NCBI RefSeq assembly: GCF_964204645.1 | Contig: NC_134027.1 | Coordinates: forward strand, 15,036,485-15,100,484 | Source: Tubulanus polymorphus | Lineage: Eukaryota > Animalia > Nemertea | DNA: 64,000 nucleotides | Direction: 5' to 3' | Shown: piece after piece, positions 1 through 64,000 of the stretch | Layout of the letters: each line of letters starts with the position of its first letter | Position numbering within the stretch: the first letter of the stretch is position 1 | The notes under the pieces: model-generated | Told to the model about the DNA's origin: nothing | The model's input: the letters and a program-made list of their open reading frames with translations, nothing else | The model's database searches: none | Position numbers and translations under genes: made by a program

Positions 1-433
1 ACCTGGCTGAATTCTGGCACAGAATGACTTAAGTGTTAGGCCTAATCAAAATAGCTTAACTTGTTACTTTCCAGCAAGAGTTATTGCGTTTTAACTAAAT
101 TCATGAACAATATTCAAACGTAGTGTCCAAATTATACCGAGGCTTTTTTCATTTTGATTGTTTCATGTGGCATCCATGTGAAGCTATCTGACACCTATAC
201 TATACCACAAAACTATCATCTAATAACTGAAGTTGTTAGGCAAAATTCAAAATCATAACCTTTCAATTTCTTTACCAGATTTATAAGTGGTTGACATTGG
301 CCTATATTTTTGAATTGAGTAAGTCCAAATTTCACTATCATATTCCCTAGGATCGATATGTGAGCGGACACATACGGGCATAATGATCAACCAATACACA
401 GGATTCGTGCAGCTAAGAGATAACATAACTTAC

Positions 434-509
434 CCGTTCAGTAATGTAATGCTGCTTATTGGTACCTTCAAACCTTAATGCATAATCATCAGGATCAGGT
501 AACATCCAT
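434..509 (-). CDS. ELMO: ELMO/CED-12 coding exon 3 (76 bp)
   Basis: Minus strand ttttcag|...|gtaagt. Translates (a)WMLPDPDDYALRFEGTNKQHYITER, matching the ELMO N-terminus (W-x-L...YAL...YITE). Phase fits exon 2. Confidence 0.85.
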
Positions 510-674
510 CTGAAAAAAGAAAGGTTCATATAAGCTATACATTTCATTCATTTTCAGGGCCGTCGGAACGGGGGCAGCAGCCGTCCCAGTATTAGTATTT
601 CTCTATTATATTGGTACCAATGCATATTTTGTTACGACAATCAATTGTTAAGTTGTAGCTCATGACATTTTCTA

Positions 675-1618
675 TGTCGGGAATTCCTTGGTATCAAATT
701 GAACGAGGAACTGACTCAGGTTTCAAACGATAGAAGATATTTATTTACAGCTATATACATACAGAATACGTCGGGACAGCTTGCGTGTCTCTTTCATACT
801 AACGGTATTTTAAAACAGTTTCAGCCCTATTCAGCCTACAGTGACACTCACGTGATCATGTGATCATAGTAATAAACACACCGTGAAGTCGGCGTAAAAT
901 GCCGACACTCCCGGCGCTACGAAAATATAAATGTTAGAGCAGTTAAGAAAAACAAATACAACACTTTCAAACTTATTTTCTAACACAATAGATCTCAATT
1001 TGAAAAAATACTTTTATACAAACAACAAATATGTAATATGTCAACGTAATACCAAACATAGTATTAAACAGTGTTAATGCATTATCATTAAATAATACCA
1101 GCATCGAATAGATTTTTTATTTTCTCTGATGCTTTTTTAGCCGATTCTCTTTGTGGTTTATTAGTCAAAACATTTCCTTCTAACCTGATGACCTCGGGGG
1201 AGACGACCTTCGCTGAAGCTGAAACTTCGAGAGGAAACAGCTTCGAAACTGGAAGTATTGTCAACCCATTCGATGTTCTTAGGCTAACTGATCTAACGAA
1301 ACCATCACTGCTTTGTTGTAAGTCAGTAATAACAGCTTACCTCCAACGAGGTCGAGGTAAAAATTCTGACTCGATTAGAACAATATCACCAATTTTCACA
1401 GATCGGCTGCGAACCCCTTTGTGTTTGTGAAATTTTCTCAAAGAAAGATACTCAGATTTCCATCTATCGTGATAATGTTCATCTAAATATGCACGAATCT
1501 TAGATTGACGAGCAAGTTTCGTACTCGTATTTTGTCTAATAGAGTCTGAATCCGAAAGTTCACCTTTTTCAACTTTTGGATATGGTAGAGATGTTATTGA
1601 CCGACCCTGAAATAACAA
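675..1618 (-). mobile_element. BEL/Pao LTR retrotransposon 3' remnant with 3' LTR (675-907)
   Basis: ORF 1337-1618 has the BEL C-terminal signature (RWKSEYLSLR...IGDIVLI...PRPRW). The LTR is bounded by TGTCGG...CCGACA and preceded on the minus strand by the PPT-like GCCGGGAG. Confidence 0.75.
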
Positions 1619-1726
1619 CGCCGGTTAGTTGTCGAATAAACACTATATTCCATGTATAATGTAGATAAATGAAGAAATCCCACACTTCTAATTTAAAATT
1701 ATACGATCAAATTTATTATTATGAAA

Positions 1727-1768
1727 CCACAACGTTTCGGCTGTTGACTAATGGCCATCATCAGGTGG
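1727..1768 (-). ncRNA. Minimal type I hammerhead ribozyme motif in a Penelope-like terminal repeat
   Basis: Minus strand CCAC-CTGATGA-T-GGC-loop-GCC-GAAAC-GTT-GTGG: both core boxes, helix I CCAC/GTGG, helix II GGC/GCC and palindromic ACGT helix III. Confidence 0.7.
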
Positions 1769-1905
1769 AATGACCAGAAAACCAAGTAACAAAGCATATA
1801 AACTCACAGGATCTAAAATAGAAGCAGTGTGTCAAAACTAAAGATAAACAGACCAAGCAATAAAACATCAAGGGGTACCGTAGAAACCACAGCAATTCTA
1901 AACAG

Positions 1906-2220
<315 letters not shown>

Positions 2221-2483
2221 AAAGCCTTTCATCTGGATCATCATAGTTATAGGCTCAGCCTACCAATTGCCTAAGAACACCTATTTATACAATATAATTA
2301 GACCTAGGTAATACCGATGTAAGATTCATGACACGGACAACAAGAAGAATGGACAGACGGATGTAAAGAAATGCCCGTCGGGGCTGATGTACCAAATTAG
2401 CTATGATTGGCCTAGAATCAAGTAAAGCAACCATTGACAACGCATCACATGAACATCCTCTGATTTGCAGCTAGACCAATAAA

Positions 2484-4136
2484 CAACTAGGAGTCCAGGG
2501 ACACCATGTCCACATGGGAAGTGGTTTCAAACGCTTAATAATCTAACAATTTCAATATTCAACACTCCCTGGTGACCAAATACAACAAGAGATCCACGGA
2601 TCTTAATATCTCGGGCGCACAGTGTTATCTTTGTAATGTATAGGCGCCATCTGATTGATGCATCTTTAAGGTTTTCCTTGAACACTTCATGGATGTGTAA
2701 AATCTGCTGATTTCGGAGAACAACATCATCGAAATCTAATCAGCAATCATTGCGGCAATACACAAGGTTTGGGCCTATTCGATTGTGCGGGCATAATCTT
2801 CCGTGAAGTAGCGTATCGATTGAATCTTCGGTTATTTGCTTAATGAAATAGATATGGGGAGACGGAATCGATACTACAGCTATCAAATTAAAAATAAACA
2901 TATAAGACGCTCCCATGACTGGGAAATAAGAAACTAGAACCGAGCAGATTAATATATGAGAAGATTAATAGACCAGTTTGTCTGCGTCAATCGAATATGC
3001 CATTACATTGATTGACAGCGGGAGCTCAGCCAAGCGCAGGGAGCAGTTATTTTACTTCAATGTAACGTTGTACATCGGCCTTCTAGTCGTTTTATGAAAC
3101 AAAATGCTCCTTGAAATTTCTTTAAAAATCGCCACAAATTCTTCGATTTCTCTTAAATGAACGCGATATTCAAAATTCCATTTCCAACAGATTTTAGCCG
3201 CATGATGAAGCTACATTTTGCACATAAACATAGTAGATTGCATGACTTGGTGTCAAAGTTATAACCTCATTTGTTAGCAAGAATTTGATTTTTGGAACCA
3301 TTACAACATCTCGGGCTTCGACCTTGAAACTCACCAAAACTATAGAACATGTCAGCAGCTACAATTTTATAATTGATTGTGATAACAAAATATGCCTAGG
3401 TACCAACATAATATGGAAATACTAAGTAATTCTTCTATTCAACGCCCCTAGTGACCATATGCAAAACCCAATGACCTTTAAACTCACGACAATCATAGAC
3501 CATGTCATGAGCTACAACTTTGCAATTGATTGTGGTAACAAATTATGCATAGGTACGAATGTAGTATAGAAATACTAAGTTATTGTATTATTTAACGCCC
3601 CCTGGTGGCCATATACAAATGACGTTGAAACTCACCAATATCATAGAACATGTTATGAGCTACAACTTTCCAATTTATTGTGGTAACAAAATATTTTTAG
3701 GTATCAATATAATGTGGAAAAACTTTATTCCTTCTACGGATGAGTAATGATGACACCAAGATGGCCGCCAATTGCATGATAATTGGCTAATCAAAAATAC
3801 CTGTCTCATATATTCAAGATTCCTTTCCAAAGAATAGCCAATACAAAGTGCAATGAAAAATGGGTAACCAGTAGGAAGCTACATAATTCTGGCTAAAATT
3901 GACATTTTCGGGCACAAAAAAGGTCATAGGGCAGCCATCTTGAGTATGATCGACCCAATTTTTACTTATGCTGATGGGCCCTTGGGGGATTCAAATATAT
4001 ACGAAAGATCAAGGTAATTGATCAAAGCGTCTTCAAAATTTCCCTCAAAAACTTCAAAAATGTGTAAAAACTGCCGATTTTGGCAAAAAGTGAACGCAAT
4101 AGCCCCCTGGGACTAAAGTACCAAGTGGGCTAAAAA
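2484..4136 (+). mobile_element. Possible Helentron-derived non-autonomous element carrying a ~150-bp tandem repeat (3 units, ~3320-3720)
   Basis: Units start GACCTTGAAACTCACC at ~3320, ~3473 and ~3621. The 3' end has a hairpin-like GCCCCCTGGGAC...GTGGGCT followed by AAAAA. An inverted unit copy lies at ~590-674. Confidence 0.45.
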
Positions 4137-4249
4137 TGACTACACCTTCCAAGGCAGAGGTGAAAAGCAACACTAGAGAAGTTAAATGAATAGGCCTATA
4201 ATGAATAGCCTACAACGTTAAGAAATAGAATACAACAGTAAATACTCAC

Positions 4250-4290
4250 GTTTCACAGAGTTCCTTTAGAACTGCAGCAAGTGGTTTATT
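4250..4290 (-). CDS. ELMO: ELMO/CED-12 coding exon 2 (41 bp)
   Basis: ttactttcag|AATAAACCACTT...TGTGAAAC|gtgagt. Translates NKPLAAVLKELCE(T), resembling ELMO KKPLSAIIKEVCDG. Phase 0 to phase 2. Confidence 0.85.
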
Positions 4291-4539
4291 CTGAAAGTAA
4301 GAAATTCTAATTATTGGAAAGCCACAAATTTTCATATCAAAGAGATTTACAGCCAAATATTGGATCAAAGTCCTCTAAAAAAAACTATGTTTGAAAGCAA
4401 TGAATTTACCGTATATCATTCTTACAAGACCTAGTCAAGCCTCCATTTTTAGGATTTTTAGGATTTAAAGGCCATTCACTAGCCAGAATTAAAATAATCA
4501 GGAAAAACATGTAAAATTGGAACAGCCTAAATTTAACTA

Positions 4540-6250
4540 GGTTTTCATCTGGATTTGGTTGTAGATAGTTCTCCAGTAGCGGCATTGGGCATATCTGTCA
4601 TGTGTACCTGAGCAGGAACATGGATAACAGGCCTGTGCAAGCCAGTAACGGCAGTTAGAGAGCTCGCTAATAGAGACGACGGTCTCTCTAGCAATGAACC
4701 ATAAGAGAAAGTGCTCATTTCGGGGCGGAAGCACAGCACGTCGGCATTAGAGAACAGCCCTCAAACGAATATATCTTATCGCGTGGTAGGTAGAGCTAAC
4801 CTCTCAACAGTTTCATTGGATAGGGTGCCTTGCTATGCTATAATTAACAGCAGGTTGCAAGTTTCCACAGTCTCGGGAAAGTTTGTCGAGATCTATATGC
4901 CTACAGTCCCTGTGCAACCAGAAGCCGATTTTCTAAATGGTTACAACCACGGATGGTGTGGTCTTGCCATATTCCGGTTATGTCGTTGCTTGTTTGCAGG
5001 CAGCCGGTTTGGATATGGAAATCCCAGTGCTTGTTCTTGAGAGTATAAACTACCATAAGATACCTGCTTTAATCGGCACCAATGTGCTAGACCGGGTCAA
5101 GGATTTTCCAACCTTGTTGCCGGCCTGTATTGCGGCAAACGCTATAAGCTGACTAAAGAATTTTTTAAATTGACTAAGAGAGTCTTAGTGCCCGCCGAGG
5201 CTGAAATTATCATACATTGGTTGGCTCGGATCTAAGGGCCGGAAGTCTTGTATATGACCACTTCCGAGGGAAGTCAGATTCCTGGTAGCCTGTTGGTGGT
5301 GCCTACGGCACAGGAAGTTGGTTCCATGGTATGCAATTCAGTGGTAGTGCGGACGTGCAGAACCCATCTCGCCGTGATATGTCGATTAAGGCTGGGGTGA
5401 TTATTGCTTCTGTTGTGCCTGTCGATTTTGTGGCTGGGCGCAGGTTTGAATCGGAAGATGAGAAGGCTATTTCTTCAGGCGTCAATGAGGTTACGCCTGA
5501 TTACGATACTCCTCCTCCGGAAGCCTCTAATGATAGTGTTGCTCCTTCACAGTCTTGGCATGAATTTTTCTCATGCAAGTACTTTATAAATCTGTTTGAA
5601 ATGAACGACGTAATACCCGAGGCTAAATCGAAACTCGAACATCTGTTGTGGATGTGGCGATCTATTTTCAAAGTGAGCGATCTCAACATGGGACGTACGA
5701 GTTCAATAGAATAAAAGATTTACATGCCAAAGTCCATCAGCGGTATCGGAGAATTCCTCCAACGATGGTCTGTGAAGTTAGAGAACATCTGCGAATGATG
5801 TTGGAAGCAGGTGTGATACGCCCGTCCAACCAGTCCAACACTGCGTTTGTGACTCCGGGAGTTCTTGTTCGGAAAAGAATGTAGAACATAACTTCTGTGT
5901 AGACTCCCATGAGTTCACATTTTTGGCACATAAAACAGATTAAAAGGTGAACTTGAGCTTGGTGCGCTGAAAACAAAGGTTTTTGAAGAAGATTCCTTGA
6001 AAGATGGTATCTGTAAAACTTTAGAATTCTGTATATTGTCCAATGATAGCACTAAACTCAGGTAAACCCCATTCTAGCATGTGAGAGATAAGTTCTGGTT
6101 GCAAAATCACCTCATATTTCGTGGTTCGCATTTATTTATACCTGAGAAGCTTTGTAGAAAGGTTTTAGTACTTGCTCATAAGGGTCATCAGGGAGTGATA
6201 GAATGCAGGTTGAAAAATGAGGTACACCGGCATGGAATGGATAACTCTTT
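4540..6250 (+). pseudogene. Highly decayed Gypsy gag-pol fragments
   Basis: Protease-like end (ALIGTNVL), RT N-terminus (HQRYRRIPP...EVREHLRMMLEAGVIRPS) and integrase zinc-finger start (AHKGHQGV), all with many frameshifts. Confidence 0.65.
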
Positions 6251-6399
6251 CAGTGCCCATGTGTAATTTGAGAAAAACCCTCTGAGTGCCCATCATTGTT
6301 ACGTAAAAAGTAGGAAAATCAGTAGTAACTTTGGAGCTCCATTCAGTAAAAACTGTAAGAGATATAGCTTTATGGTAATTGAAAGGTTTGTAGGGTATA

Positions 6400-9300
6400 G
6401 GGTAATTCACTCTAATTTCAGCCGGGTTTCACTAGTAAGTTCACTGCTTCCGTGCGACAAATATATATTATTCAAACATGAAAAAATTGATTCAAACTCG
6501 AAATTGAGATCAATTAATTAAAATCATCAATTAACATCATATTCAATTCAATTTCGGCCGCCTATGATCATCGCATTAGCCATTCAATTCAATTTCGGCC
6601 GTGTTAGCCAATGGATTTCAGGCGCGGAGTAAATAGTCATGATGCGCTAAAAAAGCAATCATGATGCACAGACTACACCAGCAATGATGCTACTGAACTA
6701 GTCATGATGTACCATCGCCATAGAACACGTTCTGCAGGCGGCTCATCAGCACAGTCTCCAGAAGAGTCAGCTGAGTATTGTTTATAAATCACTACTACAT
6801 ATCAAACCAGGTTTCTTAACAACCGGCCCTAACCGTTGTAGGCCTAAGTGAAAATACAAGACTTTTGAACGTAAGATGTACATTTTAATGTTTAAAACAT
6901 AATTTAACAATAATGTAAGCATAAATTAAGAAATAACAATACAATCCAAATTCAATAAATTATATTGATAAAAATATGAGTTAGGCCTAGGCAACAACAA
7001 GACATAGGCCTAATTTCTCGAACAAGATTGCACTTAAAGGTTTGCCGAATAGATATCTTTAATTTGTTTATATTCAGATTCTTTGAAAGCCAGCTGCAGG
7101 CGTTGATTCTGTTTTTCTGGAGCTGTCAAAATGCCAATGGATGATTCAACGGGATGGTCTTCAATAATTTCATGCTCAGTCCATACGAATAGATTTTTGT
7201 TCATTAGCTGCTCAAGAAAGCAAATGCGAAGGTTATTGCATGACATCTCTTCAACCTAAATAATGGAAAAAAGTGAGGAATTTGAATTAGTTTTCTTTCT
7301 ATGACTCTTTGTTATATGTTCTGTTAATTTAAAAGCCTTTATCCCTTGCTTACCCGTCCGAAATATAAATGTTTCAGTCCTTTGAGACCTTCCTGTTCGA
7401 TCGCGACGTAATCGCCAATTCTAAAAACATTATTGAGAAAATCAAATTAATTTACTTGATCAAATTTTTATGATGTAACTTGATGAAAATAACATACTCT
7501 AATGAATCTACAGATGTATTGATACAGTTATCTCGATATATTCGTGAAGTGCTTGGTTCAACTTCGCTAACAACGACTTTCTGAAGAAAAACCGTTCATG
7601 AATGTATAGTGTAGTGTAAATACATGTAAGTATCTCCCTTTTACGATCGTACCTTTGTTTTCTTCACGACTGACTTCAGTTTTGTTTCTTCCAATCTCAA
7701 ATTTTTCTTTTGTTCAACCATAAGTTTCTTTTCATTTTTTTCTTCCTCTCGCTTTCGTTTTAATACAGCAGCTTGTAGTTTGCTCTTGTAGGCTTCATCG
7801 CTTGATATGATGAAGTAATGATCAGACGATGACTTTCTATTAGGTTTCAAAGATTCTTTCGGATATATTAGTACATCGCTGTTACTGCTTGTAGGATTGG
7901 ACTAGCTGGAAAATGGAAACGGATCATTCGATTTCTCCTGAAATTATTAAATGCATCAAAAACAGTCTTTTTGAATGGCCACTAAGAAGTATTGTAAAGA
8001 CGTAAGTTTTTAACTTACTGTATCCAGTTTGTATTTCTTCCATGTGTGGTACATGGTATCAGGTAAATTGTATCCTTCTTGCAGACGTTTATTAAATTTT
8101 GTCAATTGGGCAGCTGTCATTTCTCTATTGCTGCGAGGGCTAAATTTGCAGGGCACGGCTGCTGAATGCTATCTCCCTGGAAGAAAATTAAAAATACATT
8201 ATATACAATGGTGATTGGGCGAAGAAAAAAGGCTTTAAGAACGTAGATTATACCTCTTCTGCTTGTAGAACTGGTACGCTTTTTTCAATTTCAGTTTCGT
8301 CACCGGTCTTCTTCGTTTTCCTTATTCTATATGTTAGGTGAATTATCCTAATTGTATTAAACATTTTAACTTTTGAGAATTTAGAATTATTTAGGGGCAA
8401 ACATATCAATATCACAAACTAACCTCATCGATGGGTATAGCATTGGCAATAAATGCCTCTTCAGGTAGTGATAAACAATTGTAGGGGTAAAAGCCTGTTG
8501 CATGAAACCCACTCACAATATTACTTGGAGTAACAGAAGCAACCCATGCTTTGTTAATCCAAAAAAATTTGCATGGCCCACAATTACTCCAGGGTTATTT
8601 GACATAAGATCGGCACAGATCGTGTTCCATGATGATTTGAGTGGTCCGTACACAGATCTAGATATGAAATGAAAAAATGTATAGGTCAATCCATTATTTA
8701 TCATTGAATTCAAAATAGTATATTACTAATATTTATTGAATATTAGAACCGACCTGTCTAACGGTTGCATATACTTGCTCGAATGGGCGGGCATTTCTAC
8801 AAGTATAACGCCATTCTCTCTGGCGATATCGATTAATTCCACAAAATTGTGGGAATTGTGACCATCGACAACTAATACGTCTTTCTTGGCCAAGATTACT
8901 AAGGAAAACTTCTCGAAACCATAATTCTGCTATACCCTAGATGACATTTAGGTATAAGAATTTAGGTCTATTTAGAAAAGTCAATTGATATTTCATCAAT
9001 ACTGATAGGTCTATTTTTTATTGCCATAGGACATACCTGTTTTTTTCCACCCAGTTTCTGAGACGCTTATTTTGCTTTGCCTGGATGCATTTTGTAAATC
9101 ATAGCCAAGGATGCGCTCTTATCCGCATCCGAAAATTGTTATCATTTCTTTATTTCCACTTGTGCGGGTTGGAATGGTTTTCAATCCTTTCCTGTTCAGT
9201 TCAATGTAAGTACATGTATAGGTTTTATTATTTAATAGCCTAAAAGTAACAACTTCGAAAGGTCATTGCAGGTATATGATGTATTTTTAAACTTATTAGA

Positions 9301-10389
9301 AAATAATTCAATTATACAACGTTTGTATGAATCAAGTTTTTCTTTCATTTACATAATTTTTTCGATGTCATCTACCTGGTATATGGAATTATTAACTGGC
9401 AACAACGAGTGGACGACGAAAATCGAGTTGGATTCCAGTTTCATCCATATTCCATATTCTCCATGGTTTATCATGTAGATTGTTATCATCAAGAACAGTT
9501 TTGTATGCCGCATAGAATTTTGCAAGTTTTTCAGGTTAAATGGCCTTGACTCTGAACGGTGATGTAGCATCTGGTTTACGGAGCGACAATTCAGGATGCC
9601 TCTATTTCATGCCCTGCCACCAGCAATCGCTGGGCATTCCACCAGCGAACGGTGTCCCATTTTTAATTGCAAGGTTTGTGGCGTAACGCAAAAAATTCGA
9701 TTTGTTGAAACCTATTCCCATTGCAGCTCTATTGCAAGCATAATCGACCAATTCTTTTTCCAGATCCTTATTTAGGTAAGTTTTTCGACCTGCTGTACTG
9801 AATGGCTCTGTCTTTTATGAACAACATCTTGAATCGTTGATCGTGGGACACCATACATTTTGCTGGCTGTCCGTATTGCCATTCCATTCCGGATGGCATC
9901 AAACGCATTTTGTTTCTGTGCGGCGATGTATCGCACAAATTGTAGTGAAATACTTCATCAGTCGGTTCCGCGGGGGCCGAAATTGAAGTGAACAGTATGA
10001 TCTTTGAAAACAACGGTATTTTTTAAGTAAAGATGAAATTTTAACTAAAAATCCCATTGTTTTTTTAAAGAATAGTTGCCCCCAATGCTATAAAGTGTGC
10101 TTAAAACATCAGTGAGCATGAGTACACTTTATTGATCCAGTAGATTTGGCTTACATTCTAATGATGTTTGTAGGTTAAATTTCCCGGAATCGTTGCAGAC
10201 AGCTCAAGCGTTGATGACATCATCAATATCTCTCGGCGAATCAAAAAGCGCGATTTGGTGATTTCTAAACACTGCCACCTAGCATTCCGGCTAGGCATTA
10301 TCATTCATTGAATTACGTGATTTAGTTTAAAGCTCAATTAATTTGACAGCCGAAATTGAAGTAAAGGCCTAAATTAGAGTGAATTACCC
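6400..10389 (-). mobile_element. pogo/Fot1-like Tc1-mariner DNA transposon with a degraded, intron-containing transposase
   Basis: TIR GGGTAATTCACTCTAATTT at both ends with TA TSD. Minus-strand motifs: psq HTH (AFDAIRNGMAIRTASKMYGVPRSTIQD, ~9830-9910), WNMDETG (~9440), VDGHNSH...[13 protein letters not shown] (~8755-8870), then an intron and SVYGPLKSSW. An empty-site paralogue lies at ~10493-10520. Confidence 0.85.
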
Positions 10390-11389
10390 TAACCCTTCAA
10401 AATTTTATGGAAATGAGCTAATTTGCACAAATTATAGTAGGTGACCTACTTATTTGATAACCCCCCTAAATTTCTGGTATGAAAATGAACAAAAGGTTTG
10501 TAGGGTATAACCCTTCGAAAATTTTGGGGATAATTTTTCTTACTGAAAGTGACGCTGATGGAAACTACAAAAACGCAGCACAAAAACAAACCTATGGGCA
10601 CTGCCATTTAATCAAGCCATCTAGCGGCAGGTTTCTCTGCTGAATTCTATACGAAAAACTAAGAATGAAACTGCTATAAGAAATGTCGACAAAAGTCGAC
10701 TAGGTACTGAGAGTTAACTTGCCGCAGGCGACTGTAGCCAACACACTGGGGAAGTGCCGTAGGTGACCGTAGTCGACAGCCCGACCTTTCTCGCATTTAA
10801 AGTTTGATGTTACGTCACAAGCACCTCGCAGCGCGTTTAGCTGTAGTTGTTAGCACACGCCAACTGCCGACACTCGAGAACCCGAACCCAGAAGATTTTC
10901 TCATTTTGGTATTTTGAAGAATTTTCACCTCAAAAACGCCCCATAAATTTGATATTTTGGGATTTTTATGAAGTAAGACTGTAATAAGAAGCATAATAAA
11001 GGTTTTAACGATGGATATAGTAATCTACGGTGTCTTTATGAATATCGACAATGTAACACGAAATTGTGAGTATTCTGACTTTCTCGGGGGTCTTTTTGCA
11101 CTGGGCCCCCAAAAATAACCCCACCCAGTGGTCTTCAAATATTAGAAGTTTAATCTATTAGTACTATTCCTTTGCCATGACAATACTACTGCTTTGTGAA
11201 GTTTCAATGCCCTATAAACAATAGTTTGGAAGTTATGAGGATTTAATGGGTTAATTTAATTAACATTCAAATCATCTGGCATACACAGGACTTAACATTA
11301 AAGCTGCCAACAGGTTAAGGGTTAATCTGAAGCTTCACACATACTCAGAGCGATGGAATCAATATTTTATACTTATGGTTAACCATATT

Positions 11390-11600
11390 CTGTTCTGATT
11401 GGCTTTTTAAAAACTGATATTTTTGCGTTCTGATTTTTGCCAAAAAGCTCATGTAAATTTTTAGGAGGCTGTTTTACAAAGTTCAGCTCCCTAGCATTTG
11501 GAAAAAGGATAATGCTTTAACGAATGATTTATATGAATAAATGCTCAGTTGCGCCGTCAAAGGACCATTCCTCTGGAAACCATGTCATTAAATTCGCTCC
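11390..11600 (+). repeat. Dispersed ~210-bp repeat (second copy ~18172-18382)
   Basis: Both copies run TTCTGATTGGCTTTT...GGATAATGCTTTAA...CTCTGGAAACCATGTCATT...AAATTCGCTC. Confidence 0.7.
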
Positions 11601-12821
11601 AGATTCAGCAACATTTATCGTATAACTACAAACTGCAATGCCAGGTATGTCTCCCCAGGAAGCAAACATTTAAGGAGAAAGAAATTGAAGACATGAAACA
11701 TTTTGCATACTTCATAGAAATCCATGAGTGTCACAATTTTTCATTGACTTCTATTGAGTTTAATGAATATCTACCAATAAATGCAGGCTGTATTGTGCAA
11801 CCAAGATATTCACCCTGATGGCCATATTTGATGGACGATGATCTTAATTGTCAATGGGGATTGACCTTAAAGGGACACTAGAGGACCAAAGGTCCTGTGC
11901 TCTCGAGGTACAGCTCTTTATGATATCGATGAAAACATATTACATTGTTCATTCTACTACTCTTTAAGTTAAGCAGATCTGTTTGCTTTAACAACTGCCC
12001 TGGGCACTACGGTGAGACTTGACGCCTCGGACAGTGCTAGGCAGGAACAAATACGTCAGATCGATTTGTTTTGCTTTAGTCTTTAGAGTGAAATATGGCC
12101 GGTTTAATGACCAATGTCTATCACTTTCAAATACTTTTGAATAATAATTACACCGATAACAACTTAAATGACAAGAAACGGAATTTTCAATATGGACTTT
12201 CCTAAATTTACATGATATTGTATGTTTAATCCAGCATCAAAATTAAACAGTGGCACTCTCGCAGAACAGATGAAAAAGAGTGAAAATTGATTTAATTCAA
12301 ATGATGGGATAATACTGACTTTACAAATAATTAAATCGAAAATAAGGACGGAAAATATCAAGAAACAAATGGAACTGCATGATGATTCATCATGAATAAG
12401 GTAGTGGGTTTTCCCCACTGACTCTCCATGTTCATGGTGTGACGCTGATTTAGTTTATTTCATACACTGTGTACAAAGTTTGTTAGCCAATTTATTTTCG
12501 TAAATTGAACAATTTTCCAAGATTTACCAAGATTCCAAGATTTACTTCACCCTTTCCCAATTTCACTGCCCTTCTATAAAATTCACTGCTTTTCACAGCC
12601 ACCCGCGACAAACCCTGGCAGTTGAATCATTTGCAGTTTCCAAGATAGGAGTAATATGGGAGGAGACCGGTAACCAGTCTATTTCCAAGAAAACTAGGTC
12701 ACACACAAGGCACGCTTTTCATATAGGCCTATATGACCATGACGTGCACGAATATACGTAAAAAGGCAAGTTTTCTCCCGAAACGAAATGTCGTTCCAAC
12801 AACAAATAAAAAACTAAATTA

Positions 12822-13445
12822 CCGTATTTTCCGGCCAATAAGCCGATTTTCTAGCCTCAGATTTTTACCCAAAATATCGTGATCGGCTTATTGGGCGGAT
12901 ACGATCTGACATAAAAAATCACTTCCTGATCTATGCCACTCTAATGCTCTCAATGATCGTCAAAATCAAGAAAAGTGGTCGATATTTATTTGAGGTCATT
13001 ATTTACTACCAATTATAATCTATTTTTAACTATTTTATTTTTACTTTGATTTTTCCATCACCGCACAGCGGCAATGGTATACATTTATATAACGCGCGAG
13101 TTCATCGTACTACCACGTGTCAGTTCATACATTAGTATATATGCAAATCAGCAGTGAGCCGCGTACTGCGTGTATGGCTGTGTGTATAGTAATCAGCTGA
13201 GTGAGTCTATATATAGCACAGTCACTCGGCGATGATAGTATACACAGCACTCTCACACATCGGCGGGCGCTACTGTCAGCCTCTTAAATCGTCAATTAAG
13301 ACGAACTAATTGACAAATCAGTGAATTAAATCTCTGATGAAGGGCCTCGGCTTATTGGGCGAAGCTTTATGAAATCCATGTATTTTAGGCTAAAAAACTG
13401 CCCTCGGCTTATTGGCCGAGTCGGCTTATTGGCCGGAAAATACGG
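12822..13445. mobile_element. Tigger/pogo-type MITE
   Basis: 25-bp TIR CCGTATTTTCCGGCCAATAAGCCGA, TA on both sides, repeated internal TCGGCTTATTGG motifs, no ORF. Confidence 0.85.
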
Positions 13446-14171
13446 TAATAAATAAGCAACGCATTCCGATGAAATTCAATAGGGTTAGAGATTTTATATT
13501 AGCATTGAATGTTTTGAAAGTTCGAAGAGAAACTAAGCCTCGTTTGGAAGTTATTTCGTACCAAAGGAAGAAAGTTTCATACGTGATAGCAAAAATGGAC
13601 TTCGCAGAAGCGAAAGTCCATAAAAATCGATTATTCACTTTATTTCATTCAAAATAATAATTGCCCATAGGCCAAAAGGCTTGACCACAGCCTTATGAAG
13701 TGCCGAGATGAGATGATAGGTCGAAGTTCAAAATACTAGTAAACGATAGAGGGATGCAGTATGTAATATACGGATAAATTCGTTGACGGTTAAAAGAATT
13801 AACCATAGCAGCTACATCGGCGTGTTGTGAATCCAAAGACAGAGCTGCAATACTGCGCCAGTCTTTTTGCCGATAATGCGCAGCCGCAGTCAAGCTGGTT
13901 CAATTGCGCGTATCGAGACTGCCGCAGCGGCAGCGACAGCTGCAGCAGAGCAGAGCAGATGTATTGTGTAAAATTCATCCCAATATTAATACGCACATTT
14001 TATTCACCAAAATAAGCACCGAAAATCAATTTTAGAATGCAAAATATTTTCAAATTTGACTACTTTTATTTGTGTAATAAATGATATTTACTTAAACGTT
14101 ATGGAAAAAAATGTCCCGGATCTTTAATCTAAATGAAATATGTAACATTTCTGGAACTAGAAAGAAACTTT

Positions 14172-15706
14172 AAAAGAGGACGTTCGTTTGTGAAACGCAT
14201 GTAGACCCAGACACCTCCCACATTGATTGGAAAATTTGAATACCGGCTATTCAAGTGTCATCCTACTGCGTAATTCAAAAATTATTCTTTGGGATTCAAA
14301 AATCGAGGAATCAACCATAAATTGTGCCATAAGTTTTACATTTATTCAAAAATTGAGTAGGAGGCCGGTGAAGGTTTTAACGTTTTAAGTTAGTTCTCAT
14401 GAGACTGAATGCAAGTGGATTTAGGGGTTGGACTAGTTCTACCCTTCAGAATTTGAATGTGCCCGCCAAAAAGTATTTGAATAGATTTTCTAAGCAAAAA
14501 TAAATCCAAATGGCATAAAATACCCCTTTTGGTCCTATATATTCGGAGGGCCAAAGGAACCCCACCAATGTTTGCCTTGCACTTAGATAACCATAAAATA
14601 AAAGTAGTCAGAAAGTATTAATGGCAAGAAAACTTGAGTAAAATATTTATTAAACACATTTTATAGGCCTAACAGGATATGATCTGCAGTCAAATGTGTG
14701 TCTGCCAGATGATGTTTCTTCTAGGCTGTTTATATCCTAAAAATTAAAAAAAACAAAAACAACGACAATAGATATTTCACTACATGTCCCCTGGACAAGA
14801 ATTATTTCAGAGAGAGTCTATAAAACGTGAATACTTGATTGTACAATCTAATGGCATAGCAGTTGGCTCGTTGAAAAATCATTGGACAAAAAATCTAATT
14901 TGTTGCCAGGTTTGTTTACACATGTGCGTGATGCACGTGGTTATATTATTGTTTACATCTGACGTCATCGGCAGATCGCTAGCCCCGCCCCACGTGTCAA
15001 TCAAATGGCTTATAGGCAAAATGTTAAAAGAACCCTACTAAAAAAACTATGCAGTGTAACAATCCAGGATTTTCGGTACAGAATCCGACGCCAAATACCT
15101 TTCTCTTAAAGGTTTTTTGGTGTATATCGGATAAATAATAATTATGATATTCACTTCATAAAATTTGAAGTGGATTGCTTCTGATTCATGGCGGCTGTAT
15201 TTAGTCACGTAGTAGGTCAAACTGACAGCTTGTGTGTGCGTGTCGAGCGGACCATTGCGTAATTTTCAATGCTGCGAACGTCTCTAGATTCTCACAGGGC
15301 CTCTGTGCGCTCACAAGGAATTAACTTAAGTCACCATATATGTTGACACTCACCTTTAAAGAGACTTCGTACGGTCATCTAAAGTTAACATCCACGATAC
15401 AACGATTTTAAAAATGGCACTTCTGTCGATCACTATACCCTCTACGTCATAAGCAACACGTGATGTGTGATGTCACATAAACGGCGTGAAGAGCATTTTT
15501 TCAAGAGGGCACAGCAAAAACTAACCAACTATTTTTAACCAAATTCAATCCCAACTTGAAGACGCCATTTCTGATGCGGAATTTGAGGAAATCTCTAACT
15601 AACTGGCTTTAAAACGACCTTAAACGTCTGTCAACCAAATCGGAAGTGCGTCATCAACCGGCAAACCGATCACATATGGACGTTCGTCTAACGAACGTCC
15701 TAAAAA
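14172..15706 (+). mobile_element. Helentron/HINE-like non-autonomous element
   Basis: 5' subterminal AGGACGTTCGTT (14177) is the inverse of the 3' AACGAACGTCCT. That 3' motif is part of the hairpin GGACGTTCGT-CTA-ACGAACGTCC (15678-15700), followed by TAAAAA. Confidence 0.55.
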
Positions 15707-15878
15707 CATAACACCGTAATTTCACTTTAATTTACGTAACCATTCTGGGAAATACAGAATGGTTAGCAGGTCTCCCAGTGCCATCAATAACGAATGACAT
15801 TGTAATACTTATGCAGGGCTCTAAATTGACCTCTAGATAGGCCCCTGGATGTGTAGTCAGCAAACCTAATCAGCCTAC

Positions 15879-15959
15879 CTGATCAAACTCTATGAATTGA
15901 GTTGGATATCCTGGCAATAATACAGCTACTTTACATATATTTTCTGGAATATGAGGCAT
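15879..15959 (-). CDS. ELMO: ELMO/CED-12 first recognisable coding exon
   Basis: Translates MPHIPENICKVAVLLPGYPTQFIEFDQ followed by donor gtaggc, resembling ELMO [26 protein letters not shown]. An acceptor (ttgtag) lies 36 nt upstream of the ATG. Splices in frame to the exons at 4290 and 509. Confidence 0.85.
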
Positions 15960-18468
15960 CACTGTTGTTGTTTCGGCTTCAAAACCATATAAAACCTACA
16001 ATAAGGAAATTACATACATAGACAAGAATATGAGAAAGTTGCAACTGCCTGGTACTGATCCAAGCTAGGCTAATTGTTTCAGAACTTAGTAGTGGATAAA
16101 TAAACATACCAACACAAGGTATTTCTGTGATATCTAAAATTCTAAAATTCATTTGCAGTTCATAAACATCCACTAACCCAAGAAGGCTATTAGCTTTGAT
16201 TTCATGTCTGGATTATCAAAATCGGATGAGAAATAACAAAACAGCAAGCGACTGAAGTTGAGTAGTTTTGTGAGGGTTGTTAGCCCCCTTGTTATTTTAT
16301 TATATTAACAGCCTATCGTCTTAACACTACCTTCAACTCTGATACTAATCAGTAACCTGTTTCACGAAAAAGGAAATACTAATCAATCTAATGGAATTTC
16401 ACCATTCCACCAACTTCCCATCACATTGAGATACTTAGCAATGGGGGCATTTATGGATGAAATTGGGGACACATTTGGGATTTGGGTAATTTAAGGAAAA
16501 CATATTAAATTTTTACACTTTATCAATTTAGTCCGTATTAAAAAACCTGAATGTGGCAATAAATTCAATTCCAACCAAATCAATAGATTCTCCGGTTCCC
16601 AATTTAAATCATCAATAATTTCCCACAGGCAAAGTGGTTTACCTTTCCACTATCTGGAAGAACGTACAATTATACATGTATTTGATTATCACTTGTGTGC
16701 TGTTGGTTTTGGTTTAAATATGTCCAGAAAACTATAAGGGCTCTGTGGGAAGCATGACACAAAATTTGATATGGGCTGTGTGCTTCTTGAATGCAGATAG
16801 GCATAGATGATGAGCACAAATACTCATCAGAAAGTGACAAACCATAATTTATTGATTTTTGGAATTTGCCATATAATATTTTTTAGAACAAATAAACGTT
16901 GAATATCTCATCATACGGGAGACCCTTACAATTTTGAGGTCTCTGAAAAATTTCTAACTCACACATTCCGAACTGAATATTTTCTGAAAATAGATAAAAT
17001 TTAGGTTAAAAAACAGAAAATATCAAAATTTAATTGGCAATTAGGCCTAATTGTTTTTTAACGATAAATTTCCCATTCTAGACGTATCGGCCCCACTCTG
17101 CGCGGTTGCGCCACCGCGCGGTATTTACGCGAAGCAGCAGAACACAAACATGGCCACTCTCTCAATTTTCAATGATAGAAATCGTGTGTGCATTTCAATT
17201 ATTTCGGCTGTTAGGGTTTTAAGGCACAATATAAGTTGATGATATGGCGATGTTAATTAATGATAATTCCGCAGTGAAGCTAGTCACGAACGGTGCCGAT
17301 TGAGTGTACAGCTGCCAAAAACACTGAAATGTGCGTAGTTGCGTAACTATTTGCAGTGAATTGCAGACGAAACATAAAGATTTAAAAAAAAATTATACCA
17401 ATCACAATTGTAAAATAAAAAAATATACCAATTGTAAAATAAAAATGAGATAGAACCTAAGTTAAAATTCTGGCCATTTCTAAAATGTTATTAATTGTTA
17501 TTACTAACGTTTAGTTTTCCAACAATAATGAGGGGTGGTAGGTAGTCATGCAATTCAAGTCATCATTTATTACACGTTACTTCCGTGTTGTTGAAAATCA
17601 CGCGAGTCCTGGACCAAACCCCAATGAACAATGTGATCTGTGTGCTGGCCACAAATGCACACAGATCACACTACACTACCCATTACACACTCCAGTACCC
17701 ACAGCTTTCATATATCCATCCAAATATTTAGTGTCTTTCTTCCTGGATCTAAAACTAAAAACCTTTTGATGTGGAACTAAGTGGACACCTTCCACTCCTG
17801 TGCTTACCCAGATAGCGTAACGTATAGTACATAAATATACATTATTGTTATGGTTTTATGTCACGAAACAGCGATTTTACCAGACTTTGACTAGGCCTAA
17901 GTCATACAATATTTTAAGGTAAGGTAAATATCCATCGACGAAGTATCCAACGAAATTAAAAGGAGCACACTATAGTTGCCAAAGAAATAGTTCAAATGAT
18001 TATTCACGACAATAGGGCGTTCTTCAATTAAAAACTTCTTTCTTTGGAAGAGACACTGTATGAAATTCTATAGTACGCGCAAGGAGAGCGTTTTTCCTGT
18101 TAACACTATTTTGCCGGTTCACGTGAACACCTATTGATCTCTGCGGCTAAGCCAATCATAGAGCAGTCTTTGCTTTCTGATTGGCTTTTCAAAAGCAATA
18201 TTTTTGCGATCAGATTTTCGCGAAAAAGCTCATATAAATTCTAACGAGGCCCTCTTTCAACATTCAGCTACGTAGAGTTTGGAAAATGGATAATGCTTTA
18301 ATGAATGATTTGTACAAATACATGCTCAGTTGCACAGTCAAAGAGCCTTTGCTCTGGAAACCATGTCATTTAAATTCGCTCTATTTGTATAGTAATAGGC
18401 TCGGCCTACGGCTGACATAAAAAACGGACCCTAACCCTCACCCCAGTACATATGCGCGGCGTCAATTA

Positions 18469-19225
18469 TGCACCAGTCAATGAATGTCCCCGCCTTACGG
18501 GGGCCGGGAAACGAAAATTAGCTCAAATTAGCGCCCGCGCTAGGATCGCTCAATCGGGACGTTTTCCCCACTACTGGTAACGTTATTTTTAACGCTGCCG
18601 TAGCACTATGGATCGCCTACACACACGGGGATTCCTGCGCTATGGATCGTCGTGGTATACGGGTAATACTTTCACTAGATAAACTACAAAGCTTTAGCAA
18701 GTATTCGGCCTAGTTTTCTCCGTTAAAATTTATACAATTTTTCATAATCATGTAAAGATTTGTTCATTAACACTTTTCAGTACGAAAACACATTTTACTT
18801 TTGGTACAGTTAAAAAAATATCAAACAAGGAATACGTTGCAGAGATGTTGGATTTATTGACGGGCGTATGATTTTAAAGATTGGATATCAATATTTAAAA
18901 ACTATTTCAACCATTGGTCTACGATGTCTGTACATGTGTTCAGACTTTTAATAATGTTCACCACTTGCAAGGGTCATTCCATAATAATAGTTTATTATTG
19001 CCAGGCTAGCGCTGTGGATCGCTATGGATCGATGTTGCGGGTGAGGACGTCAGCGCCATTTGACGCTGTGGAACGGGTGCGTACGCAAGGACTAGTCGCT
19101 AAAGCTGCGCTGTTACCGGTATGTGATCCACTCTTTTTTTCGCTGGATCACCTCTGTTCCGGGGCTATGGATAGCAAATTTTCGTTTCCCGGCCCTGTCG
19201 GGCGGGACTTTCATTGACTGGTGCA
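18469..19225. mobile_element. PIF/Harbinger-type MITE
   Basis: TIR TGCACCAGTCAATGAA...CCGGGAAACGAAAATT, TTA TSD on both sides. Confidence 0.8.
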
Positions 19226-19896
19226 TTAGCCAACCAGGACGCGCCATTAGCAAAATAGCGTTAACAGGAATAATGCCTCATTGGCAAAATATCACCTGCC
19301 TATTTATTTACGTTTTTTTCTGCATATTACTGTTTTCACAGTGAATAAACCTTATAGGCCTAATGGCAACCATAGTCCTTATAAAATGAGTTCCAAAATA
19401 TCTTTAGAAATTGGTCTTCCATGTCGGATTCTGGCTATGTCGGACGAAAATATTGGGTACGAATTGATCCCACTTGGGCAGAGATTACTGTTAAGCCAAT
19501 CATTGGCAAAATAGCCTTTACGCAGTGGATATCTTACCGTATACAGCTGAGTATTTATTTCCGCTATTTTACCAGACATCGTCGGAGATTGGCTGATTTA
19601 CGCCGCGCATGCGCACAGAGGTGCGCGACTTAGAAAATTCAAGGAAAGTGTGGAGAGTTAGAGAAAATAGAGCGAATAGAGCGAGACTCGAACCGGGACC
19701 AGTAAATTACTAACGCAGCGTCATAGGCCTACCACTAACTATCTTTATCTATCTATAGTACCTCACCTTACTCTAATCCTATCCCTAGGGGTAAAACGGA
19801 ACCCTCTGGACATTCTTCTCCCCCTCTCGACACTAACCCTATCGAAACCCTAACCCTAAACCCAATACAATGATTTTATTAGTTAATAGGCCTACT

Positions 19897-20535
19897 GGTA
19901 AAAGTGCAGATCCGCACTTCTCGTGATTCACGCAATATACTGAATCACAAATCACTGTTCTAAATTCGGAATGTCTCACAGAATCCAATGCAGTGATTTA
20001 TTTTATGATATCTCTACTAGAAAGAAGATTTTTGGCGTGGATATTATCTCAGAATCGTGACGATCTTTCAATAGGACGCCATACTGGATTGGGAAATCTG
20101 AAGTGAAGATTTGTCATAAGTAATTACGATGATGTAGAAACGATGTGAGGGTAATCAGTGCATAAACTAATCAAATTTTTGTCAACTGTCACTGGGGTTA
20201 TTAAGGCTAACCAAATTGTCAGATATCATTGTTGAAATTGACAAGAAATTTATATTTTTCTTCCTCAAATTGAGTGGGTCATGTAACATTGTTTCAGCAA
20301 ATATTCTAAACAAATCTTCACTTTAGATTGGCCCAACCAATATGGCGTCTGGTTCAAAAATCGTGACGATCTCGAGACAAAATCCAGGCTAAAAATCTAC
20401 TTTCTAGTGAAGATACCATATAATAAACTCATTGTACTGAATTGCTGATGACATTTTGAGTCTGAATCAGTGATATTTAATGTAGGCCTAATTGATTGAA
20501 CCATTTACAAGAGGTGCGGATCTGCACTATTTCCC
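19897..20535. mobile_element. MITE (shorter relative at 26123-26339), nested inside a second inverted-repeat element (~19515-20620)
   Basis: TIR GGTAAAAGTGCAGATCCGCAC / GTGCGGATCTGCACTATTTCCC. The outer inverted pair is GTGGATATCTTACCGTATAC...TTCCGCTATTTT versus AAAATAGCGGAA...GTACGGTTAAATATCCAC. Confidence 0.65.
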
Positions 20536-23365
20536 TTCATACAATATATATAGTAATAATGCACGGTAAAATAGCGGAAGTAAATACTTTGCCGTGTACG
20601 GTTAAATATCCACTTCGTAGCATTTACTAAAATGATGCCGCATTGGCAAAACAATTGTCAATTGGCCTACGTTAGGTATCTTCATGTCCGTGCAGGGCGC
20701 CACTATCGATTGTGATGACCAGGAAAAGTGATGCGCGTTTTTACTAGCCTACTCGTTTTGAATTCACGTAGTAAAATCATACATAAAACCTGCCTATCAA
20801 TGCAAATGAGCTAAAATCTTTTGGAATCAACCAATAAGATAGATCTTTATCACTTGGGGGTTGGTTTAGTGTAGGCCCTAGAAATCCGCATTTTAGTCGA
20901 AGAAAATAGAAATCGAAAAATACCCTTTTTCAAGAGCAAACTTCGTCAGCTTAGGACCCGGAGTAAGCCACGAATCACCAGGAATCGGAAGGTTTAGGAT
21001 CTTAAAATTCAAATACTGAAGACCGCATGATTTTATTTCGTGTTGGGGCTGAGCGATGGCTGCCGGAAAAGTCAATGTCTAAGTTTTGCGTTGAAGCGAG
21101 CGACACAAAATGGGGGCCGGCACTTGTTATTGAATGACAACGCGCCGCGCTGCTCGTGATGAGATCAATATTTAGCCTAACAATTATTCATCGGTCTAGC
21201 GGTGAATTGTTGTATTTATTTTCCGATTCATAATTATTCATCAGTATATTTCTGAACATTAGGGCAGATTTAGCGAAATGATCGGTTTTTTACGCGTGCG
21301 GACCGCCACTACGCTCCCGTCAGTAAAGCTGCTGTTGAAAGAGGGAGGCGTCTAATGGGATGAATTGAGGCTTGTGATGGGCAAAAATAGAGGCGCGTGA
21401 TGGGACAGTGAGGCTCCCGAGGGGATTTTCCAAACGTAGCAAAATTAAAATTTATATAAAATATTGTTGAAAATTAGCCCAGAACGAAACAAATGGATTA
21501 TTATTTAGTTATTATTAGGCCTAGTAGTATCATTACTATTGCTTGGTTTATGTTTCTAAACTGATTGATTTTATTATGATATCATGAATATATTTCAAAT
21601 TTCAGCGTTTTGAGTTAATAGGGCCAAGCCTTATTTTCTGCTATTCTTAACTAAAATTCATTTAGCAAATAATATATATAATTGGTATATTAAAATCAAT
21701 TTTCCAATAGGAGCCTATAGACCTAACTGACAGGCCTTGACAATCATGTCTGATTCATTTCAAAAATTATGTAGTGAAAAAAATAATTTCACCAGAAATC
21801 ATATCAATATTTCTCAATATTTCACAATTTTTCTTGCCGTGACCATGGAAACCAAATAATAGACGGACGCCGGACGCGTCCCTTTGGTAAACGCATGTGG
21901 ATACTACGAAGTGTCTTCTTAACCGATTGTGACTAGCTGACAAAGTCAGAAAAAAATGACGTCACTTGACGTCCGGTTTGAATCTCATGGGGAAATCGGA
22001 AGTAGAATTATGTCACGCTAAAATCCGGCAGTGAAATAACTATAATCCGGCAACTTTTGGGTCGGGTGATTCCAGAATTTATTCATTTTGTGATATTTAG
22101 AACAAGATTGGGTTGTTGAATAGTTTAACAATGAACCGCGTCGATCGAATGAGTTGAAAATAGCTGAAATTCCTCTAGCAACGGGAGCAAATTCAAAATA
22201 ACAAACAACGCCTGCCGGTTCGGCGCCGCAGGTTCGAATCCCGGAGAGTAATGCTTGCGCTAGGAGCAGTCAATCCCAAGCCACGTCACTAAAGAAACGT
22301 TCATTTCATAAAAGTTTTATGACCCTAAAACTGCGGTTAGTCGTATGATTTACATCGAATTTCATGGCAGCGCTGCGGCCCGCGGATCAACACGTCTCCA
22401 AGCAGCAGCAGCAACATCGTGGTCGGCAAAAACATTAATCTCCGCCCCTTCTTTCACCAAATAAGGAATTCGGTACCGCTGGCCACGTGCACTGTTTATT
22501 TTGGGCCGTAGATTCTCGGTCCTCGATATTCCCGGAGGATCAGAAACAAATAAATATTTTTCGCAAGAGAAATCAATTTTTGTATTGACGTATGAATTTT
22601 CCTGCTGTATTTAATTTGATTTTTTCTGGCAGAAAAAAATTTTCCGATTGATGTTCAACGCGTTCCATTTTTCTTCACGGTACCGTAATTAAAAAATTCG
22701 TAGTAATCTTCTCGTCTTCCTATTTTCAAATGGAGCAAATTTCTAAATTAACAACCAGGTCAAAATTCTTCAATCTTGCAAAAATACCGTACCGGTATCA
22801 GTTTCACCATGAGTACATTATGGTTTTACAAAGTTTAAACCATAAAAAATTCTTCACACATTTTATATAGGCCTAAATCGAAATAGTAATCTTTTAGCAG
22901 ACAGTGGTAAACAGACCTAGGTTATATTCAATTATAGAAGAAATGTTTCAAGTTTTTTTCTTGCGGAAAATTTAATTTCATTTGATCTGTTTCCTCATAA
23001 TTTTCTTATCTTATGAGCCCAAATATCAGTAAGGGGCCGTGCATAAAGTACGTACGCTTGACTTCCGGGTATTTTTAACCCCCCCTCCCCCCTTGTACGC
23101 TCATTGTACGTTTTTTTATAACCCCCCCCCTTGCGTACATACTTTTAGGGGTAACCCCCCCCAGTAAAACAGAATTTTCAGGAATAATGGTTTAAAAAAG
23201 GCAAAATCCACCCTGATTCAACAGAGTTCCTGCTGACGTTGATCAACGATCTTCCATGGCGACGAAATGAAAGACTGAAAGTGGGGAATTCCCGAGATCC
23301 AAATATAATATATTGAATGCAACAAACCCAGGGAGACCGGTTTCGCAATAAAGGCAGTGTTTGCT

Positions 23366-24153
23366 CACAGGGGTTTGGCAATGGGCTTGGATTTTATTTC
23401 CGGGTTGTTGATAATCTCGCGAGAATGGCGCTAAATATGAACTGCGAATAAATTCAAAATATCACGGAAATACCTTGTGTTTATATTGTTTATTTATCCG
23501 CTATAAAGTTTCGATAAACAATTGGTCGTTAAGAATCATTATCAGACGGTCGCCACGCTACTATATAAAAGAACAAGGGATGAAACGCCAGGCCTCCGCT
23601 GTACTTAAATTTTCAGCCAGAAAGTTGGGACAGTCACGTGACATTCTGATGACGTCATCGCATTTAAAACTTCAACATGAAAAGTTAACATATTCACAGA
23701 CCGATATCAATTGTCAGATTATGATTCATATGAAATAAATAACTTATACAGAATAAATTATGATGAAATATACAATTCATAGTCAAAAAATGCATCTGAA
23801 TGTAAGTTATTCTCAAATATTTTTCGTATCATAGTTTCCGTCTTAGATGCTTCGGGTTTGCATTCAGTCAAATAAGAAGCGTTAAGTCACGTGACTGTCC
23901 CAACTTTCTGGCTGGCACGACTTGAACTGCGTTTCATCCCTTGTGATTTTATATAGTAAAGCGTGACGACCGTCTGATAATGATTCTTAACGACCAATTG
24001 TTTATCGAAACTTTATAGCGGATAAATAAACAATATAAACACAAGGTATTTCCATGATATTTTGAATTTATTCGCAGTTCATATTTAGCGCCATTCTCGC
24101 GAGATTATCAACAACCCGGAAATAAAATCCAAGCCCATCGCCAAACCCCTGTG
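23366..24153. mobile_element. Long-TIR MITE with P-element-like termini
   Basis: ~275-bp inverted arms starting CACAGGGG, exact 8-bp TSD TGTTTGCT (23358-23365 and 24154-24161). Confidence 0.8.
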
Positions 24154-24791
24154 TGTTTGCTCCCCCTTGGAAAGTATGTACGTTTTTAGCTGACCCCTCC
24201 CCTCCCCCTGTACGCTTTTGTGCGGATTTTAAGAACCTTAGAGTTACGGTTTTATCTTCTTTCCATCCACCCCTTAACTCTGTGGCATTAGTTTTCATAT
24301 TTCTAAGTTTTAACTAAAATTAAAACTAAATTGATTTAATTTCTTCATTAATTTAATGCTTTGGGCCCAAATCTACACTACGATTTCAATATGAAACAAA
24401 ATTGGAGTTATTTTCTTTCGACAACATTACATGTGTTCCTTACTAAAGTCACCGACAATATTTTGAGTGTTTTCATAACACCCGTACGTGAATGTGGTTG
24501 TTTTCGAATTGCTATATGATTTCTTGCTATGAAAAATTTAATCAAGCATTGACCATGGCGTCCGTCACTTAGATTTCATCTATTAGGCCTACATATTAAT
24601 AATCTATATAATAATAGATATTCCTAGATACACTTAGGGCAAACATAAAATAAAACATAAATATTCATAACTAGTTATTCTATCCCCTTTATACATCATA
24701 ACTTTTGATCTAACATTGATATTTTCATTATTTGGGTCTTCCTTATTACCGAGATGACGTATTTTACCGAGATGAACCGAGATGACATGAA

Positions 24792-24822
<31 letters not shown>

Positions 24823-26122
24823 CATATATATAGGCTAGTGTTGCCGTCTCAACGCCTGCAAAGTTTTTCCTAAACGCTTGCGCTTCATCAACTACCTTTT
24901 CTTTTATAGCCTATTACTAAAGACGTTTTACAAATTGATAGTGTTTCACAGTCGGATGGAATAATAGGATATATAACTTTCATATCACTAGTAGGCTAAG
25001 TGTCATATAAAATAAAAGTTTTAATTTTAGATTGAAAAACAAAGTTTGTTCAGTATTTTGTGAGGTCGCCGTGGTTGGAGCCAGCGTGCCATTATCTTTT
25101 TAAACGTATCAGTACCAAGACGGATTTTTCTCGGATTTATTGCAGAATAACCACTCAAAACACAGATACAAGATCAAAAACCCAACAACTGTATCCCAAG
25201 CCCCTCGGCGAGTGCCTGTGCTTAAATCACAGTTTTTGTGTGTTGAATTGAAACATGAAGACACTTTTCGCTCAAATTTTCAAACTTCAATTTGCGATAT
25301 CTCGAAAACTACTGAAGATAATTCAAAAATCTAAAAAGCATAGGTACCTATTGTTATTTGAGCCCTCCCCATTCCAACAAGCCTTCTTTCAGTATGATTG
25401 GAGCTATTTGAATTTTTTATGGATAGCTACCTACGTCGTCGCACCCACAGGCTACCTACTTTTGGCTTCACCCAGCACTGGCAGTGGTTGTCTCCACCAG
25501 TGATCTCCATCGCTTTTACGATCCTAGTGTAACCAACCACCTAGACGCATGCATTCAAATTCGCTGTACAGTTGCCGACCAGAATTTGGTCGGCTTTTTT
25601 GTCTGTGTTCAAACTGCGATATCTCAGCAAATAAACAACCGATTTTGATAAATAAACTATCTACACTAACCTTATGATGTCTTACGTTAGTTCATTAGGC
25701 CTATATCATTTTGACGATAAATCTGATTTTAGTACGATTAAATTTAAGATACAAAAATGATGCGCTGTTTAGGGATAAGACACGCATCGCTCAAGTGTCT
25801 TGTTGCTAACGAACTACAGTGTTACAATGCCTAGTTTCAAAGTGAAAAAATGGTGTCATTTTTGCTATTTCTGTATTTATATCGCATCAAGCACGGACTA
25901 TGATGAAGGAACCTCCGAATGAATATAATAATAAGAAAACTGAATGTTTGAGGTTTGTAAAGAGAGTTTATTTTTCACAATCGGTTTGGTGAAACTGGAT
26001 TTCTGGTGGTTTAAAGTCACAGTGATTTAAGAGTATTGAGAAAATGTTGTTCGCATCTTAGTGTCTGTGTACATCAGACACTAAGATTCTTGGTGAACTT
26101 TTGGACTGCTATGAACTTTATA

Positions 26123-26339
26123 GGGTAAAAGTGCAGATCTGCACCTCTCCGCGTAAACGGTTCAATCAATTACATGAAATATCATTGTTTCAGATTCAAA
26201 ATGTCATCAGCAATTCAGTACATCGCCATTGGCTAATTTTAACATATCTTCACTAAAGAGAGTAGAAAGATTTTAGCCTGGATTCTGTCATTCAGCAGAT
26301 TGCGTCAATCACGAGAGGTGCGGATCTGCACTTTTACCC
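26123..26339. mobile_element. Short MITE of the 19897 family
   Basis: GGGTAAAAGTGCAGATCTGCACCTCT...AGAGGTGCGGATCTGCACTTTTACCC, flanked by TTTATA on both sides. Confidence 0.75.
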
Positions 26340-29300
26340 TTTATAGTAGGCCTAAATAGCCTAATAAAACCTACCTTCGGAGAAAGCAAGTCCCTTTCAG
26401 CTTTTAAAAATTAAGGCGTAGGCCTAGTGAAACTTGGGCGGGTAATTCCAGGGTGATTTGGTCTGCAGAGTTTCAAGAAGCAGTCAAAATTGAATTGAAT
26501 TGAATAGTCATTGGGACCGGTGACGATTTAGGTCTGTCTGCAGAGTTTCCAGAACCTGTCATGACAGGTGGGACCTCAGGTGACAGGTTGATTCGCTAAA
26601 ATGAAAATCGTTATGACTGAACCGATGATAGGCGATTAGAAGACATGATAGGCGCGGATTTAGAACATGATAGCCGATGAGAACACAAAGAACATATCGT
26701 AGTGCTTTCTGAATATATTATTCAAAAACAGGCGGTGCAACCAGGATAATCTAAGCTCATCTTGCTTTTGGCATCTTCATGTGTTCTTCAAACTTTTGAA
26801 ACTTTTCCCGTTGAATTACAGACTCGGCCCCTCTCCATCTCCTCTCCCCTATTGAATTCATCAGAATGCGTCACTTATTTTATATCATATCACATTATTT
26901 ACCATCAAATAAGGCCTCAGGCAGCCACATTAATCAATCTATTTGTCGTTGGAACTACTTTTTGTTCAGAAGAATATGCGCCTTCACCTATATTCCGCTG
27001 TGCTTCACAGACGTGCGCGCCACAAGAATCGCTGCGATGTAACCTGTGCGTGTACTGTATTAATGAAAAGCGTGCCTCATGTGGTGGCATTGTTAAAAGT
27101 TTTCCAGGAAACTGCTGTGATGGAGTGACTATCACCACAGAGAGTTGACCAGATCCGAAGGAGTAAAGTCGAAGAGCGTGTTGTATTTTATGAATCTAAA
27201 CAGCATCTGACTTTATTACTACAGTATAGGGTTACAGTATAGTACACATGGCGCGAAACAGCAACCAATCATATAAGAGAGACATCGACGAATCATATAA
27301 GAGAACCAACAGTCGTTCTCGACACTCCGGGGGCGGCGGTAAGCGCCAAATTTGAAAGTTTACTCCAAGATAACATGTATCGCATTAAATTGAAAGATAT
27401 TAATAATCACTATACTAAGTAATAGTTTCACGTATGAAATTGAATCGCCATAAGGGCTAGAAATAGAGACATTGCGTTGTGTTGAATAAATGAGTACATA
27501 AAGAATATTTCATAATAAATGACTATCTATAGAAAGCAAGTTAACATCGTATCTAATAACATTTAAATTCATTAATCCGCTTTATAGTAATAATAAGTCA
27601 TTCCCAACACCAAGAGTGATTAAACGATATTTCAAGTCCTTTCCGGTAAAGAAAAGTTTCGAAGCGAACGCGTTATTTGTTTAAGATCGGAAACGATTAA
27701 AGTTCGGAAAACGGTGTTGTCATATCGCGGAAAGACGGAATCGCGGAATTTTCCAAAAACGCGGAATTTCTTCATTTTAACTATAAATAGTAAACGGGTT
27801 TTCCCACGGGGATACCCACTGTCGGACAGGGCATCGGACCCAGGTTTTCAACCACGGGAATTAGTATTTGATAATTTATTATATCGCCAGTCAACAACTT
27901 AACGATACTGTTCCAAATAATGTAGAACCTAGGCAATACGTGCTTTGCGAATTCAGTGATACAGAGTATCGCTGCATTAACTGAAGGAATACAAATCGAT
28001 GGTACGTAAACGTAGGATTTTTGATGACACCAAGGGTCATTCTCCAGGACTCAGTTCCGAGTTAAGATTTGACTCTGGTCTCTGGATTTAAAACATTGGA
28101 AATGAATTGATTCTAAGTAACTCAGAGTTAACTCACAACTGTGGAACTGGATCGATGTCAGACGAAAATAAATAGACATTATGTACATTTCATTCTGGCT
28201 TAGGATTGTTCATGCGTGTTGTGTGTCTACATTGTTGTTATAAGCGAATGTGGTTTATCTTTTAGAATTAAATGATATGAAAGATTATAAAATGGTTTCG
28301 TTTTTTTTTAATGTTTTCTTTGTGACTGCTATAACATATATGTTCCTATGCTGATTATTTGGATCAAAAGAATCTCATTGGTACCGGTACTGGACGAATT
28401 TGACGAAGGAATTTGAACCGATTCTTGTTTGGTCGTAGGATTTCATGTTTGCAACCATCTAAAACTACGGTCCGACACCGCGAACGTGCTCAATATTTAT
28501 TTGATAATATTCGTTTCTGAAGTTCTCAAAAAGTCGATGAACTTCGATAACCGAAGTTTGCCCAGTAGAAATAGACATTAGGTGCCTGGTCTCTTTCACC
28601 CCACTTGATTCTGACTTCTTCTACAGGTAACCAGTCAACGGTATCGTAATATAATAAATCCATATAAAATTGCCTGCAAATAATGGGACTCGAACCTAAC
28701 TCGTTGCATCGATCGGTCCGGTGCCCTGTCCGACAGTGGGTATCCCCGTGGGAAAACCCGTTTTCTATTTAAAGTAAGAATGAAGAAATTCCGCGTTTTT
28801 GGAAAATTCCGCGATTCCGTGTAACGAGGTCCTATTCTGCCTGTTCCACAGTAGAAGTTTCCTCCAAATATCGACTCTGAGAGCCCAAAAACCAGTAAAA
28901 AGGCGGACAAAAGATATTAACACAATCACCTATTGTTCTGTATTTTCGAGAGAGAGGGCAGCACCCTCCAGTTACAACATAGAAAACGACTGATGGACAT
29001 ATTCCATCACACCACCCCCCCTTCAACTTGTTCAAACTCCTATTTGAACAGGAATATATAGTCAAAATATCTACACAAATTAAATTATAGTCCTTATTAT
29101 AGTATATTAAGCTCCAAACTTCTCGGCTCTGGATACAGTAGACATCTAACACGGCGTAGTCGTTGTTTCGCATTAGGGTTGCATCTCAGTGATGATAATA
29201 CATGCAGCTTTCGATCTCCACTAATGGTTTGTGGTTTGTTTTCGGGGCGCACCTAAGCGTAGTGTCTAACCAAAAATATCTATACCATCAAAAGGTAGAT

Positions 29301-29874
29301 ACGGCCAATGGACACTGCACTTGGCTTGCCCCTCTGCCACTGTTCCTCGTCCTGGGGAGCTGCAAAATACAATCAAAAGAAAACGGAAAGAAACTGTTCG
29401 CAATGGGGTGTGCTACATCTGGGGGTCACGTGTGGTAGTATTTGGACTGAATGGCTTTTTGTCACTATCATTACAAAGAATAAGCGACTCCAGGTGAACC
29501 ATCGTTAGGTACCGAAGGAAACACATTCAGACGCGATCTACCACACGGATTATTTCCCGACAGACATAGTGCATGGCCGACTTTTTGTAGTGGATCCCCA
29601 CAATCGAGACCTGCCGTTTAAGGGTCTGTGTCGCCTCGTGGAGGCTAGATAACTGGTCTAACTCGATACAGTCCATGCTAGAAACGATAAATAGTTCAAA
29701 ACATGAGTTGGCTGCAACGACAAGACTAAATGGTGGAGATTCCGTTCATTCAGATACCACCCGAATCATGCAAGGTGGGTGGTCCCAAGCATACCATAAG
29801 GAGGTGCAAGAGGTCTGAAATCCTAGTCACCACCAGTTACAAATGATAATAAACTGTCTACTAAAACTAAGTAA

Positions 29875-29901
29875 ATATATATATAGGGTTATATACAAGG
29901 G

Positions 29902-29978
<77 letters not shown>
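29875..29978. repeat. (TA)n microsatellite inside the Gypsy 3' region
   Basis: Direct reading. Confidence 0.9.
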
Positions 29979-29980
<2 letters not shown>

Positions 29981-30356
29981 ATTTAACCCTTTGATTTAAG
30001 GTACCGGCCCATTTCTAACCAGTAGCCTTTCCTCATGTTAATCCGGGACCGAACTTCGCGACATTTCTGGCAATTTTGGATCAGTTCTATATCAAAAATG
30101 TTGTTCTGCTCAATCTTGTCCGCGGCTACTGGAGGTCCTATAAGTGTGTTTGGATCCACCAAAGGGTCTGAGGCTCTATTTTGGTTGGCTAGCGAATCAT
30201 CGTTGTTGACTGTACATGAGTTTACGAACCGACTAGGGCGCCTGATCCCTACTCTGGGCCTGAGTCTTCTGTGGCCCTCAGTGTTTGTAATGTTCAAAGG
30301 CCCAGGCTTGGAGCGGTTTTGAGTAGGAGGCTCGCGATGGTTTTGGGTAGGGTTTG

Positions 30357-31761
30357 TTACAAGAGGTTCTTGAATAACTGCCGTTGTCTCGGGGTGTGAC
30401 CGTGTCCAGACACAGTCTTCATCTTCCTCCCCCTCGTCGTCATTGAGGGTTGGTTGCTCCTCGGGATCGGTCGTTTTAACCGGTTCCTGTCTAGGTTTTT
30501 TTTATGACCTATGGTCACGGTCTCACTAGACAGGAAGCACGGTTTCATATCATTGAAGTGCACAACCCGCATTCTCTTCACCGCCCTCGGATCGGCGCCT
30601 GGTTCCAGGACAACCCTGTAATTCACCTCCGATAGTCTCTCGGTCACGACGTAAGGCCCTTTCCATTTCCGGTGGAACTTAGATGCCTCGTCCTTCTTCA
30701 AGAAATGGCTCATCAGCCACACGCGATCCCCGACCTTGTAACCCCCGCGTTTTGCGAAACGGTCATAGTCCATTTTCTGACGCCTTTGTGCCATCACTAG
30801 TCGATCACGAACAATGTTGTGTGACTTAGTGAGGTGGTCAGAGAGGTCCATGCCATACTTAGTCCTTGGTTGGTGGTCCTCGGGCAAGCCTACGCTGATG
30901 TCGATTGGTAGTGACATTTCCTCGGCGTACATCAAGTAGAACGGCGTTTCAAGAGTGGAGTGCTGGACGCTTGAACGAAATGCCATCAAACACGCAGGTA
31001 GTTCCTTGTCCCAGTTTGTTCCACACTCATTGACGGCTGTAGTCAGCATGGCCTTCAGGTCGGGACTTATTGAAATTTTCCACCTGCCCATTGCCCATAG
31101 GATGGTAGGCAGTGGTTCTGGTCTTTTCAATAGCCAAGATCCTACACATCTCCATGAAAACTTTCGACTCGAAGTTCGCGCCTTTGTCCGAGTGGATGGA
31201 TTCAGGGCAGCCGTAACGGGTGACCCACTCGTTCACAAGGGCACGTGCCACCACGGAGGCCTTTTCCGTGCGGATTGGCCATGCTTCGGGCCACTTAGTG
31301 AATGCATCTTGAGCCACTAGAATGTAGACATTGCCGCGGCGGGTTCTCGGTAATGGGCCCACGATGTCTATATGTACACGCTGTAAGCGTCGCCCTACCG
31401 GTGTAGACATCATTGGGGCTTTTGGTAGTTTGGACGGGGACTTGCACTCTTGGCAAGTTTTGCAGCCCCGAACAAAATCCCTGACCCTAGCTGAGAGGCC
31501 TAATACCCAGAATCTTTCCCTAATTTTGCACTCTGTCTTTTTGGTACCGAGATGTTTTCCGGCAAATCCCTGATGTATGACTCCTATGGTTCCATCAGTC
31601 AGTGAAATGGGTAGTACCACTCGGTGTCTCGTTGAGGTAGCCCCCGGAAGTGGTTTAAGCGCAAGAATGCCATCTAAAAGCTCTAGACGCTCAACCAGAC
31701 TATAGAGGCTCCTCGCTGTTCTACCACACCGTTGTAGCCGTTTCTTGTCCTTGACCCTCAT
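30357..31761 (-). pseudogene. Gypsy integrase, frameshifted
   Basis: HHCC (H...HLG...CKTC), HIDIVGP, SDKG..F, GNGQVE and GPY/F motifs split over two ORFs. Confidence 0.88.
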
Positions 31762-34526
31762 TTCTCCCTAATTTCTGATATTTCGGGGTCATTTACTTGC
31801 GCCTCGATTATTTTGTTCCTGGACAAGCCAGTGGAGTGCGCTGTCAAATCGCCCCGATGTTTTGCAGTCACCTGGTTTATAGATGGACCAGTGTCACCAC
31901 AAGTTGGGCAGTCCCCATGTTTCCTCTGTCTCTTAGGGATGCGAGACAGGGCGTCTGCGTTCAAATGTTTGCTTCCAGCTCGATGTTCGATCACGAAATC
32001 ATATTCCGACAGGCGTTCAAGCCACCGAGCCACTTGGCCCTCAGGGTTTTTGAAGGTTTGTAGCCACTTGAGTGCTGCGTGGTCTGTGCGAACTTTGAAT
32101 TTCCTGCCTAGTAAATGGTGGCGGAAGTGATCAATCATGGCAACCAAGGCCAACATTTCGCGCCTGGTGGCACAATAGTTCTCCTCTCCACCTTTCAGCG
32201 TGCGGCTACTGTACTCGATCACTCTCTCAGAACCATCGTGTTGTAGTTGTGACAGCACCCCTCCGATAGCCCAGTTAGAGGCGTCACAGTCCAAAATGAA
32301 CTCTCCAGCGCCCTCCGAGAAATCTGGGAATGCCAGGATAGGGGAGCTGGTCAGCTTTTCTTTCAGTCCGTCAAACGCTAGTTGTTGCTTGGATGTCCAG
32401 ACGAATGGTTCATTTTTCCTCGTAAGGCGGTGTAGCGGGGCTGTCAAGTCGGCGAAATCCTTGATGAATTGCGAGTAATATGTCACAAGACCAAGGAAAC
32501 TACGCAGTTTGGTAACTGACGTTGGGGTCGGCCAATCCCTGACTCTATCGCATTTGGCACCGTCAGTTTCGACACCGGCCTCGCTTACTACATGCCCCAA
32601 AAACTTGAGGCGCCGCTGGAAAAGCGAGCATTTCCTCGGTTTTAGCTTGAGACCAGCTTTCTGAAAGCAACGAAATACCTCTTGTAATCGCGTCAGATGG
32701 GTTGGTAGATCGTGACTAAACACCACTACATCATCCAGGTAGATAAGGCATGTTTTCCATGCAACATCATCCAGTACCATTGCCATCAGTCTGCTGAATG
32801 ACGCCAGGGCATTACAGACTCCAAACGGCATGACATTCCACTCGAATAGATGGTTTTCAGTCGTGAATGCGGTCTTATGTTTGTCTGATTCCTTTATTGG
32901 GACCTGCCAGTATCCGCTGGTTAAATCGAGGGACGAGAACCAGGTTGCGCCCGATAAAGCCTCTAGGGTACTGTCTATTCTACCTAGTGGGTGAGCGTCT
33001 TTGACTGTTGCGTCATTGAGTCGGCGGTAATCGCAGCATAGACGCAGGGAACCATCGGCCTTTTTCGCTAGAACTATTGGGCTTGACCACGGGCTGGTGG
33101 ATGGCCGGATCAAGTCGTGTTCTAAAAGCTCATTGGTCGTCCCCTCAACAAAAGCTCTCCTACCGGGGGGTAGCCGACGGGGATGTTGTTTTATCGGTGG
33201 GTGGTCACCGGTGTCAATCTCGAATTCAAGCGAATCTGTTCGATCAATGTCAAAGTCTCCCATCGAGAATACTGACTTGTGCTCCCGTATGGTGTCAACA
33301 AGCTGTGTTTTCATGTCAGTGGGGATTTCAAGCTGGTCGATTTTCAATTCTCTCAAGAGGTCCATGAATTCAGTATTGTCACCACCCTGCAGCTGGATTT
33401 TTGGAGTTGACTGGTTTTGAGCATGGTCGTCGACAGTCATGATGTCAACTGACTGTAGGGGGCAGAATAGACCAATAGTCTGGCCCCTGTCGACTCTACA
33501 AGCCTCATCCGAGAAGTTAGCCAGCCGAACTGGTATCTGGTTTGCCGCCTCCGGTACCACCAGTGTTTTCCCAGTGCAAAAATTATTCCGTCCACAGCTG
33601 CTGATCATCCCTGAGGTCGAATTATTATGAGCATAACTCCGTTTCGTGTATCCATTTACCACCACCTCGGATCCAGCTGGAATGATTTGGCTCTTACTGA
33701 TGAACACCCTGCAAGCGCTCGCGCGTTTGGGGCTCTGGCGGACAGGCACCTCGCTGAGGCTTCCGAAGCGGAGCACTTTGTTACGGTAATCTATGTTGCA
33801 GCCATATTTCTCGAAGAAATCACTTCCAAGCAAGCAGTCTTGTGCCAAATCCTCGCTGACGATCATGGGGACATGAAATTCCTCAGTTCCAACTCTCAGA
33901 CATACATCAGCTAATCCACGTAACTCCATTGGCTGACCGGTAGCCGTTGTCACGATTCCTTCGATTGGCCTCAGTGCAGCGGCTTCACCAGTCGGGCTAC
34001 TAGAGTCCCATACCGAACCTCTAATGATTGTGCAGGAGGCACCAGTGTCCAGGAGTACCACCGCTTTCGAATGGTCATTTACTACGGCATCACAGAAAAG
34101 GCCCGAGGCGTGGAGCCTCACTGTTCCGATGTTTGTAACTAAGCTCGTCTGGGCTGGTTCTGTTCCTGTTGTTTGAACCTTGGTGTCGCGCAACTTGTGG
34201 CAAGTGTTTTCCGTAGCCGGACTGGGAGCCTCACTGTTCTCCGAAGGGTCACGTCGATTTTCTTCTATACTTTGGGTATGTTGTGGTGGTCTAACAGTGA
34301 TGGTTCTAGTAGGATGCGGACCATCAGTAGGTGTATCTCCACTAGAATCACATGCCGGGCCAGCAACCACATATCCATCTTGAGGTGTCGTTTGCATATG
34401 GTTTGATGGTCTCGATATCATTTGAATATGGTTTGATGGTCTCACGGTGGTGGAGCTAGTATGATGGTAACCATCAATAGGTGCATCTCTACTTGCATCG
34501 CACGTTAGACCATTTGCCATATTCAT
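31758..34526 (-). CDS. pol: Gypsy Pol (protease, RT, RNase H)
   Basis: LLDTGAS protease motif, YLDD RT motif, DCDAS...RREMLA...TDH RNase H. Lies in the -1 frame relative to gag. Confidence 0.92.
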   Translation of the reverse strand: MNMANGLTCDASRDAPIDGYHHTSSTTVRPSNHIQMISRPSNHMQTTPQDGYVVAGPACDSSGDTPTDGPHPTRTITVRPPQHTQSIEENRRDPSENSEAPSPATENTCHKLRDTKVQTTGTEPAQTSLVTNIGTVRLHASGLFCDAVVNDHSKAVVLLDTGASCTIIRGSVWDSSSPTGEAAALRPIEGIVTTATGQPMELRGLADVCLRVGTEEFHVPMIVSEDLAQDCLLGSDFFEKYGCNIDYRNKVLRFGSLSEVPVRQSPKRASACRVFISKSQIIPAGSEVVVNGYTKRSYAHNNSTSGMISSCGRNNFCTGKTLVVPEAANQIPVRLANFSDEACRVDRGQTIGLFCPLQSVDIMTVDDHAQNQSTPKIQLQGGDNTEFMDLLRELKIDQLEIPTDMKTQLVDTIREHKSVFSMGDFDIDRTDSLEFEIDTGDHPPIKQHPRRLPPGRRAFVEGTTNELLEHDLIRPSTSPWSSPIVLAKKADGSLRLCCDYRRLNDATVKDAHPLGRIDSTLEALSGATWFSSLDLTSGYWQVPIKESDKHKTAFTTENHLFEWNVMPFGVCNALASFSRLMAMVLDDVAWKTCLIYLDDVVVFSHDLPTHLTRLQEVFRCFQKAGLKLKPRKCSLFQRRLKFLGHVVSEAGVETDGAKCDRVRDWPTPTSVTKLRSFLGLVTYYSQFIKDFADLTAPLHRLTRKNEPFVWTSKQQLAFDGLKEKLTSSPILAFPDFSEGAGEFILDCDASNWAIGGVLSQLQHDGSERVIEYSSRTLKGGEENYCATRREMLALVAMIDHFRHHLLGRKFKVRTDHAALKWLQTFKNPEGQVARWLERLSEYDFVIEHRAGSKHLNADALSRIPKRQRKHGDCPTCGDTGPSINQVTAKHRGDLTAHSTGLSRNKIIEAQVNDPEISEIREK

Positions 34527-34567
34527 CCGATTTTTCCTACGTCTTGCGGGGGGTATATACAGCGGTA

Positions 34568-34631
34568 CAGGGGGGACTATTTCCTGATGGGGTTTCCACT
34601 GCCCCCCTGAAAACCCCGCTTCTCGTTTCCC
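34568..34631 (-). promoter_or_regulatory. -1 ribosomal frameshift signal: slippery G GGA AAC plus H-type pseudoknot
   Basis: GGGAAAC (34631-34625), 7-nt spacer, stem 1 GGGGTTTT/GGAAACCCC, stem 2 CAGGGGGG/CCCCCCTG. The -1 frame is open through to the pol ORF. Confidence 0.8.
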
Positions 34632-35695
34632 TGGTTTCCCTTAGGTAGGTGGCAGTTACTTGAATAGTGACCACTCCCCCCGCAATTATAGCATTTAACT
34701 TGTGGGCACAAGTTTTTGGGGTGGTCTGCATCCCTGCAACGCCAACATTTGTCATCGGCGGGCGGTCGACGATTGCCATTACCAGAGACAACTGCTTCCA
34801 AATGGCCTACTCGAGTCATCAGCGTTCCCATCATCGATTTCAATTCGTCGAGTTGTTTGGTGTTGGCTGAGCTAGTCGAGTCGAGCTGGGTCTGGTTAAC
34901 GGATACTTTTTGTTTATGAGTCGTGCCCTCAGTCAACCGTCTCGCTGTTTCCACAGTCCGTGCTTGAGCGACTGCTGCAGCCAACGAACTTGGCTGGGCT
35001 GCATACATTGACTGCTTCGCTGAGACGGGTAGGCTATTACCTTTAAGGAATTGGTCTTTGGCCAATTCATCCTGCAGCTCGAAGGCAATGCCAGGGTATG
35101 CGTTCCTTGCCAGTTCTGCTAACTCGTCGGCATAGCGTTCCACAGATTCAGTTGTCTTTTGGTCCCTCCCTTTCAACAACATCTTAAAGTCATCCACAGT
35201 CTTTGTTTGTTGGAAACGGGATGATAGCCGCCGACAGAAATCATCATACGACAGGCTCGAGTCGAGACGAAGGTTCGAGACAGCCTGGTATGCCTCATGG
35301 TCAAGTCGCATCATCAGGTGTGATTTACGCTGTTCGCCCCCGTTGATGCGAGAACTAATCTGGGCCAGGTCAGCGAACGCGTCAAACCTTTCGAGCCAAA
35401 CGCGGAAATTGTGTCCCATGGTATAGGGCTTGGGTACCGGAATATTGTGCATTTTCGGGGTGGGTGCATCTCTCGTCACGACCCTCTCCATCACTTCAGT
35501 CAGTCGCTGGAGGATGGAATCCTCAGATATTTTCAAATTTTCGGCTTTTGTCTTCGTTGGACGGCCACGTTTTGGTTTTAACGAGAGGTTACCCTCCCCG
35601 CTAACCAGGAGGTCATGATGTGCAGCTCCGGCCGTTGGTGACATAGGCCTAGATAAGGCCAAGGGCTCACACACATCATTCTCAACATCCGACAT
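34577..35695 (-). CDS. gag: Gypsy Gag with two zinc knuckles
   Basis: 372-aa ORF containing CWRCRDADHPKNLC and CYNCGGSGHYSSNC. Confidence 0.9.
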   Translation of the reverse strand: MSDVENDVCEPLALSRPMSPTAGAAHHDLLVSGEGNLSLKPKRGRPTKTKAENLKISEDSILQRLTEVMERVVTRDAPTPKMHNIPVPKPYTMGHNFRVWLERFDAFADLAQISSRINGGEQRKSHLMMRLDHEAYQAVSNLRLDSSLSYDDFCRRLSSRFQQTKTVDDFKMLLKGRDQKTTESVERYADELAELARNAYPGIAFELQDELAKDQFLKGNSLPVSAKQSMYAAQPSSLAAAVAQARTVETARRLTEGTTHKQKVSVNQTQLDSTSSANTKQLDELKSMMGTLMTRVGHLEAVVSGNGNRRPPADDKCWRCRDADHPKNLCPQVKCYNCGGSGHYSSNCHLPKGNQGNEKRGFQGGSGNPIRK

Positions 35696-36730
35696 AATTA
35701 CTATTCTTTTATATAAATGACACAGAAAATACAGGACCGCAAATAAATGTAGGGGAAACAGGCACTTAAAAATACTAAGTATGTACTAGGAATTACGAAG
35801 TAGGTAAAAAAATACGTTAAGTACACACAAAAAGTAACCGTAATTTACACAGACTAAACGGAGAAAAACGTGTTCACCGCTTCAACTCAATTTCAACTGG
35901 TTTTTTCACAATCAAATCCCACTGAGCTGCCACCAGATGCAACGAGGTCCTATTCTGCCTGTTCCACAGTAGAAGTTTCCTCCAAATATCGACTCTGAGA
36001 GCCCAAAAACCAGTAAAAAGGCGGACAAAAGATATTAACACAATCACCTATTGTTCTGTATTTTCGAGAGAGAGGGCAGCACCCTCCAGTTACAACATAG
36101 AAAACGACTGATGGACATATTCCATCACATCCGTCTTTCCGCGATATGACAACACCGTTCAGAAAACGCGTAAAAACGATAACGTGTTTGACCTCGCGGC
36201 CGACGAAGAATTTAACGTAAACACGCAAGCAGAATCACGTGATGTAAACATAGTCGAGTAAAAAGGCAATAATAGCCTACGCATCGGTTTCATACATATA
36301 ATCCAGACAGAGTTCAGTCTTTTAATAATTTCGTCCAATTTCTAGCTGAGCGTTGGCTGCGGCCAGCCTGGTCGCACGCGTTTTCGGTTGATTTGTATCG
36401 GTAATCGTACCGGTATCCGATGAATCATCGACAGATTTCGCGTTAATTTCCAGCGGTCGGTTCGTACGGCCGGTACTTGTTCTAATATCCGCTGATCGCA
36501 CAAGTCCATCGGCGCTAACGTTTAATTTCTCGACGAGTGCCATACGCCAGTGTATTCGCTTCTTGTTGTCCTCGTGCACTAAAACAATGTCGCCAGTTTT
36601 TATTTTGTTTTCGAGTTTCCCGTTGAGTTTCGCACGTTCTCTGAGCGCTATCAAGTATTCACGGCTCCAACGTCGTTTGAATGAACTCAAAAGTTCTTGC
36701 AACGTTTGATTACGGCGTTGAATATCGGTA

Positions 36731-36924
36731 AGTAATAGGGGTTTAGTTGTTCTAGATCAAAGGTCGAACGGTCGAGAAATTTTCCAAATGTGAAAATAAC
36801 AATAATTTCTACTTGAATTAGTCGCGCACACTCCTAATTCAAGTAGAAATTATTGTTATTTCACATTTGGAAAAATTTCTCGACCATTCAACCTTTAACC
36901 TAGAACAACTAAACCCCTATTACT
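36731..36924. repeat. 194-bp imperfect palindrome AGTAATAGGGG...CCCCTATTACT
   Basis: ~90-bp arms around a 12-nt loop (TCGCGCACACTC). No TSD seen. Confidence 0.85.
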
Positions 36925-37311
36925 CTTAAAATATTCATATGCATGAATAAAATATATATGAATAGCATTTAAATTGATAGATTATTCAATATAAAAGTGT
37001 GAGCTCTTATAGAATAGATATATAGATATATTTTAAACATTATTTCAATATTTATATTTGTATGAGTTAGATTTTTAAACATTAAAAGTGTTAGTAAAGT
37101 GTGATTGAAATAATTCATATATAAATCATTGAATATTTATATTTATATGCGTTAAATCAAAAAGATTTAAATAAAAAAACAATAAGTTACTTTATCTAAT
37201 ACTAACTTATTTAACTTATTGTTTTTTTATTTAAATCTTTTTGATTTCTATTCGCGCTATTGGTTAACAAGAATTGACTAGAATTCAAATAGATTTAACA
37301 AGAAATTCAAT

Positions 37312-37861
37312 AAACAATTTATCATTTCAACTGCCAAACAATTTATCATTTCAACTGTCAAACAATTCATCATTTCAACTGTCAAACAATTTATCATTTC
37401 AACTGTCAAACAATTTATCATTTCAACTGTCAAACAATTTATCATTTCAACTGCCAAACAATTTATCATTTCAACTGCCAAACAATTTATCATTTCAACT
37501 GTCAAACAATTTATCATTTCAACTGTCTTATCATTTCAACAGTCGAACAATTTATCATTTCAACTGTCAAACAATTTATCATTTCAACTGTCAAACAATT
37601 TATCATTTCAACTGTCAAACAATTTATCATATCAACTGCCAAACAATTTATCATTTCAACTATCAAACAATTTATCATTTCAACTGCCAAACAATTTATC
37701 ATTTCAACTGTCAAACAATTTATCATTTCAACTGTCAAACAATTTATCATTTCAACTGTCAAACAATTTATCATTTCAACTGTCAAACAATTTATCATTT
37801 CAACTGCCAAACAATTTATCATTTCAACTGTCAAACAATTTATCATTTCATGCTAAACAAT
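37312..37861. repeat. 24-bp minisatellite AAACAATTTATCATTTCAACTG(T/C)C, about 23 copies
   Basis: Head-to-tail units without spacers; one truncated unit near 37527. Confidence 0.95.
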
Positions 37862-38417
37862 TCATGATCTTTAGGATAGTTTCTGAAATCAAAATGATGT
37901 TTTAATGTTTTTAAATCATCAGTTATGTTATTAGTTTTTATCTTTAATACGTGTTATGATATTTTGATTTAAGATGGTGTGATTTATTGCTTCGAGTATA
38001 ATATTTTCCACAATTACATTGGATCGTTTAAAAACTGGAGTTTTCCATTTATACAATTTTGAATTTGCCACACTTTTATAGTGGCGCTACTGTCGCTGGT
38101 TAATTCATAGGCTTCAGGGCAGAAATTAAAATGGTGTCTTTGAGGTTGATTTAGAGCTTGTTCACCCCTCTGGAAAATCAAAATAATAAGACGAAAGTTG
38201 TAAGTTTGATTTATATTATAGCATTATTATAACGAAAATACTTTATACTATTTGTCATATTCAATCTTTGTGCAATTGAGTGACCAGTTTGTTATTAATT
38301 CCAGATTGAATGTCTGTCTCTGAAACGAGCTGAAATAAAATCTAAAACAGAACAGTCAATACAATAATTCGTCGTAGTTTCGAGTTCTTTCTGCAACACT
38401 ATTCAATAACTACGTAA

Positions 38418-41262
38418 TTGCGCAAACTCGCTCGAATCATGTCTACCAACGAGGAACAAAAACTCAAGGCCAAGAATAATCGTCGAACAGCCAAGAGTAA
38501 CTTTACGAGAGCCGTTAATACGTTGGATGGCTACATAGCAGCGAACAGACCGATGGCGGAGACTGAAGAGATGTTTATCGACGTTGAAAGAAGATTTAAA
38601 ACAGTTGAATCGTGCCATGACCTATATTGCAGCTATTTAACTGATATCGAATACGATACCGAAGAATCGTGGATAAATGAACTGTCAGATAAGTTTCATC
38701 ATTTACATTGTAAATACAACGATATTCGTCGTGTTACCGGTAGATGTTAAGCAGCCATTACCGTCTGAATCGTCCGATGAACCTACCGTGAAAGTTCATG
38801 TCGAGAAAATGCCGTTCCCTACGTTCGACGGAAAAGTGGACGAATATTTGATATTCAAGCGAGATTGGAAACGAATTGTCGAATCTCAGTATGGCAGATC
38901 AGCGGAAACGTTGTACCTATTGAATAAAAAACTGTCAGTAGATGTTAAGAAATGGATAATCGGTCAATCTAACTATGAAGGTGCGTGGAAAATCTTGGAC
39001 GAAGTATTTGGTGATTCGCGTCGTGTAAGCGATACTTTGATATCTGAGATTGAGCGTTTCAAACCGTTGTCGGACTCGTATGATGCACGATTATTGTCTT
39101 TCTACCATCTCGTCTTGAAAGCATTAAATGTTCTAAACGAATATCAGAGAAAAAGTGACATAGATAACAGTACAACACTGGGCATTATAGAACGCAAATT
39201 GTGCCTGGATGATCGTATAAAATGGGCCGAAACACAGCGTCATGAAAATATTCAGCCTTCAGTCGACACATTCTTATCGTGGCTATCAGACAAGATTTGG
39301 GTGCGAAATGTTGCATGTGCTGATCTCAGAAATCCTAGTAGAAGATCGGGGCTAGTATCCCACGTCACTGAACACGCCGGTAATTCGTGGAATTCAAAGA
39401 ATGGTGGTTCGCAAAATGAGTCAACTCGTGATCGAGAACATCCATCGTGGAATCCAGCAACAAAGCCGAAACACTGCTGGTATTGTAAAGCTGACCATTT
39501 AGCCATCGATTGCGCCGTGTTCAAACGTCTATCTCCAAATGAGCGTCTTAGAGAAACCAATGAAAATCGGGTGTGTTATTTCTGTTTGAAAAAACACAGA
39601 TTCCCATGTATGACGCGAAAAGTAAAATGCACAGAGAAGACTAACGATGTAGCCTGTTCGTACCATCATCACCCGTTGTTACATGGAGCTGATTTCAAAA
39701 AATGCGACTCTAATAACTGTATCAGTTCGAGCCAGAAATTGCTACCTATTGTTACCCAGAAAATAGGCAACCCGGAAGATGAAACTTGGGTAACAGGAAA
39801 TATTTTACTCGACTCAGGTAGTGATTTATGTCTCATTCGCAACGCATTCGCACGAAAACTAGGTATACGCGGTGAACCGGAACAGTTAAATTTCACTATA
39901 GCGTCGGGCGAAACCATAAATCGAGCATGCTGTGCGTACGATGTATTAATTCGCGGTGAAGATGAATCTGAATATCGTGTAAAACTGAAAGGCATAGATA
40001 AGATTACCGAAGATGCGCAACACGTCGACATGAAACCGTTAGCTGGAAAATTCGGCATCGATGAAGATAGGATTTCGCGGAGCGGAGGGCCTATCGATAT
40101 TCTAATCGGAATTGATCATATTGACTTTCACACGGGGAATACTACCAAAATTGAAAACCTAGCTCATCGTGAAACATGCATAGGTCCAGTGATATATGGT
40201 GTAAATTCGTTATCTGGTTTGAAGGAACGTAGCTCGCTAAACACCATAGTTGAAAAATTCGATTTACAACAATTTTGGACAGTCGAATCAATGGGCGTTG
40301 ACATCCGAAATGCAGAAAATGCTATGAGTAAATCAGTAGTAACTCCGTATCGAAAGAATTTAACACCTCGTGATAATAGGTTAGTAAGCGATTTGTGTAG
40401 TAAAGCTAAGATCGAACACGGACAATGGACAATTTCAGTTCCATGGAAGAACTACCCTCAAAATCTACCGTACAATTATTCTCAGGTTAAAGCGAAACTG
40501 ATTAGCACCGAAAGGCGATTGTTAACGAAGTCATCAAAAGATGCCGAGATGTATGATCAACAAATTCGTGATCTCGTTGATAATGGCTCGGCAAGAATAC
40601 TTAGTAACGAAGAAATCCGAATGCTAGTGGGACCGGTTCATTATATCAGTCATCATGCGGTATATCGCGACGACAAGCCACCGCATCCATGCAGAGTGGT
40701 ATTCAACCTAGCAGCTGCATATCGCGGTCATGTGCTCAACAATTACATAGTCAGTGTGGCGATCACTTAAATGATTTGTTAGGTGTTTTACTGCGGTGGA
40801 GAGAAAACCTTGTGCCCATCGTCGGTGATGTAAGTCGAATGTTTCATCAGGTTCTAATGGACCCAGTTTCCAGACATACACACCGTTTTCTCTGGCGTAA
40901 CTTCGAAACAACTCGAGAACCCGACATATACGTAACTAACGTCTGGACATTCGGAAACATCGCGTCTCCGACATTGCAAACTTAGCCCTAGACATGACAG
41001 CGAAACAAAATTTAATTGATTATCCCGATGCTGCCGCAACTATACTGAATCAAAGATATATGGATGACATTGCTGAAAGTGTAAACAAAACGGAAACAGC
41101 AGAAAAGCGTATCACTGAAATTGATAAAGTACTAGAAACCGGTCATTTCAAAATCAAGTCATGGTCATCCAGTGAATCATTCCCTGGTATCTCGAGCAAT
41201 ACAGGCGATGAGAAAGTTCTGGGTACGGTGTGGAATAAAGACAGTGACAAGTTTCATTTTCA
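38418..41262 (+). mobile_element. BEL/Pao gag-pro-RT, frameshifted and 3'-truncated (possible 5' LTR ~37952-38398)
   Basis: PTFDG gag motif, three Cys-His boxes (CWYC...H...C; CYFC..H; C...HHPLLH), protease ILLDSGSD, RT GDVSRMFHQV...YMDD. Ends abruptly at AT-rich DNA. Confidence 0.9.
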
Positions 41263-41475
41263 TATATTTCAGTTATTATTTTTTTAATATCATTAATAAT
41301 AAAATCCTCATCTAATTCATAAAATCTTAAAGACTCGGTAATCTTTTCTACATTAAAAGTTTCTTTAACTATTGTTTTTTCATTCTCAAATGTTGTTTCG
41401 TTAGAAAATGCAATATTTTTAATATGAGTTATTACATCATTAATGTTAAATTTCATTTCTTTCTCACGTTTAAAA

Positions 41476-42260
41476 TCAAATCCAAAACATATACTCGGTC
41501 CAACAGTTATATTCATTTATATAGTCAAAAAATCTACATCTTATAACTAATTCATAAATTACGGGAAAATTATTTAAATCAATTAAGTAACCATTATGAT
41601 TTCTTATTTCTAATTTAAAATTATTAAAATGTGGAATACAAGGTTTAAATTCGAATTCTGATAAATAATAATTAATTTGTCTTCCAAAGTGTCTAACATT
41701 TTTTAATGGTAAAATATTTAATATACTAGAATTACAAATGGTATCTTTAGTTGCTTCAAATGTTTTTGTAGGATCAATTAAATTACAATAAATATAGAAA
41801 TGTGTGTAAGGTACTAAGTATGATCTACCTTCTGCGTTTACTGTAACATCTGGGTTTATTCCTAACAGTTTAGCTAAAGGTTTTCTTACTGTAACTTTAA
41901 ATTGTTCATCATGAGCTAACCTAATCTTTATTTTATTAGAACTATCACTTTTTGAAAATGTTAAATCCGGAATCACTTCCTAATTTAGCTCGAGCTTTTT
42001 TTATTAATTTCTTGCGCTAATGTATCTAAATTATATAATCCTGGTTTTAAATATATAAAAAACCATTTATTCCTTTTTTTGTAAAAGATTGAAAAAATTA
42101 AATGTTCTAGACTTTTATTCGATATATTGTAAATATATATTTACTAATTTTAAATCTACACAATTTTTAAATTCTCTATCTAATTGTACTAGTAAATTAT
42201 GTGATTTTGAAATTGTAAGTCTTCTAGAATCAACAAATATTCTATATTCCTTTAGATGAA
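41476..42260 (-). pseudogene. Polinton/adintovirus-like minor capsid (penton) protein
   Basis: C-terminal pattern FYIYCNLIDP...ILNILPL...EFKP...LEIRNHNGYLIDLNNFPVIYELVIR resembles Polinton pentons. Very AT-rich, like the PolB region. Recognised by pattern only. Confidence 0.6.
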
Positions 42261-42262
42261 GC

Positions 42263-45200
42263 AGTGAGTATTAAATTACGTCGCGATACGGGTGCCTCTC
42301 AAACTTTAATGTTGGAGAGTCTTTTACCGTTATCTGGTAGTACTTTAATCGGTGAACATGTTCTCATTAGAGGAGTTGGTTCAGAAATAATCAAAGTTCC
42401 ACTCCACAGAGTTTATCTGGATTCTGATTTAGTTCGCGGTTCTGTAGTTGTGGGCGTTCAGTCGTCACTACCTATTTTGGGTGTATCTATGCTCCTCGGT
42501 AATGACTTGGCTGGTGGTAGAGTACACGTTAACCCTTTAGTCACTACAGATCCTCTACTTAATATAGATACTGAAAGTTTAGAGAAAACATATCCTGGAA
42601 TTTTCCCATCATCTGTAACTACTAGGGGTATGTCACGATGTGCTGATAAGATAATGGGATCTAAGCCCTGTTTAGAAAACAAAGAGTTTTCTAATGAAAT
42701 GGTAGATTTAAGTGATTCGTTTCTTGGTCGAATTTTTGACGAAACGCCTACCGGTTTCATTTCATCTAATAAAGATGTATCATCAAGGTCAAACCTTATT
42801 GATTTGCAGAATGTCGAACCAGAGTTCAAGACATTTTTAAATTCTGCTTCCGATTCAATTGAATCATTAACTGATACGCCTTCTGGATATTATTTTCAGT
42901 CTGGAGTGTTGATGCGTAAATGGCGACCTCCAGATGTTCCAGCAAGTAATGAATGGAAAGTTTATCATCAGATAGTTGTTCCAACACCATATCGGAATGA
43001 TATTCTAAGTTTAGCTCATGAAACTTCGCTTGCTGGTCATCTGGGAGTCACCAAGACTTACAACAATGTCTTAAATCACTTTTTCTGGCCTGGTTTAAAG
43101 CGTGATGTTCAAAAATTTTGTGCAACCTGTCGAACATGCCAGGAGTCTGGTAAGCCTAACCAGATAATACCCCCTGCACCTCTTATTCCGATTCCAGCGT
43201 TCGGGGAGCCGTTTGCAGAGGTTATTTGCGATTGTGTAGGTCCATTACCGAAAACTAAATCAGGGTTTCAGTATCTGTTGACAATAATGTGTAAAGCAAC
43301 ACGTTTCGCTGAAGCTATACCGTTAAGGAATATAACTGCACCACTTATCTGCAAAGCATTGGTTAAATTTTTTACGCTGTTTGGGTAACCGACATCGGTG
43401 CAGTCTGATCAAGGTTCGAACTTCGTATCCAATATATTCCAACAGGTTATGTATCAGCTAGGAATTAAACAAAATATTTCTAGCGCTTACCACCCTGCAT
43501 CTCAGGGAGCTCTTGAACGTTTCCATCAGACCCTCAAAGCAATGCTTCGAACATATAGTATACAACATGAGAAAGATTGGGATGAGGCAGTACCATTTCT
43601 ACTTTTTGCTATGAGAGAAGCAGTTCAAGAATCCCTGGGATTTAGCCCTTTTGAGTTGGTATTTGGTCACCAGGTTAGAGGTCCATTAAAACTAATTAAA
43701 GAAAGATGGCTTGATAAAACTGATGAAATTAATTTGTTAACGTATATTTCCAATTTCAAAGAACGGTTGTATTCTGCATGGGAATGTGCTCGTATGCACC
43801 TAAAGCAAGCACAGGGACGTATGAAAACCTGGTATGACAAAAAAGCTCGTAACAGAGAGTTCAAAAAAGATGATTAAGTTTTGGTGTTATTTCCACTGAA
43901 AGGTCATCCGTTTAAAGCTTAATTTCATGGTCCGTATGTAGTGCAAGAAAAGGTGAACGATGTGAATTATATTGTTTCAACGCCTGACCGTAGAAAAGCT
44001 ACTCAATTATGCCATATTAATATGTTGAAACTTTACATAGATCGTCCACAGTCTGTCGGTATGATTTCAATTGCTGAAAATAATACTAATGAAATATGTA
44101 TTTCAAACTATATTGAAAATCCATTGCATCTAGAATCTGATTTCGATAATTCTAAATTAGCTACTATTGCACCTGGTTTCAATAACAGCAAGGTAATAAG
44201 CAGAAAAAGTATGTCATTTAGGTTCAAAAGAAAAAGATCAATTATTGCAACTTATTAACGACAATAAACATCTTTTTACAGATCAACCTGGTCTAACATC
44301 TCATGATGTCGATGTTGGGGATGCTACTCCTAACAAACAGCATCATTATAGAGTGAACCCACAAAAAGGTGAAATTATGAAACAGGAGGTAATTTCTATG
44401 ATTAAAATGGCCGTAGCTGAGCCTAGTGAAAGTGAGTGGAGTCCTCCGTGCTTGCTAGTACCCAAACCTGGAGGTAAGTGGCGTTTTGTAACTGACTTTA
44501 GAAAAGTCAATGCTGTGACTAAGTCTGATAGTTACCCAATGCCACGAGTCGACGATCTTATTGATCGCATTGGCCGAGCCAAATATGTCAGTAAATTCGA
44601 CCTAACAAAAGGGTACTGGCAGGTACCTCTTTCTGAAAGAGCTAAAGAAATCAGCGCTTTTGTGACCCCCGACGGATTATTTCAATATCGCGTTATGCCT
44701 TTTGGCATGAAGAATTCTGCCGCCACCTTCCAGCGGTTAATGAACAAAGTAGTGCGTGGGCTAGTATGTGTTGTAGTATATTTGGATGATATCATTGTTT
44801 TTTCCGACACTTGGGAAGAACACCTACAACAAATGAAAAATCTGTTTCATAATCTCACCGAAGCTAATCTAACTGTTAATTTAGAAAAAAAGCGAATTTG
44901 GTAAGGTCACAGTTAAATATCTAGGCCATATAGTGGGACAAGGTCAAGTACGCCCCATAGATGCAAAAGTCAAAGCTATAATTGAGTATTCACCACCTTC
45001 TAACAAGCGTGACATCATGCGTTTTTTAGGAATGGCGGGATATTATAGAAAGTTTTGTAAAAATTTCGCAAAAGTCACTGTTCCTTTGACCGAGTTGCTG
45101 AAAAAGGATGCAAAATTTGAGTGGAGTGAAACTTGTGAGAAATCTTTTCAATCAGTAAAACATTTGTTGATGTCAACTCCTATTCTCGCAGCTCCAAATT

Positions 45201-46717
45201 TCGATAGACAATTTAAGCTTACTGATTGATCGCATTGGCCGAGCCAAATATGTCAGTAAATTCGACCTAACAAAAGGGTACTGGCAGGTACCTCTTTCTG
45301 AAAGAGCTAAAGAAATCAGCGCTTTTGTGACCCCCGACGGATTATTTCAATATCGCGTTATGCCTTTTGGCATGAAGAATTCTGCCGCCACCTTCCAGCG
45401 GTTAATGAACAAAGTAGTGCGTGGGCTAGTATGTGTTGTAGTATATTTGGATGATATCATTGTTTTTTCCGACACTTGGGAAGAACACCTACAACAAATG
45501 AAAAATCTGTTTCATAATCTCACCGAAGCTAATCTAACTGTTAATTTAGAAAAAAAGCGAATTTGGTAAGGTCACAGTTAAATATCTAGGCCATATAGTG
45601 GGACAAGGTCAAGTACGCCCCATAGATGCAAAAGTCAAAGCTATTATTGAGTATTCACCACCTTCTAACAAGCGTGACATCATGCGTTTTTTAGGAATGG
45701 CGGGATATTATAGAAAGTTTTGTAAAAATTTCGCAAAAGTCACTGTTCCTTTGACCGAGTTGCTGAAAAAGGATGCAAAATTTGAGTGGAGTGAAACTTG
45801 TGAGAAATCTTTTCAATCAGTAAAACATTTGTTGATGTCAACTCCTATTCTCGCAGCTCCAAATTTCGATAAACAATTTAAGCTTACTGTAGACGCCAGT
45901 GATTCGGGTGCTGGCGCAGTTTTAGCTCAAGATGATGATGACGGTTTGGGACATCCTTTTTGTTCTTTTCAAAGAAGTGTGTAGCTGCGCAGAAAAATTA
46001 CTCGACAATTGAGAAAGAATGTCTGTCTATAATCTTAGCTTTAGAACATTTTGATGTTCATACAAGTATGAAAATCTCTCCAGTAGTTAAATTTACAGAT
46101 CACAATCCATTAAATTTCTTGTATAAGATGCAGAACAAGAATAAGCGTCTCATGGCTTGGAGTGTGCTACTGCAGTCGTATGACTTAGACTTAAGACGCA
46201 TTAAAGGACGCTGTAATGTGGTTTCAGATGCCCTTTCGCGCTCATAATATTACGTAATAATTAATGTGTAATGTATTGTTGAAATATTCCGAATCGTTAT
46301 GTTCTGAAGATTAAATATGTGTTTGTTTGTATTTTTTGTCGAATTTTGTAGAATGTATGTAAGTGTATTTTTTTCTAGAAATACATCTCTGAATGTTTTA
46401 AGGGTGCGGGTGTTACCCAGTTATTGTATAGTTATTGTATGTATAGTGTTTATTTGGTATTCTGACTTCAGTCTGTTCAGTGTGAATCATTCAGTGTTTA
46501 TACTTGACTTACCCCTAAAAACTGTACCTATATGAATATCTGTTTACTGACCACTGTCAGTCCCAGCCACAGTACTTTAATAAATGCTCGACGTTGTAAT
46601 ATTATACGTCTGGTGTCGTCGTTAGTTTTATGGGTGTTGTTCGACCCTGGAGCTTGGATCCGAAAAGGAATTGGGTATTTCGGCCCTGGAGTTTAATCCG
46701 TAAGAGTACTTAGGACA
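42263..46717 (+). mobile_element. Gmr1-like Gypsy element (PR-INT-RT-RH order), 5'-truncated, 3' LTR ~46411-46717
   Basis: RDTGASQTL protease, then integrase (HET..AGHLG...CRTC; DCVGP; SDQGSNF; GALER) before RT (YLDD) and RNase H (VDASD, TDHNPL). PPT AAGGGTGCGGG precedes TGTTAC. Confidence 0.88.
44560..45889 (+). repeat. 665-bp tandem duplication within the Gmr1-like RT
   Basis: Units 44560-45224 and 45225-45889 are near-identical and share the same frameshift. Confidence 0.95.
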
Positions 46718-47000
46718 AGAAGATTATGTGATATTTTGTAATGAATGTGGATGGCAAAGAAATTTATGGGGTGATGAAAAAACTAGAGATATTCTTATAG
46801 AACCAAAATTAAAATATCTAGATGAAATTTTGAGGATATTTTCTATGGAAGATCATACACCAGAATATAAGTAATGGCTTGAAAAAATGAAAATGATAGA
46901 AAATAAAAATGGTGAAATAACTAAGAAAGATATATTAAAAACAATTATTCCATCAACATGTAACACAAAAGAAAAGAAAATTTATTTATATTTATTGAAT
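46718..47000 (+). pseudogene. Putative VLTF3-like protein, N-terminal half
   Basis: Translates YVIFCNECGW...KLKYLDEILRIF...ITKKDILKTI...KIYLYLLN with one internal stop. Continues after the Gypsy at 55590. Confidence 0.5.
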
Positions 47001-47568
47001 TGTAGCGGAAAACGGGGGCAAGGCGGTGCTGCCCTCTCTCTTCGAATATGGGTGTCGTTCTTCTGCTCGTCTCATAAATTCATCGATGTAATCGGCAACC
47101 ATCTAATTTGTCAGGATGTCTAAACAGGTAAAAATCTTATCTTCTTAGCCCGCTACGGAGTTCGCTCACGTCGAATGATTTCTGGTAGTGAAATCAAAAG
47201 GGGAAATAACTAATATCTCGCCGCAAGGGATGATCCTCATGAGAAACCGAGAGAGATAAATATATAAAAATAGCCACGATATGAAAATTCTAATCTAGTG
47301 TATACAGATCGTGGCTATTTTTATATATTTATCTCTCTCGGTTTCTCATGAGGATCATCCCTTGCAGAAAGATATTAGTTATTTCCCTTTTTGATTTCAC
47401 TACCAGAAATCATTCGACGTGAGCGAACTCCGTAGCGGGCTTAGAAGATAAGATTTTTACCTGTTTAGACATCCTGATTACATCGACAAATTTATGAGAC
47501 GAGCAGAAGAACGACCGCCATATTCGAAGAGAGAGGGCAGCACCGCCTTGCCCCCGTTTTCTGCTACA
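47001..47568. repeat. Palindrome formed by an inverted duplication of the LTR 3' end
   Basis: 47001-47313 is the reverse complement of 55277-55589. 47308-47568 is the forward LTR end. The spacer is 27 bp. Confidence 0.92.
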
Positions 47569-50500
47569 ATTGGTGTCAGAAGTGGGATGATTCTCTTTGA
47601 GATTCCAGATTGAGATATTTCTTTTTTATATAGCCTCGCAAGATAACAGATACATATTTTAGTAGATTCTGACAAGTTGCCTTTAGATATAGTCGATAGG
47701 TTTAGTATATATTGCTGCATGTAGTTAGATTATAAGCAAGAACATACAATTTAGACTTCGTATTTTATACAGATTCGAAGTCGTTCAAGTCAGCAAAAAT
47801 GAGTTATCCAGTGACTCGTGCATCGCGTGCTCGCATTATGCGTAGTAAAAGTTCAGAAGATATATCAAGTCCAGACGGTCTTGTGAATAACGAGACGTCG
47901 ATAACAGTAGTTCAAGGTGATGTAGGTCCTGTAAGCAGGTCCGCATCGTATCGGTCTAGTATGACCAGTAATCCGACAGGCCAAACGTTCTCTGGCGAGA
48001 GTCAAGATGGAACATGGTCTCGAAGTAGTGGTTCGGCGGATGTAGGTAGAACAAGTTCTTCCGGTTCCCGCAATATAGAACCAAATGTGATCTGTAAGAT
48101 AGAACCAGAAAATTATTCAGGTGACGGATCATGGCAAGATTATAGATTAGGATTTGAAACAGTATCTAGAATCAACCACTGGTCAAACGATGTGAAAGCC
48201 GATTTCCTACTCGCTTCACTACGAGGCGCGGCTAGACAATTAGTTTGTACCAAGTTGGTTAACACGGAAAGATTAGAGTATCAAGAAATCTGTAAGATTT
48301 TAGATGCAAGATTTGGTCCAGGGGATTTCGCAGAAGTCCATCTGGCCGAACTGCGCAATAGAAAACGCAAGAGACATGAGAGTTTAAAAGAATTGGGACA
48401 AGCAGTAATAATACTGTGTGCTCAAGCGTATCCTGAATTCTCTTTGATACAAAGAGACAAGCTAGCCAGAACCCATTTCATTGAAGCATTATCTGATTGT
48501 GAAATGAGAATGAGATTATGGCAATCAGATGTAAAGAGTTTTGATGAATTGATCTCGTATGCGTTGCGTTTAGAAAGTATATATATATATGATGGAATCA
48601 TCAAATGATAGGTTTCCACGAGAAACGTATGTAAGACAAGCGATAGTTTCAGACGAGCTTAAGAAAGAAATGGCGAGTTTAAGAGAAGATGTGCGACGTA
48701 TGTGCAATAGTCGTAGAGATAATCATAAATCTCAGTCGACACCATACAGAGCAAGTAATAACGTAGTTTGTTATAACTGCCAACAAAAGGGTCATATAGC
48801 AAGACAATGTACACAGCAGCCTTTAAACTCTCCCGCGCCGTTCAAAAGGGAGTAGGTTCGGCTAGAGTAAATGAAGCAAATCTCCCAAAGAATTTAGAGA
48901 TTCAAGATAAACAAAAGAGTAATGTTTCTAAAGTATACGTACTGTCTAAAAATGATAAATCACAATCAGCGATTTATTTGTCAGCAGTAGTACACGGAGT
49001 GTCTGTGAAGTATCTGGTAGATACCGGTGCTCATAACACAATCATCAGTAATCGTTTGTATACTGAAATTATAAAGAATCACAAGATGAAATTAGAACAA
49101 TCAAATATACGACTCTATGCGGCTGATCATAGTAGTATTAGAGTGAGAGGTACAGCGATCATTCCCTTAGGTCTATTTGGAAAAAATGTACCTTGGGAAG
49201 TGAAAGTGGCTGAAATTAAAGAAGACGCTATTCTAGGAATGGATTTTCTGACAGCGTATGATTGTCATATTCATTTAAAACAGCGGACAGTGACTTGTCA
49301 AGGTCATCAAATTCAGGAGGAGTCAATAGCTCCTATTCATGAGAACACAATATTAATTAGATCAACAGAAAGAATTAAGGTCCCGCCTTTATCTGAGATA
49401 ACTGTGTCGGGCTATATCGAGGAGAAAGATAAACAGTACTTAGGCGAATGGGCGATGGTAGAATCGAACCACAATTGGAAGTTAGGGCCTGAAATGTGTG
49501 TAGCACGTAGTGTAGTGGATACAGAGAAATCACAAATATTGGTTAGAATCGTAAATTTAGGCGATCAGCCGCGAGTATTGTATAAAAATACCTCGATGGC
49601 TAAAATATCAAGAGTGAGAGCTATATGGTCATAGGAAGGGACAAGTGTCAAATCAGATCAAGTTAATCAAGTAGAGAGTAAAGAATCTCTAGAATATCTA
49701 GAAGACTTAATCAAGCGTAGTTGTGAGGGTTTGAGCCCAGAACAATCTAGAAAAGTGCGAAATTCAATTGTGAAATACGCAGATGTATTTGCGAAATCGG
49801 ATATAGATTTAGGGGAAGCGAAAGGAGTTTACCATACTATAGATACTGGTTCAACGCCACCTATCAAACAGCGATTTCGGCGATTACCATTAGCAAAACA
49901 GGTAGAATTAGATAAACTTTTGAAAGATATGATGGATTCCTAAGTGATCGAGAATAGCCAATCACCATGGAGTAGTCCAATAGTATTGGTGACCAAGAAA
50001 GATGGTAACCTTAGATTTTGCTTAGACTATCGGGCTTTAAACGAGTGTACAGTGTCAGACTCCTATCCATTACCTCGAATTGATGATACGATAAGGTCGT
50101 CATCTGGAGCCAAGTATTTCTGTGGAGCCGATCTTCAGGCAGGTTACTGGCAAGTTCCAGTATCGCCTAAAGACAAAGAAAAGACAGCATTTGTAGTCCC
50201 GCAAGGTTTATATCAATTTAGAAAAATGCCTATGGGTCTAAAGAACAGTGGTCCTACTTTTGAGAGACTCATGGAAAGAGTTCTGGAAGGCTTATTGAAC
50301 GACATAGTCCTAGTTTATCTAGATGATGTCATTATATTTGGCAAAGATTTTGAATCGACTTTGACGAATTTAGAAAAAGTTTTTGAGCGCCTACGAGCAG
50401 CTAGGTTGAAACTCAAGCCGAAGAAATGTCATTTCTTCAAAAGTAGTATTGAATTTTTAGGGCACATAGTGTAAGACCAAGGCATTGCTTGTACTGAAAC

Positions 50501-53500
50501 GAAAGTTAAAGCAATTAAAGAATGGCCTCAGCCAGTGACTCCGTCGGGAGTACATTCTTTTATGGGATTAGCATCCTATTATCGTTCGTTTTGTAAAGGG
50601 TTCGCTTCGATAGCTAAACCCTTATACACTCTTACAGAAAAAGGCAAAGAATTTAAGTGGTCACCCGAGTGTGACGCAGCTTTTATAAAGATCAAAGAGT
50701 TATTAACGTCAGCACCTATATTGGCATATCCGGACCCGAATATATCTTTTATACTAGACACAGATGCTAGCAATACGGGGATAGGAGCAGTTTTGTCCCA
50801 AATTCAGGATGGAAAAGAAAGGGTGATAGCATATGCAAGTCGTACGTTAGCCAAGCCTGAAAGAAATTATTGTGTAACGAGACGAGAATTGTTGGCTGTA
50901 GTATCATTCATTAAGCATTTTAAATACTATTTGATGGGCAAGCGTTTCACTTTGAGAACAGACCATGCCTCTTTAAAATGGTTAATGTCATTTAAAGAAC
51001 CAGAGGGACAGATAGCAAGGTGGATATCCGTATTAAGTACTTACGATTTTGAGATCATCCATAGGCCAGGCAAGAATCATGGTAATGCCGATGCATTATC
51101 CAGACAAGAGTGCACACAATGCGATCGTATCACAAGAAAGAATGAGGGCGACTGTAATGAAATGAGAAAGAGTAGAGTAAACAACTTAGTATCAGAAAAA
51201 GATATAACTGAAACTCAATATACGCAAAGCCAATTTTCTCCAGAGGGTCATTGGCTACCTACGAATATATCACAGGCTCAGCGTAACGATCCCGAGTTCA
51301 TGTGGATATTTCCGTATATTGAAAGCAATAGTAAACCAGAATGGTCCGATGCGAGCGAATTAGGCAAAGACGCAAAATTCTATTGGGCTAGGTGGCAACA
51401 GTTAAAGATTATAGAGGATGTTTTATATATCTGTAAACAGGGAGAAGGATTCAGTGAATCCGTTTTACTAAATTATTACCAAAAGATTACAGGGAAGAAG
51501 TTTTATACAGTTTACATAACTCTATAACTGCTGCACATCTAGGGATTCGTAAAACTTTAACAAGAGTGCACGGCCGTTTTTATTGGCATCACATCCGGCA
51601 AGATGTAAGAACGCACTGCTTGTGTTGTTTTGTATGTGGTGCTCGAAAGACACCGGCAGTAAAACCAAAGGCTAGCTTACAGTTATACAGAGTGGGTCTT
51701 CCAATGGAAAGAATAGCTATGGATATTTTGGGTCCATTGCCTACTTCACGCAACGGAATGACCTATATATTAGTAGTTTGTGATTATTTCACAAAGTGGG
51801 TAGAAGCCTATGCTTTACCAGATCGGAGTGCGGAAACCGTAGCGTGCAAATTAGTAGAAGAATTTATATCGAGGTTTGGGGTGCCAAGAATAATTCATAC
51901 AGATCAAGGTGCTAACTTTCAATCTAGATTGATGAAAGAAGTATGTGCATTATTAGAAATAAAGAAAACTAGAACGTGCGCGTATCATCCACAGTCTGAT
52001 GGATTGGTCGAACGATTTAATAGAACTTTATTGAATTGTTTGGCCATGACAATCCATGATGATCAAGAAGATTGGGACGAGTGCCTACCTTACGTAACTA
52101 TGGCGTACAGAGCCACGAAACATGACGTCACAGGCTATTCTCCTAATCACTTGATGCTCGGAAGAGAGGTAGATTTACCAATCGATGTGATTGTGGGTGG
52201 ACCGCCTTCTTAACAGAGTGTTCCAATGCACGCTGTGTGAGTTTAATTCACATCGAGTGAGCCTGTTAAAAGAGCACGTTGGAAAAGTTCATCCAAAAGA
52301 TTTAAATACAGTCAAGGGACATTCGGGCAGATTCATACGCACAGTAGAACCAACAGAACGATACGATCGGGAAGTATTACCAGCAATTCCTCGTTCGATA
52401 ATTCAAAAAGTACCAACAGACGCTAAATTAACCCAACCGGAACCAGTTATAGTAGTACCAGAAATTTCAATTGACGAACTTTTAGAGATAACAGGAAATT
52501 GGCAGGAAGAAAAATCAGTCGTTACACCAAGTGTCAGTCCTTTTAACAGCCCACAGAAGACAGTTAGAAAAGAAAATTTACAAACAGAAACTTCGAATCA
52601 AGACAAAAGACCATGGACGATTCCATTGATACCAGTAGATGTGACGTCCGACCCGAGAAGAAAGATGGTGGAGCATCGGCACGTAGGAGAGATGTTGGGG
52701 GGGGGAATTTGTATTAATCTATCCAGTTGGAAGTAAGGTAGAATGTGAGTTTTGTAATATTTTGAAAAAGAAGTTTTAACTTAAATTGTCATATAATGTA
52801 ATTATTTTCTGGACGAGGACGTCCAGAGCTGGAGGGGGGGGGGGGGGTAGTGTAGCGTTTGTACAATTGTTGTTATTAAAATGTATTGAATTGTATTGAA
52901 TATTTAGAGGGGGCGGGCTAGGCATGTGATATGTAGATCTATGTACTGTTGTTAAATTTAAGATGTTTACTGTATAAAGATATTGTGTATTGATATGTTG
53001 TATAGATGGGGGTGGGATCACTTACTTAAATTCGTATTTTCAACCGGCTAAATATCCGTTGATTTCGGCCATGCTGGTAGTGTCCGTAGCACGCGAGTGG
53101 CGGCGCTATCAGCTGGTGTTGGTTTCTTGTCATGCTAGTTGTTGGGCTAGCGGGGTGGGTCGCTAGGCTGAGCTGCCCGTTGTCATGCTGGGATGCTGGG
53201 GTCAACCGTTTATCATTATTTAACGATATTAACTGTTTTACCGGTCGTGTTGACTCCCATCATCTCAGTTTGACAATTGACAGCCAGACCTGGTAAGCAT
53301 GAGTTGGTTTGTCGGTCAGCTCCGGTCTTTGGCCGGGCTGACCGACCATTCACGTAGTTGGCTCGCTGTAATCAATTCTACTATAATATCTATTTAGTTA
53401 GATATAGCCGTCTCCTTTTATCGTTTTTACGATAATCGTGATCGACAGCTTCCTCTGCTGATATATTTATTAAGAGCTTATTAGTCCCTTAGTTATACGC

Positions 53501-53843
53501 GGTAGCAAAAGAAGTGTCGTCGTACCTCAGTCGTACGTTTGCCTTTATTTTTAAAGACAGGATATTTAGACGGTTTGACTCTAGCTACTAAAGAAACGAA
53601 TTAGATTTTGATTAGAGCGATATTTTATTAGGAATAATGTAAATTTGTAAATAATGTATATAAATATGGTGTACTCTATTATTAGAGTATTCTAAACAGT
53701 TAAATAATAATTTCATACAATATTTCATATGCAGCTTTAGACTAGTCTATTGGTGATTGTCAGAATCTTTACAAGGACTGAGGAACAATTCTTTTCGTAT
53801 CAGGCCGTTTTAAGATTGATTTATATTTATCGGTGGTAAAATG

Positions 53844-54989
53844 CGGTGTTTTCATATCGCGGAAAGACGGAATCGCGGAATTTTCCAAAAACGCGGAATT
53901 TCTTCATTTTTACTTTAAATAGTAAACGGGTTTCCCCACGGGGATACCCACTGTCGGACAGGGCACGGGACCGATCGATGCAACGAGTTAGGTTCGAATC
54001 CCATTATTTGCAGGCAATTTTAAATGGAATTATTATATTACGATACCGTTTACTGGCTGCCACCTGTAGAAGAAGTCAGAATCAAGTGGGGTGAAAGAGA
54101 CCAGGCACCTAATGTCTATTTCTACTAGGCAAACTTCGGTTATCGAAGTTCATCGACTTTTTAAGAACTTCAGAAACGAATATTATCAGATGAATATTGA
54201 GCACGTTCGCGGTGTCGGACCGTAGTTGTAGATGGTTGCAAACATGAAATCCTACGACCAAACAAGTACCGGTTCAAATTCCTTTGAAATTATTATTATT
54301 TTACGGCCGTCCAGTACCGGTAACAATAAGATTCTTTTGATCAAAATAATCAGCATAGGAACATATATGTTATAGCAGTCACAAAGTAAACATTAAAAAA
54401 AAGAAACCATTTTATAATCTTTCATTTCATTTAATTCTAAAAGATAAACCACATTCGCTTATAACAACAATGTAGACACACAACACGCATGGACAATCCT
54501 AAGCCAGAATGAAATATACATAATGTCTATTTATTTTCGTCTGACATCAATCCAGTTCCACAGTTGTGAGTTAACTCTGAGTTACTTAGTATCAATTCAT
54601 TTCCAATGTTTTAAATCCAGAGTCAAATCTTAACTCGGAACTGAGTCCTGGAGAATGACCCATGGTGTCATCACAAATCCTACGTTTACGTACCATCGAT
54701 TTGTATTCCTTCAGTTAATGCAGCGATAGGCCTACTCTGTATCACTGAATTCGCAAAGCACGTATTGCCTAGGTTCTCCATTATTTGGAACAGTATCGTT
54801 AAGTTGTTGACTGGCGATATAATAAATTATCAAATACTAATTCCCGGTGTTGAAAACCTGGGTCCGGTGCCCTGTCCGACAGTGGGTATCCCCGTGGGAA
54901 AACCCGTTTACTATTTATAGTAAAAATGAAGAAATTCCGCGTTTTTGGAAAATTCCGCGATTCCATCTTACCGCGATATGACAACACCG
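53844..54989. mobile_element. Mutator-like MITE, copy 2 (uninterrupted, 1146 bp), inside the Gypsy 3' LTR
   Basis: Long TIRs and an exact 9-bp TSD GGTAAAATG. Confidence 0.92.
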
Positions 54990-55589
54990 GGTAAAATGCC
55001 ACGGTGGAGACGAATAGCAGAGGACTATTTAGTAGGGACTTAGAGCCTACAGCCTATGAGGAGGGAGAATCTATGGTGGAATTTACGACTGCCATTAGTA
55101 TGAAGTGAGGGTTACGAGATTATTCTAAAGACCGGTCGAATGTAGGGTAGATCAAGGTATAATTCGGGGTGGCCAACCTGATTATATGCTGTGGGCCTTA
55201 TGGGCATGTAAGAGACATGTTGCAGAGAAAAATTTTATTCCGTATTCCGGAAAATAGGTTATTCGTGCTCGGTGTGCACGATCTGTATACACTAGATAAG
55301 AATTTTCATATCGTGGCTATTTTTATATATTTATCTCTCTCGGTTTCTCATGAGGATCATCCCTTGTGGCGAGATATTAGTTATTTCCCTTTTTGATTTC
55401 ACTACCAGAAATCATTCGACGTGAGCGAACTCCGTAGCGGGCTTAGAAGATAAGATTGTTACCTGTTTAGACATCCTGACAAGTTAGATGGTTGCCGATT
55501 ACATCGACGAATTTATGAGACGAGCAGAAGAACGACCGCCATATTCGAAGAGAGAGGGCAGCACCGCCTTGCCCCCGTTTTCCGCTACA

Positions 55590-55870
55590 ATTTAACGATT
55601 ATTATAAAAAACCTAAATTAACAAAAGAAGATATGGAAAATATAGAAGAAACATTCACAAACATATTAAAATGTTATTCGGATAATAAAATAACAGATTC
55701 AATTAATTATCAATTCTGTTTAAATAAGATTGTAAATTTTTTAAACATCGATATTATAATTCCATTTGATGAATTAACGAACAAAGAAACAAAGAGAGCT
55801 AGATGAAATGTGGAATAATGTAGAACTTTATTTAAATGAGAAAAATGAAATGAAAATGAAATTAAATTAA
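55590..55870 (+). pseudogene. Putative VLTF3-like protein, C-terminal half
   Basis: Translates KPKLTKEDMENIEETF...SINYQFCLNKIVNFL...PF...LDEMWNNV, resembling the VLTF3 C-terminal pattern. Confidence 0.5.
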
Positions 55871-55913
55871 AGACAATTAAATGAAAATGAAGAAGCCATG
55901 ATGATTTTCTTTT

Positions 55914-58900
55914 TTAATGGCCATAAGGAACGGATTTAAACTAGTTTTTTCAACTTCATTAATGTACTTCTCGTGATCTTCTGATCTTAAACGATTCATT
56001 TTATGTTTCATTACAATTGAGTTATATAAACACTTTATATAATCTTGAAATTCTATGTCATTCTATGTTTATCAACCACATGTTTTGTTATTCCTTTTAA
56101 CTTTTTAGCTTCATGATCTTTTTTTCTATAACTATACATTTTACTTCTTATCCCAACAAATTCAATCATTTCATCGCCCCCTAATTCATCTTTAAATTTA
56201 CCAGGAATTTTTTTATTATCATTGCTAAATAGTTCATGAAGTTTTGGATAATTGATAAGTCAAAATCATGTTTTAATGTTTTTAAGTCTTTTGTTACGTC
56301 ATTTGTCTTGATTTTGAGTATGTAACTGTCAGTATTCTTTAGGATTAATGGAAATCCACAATTAAATGTACCATCTTCAGTTGTTAAATCATAAACATGT
56401 TCTGTAGGATTGGATATTTCAAATAAAACTCTTACTTCTTCTGTTAGTTCATTTTCTACATGCGTTAATTGAAATACATTTAGTTTATCCTTTCTAATAT
56501 TAACTAACATATTAAATCCTAATGAATTGCATAATATATTTAATCCTGATATAGCAACTTTTCCTTTTTGTGTCAAAGATATAGTTTTCTGTTTTGTGTA
56601 GTTTTTTGAACCATCTGCAGCATAGAATCCAATGAAGAACCATTTTCTTGAATTATCTTTTGCATTTAATACATAATCTGGTACTATCTTTAGTTAAAGC
56701 ATTACTTTTAACTATTGCATGAATATAGAATTCATCATTATATTTAATTGCAAAATCTTTAGGATTATTTACATGTATTCTATAAACTGCTGATGATTTC
56801 ATAACATCTATGATTTTAAATGTTTTATTTCGATAAACTTCTTTACAGTATTTCTTTATTCTTTCTAATAATTTCAAATCTTGATTGCATAAGCACCAAC
56901 AATATTGAGTTTGATTAACATGCTTATACACACCTGCTGAACCATCACCCATAAAAAATCCTTTGATAAAATATTCTTTTTCTTCTAATGTTTCAGGTTC
57001 TCTATTTTAAATATTATAAATTATTTCATCAAATGACATATGATTCATTCTTTGGAAAAATATTTTATGTAATAATTCATCTCCAATTTTTATATCAGTT
57101 GGTTTTATTTCATCACCATTTTGTTTAATTAAAATATGATCTTCAGTAACACCAACGAATCCTGATTTAGTTCTAACTCTATAGATTTTCTTATTTGTTT
57201 TATGCCTAATAATATTCTTTAATTTTTTCCATCCATTTCTTGTCCAAACATCCATTAATCCATTTATTTGTATTAATTCTTTTCACCATATGAAATATAA
57301 AGTTCATTTTGTTTTGGAATTATTTCTGAAATTCTTCTAATTAATATTTGGTTATTGTATTTTAATAATATGGGGGTATCAGCTGTTACAGAATCAAAAT
57401 ATAATATTTCAATATGTTTTTCCCCATAAAGTGGTTGTAAAACATTATAATAAAAATCATACATTAATAATTTTGATATTTCTAAAACAGTTGAACCAAT
57501 GAATATAGGTTTATTAAATTTCATTGACGTTCTTTTTAATTTTTCTGCTGTTAAATAAACTTCAAATCTTTTATTTCCTAAATAGGACTTGATTGTAAAT
57601 GTCTCAATCGTTCAGAATTATTTACTAATTCAATATCATTTCTATTTCTAATATTTTCACGTTTTTCAGTAAAAACTATTATTCATTAATTTGAAGGAAT
57701 CTTTTTCAAAATCTGTTTTTGATATGGTCCTCTGTTGAGTATTAAAATCTATATATTTTTCTAACCACTTCGATTGATTAAATTCAATATATCTATGTAC
57801 TTTCTATAATTTCATTCCTTGTTTTGGATAAAATTTTAACATTCTATAATGAACAATATAATTGTATTTATTATTTTGAGTAAGTATTAATTTTTGTGTA
57901 AAAACATGATCTTTCGGTTTTATTTTCTTCTTGTATTCACTTAAATAACTATCATCTGCGGCTAAATGTTCTGGGCAATATGGTAAGTTTCTTGTTTTAA
58001 ACCTAATGTTATCAGGATATTCTAAATCAACTACAAAAAATAACCAATTGGTGCTTCATCTTCTAAACTCATAATTGCGCTTTCCCAATTAGTTTTATCA
58101 TCATTTTCAACTTCTGTTGAAACATAAAATTTTTACATGGTTGGGGTTGCATCATTGCCCAACCATATACATTATTAGCGTCAATATATAATAATTTATA
58201 TTCATCGTTTGCTTTAAAATGTCTCCCATAACATCTCCCATAAAATCTCCCATAACACCACTTATTCCACCTCTAATTGATTTTTCAAATAATAAAACCA
58301 TGTCTGGTTCTTTTAATAAATCTAATTCTACATTTGTATATTTAAACCACATTGCCAGGTTAAGCCAGGACTTGAATAACAATAACAGGGATCAACATTA
58401 AAATTAACTTCTCTGAATTTTTCAAATATATCAGCCATTATCATAACATCTGATTTTAAATATAAATCTACTTATTCACCATGATTTTTTTATCTTAAAA
58501 TGATTCCAAATATTTAATGTTCTATTTAACACTTCATCTTTCACATACTCCTCTTTTAATTGATCATAAAATTGTTCTTTTAATAATTCTGTCATCATGT
58601 GTTTTATAAAATGAATAAGGAATTGCACCTTTAAATCTCAATAATTTAAAATCTTGTTCATTTGGATAATAATGTGAGTTATTATGAAATCATTATCAAC
58701 TAAACTTTTTGCTAAATTATCTAATGAACTTGCTAAAAATCTATAAGAATCTAAAATTCTAATGCAACCAAATTGAAATGAAATACAATTTTCAGATGTC
58801 TTAGCTAATAGTTTAAAATCATATTTTCTTACATTTGCGCCATTCATAGCATTATATTCTTCTATTTCCTGATTAATTGTGCCCAATTTTCCTGATAATT

Positions 58901-60194
58901 GTTTTGTAAATAGATGGGTATCATAGCCTGATAAATTATGAAATAATATTGGTACGAAATTGACTTTCTTAGCTCGTAAATTGCAATCTTCATGAGCAGC
59001 TCCACGATATTTTGTATTTAAATGATCATGATCTCAACTTTTTTTATCAAATGAATAAACACGTTTTTCACAGTAACAACAATGAGTTGCATAATTGAAA
59101 TCAATTTCATCTTCTTTTGTCATAACTTTTCTTTTATTTTTGTTTAATAATTTTGCAAAATCATTTTCTATTTCAATTATTGGATTACAAATTTCATTTA
59201 CTACATATTCACCTCTAAAAGAAATATATTGACTTTCATATAATTCAGGATAATTTGATTTTATATAAATTCCATAAGCAGCAGCTCTTTGATGAACTTT
59301 TTTAATTGTATTTACAATTGGTGGGTCTTGAATTACGTCTTCATTTAATTCATTTCCTTCGTCCATTGATTTTAGAAATTGCTTTTTGTTATATATTGCT
59401 TTTCTATCTTGATCATTTAATTCTTTATTCAACGATTCAAAATCCCCATAAATTACAAATGGTACTATATTTTTAAATTTATGATTAATAAATTTCAACT
59501 TACAATCTTTTTTGTTGGCATTATTAATTTGCAAAAATCTTTATTATCACATAATTCTTTATGTTTTAGTAATGCATTTTCAGTTCTAAATTAAGATAAA
59601 CATTTTCTATATAAATATATTTTATGACTGTTAAGATCACTTTCTGTTCTAAAGAATAATTCTATTTGTTTTAACCACATATAATGTTCATTTTCATCTT
59701 CTTTATAGTATAATAAATCTATAACATTTTCATCATCATAATATTCTGTTAAATATAAAGCTTCTAATGTATAATCTTTAATATTTTCACCTTTTGTCTC
59801 TGGTAATTGCATTAATTCGAATACTTTTATTTTTAAATTATTAACTTTTTCTACTTTAGGAATCATTTTTATAGTTACTGGATATTGATCAATTTTATAT
59901 AATGTTTCATATTTCCGGTAATTTGTTATTTTACAAACATTTTCCTGAGTTGGGTGTAAACAACTAATAATTGACCATAGAAAACATTTATTGTCTTCAT
60001 TTTGAACATTTATTACTGCTTTTGTTGTAAATGGTAATTTAATATAAGATGATGCTTTAATATCCTTTTCTGTTGTAAAGTTTGAATCATTTTTAAATAT
60101 TCTTTTACTTTTTGATGCTTTATTCCTTTTTGTATTATAAACATTTAAATCTAAAAATACAATTTCATTCAATGTTAAACCAGAACCCTCAAAA
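55914..60194 (-). pseudogene. polB: Polinton/adintovirus-type protein-primed family B DNA polymerase, decayed
   Basis: SSYIKLP...NKCFLWSI...EHY (vOTU-like), IYGDFES (ExoI), CCYC...DHDH...GAAH..CN (EndoVII-like insert), FHNLSGYD (ExoII), IRGGIS, YIDANNVYGWAM (motif A), FKLMNNSFY (motif B), YFD/TDS (motif C), ending PYGH*. Confidence 0.93.
56334..57392 (-). mobile_element. Intein with LAGLIDADG homing endonuclease in PolB motif C
   Basis: YFD|SVTADTPILL (block A), GVTEDH (block B TxxH), IKGFFMGDGS and FIGFYAADGS (two LAGLIDADG motifs), VYDLTT..GTF (block F), LKN|TDS (block G with +1 Thr). 1059 bp with at least one stop and two frameshifts. Confidence 0.92.
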
Positions 60195-60198
60195 TGAA

Positions 60199-63100
60199 AG
60201 GCTGAATCCAAGAACATGTCTATCGCACTTTTGAGCCCAAACGTCTACTTTTACTTAGTAGCCACTGAGAACAATAAGCAATTAACGATATCGGCTACTT
60301 ATCCAGTAGTATACATTTCAAAACAGTCACTCTGAAATAGTATTCGTTTCAATTCGGTTGGTTTTTCATAGTGGCTGTTTCGAAGAGTCTACTATTGAAA
60401 AGTAGTGACCACTTGAAAACATCTGGTTTTGATAGTGCACACTAGCAGTAGAGGTGTCTGTAAAACCACCCGTCTGTAAACAGTGACTTTGTGATAGTAA
60501 CTCATACCATAACGGCTACTCTCAAAACATATCGTTTCTAAAAGTAAACTATTGAAAAGTGACCATTTTGAGATCGCTTGCCAGATTCCCTGTTATAAAT
60601 ACACTGTAGCAACATATGCTTCAGATTTGCAGTGATACGTGACAATATAAACATACTGAGAAACTCTACCCACCTATAGTTTGGGGTATAGTTCTATTTA
60701 GAGTGACTCTTAAGATCTGAAGATATTGTACATACTCTTTGAGGATGTGAAATGTAATGATCGATTCCCAACTCTAACCAATAAAAGTCGAGATTGGAGT
60801 TAAATTCATTTACAAATTGTCAAAAGTCATGTAGTTTTAAGACAAATCGAAATTTCCTTCTTTTTCATGGCGATATAATTTAATGAGGAATTCAATTTGA
60901 ACAAATGCAGCTATTTTCAAGCATAGGGCTGCATTTATTTTTGATTTAAATTCTTTGATTAAAAGCGCAATCATAAATTCAGGCTAACCTCTTATTATTG
61001 AAATGGTGGTTTATTTTCAACGGGGGGCCTGGATGTCTTTGCATCTTAAATTACGATCTGTTCGAATTTCCCTGAATTCTAATTTCGCTGCATCATTGAT
61101 TTTTTTAAACAAAATATGCTATGTATATCCATGTGGATTTTAAATATTCTAAAGAAATCATCTAAATCAAGCCTATATTTGATCAAATTTGATATCAATA
61201 AGAAACTTTGTATGGTATTCAAGATTTAATTTGGTGAAACCGCAACGTTTCGACGGGTGACTAAAACAGCCATCATCAGGTGGAATGTAGACATTCCTAG
61301 TGAGAAGGCCTTTTAGTCAGATGGCTGTCAGTCAACATCCGAACCGTTGTGGTTTAACTTTAATAAATTTCATGATACAAAATTCTATTGTGGAATTTCC
61401 TCATTTATCTACAGTTAACGGATTAGAGTATTTTATTTGACTTCTTCGGGTCCTGTAGTCAATTAGGTCGAAAATTATTCACTTTTCGGCTCGGAAGCGA
61501 TATACAACCGTGTTGGTCGCTATGATAGGGATTCCCTGTATATCTGCACCTTAGATCGGTACCTTTGTTGGTTCTAGCCTCGGTACCTTTGTTGCGTTCG
61601 CTTCCAAATTCAAGTATTGGTATCGTTATTCTTACTCTGAATGCACTTCTGTTGTCGAACATGGTGCCACATATTAGTAGTTATTATTTTACGATAATTT
61701 GTAAAAATGAGTTTAGTTGGAAAAAACTGATAATTATCACAAATGATCATTGGTTCATCGATTAAGCGAAGTTCAAACACCATTTTGGCGTATTATTTTA
61801 TTGGCACCTTGAAATAAAGTTTCATAGAGATATTGCGGTGCTAAGTTTATTACTATTATGAGGTAATTACTTTTGGTTCGAGGTCTTTTGGTGGCCAATG
61901 CAGTTTGTTCATTCGTTCATCAATCACTGTCTAGTTAGCCAGTGTAATTGACCTGCTGACCGATAGCTGCTGCTGGGTTTTTGAAAACCTATATAAACAA
62001 TTTACTCAACAAAGTAGGAAAGTGTGTGAAACTGAAATTACAGCCTATCGCATTTCTTTCACTTCTTAAGCCAAACGAAGTTTTCTGTATCAAATGAAAT
62101 TGCTGATTTCAAAATTACGTGAATATCTCAACACTGCCCTTTTACACGCTAATCTTGTGATCTTTTATAATAAGTTGGTAATTTCATTTCAACCAAACTG
62201 TATAACTATGAAATAATATTTGATCAGGCAATCACTTCTGGCAAGCGATAAAACGATTCATGAACAAGCCAAGAACAGCGTGACGAAGTGAACATAACAT
62301 TGATTACTTAAAACCCTTTGTATCGAAATAAACAATAAATTCAAGGTTAATTCTTAGTATTTTAGATACATTTTTTTCGGAATATTTTGTATAGTCTTCA
62401 TCCAGATAATGAGATAATAAGACGTTATTCATTTCATGAACATATGATTTTATTTGTATATTCCTTTCTCATATATCCTTAAAACAAATTAAGCCTAAAT
62501 GACAAATTTATTCTTTTATCTTTCTTTTCTACAAAATCAAAGATTTATGAACGCACCAGAATGTTTTATAATCGTAAATGTAAAACAAAAATCTTAAAAT
62601 TCTTAATTAGGACTGGCACTATATTAGTATTAATGGATTTAATCCTTGATGATGTTATATAAATCAATAGTTTTCCTATTGGATATTGCTATTTTGTTGA
62701 GCGTAATATAAATTAGGGGAATCTTGGCAACTCCAAAACTTGGATTTTCTATTCACAGAACTGTATTCAAATCATACAGAGTTCTGTATACAAAGCATAT
62801 AGGGTTTAACGTAACCTTTGAACCTGTCACGTATCACTGCAAATTTTTAACAGATGCTGCTATTTTGAACAGGAAATTACCAGGCCATCTCAAAATGGCC
62901 ACTTTTCAATGGTTCAATGATAGAAACGATATGTTTTGAGAGTAGATGTTATGGTAGGAGTTACTATCACAAAGTCACTGTTTACAGGCGGGTGGTTTTA
63001 CACATCACCTCTACTGCTACTGTGCACTATCAAAACCAGATGTTTTGAAATGGTCACTTTTCAATAGTAGACTCTTCGAAACAGCCACGATAGAAAACCA

Positions 63101-63261
63101 ACCGAATTGAAAGGAATACTATTTCAGAGTGACTGTTTTGAAATGTATACTACTGGAAAAGTAACCGATATCGTTAATTGCTTATTGTTCTCAAGTGGCT
63201 ACTAAGTAAATGTAGACGTTTGGGCTCAAAAGTGCGATAGACATGTTCTTGGATTCAGCCT
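60199..63261. mobile_element. Non-autonomous long-TIR DNA transposon (Kolobok-like termini) inserted in PolB
   Basis: TIRs of at least ~450 bp starting AGGCTGAATCCAAGAACATGTC, flanked by TGAA and TTCA. Removing the element and one 4-mer restores the PolB frame (KETYxxFEGSG). Confidence 0.8.
61240..61283 (-). ncRNA. Second Penelope-type minimal hammerhead, with an inverted truncated copy at ~61320-61413
   Basis: CCAC-CTGATGA-TGGC...GTC-GAAAC-GTT-GCGG, same family as 1727-1768. Confidence 0.6.
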
Positions 63262-63265
63262 TTCA

Positions 63266-63970
63266 AATATGTTTCTTTAATATGTCTTTTAAATTCATTA
63301 AATATTTTTCTCTTTTATTTGTGTTTTTCAAATTATTTCTTCAGAGTGTGTTTGAATATTATAATCCATTTTTACTTCTGATTTGATAAAACTTACTTTT
63401 CCAGAAATTCTAAATTTTGGATATTCAACATCTGTTACAAAATCTAGTATTTTTTTCCATGATTTCAATAAATTTACTATAATCTTCTATTGTTGCTCCT
63501 TTAAAAAATCTAAATATAATAACTGCAGGCCCAATTTTACTACGTAATATTTCTGAAATTTCAATTGTATCTTTTATTTCTAGTGAATCGATATAATTTC
63601 TAACATTTTCTATATAAGGTTTATTTGAAATAGATTTAGTTTTTGAAACTGGTTTTTTTACTTGTTTAGGTTTATCATCAAAATAATCTGTTCCTAAAAC
63701 ATTATTACTTAAATTTTGTTTGTGTTTTTGCGATTCGAGATGTCTTTTATAATTCCTTTTTGCTATAAATCCATTACATACTTCACCTTTTATTTCATCC
63801 ACATTCATATTTTCTAATTGTTCTTTTCTTTCATTGGAATTTTCTGGAGTTTCAAAATCTATAACATTTTTTTAATGATTTGCAGTTTTTTCATGCCGAG
63901 ATTTATTAGATTTTTCAATGTATTTTTTACAATATGTACAATAATATTGATTTTCATTAACATCACTTTT
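63266..63970 (-). pseudogene. N-terminal part of the Polinton PolB ORF (zinc-finger/terminal-protein region)
   Basis: AT-rich, with C2H2-like motifs (YCTYCKKY...RH; EVCNGFIAKRNYKRHLESQKH). Continuous with PolB once the TIR element is removed. Confidence 0.65.
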
Positions 63971-64000
63971 TTCTGTCTGGTACTCACTGTCTCCCATTTA

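Follow-up and report, generated by a model that had tools for sequence, protein, structure and literature searches.

A decayed pol-c intein in a Polinton-type, protein-primed DNA polymerase on a Tubulanus polymorphus chromosome, and its likely giant-virus ancestry

Inteins are described, in the available part of a preprint of September 2026 (10.64898/2026.09.14.751524), as occurring in every kingdom save the metazoan nuclear genome, and a 2018 survey (PMC5784728), in its accessible portion, gives fungi and protists as holders of nuclear inteins and, among viruses, reports polymerase inteins for large DNA virus families alone. The stretch of 64,000 nucleotides of the nemertean Tubulanus polymorphus analysed here (the window) raises the question of what a long coding insert in the catalytic motif of a polymerase gene is, and by which route it came to lie among animal transposons. 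The answer that we favour, and regard as quite probable, is a decayed pol-c intein in a Beta-type Polinton polymerase, belonging to a clade with a probable single origin in a giant-virus-type PolB, which is predicted to self-splice and to home between Polinton copies.

Three-frame translation of the minus strand identifies the host gene as a protein-primed PolB (pPolB), with motif A as YIDANNVYG, motif B as KLMNNSFY and motif C split in two (YFD|SVTADTP...GFPLILKN|TDSY). The first-pass annotation had proposed an insert of 353 codons exactly between YFD and TDS, inactivated by a stop and frameshifts, and both parts hold: 57392..56334 on the minus strand comprises 1059 bp with all splicing and LAGLIDADG motifs (Table 1), and in addition to the stop there are frameshifts near 57280 and near 56690. 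With one stop and two frameshifts this copy is untranslatable as a single piece; the net frame over the insert is maintained, and the copy presumably died after chromosomal insertion. In the alignment block A is Ser1 and the +1 residue of the C-extein is Thr, and the penultimate residue of the intein is Lys, not His. The G+C content is 24.7% in the insert vs 24.0% in the extein.

Concerning the identity of the insert, Pfam gives weak matches on its fragments, namely Intein_splicing (E=0.018) and LAGLIDADG_3 (E=0.0004 and 0.002), all under the curated cut-offs. The middle fragment matches the PolB intein PI-PkoII at E=1e-5 and the intein of an unbroken pPolB, P0004, with 62% identity at E=1e-71, on which ground a chance pattern was rejected; a Hedgehog-type Hint was also discarded, since the insert has an endonuclease and a C-extein. 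TIGR01445 finds no match on the window's intein fragments; among the intact relatives P0071 and P0005 score above its cut-off, and P0004 and P0079 slightly under it. An AlphaFold model of natural P0005 (alignment of 22 rows) reaches confidence over residues ~142-482 alone, the part that corresponds to the intein. Its best PDB matches (Foldseek) are TliVMA (E=2e-16), PI-PkoII, PI-PfuI and PI-SceI, together with I-DmoI, and its best viral matches (Foldseek, BFVD) are the PolBs of phycodnavirus, pandoravirus and megavirus.

The earlier Hint and LAGLIDADG assignment is therefore retained. In-frame insertion at a conserved site, the terminal and block residues and a Hint fold, which is based on the model of the intact relative and not on the window copy, together indicate a class-1 intein, as judged from sequence and model. 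Two LAGLIDADG (DOD) helices with their acidic residues are recognized by Pfam and alignment, in line with the I-DmoI fold matches, and the insertion point between D and T of PolB motif C defines the pol-c allele. As the first reading had stated, this is the same motif-C position as that of the Mimivirus and archaeal PolB inteins.

Pfam, alignments and the extein tree agree in placing the extein with pPolB as opposed to giant-virus PolB, in keeping with the initial interpretation. DNA_pol_B_2 matches upstream of the insert (E=2e-5), PF03175 matches Beta-type pPolB weakly, and the Mimivirus PolB matches the window only over the intein and its immediate flanks. An endogenised giant virus was rejected, the extein being pPolB and not RNA-primed PolB (PF00136). 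A protein-primed PolB, as expected of a Polinton/Maverick (adintovirus), is present; the Polinton status of the element rests on this polymerase, because self-comparison of the window reveals no terminal inverted repeats or target-site duplication, at least one element end lying outside, and neither an integrase nor a major capsid gene of the element was found in the window, which stops at the 5' end of pPolB. Of the integrase, packaging ATPase, protease and capsid genes expected of such an element, the only trace is the minor-capsid-like ORF, besides the VLTF3-like fragment (Table 1).

The polymerase gene of the window copy is further split by an insertion of 3.07 kb, likely a non-autonomous DNA transposon. 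In run X5 (raw DNA reads from a second study under the same species label, 1.9 Gb of reads) 123 reads join 60191 to 63265, so that other copies exist without this insertion. The ends of the 3.07-kb element (60195-63265) resemble pPolB coding sequence at the insertion point, and the element is multi-copy in the reads. A palindromic repeat of ~570 bp is located at 46998-47571, and a related copy at 55277-55592 removes the 5' end of the VLTF3-like gene. The window also holds a second pPolB C-terminal fragment (37312-37953), with 77% DNA identity to 56209-56315, which begins directly after the motif-C position and then enters a 24-bp tandem array.

Table 1. Features of the window, with coordinates counted from its first nucleotide.
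Feature	Position	Strand	Evidence
pol-c intein: Hint splicing domain and two-motif LAGLIDADG endonuclease, 353 codons, pseudogenised	56334..57392	-	translation, Pfam, homologue matches
Intein block B TxxH, VTEDH	57136..57147	-	alignment; coordinates counted from P0003
LAGLIDADG motif 1 (block C), YFIKGFFMGDGS	56938..56973	-	Pfam, alignment
LAGLIDADG motif 2 (block E), WFFIGFYAADGS	56607..56642	-	Pfam, alignment
Intein blocks F (VYD) and G, ending Lys-Asn before extein Thr	56334..56396	-	translation, alignment
In-frame stop of the window copy, absent from reads of the other copies	57007..57009	-	position 57007 disagrees with the window in 229/229 X5 reads
pPolB N-extein: endonuclease-VII-like insert, exonuclease, motifs A and B; many stops and frameshifts	57393..60194	-	translation, Pfam, alignment
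pPolB C-extein, broken	55880..56333	-	alignment
Probable 5' part of pPolB gene	63266..63997	-	continuity inferred from X5 read joint
3.07-kb insertion with ~450-bp inverted repeats (90%), splitting the pPolB gene	60195..63265	.	self-comparison
VLTF3-like gene fragment, convergent with and abutting pPolB, 5' end truncated by repeat	55593..55806	+	Pox_VLTF3 E=6e-5
Minor-capsid-like ORF, 14 kb off, which may or may not be part of the same element	41479..41979	-	atlas look-alikes 0.97-0.98, under the recognition threshold; a lead only
Host ELMO-like first coding exon	15879..15959	-	exon prediction; sole PDB match human ELMO2 residues 4-26, E=1.2 (weak)
Host ELMO-like second coding exon	about 4250..4290	-	position, splice sites, eye
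Host ELMO-like third coding exon	434..508	-	exon prediction; sole PDB match human ELMO2 residues 41-63, E=0.16 (weak)

The chromosomal surroundings are those of an animal. Exon prediction brought up three ELMO-like exons on the minus strand, bounded by GT-AG splice sites and lying 40-56 kb from the intein, the first and third of which match consecutive portions of the ELMO2 N-terminus at weak E-values; ELMO was detected neither by motif scans nor by Pfam on 53 ORFs of the window. The window consists of transposon debris with BEL/Pao (DUF1759, DUF5641), Gypsy and Pogo-type domains, and to our knowledge BEL/Pao is restricted to animals. Of the proposed endogenisation near ELMO, the animal chromosome and the ELMO-like exons at this distance stand; no listed read piece spans ELMO to intein. 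The same gap is what a symbiont or contaminant stretch, mis-assembled beside animal DNA, would have in its favour. We consider such an origin scarcely credible: a repeat, itself multi-copy in reads, sits inside the pPolB gene, the gene is decayed as in an old insertion, the reads of the second study carry the family at high depth under the same species label, and BEL/Pao-, Gypsy- and Pogo-type debris lies all around.

Among this debris, a Gypsy-type element at 42228-46247 has its integrase upstream of the reverse transcriptase, an order that we take to be Gmr1-like, and within it 668 bp are duplicated in tandem at 99.6% (44557-45889). Another element, 1.1 kb long with inverted ends of 129 bp, is present in two copies (27712-28820 and 53844-54989) that are 94% identical. 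The ORF at 18861-19214 gave no match.

Accepting the stretch as part of the animal chromosome, the reads also give information on its copy number. The depth of X5 is ~95-250x over the intein vs ~300-400x over neighbouring extein bins, and its reads differ from the window copy at 57007 (229/229) and at 57279 (157/205). The intein is therefore a multi-copy family in Tubulanus polymorphus, and the stop at 57007-57009 and the frameshift near 57280 are largely private to the window copy. The lower depth over intein than over extein suggests intein-less copies in the species; none of the 15 X5 joints shown, of 244, skips exactly the intein. Part of the window stretch occurs in four of the 10 runs listed, all of one species label; no RNA run is among those listed as containing it, which carries no information on expression. 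In run X1 contig depth ranges from 13,000 to 58,000 over the Polinton parts (55569-60339, 63276-64000) and from 300 to 9,600 over neighbouring repeats, a contrast unlike that of X5; depth in X1 is a poor measure.

The locus is no isolated relic: it is one member of a clade with many copies in the species and intact, polymorphic copies elsewhere. A search with the middle fragment yielded 35 proteins among 490 candidates, corresponding to 32 RNA-primed PolBs, one topoisomerase II and two pPolBs, the best match being P0004, an unbroken pPolB of 1693 aa with the same intein. The intein of P0004 in turn retrieved 1134 proteins, with five pPolBs among the best 120 (P0004, P0071, P0079, P0084 and P0085), all of them unbroken, full-length and intein-plus; P0005/P0042, P0269 and P0358 are partial intein-plus pPolBs. 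Identity of the unbroken pPolB inteins to the window intein is 40-77%, with P0358 at 77%. Ser1, TxxH, the acidic residues of both LAGLIDADG motifs, the Asp of block F and the terminal Asn are retained in all seven complete pPolB inteins, and the penultimate residue is His in three, Lys in three and Ser in one, Mimivirus having Lys as well. Splicing activity of the intact relatives is thus predicted from their residues.

Other searches returned few additional members. The best 150 of 2058 matches of a representative search added 138 new rows (124 RNA-primed PolB, four topoisomerase II, nine unclassified and one pPolB), and an alignment-based scan of metagenomes gave one pPolB intein among 80 kept of 235 loci, the rest being giant-virus or archaeal inteins. 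No pPolB intein was present among the 80 kept of 537 viral and 30 genome (prokaryote) loci, IMG/VR scans with P0003, P0004 and P0071 as queries returned no locus, and plasmids gave no match. All intact intein members come from metagenome assemblies. The P0071 cluster has 136 members on contigs of up to 1.0 Mb and the P0005 cluster 121 members on contigs of up to 55 kb, lengths that suggest eukaryote genomes. Atlas look-alikes of P0071 are arthropod and mollusc clusters with scores of 0.83-0.84, to be taken as leads only. The P0071 lineage (P0233-P0339) is a large pPolB radiation found on long contigs; in place of DTDS, its motif C mostly reads DCDS, DTDG or DTDA.

Empty sites were found as well. 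The intein-less pPolBs P0228-P0230 read EKHIEIMYFD-TDSYILKIKTND, which is the predicted empty site with nearly identical flanks, and the extein of P0228 is the closest to that of the window (73% identity). P0079 departs from the other members: it is a PF03175-type polymerase with a VSR-like insert, read by eye, and 23-30% extein identity to the Beta set. The labels Alpha (P0079) and Beta (the rest) are assignments made here from the description in PMC8502044.

To place the family, intein and extein trees were built separately. The rows P0300 (a false pattern match) and P0036 (a long branch) were dropped, and no row was retained that exceeded 62% (inteins) or 68% (exteins) identity to one already included. 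An earlier outgroup of topoisomerase and motif-B inteins was non-monophyletic in the 61-row tree; the 48-row intein tree was rooted on nine archaeal pol-c inteins, 22 further rows having been removed for the sake of the outgroup. The eight pPolB inteins form one clade in each case, with SH-aLRT 99 in the first tree and 100/98 in both the 61-row and the 48-row trees. In the rooted tree this clade lies inside starred clades of 18, 23 and 27 rows, the last of which includes the Mimivirus intein, P0184; the root is not beyond doubt because the archaeal outgroup branches are long. Several rows near the pPolB clade match IMG/VR giant-virus MAG loci at 86-100%, and the two loci checked have giant-virus-type neighbours. 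On these sequences the pPolB-intein clade likely came from giant viruses.

The nearest single row is of another kind. P0138, a Pol-delta-like PolB that carries a pol-c intein and may be viral or cellular, has a C4 zinc finger at its C-terminus (Pfam zf-C4pol, E=1e-4) and is sister to the pPolB clade in three trees. Hence the donor might have been a Pol-delta-like polymerase in place of a typical giant-virus PolB, either from a virus akin to medusavirus or mirusvirus or the Pol delta of a protist itself. We deem such a donor very unlikely: the support for P0138 is 90/84 in the 48-row tree, the node is open in the 61-row tree, and the enclosing starred clades consist mostly of giant-virus-type rows.

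With a giant-virus-type donor as the preferred origin, the timing follows from comparing intein and extein. In the extein tree (41 rows) the seven intein-plus rows are scattered, needing six changes, and are no more clustered than shuffles. Among the Beta rows the two trees agree, and identities correlate with rho 0.65 over 21 non-independent pairs; the window and P0004, for example, share 63% in the intein and 60% in the extein, i.e. divergence is similar. The intein tree thus largely mirrors the Beta-pPolB tree, so the jump between polymerase classes would have happened once, long ago. This points to one old entry followed by persistence within lineages. The entry need not have taken place in an animal, and nothing in the sequences points to this animal lineage. 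The first-pass proposal of a transfer from a giant-virus-type PolB into a Polinton is accordingly kept as to the donor, the intein nesting among giant-virus PolB inteins, and altered as to the event, which appears single, ancient and not placed in an animal. The intein of the Alpha-type P0079 is sister to those of the window and P0004 (98/92), and this placement with Beta inteins implies a second jump, between pPolB groups.

The same agreement between trees would also fit an intein that splices but has lost homing, with a single entry in the Beta pPolB ancestor, vertical inheritance and many precise losses, the plus and minus alleles arising through loss and recombination between Polinton copies; the matching topologies and the similar divergence rates are what such a history would produce. 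Several observations make it unlikely. The full two-motif endonuclease is kept by all seven complete members at 42-77% pairwise identity, with no mini-intein seen. Only four of the 120 best extein relatives of P0004 listed have the intein, which would require very many precise losses. An Alpha-type polymerase carries the intein, and differences between plus and minus alleles cluster at the site.

This last point comes from two multi-copy families that contain plus and minus alleles at 94-99% identity, so that the intact intein-plus and intein-minus copies called for at the outset were indeed found, in relatives (P0071 cluster, P0042/P0045). P0042 (plus) and P0045 (minus) share 99% identity, and their flanks do not differ. 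In the P0071 cluster, 15 listed of 136 members include seven full-length intein-plus and five full-length intein-minus alleles; around the site (-7 to +43), 13-19 of 65 residues distinguish plus from minus, compared with 9-18 of ~1125 remaining positions in four alleles (~1%) and 51 of 1056 in the fifth (5%). The clustering has a Fisher p of ~1e-9 to 1e-10 for two alleles, the alleles not being independent, and is compatible with co-conversion in the course of homing or with the persistence of empty alleles that are resistant.

A related signal appears in motif C itself. In the wider P0071 lineage it is altered in 55 of 66 readable intein-less rows vs 2 of 50 in other clades, a count that sets aside four gapped rows and the intein-plus rows; the altered forms are DCDS (27), DTDG (15), DTDA (10) and others (3). 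Since the altered rows are close kin, perhaps from few genomes, escape of the target site is put forward as a hypothesis. A bolder picture, which we offer tentatively and find somewhat harder to believe than to doubt, is that animal nuclei host an active homing intein family in Polinton polymerases, with one crossing from giant viruses and a second one between Alpha and Beta types, and that intein-less polymerases are drawn into an arms race, altering the normally invariant DTDS to escape cutting.

Qualitatively, the mechanism that we propose for the homing intein is as follows. The insert splits the two motif-C aspartates, hence the precursor would be an inactive polymerase until splicing restores D-T-D-S, and only precise loss could get rid of the insert. 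By established class-1 chemistry, splicing would start with an acyl shift at Ser1 helped by TxxH, followed by transfer to Thr+1, Asn cyclisation and ligation of the exteins. For homing, the LAGLIDADG domain would cleave motif-C DNA in sister elements that lack the intein, whether these replicate together or sit among the many copies of a single nucleus, and repair templated by an intein-plus copy would convert the site together with its flanks. One ancient entry would have been followed by invasion, loss and re-invasion within Beta lineages, and by at least one further jump, to a pPolB of Alpha type. The initial transfer from RNA-primed to protein-primed PolB was probably a rare short-homology event in a co-infected animal or protist cell, as the two polymerase genes share little beyond motif C. 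For that reason, out of the suggested co-infection and homing between virus classes, the co-infected cell is retained as a proposal, whereas ordinary homing is doubtful and rare recombination is invoked in its place.

Comparison with known systems shows what is new here. The Mimivirus PolB intein, at the pol-c site YGD|TDS, has 351 residues according to the available part of Ogata 2005 (PMC549080). The window intein resembles it and other Nucleocytoviricota pol-c inteins in site, in Ser...Lys-Asn|Thr ends, in length (353 vs 351) and in its Hint and LAGLIDADG domains, with 35-48% identity to Mimivirus P0184 by segment; it differs in its host, a protein-primed PolB of a virus-like transposon with many copies in an animal genome, and in forming a clade of its own. 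Archaeal pol-c inteins share the motif-C site and a related fold, but are distant (22-49% on best segments) and were used as outgroup; 22 archaeal-bin or MAG loci have a motif-C intein, one of them giant-virus-like. The pol-c allele itself is already known from archaea and Mimivirus, and the novelty is the host protein, a Polinton pPolB in an animal genome.

Within Polintons, HNH and VSR nuclease inserts occur in pPolB2, as given in the accessible portion of Jeong et al. (10.1101/2023.08.22.554363), in whose text 'intein', 'homing' and 'LAGLIDADG' have 0 occurrences. The present insert is like these in being an endonuclease domain within a Polinton polymerase, and unlike them, described there as nuclease domains only, in having a complete Hint domain in the catalytic motif and plus/minus alleles. 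The available part of Krupovic et al. (PMC11071308) suggests that nuclease inserts in pPolB 'result from intein invasions', for which this family provides a concrete case. The host resembles the Beta adintovirus/Polinton pPolB, as characterized in the portion at hand of Starrett et al. (PMC8502044), in its weak PF03175 match, and differs in that the window yielded no capsid or integrase gene and no terminal repeats; the text of that paper contains 0 occurrences of 'intein'. Invertebrate iridovirus inteins are already in print, to go by a title in the reference list of PMC5784728. In the literature searched, as far as available, with subscription journals, Repbase, InBase and supplements outside its scope, no report of an intein in pPolB or Polinton was found.

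The family is an exception to the metazoan-nuclear absence of inteins, qualified by its residence in a virus-like element as opposed to a host gene, and pPolB inteins are direct sequence evidence for gene flow from giant viruses to Polintons. With plus and minus alleles that are nearly identical, one can directly test whether homing proceeds in a eukaryotic nucleus without allelic pairing linked to meiosis, and likewise target-site escape in a catalytic motif.

A final point of notice concerns other proteins retrieved with the family. Each of the type II topoisomerases P0032, P0414, P0466, P0472 and P0477 carries one intein or two, akin to the pol-c family, and P0087 and others, with two to four matched stretches, are giant-virus-type PolBs that carry several related inteins at motifs B and C.
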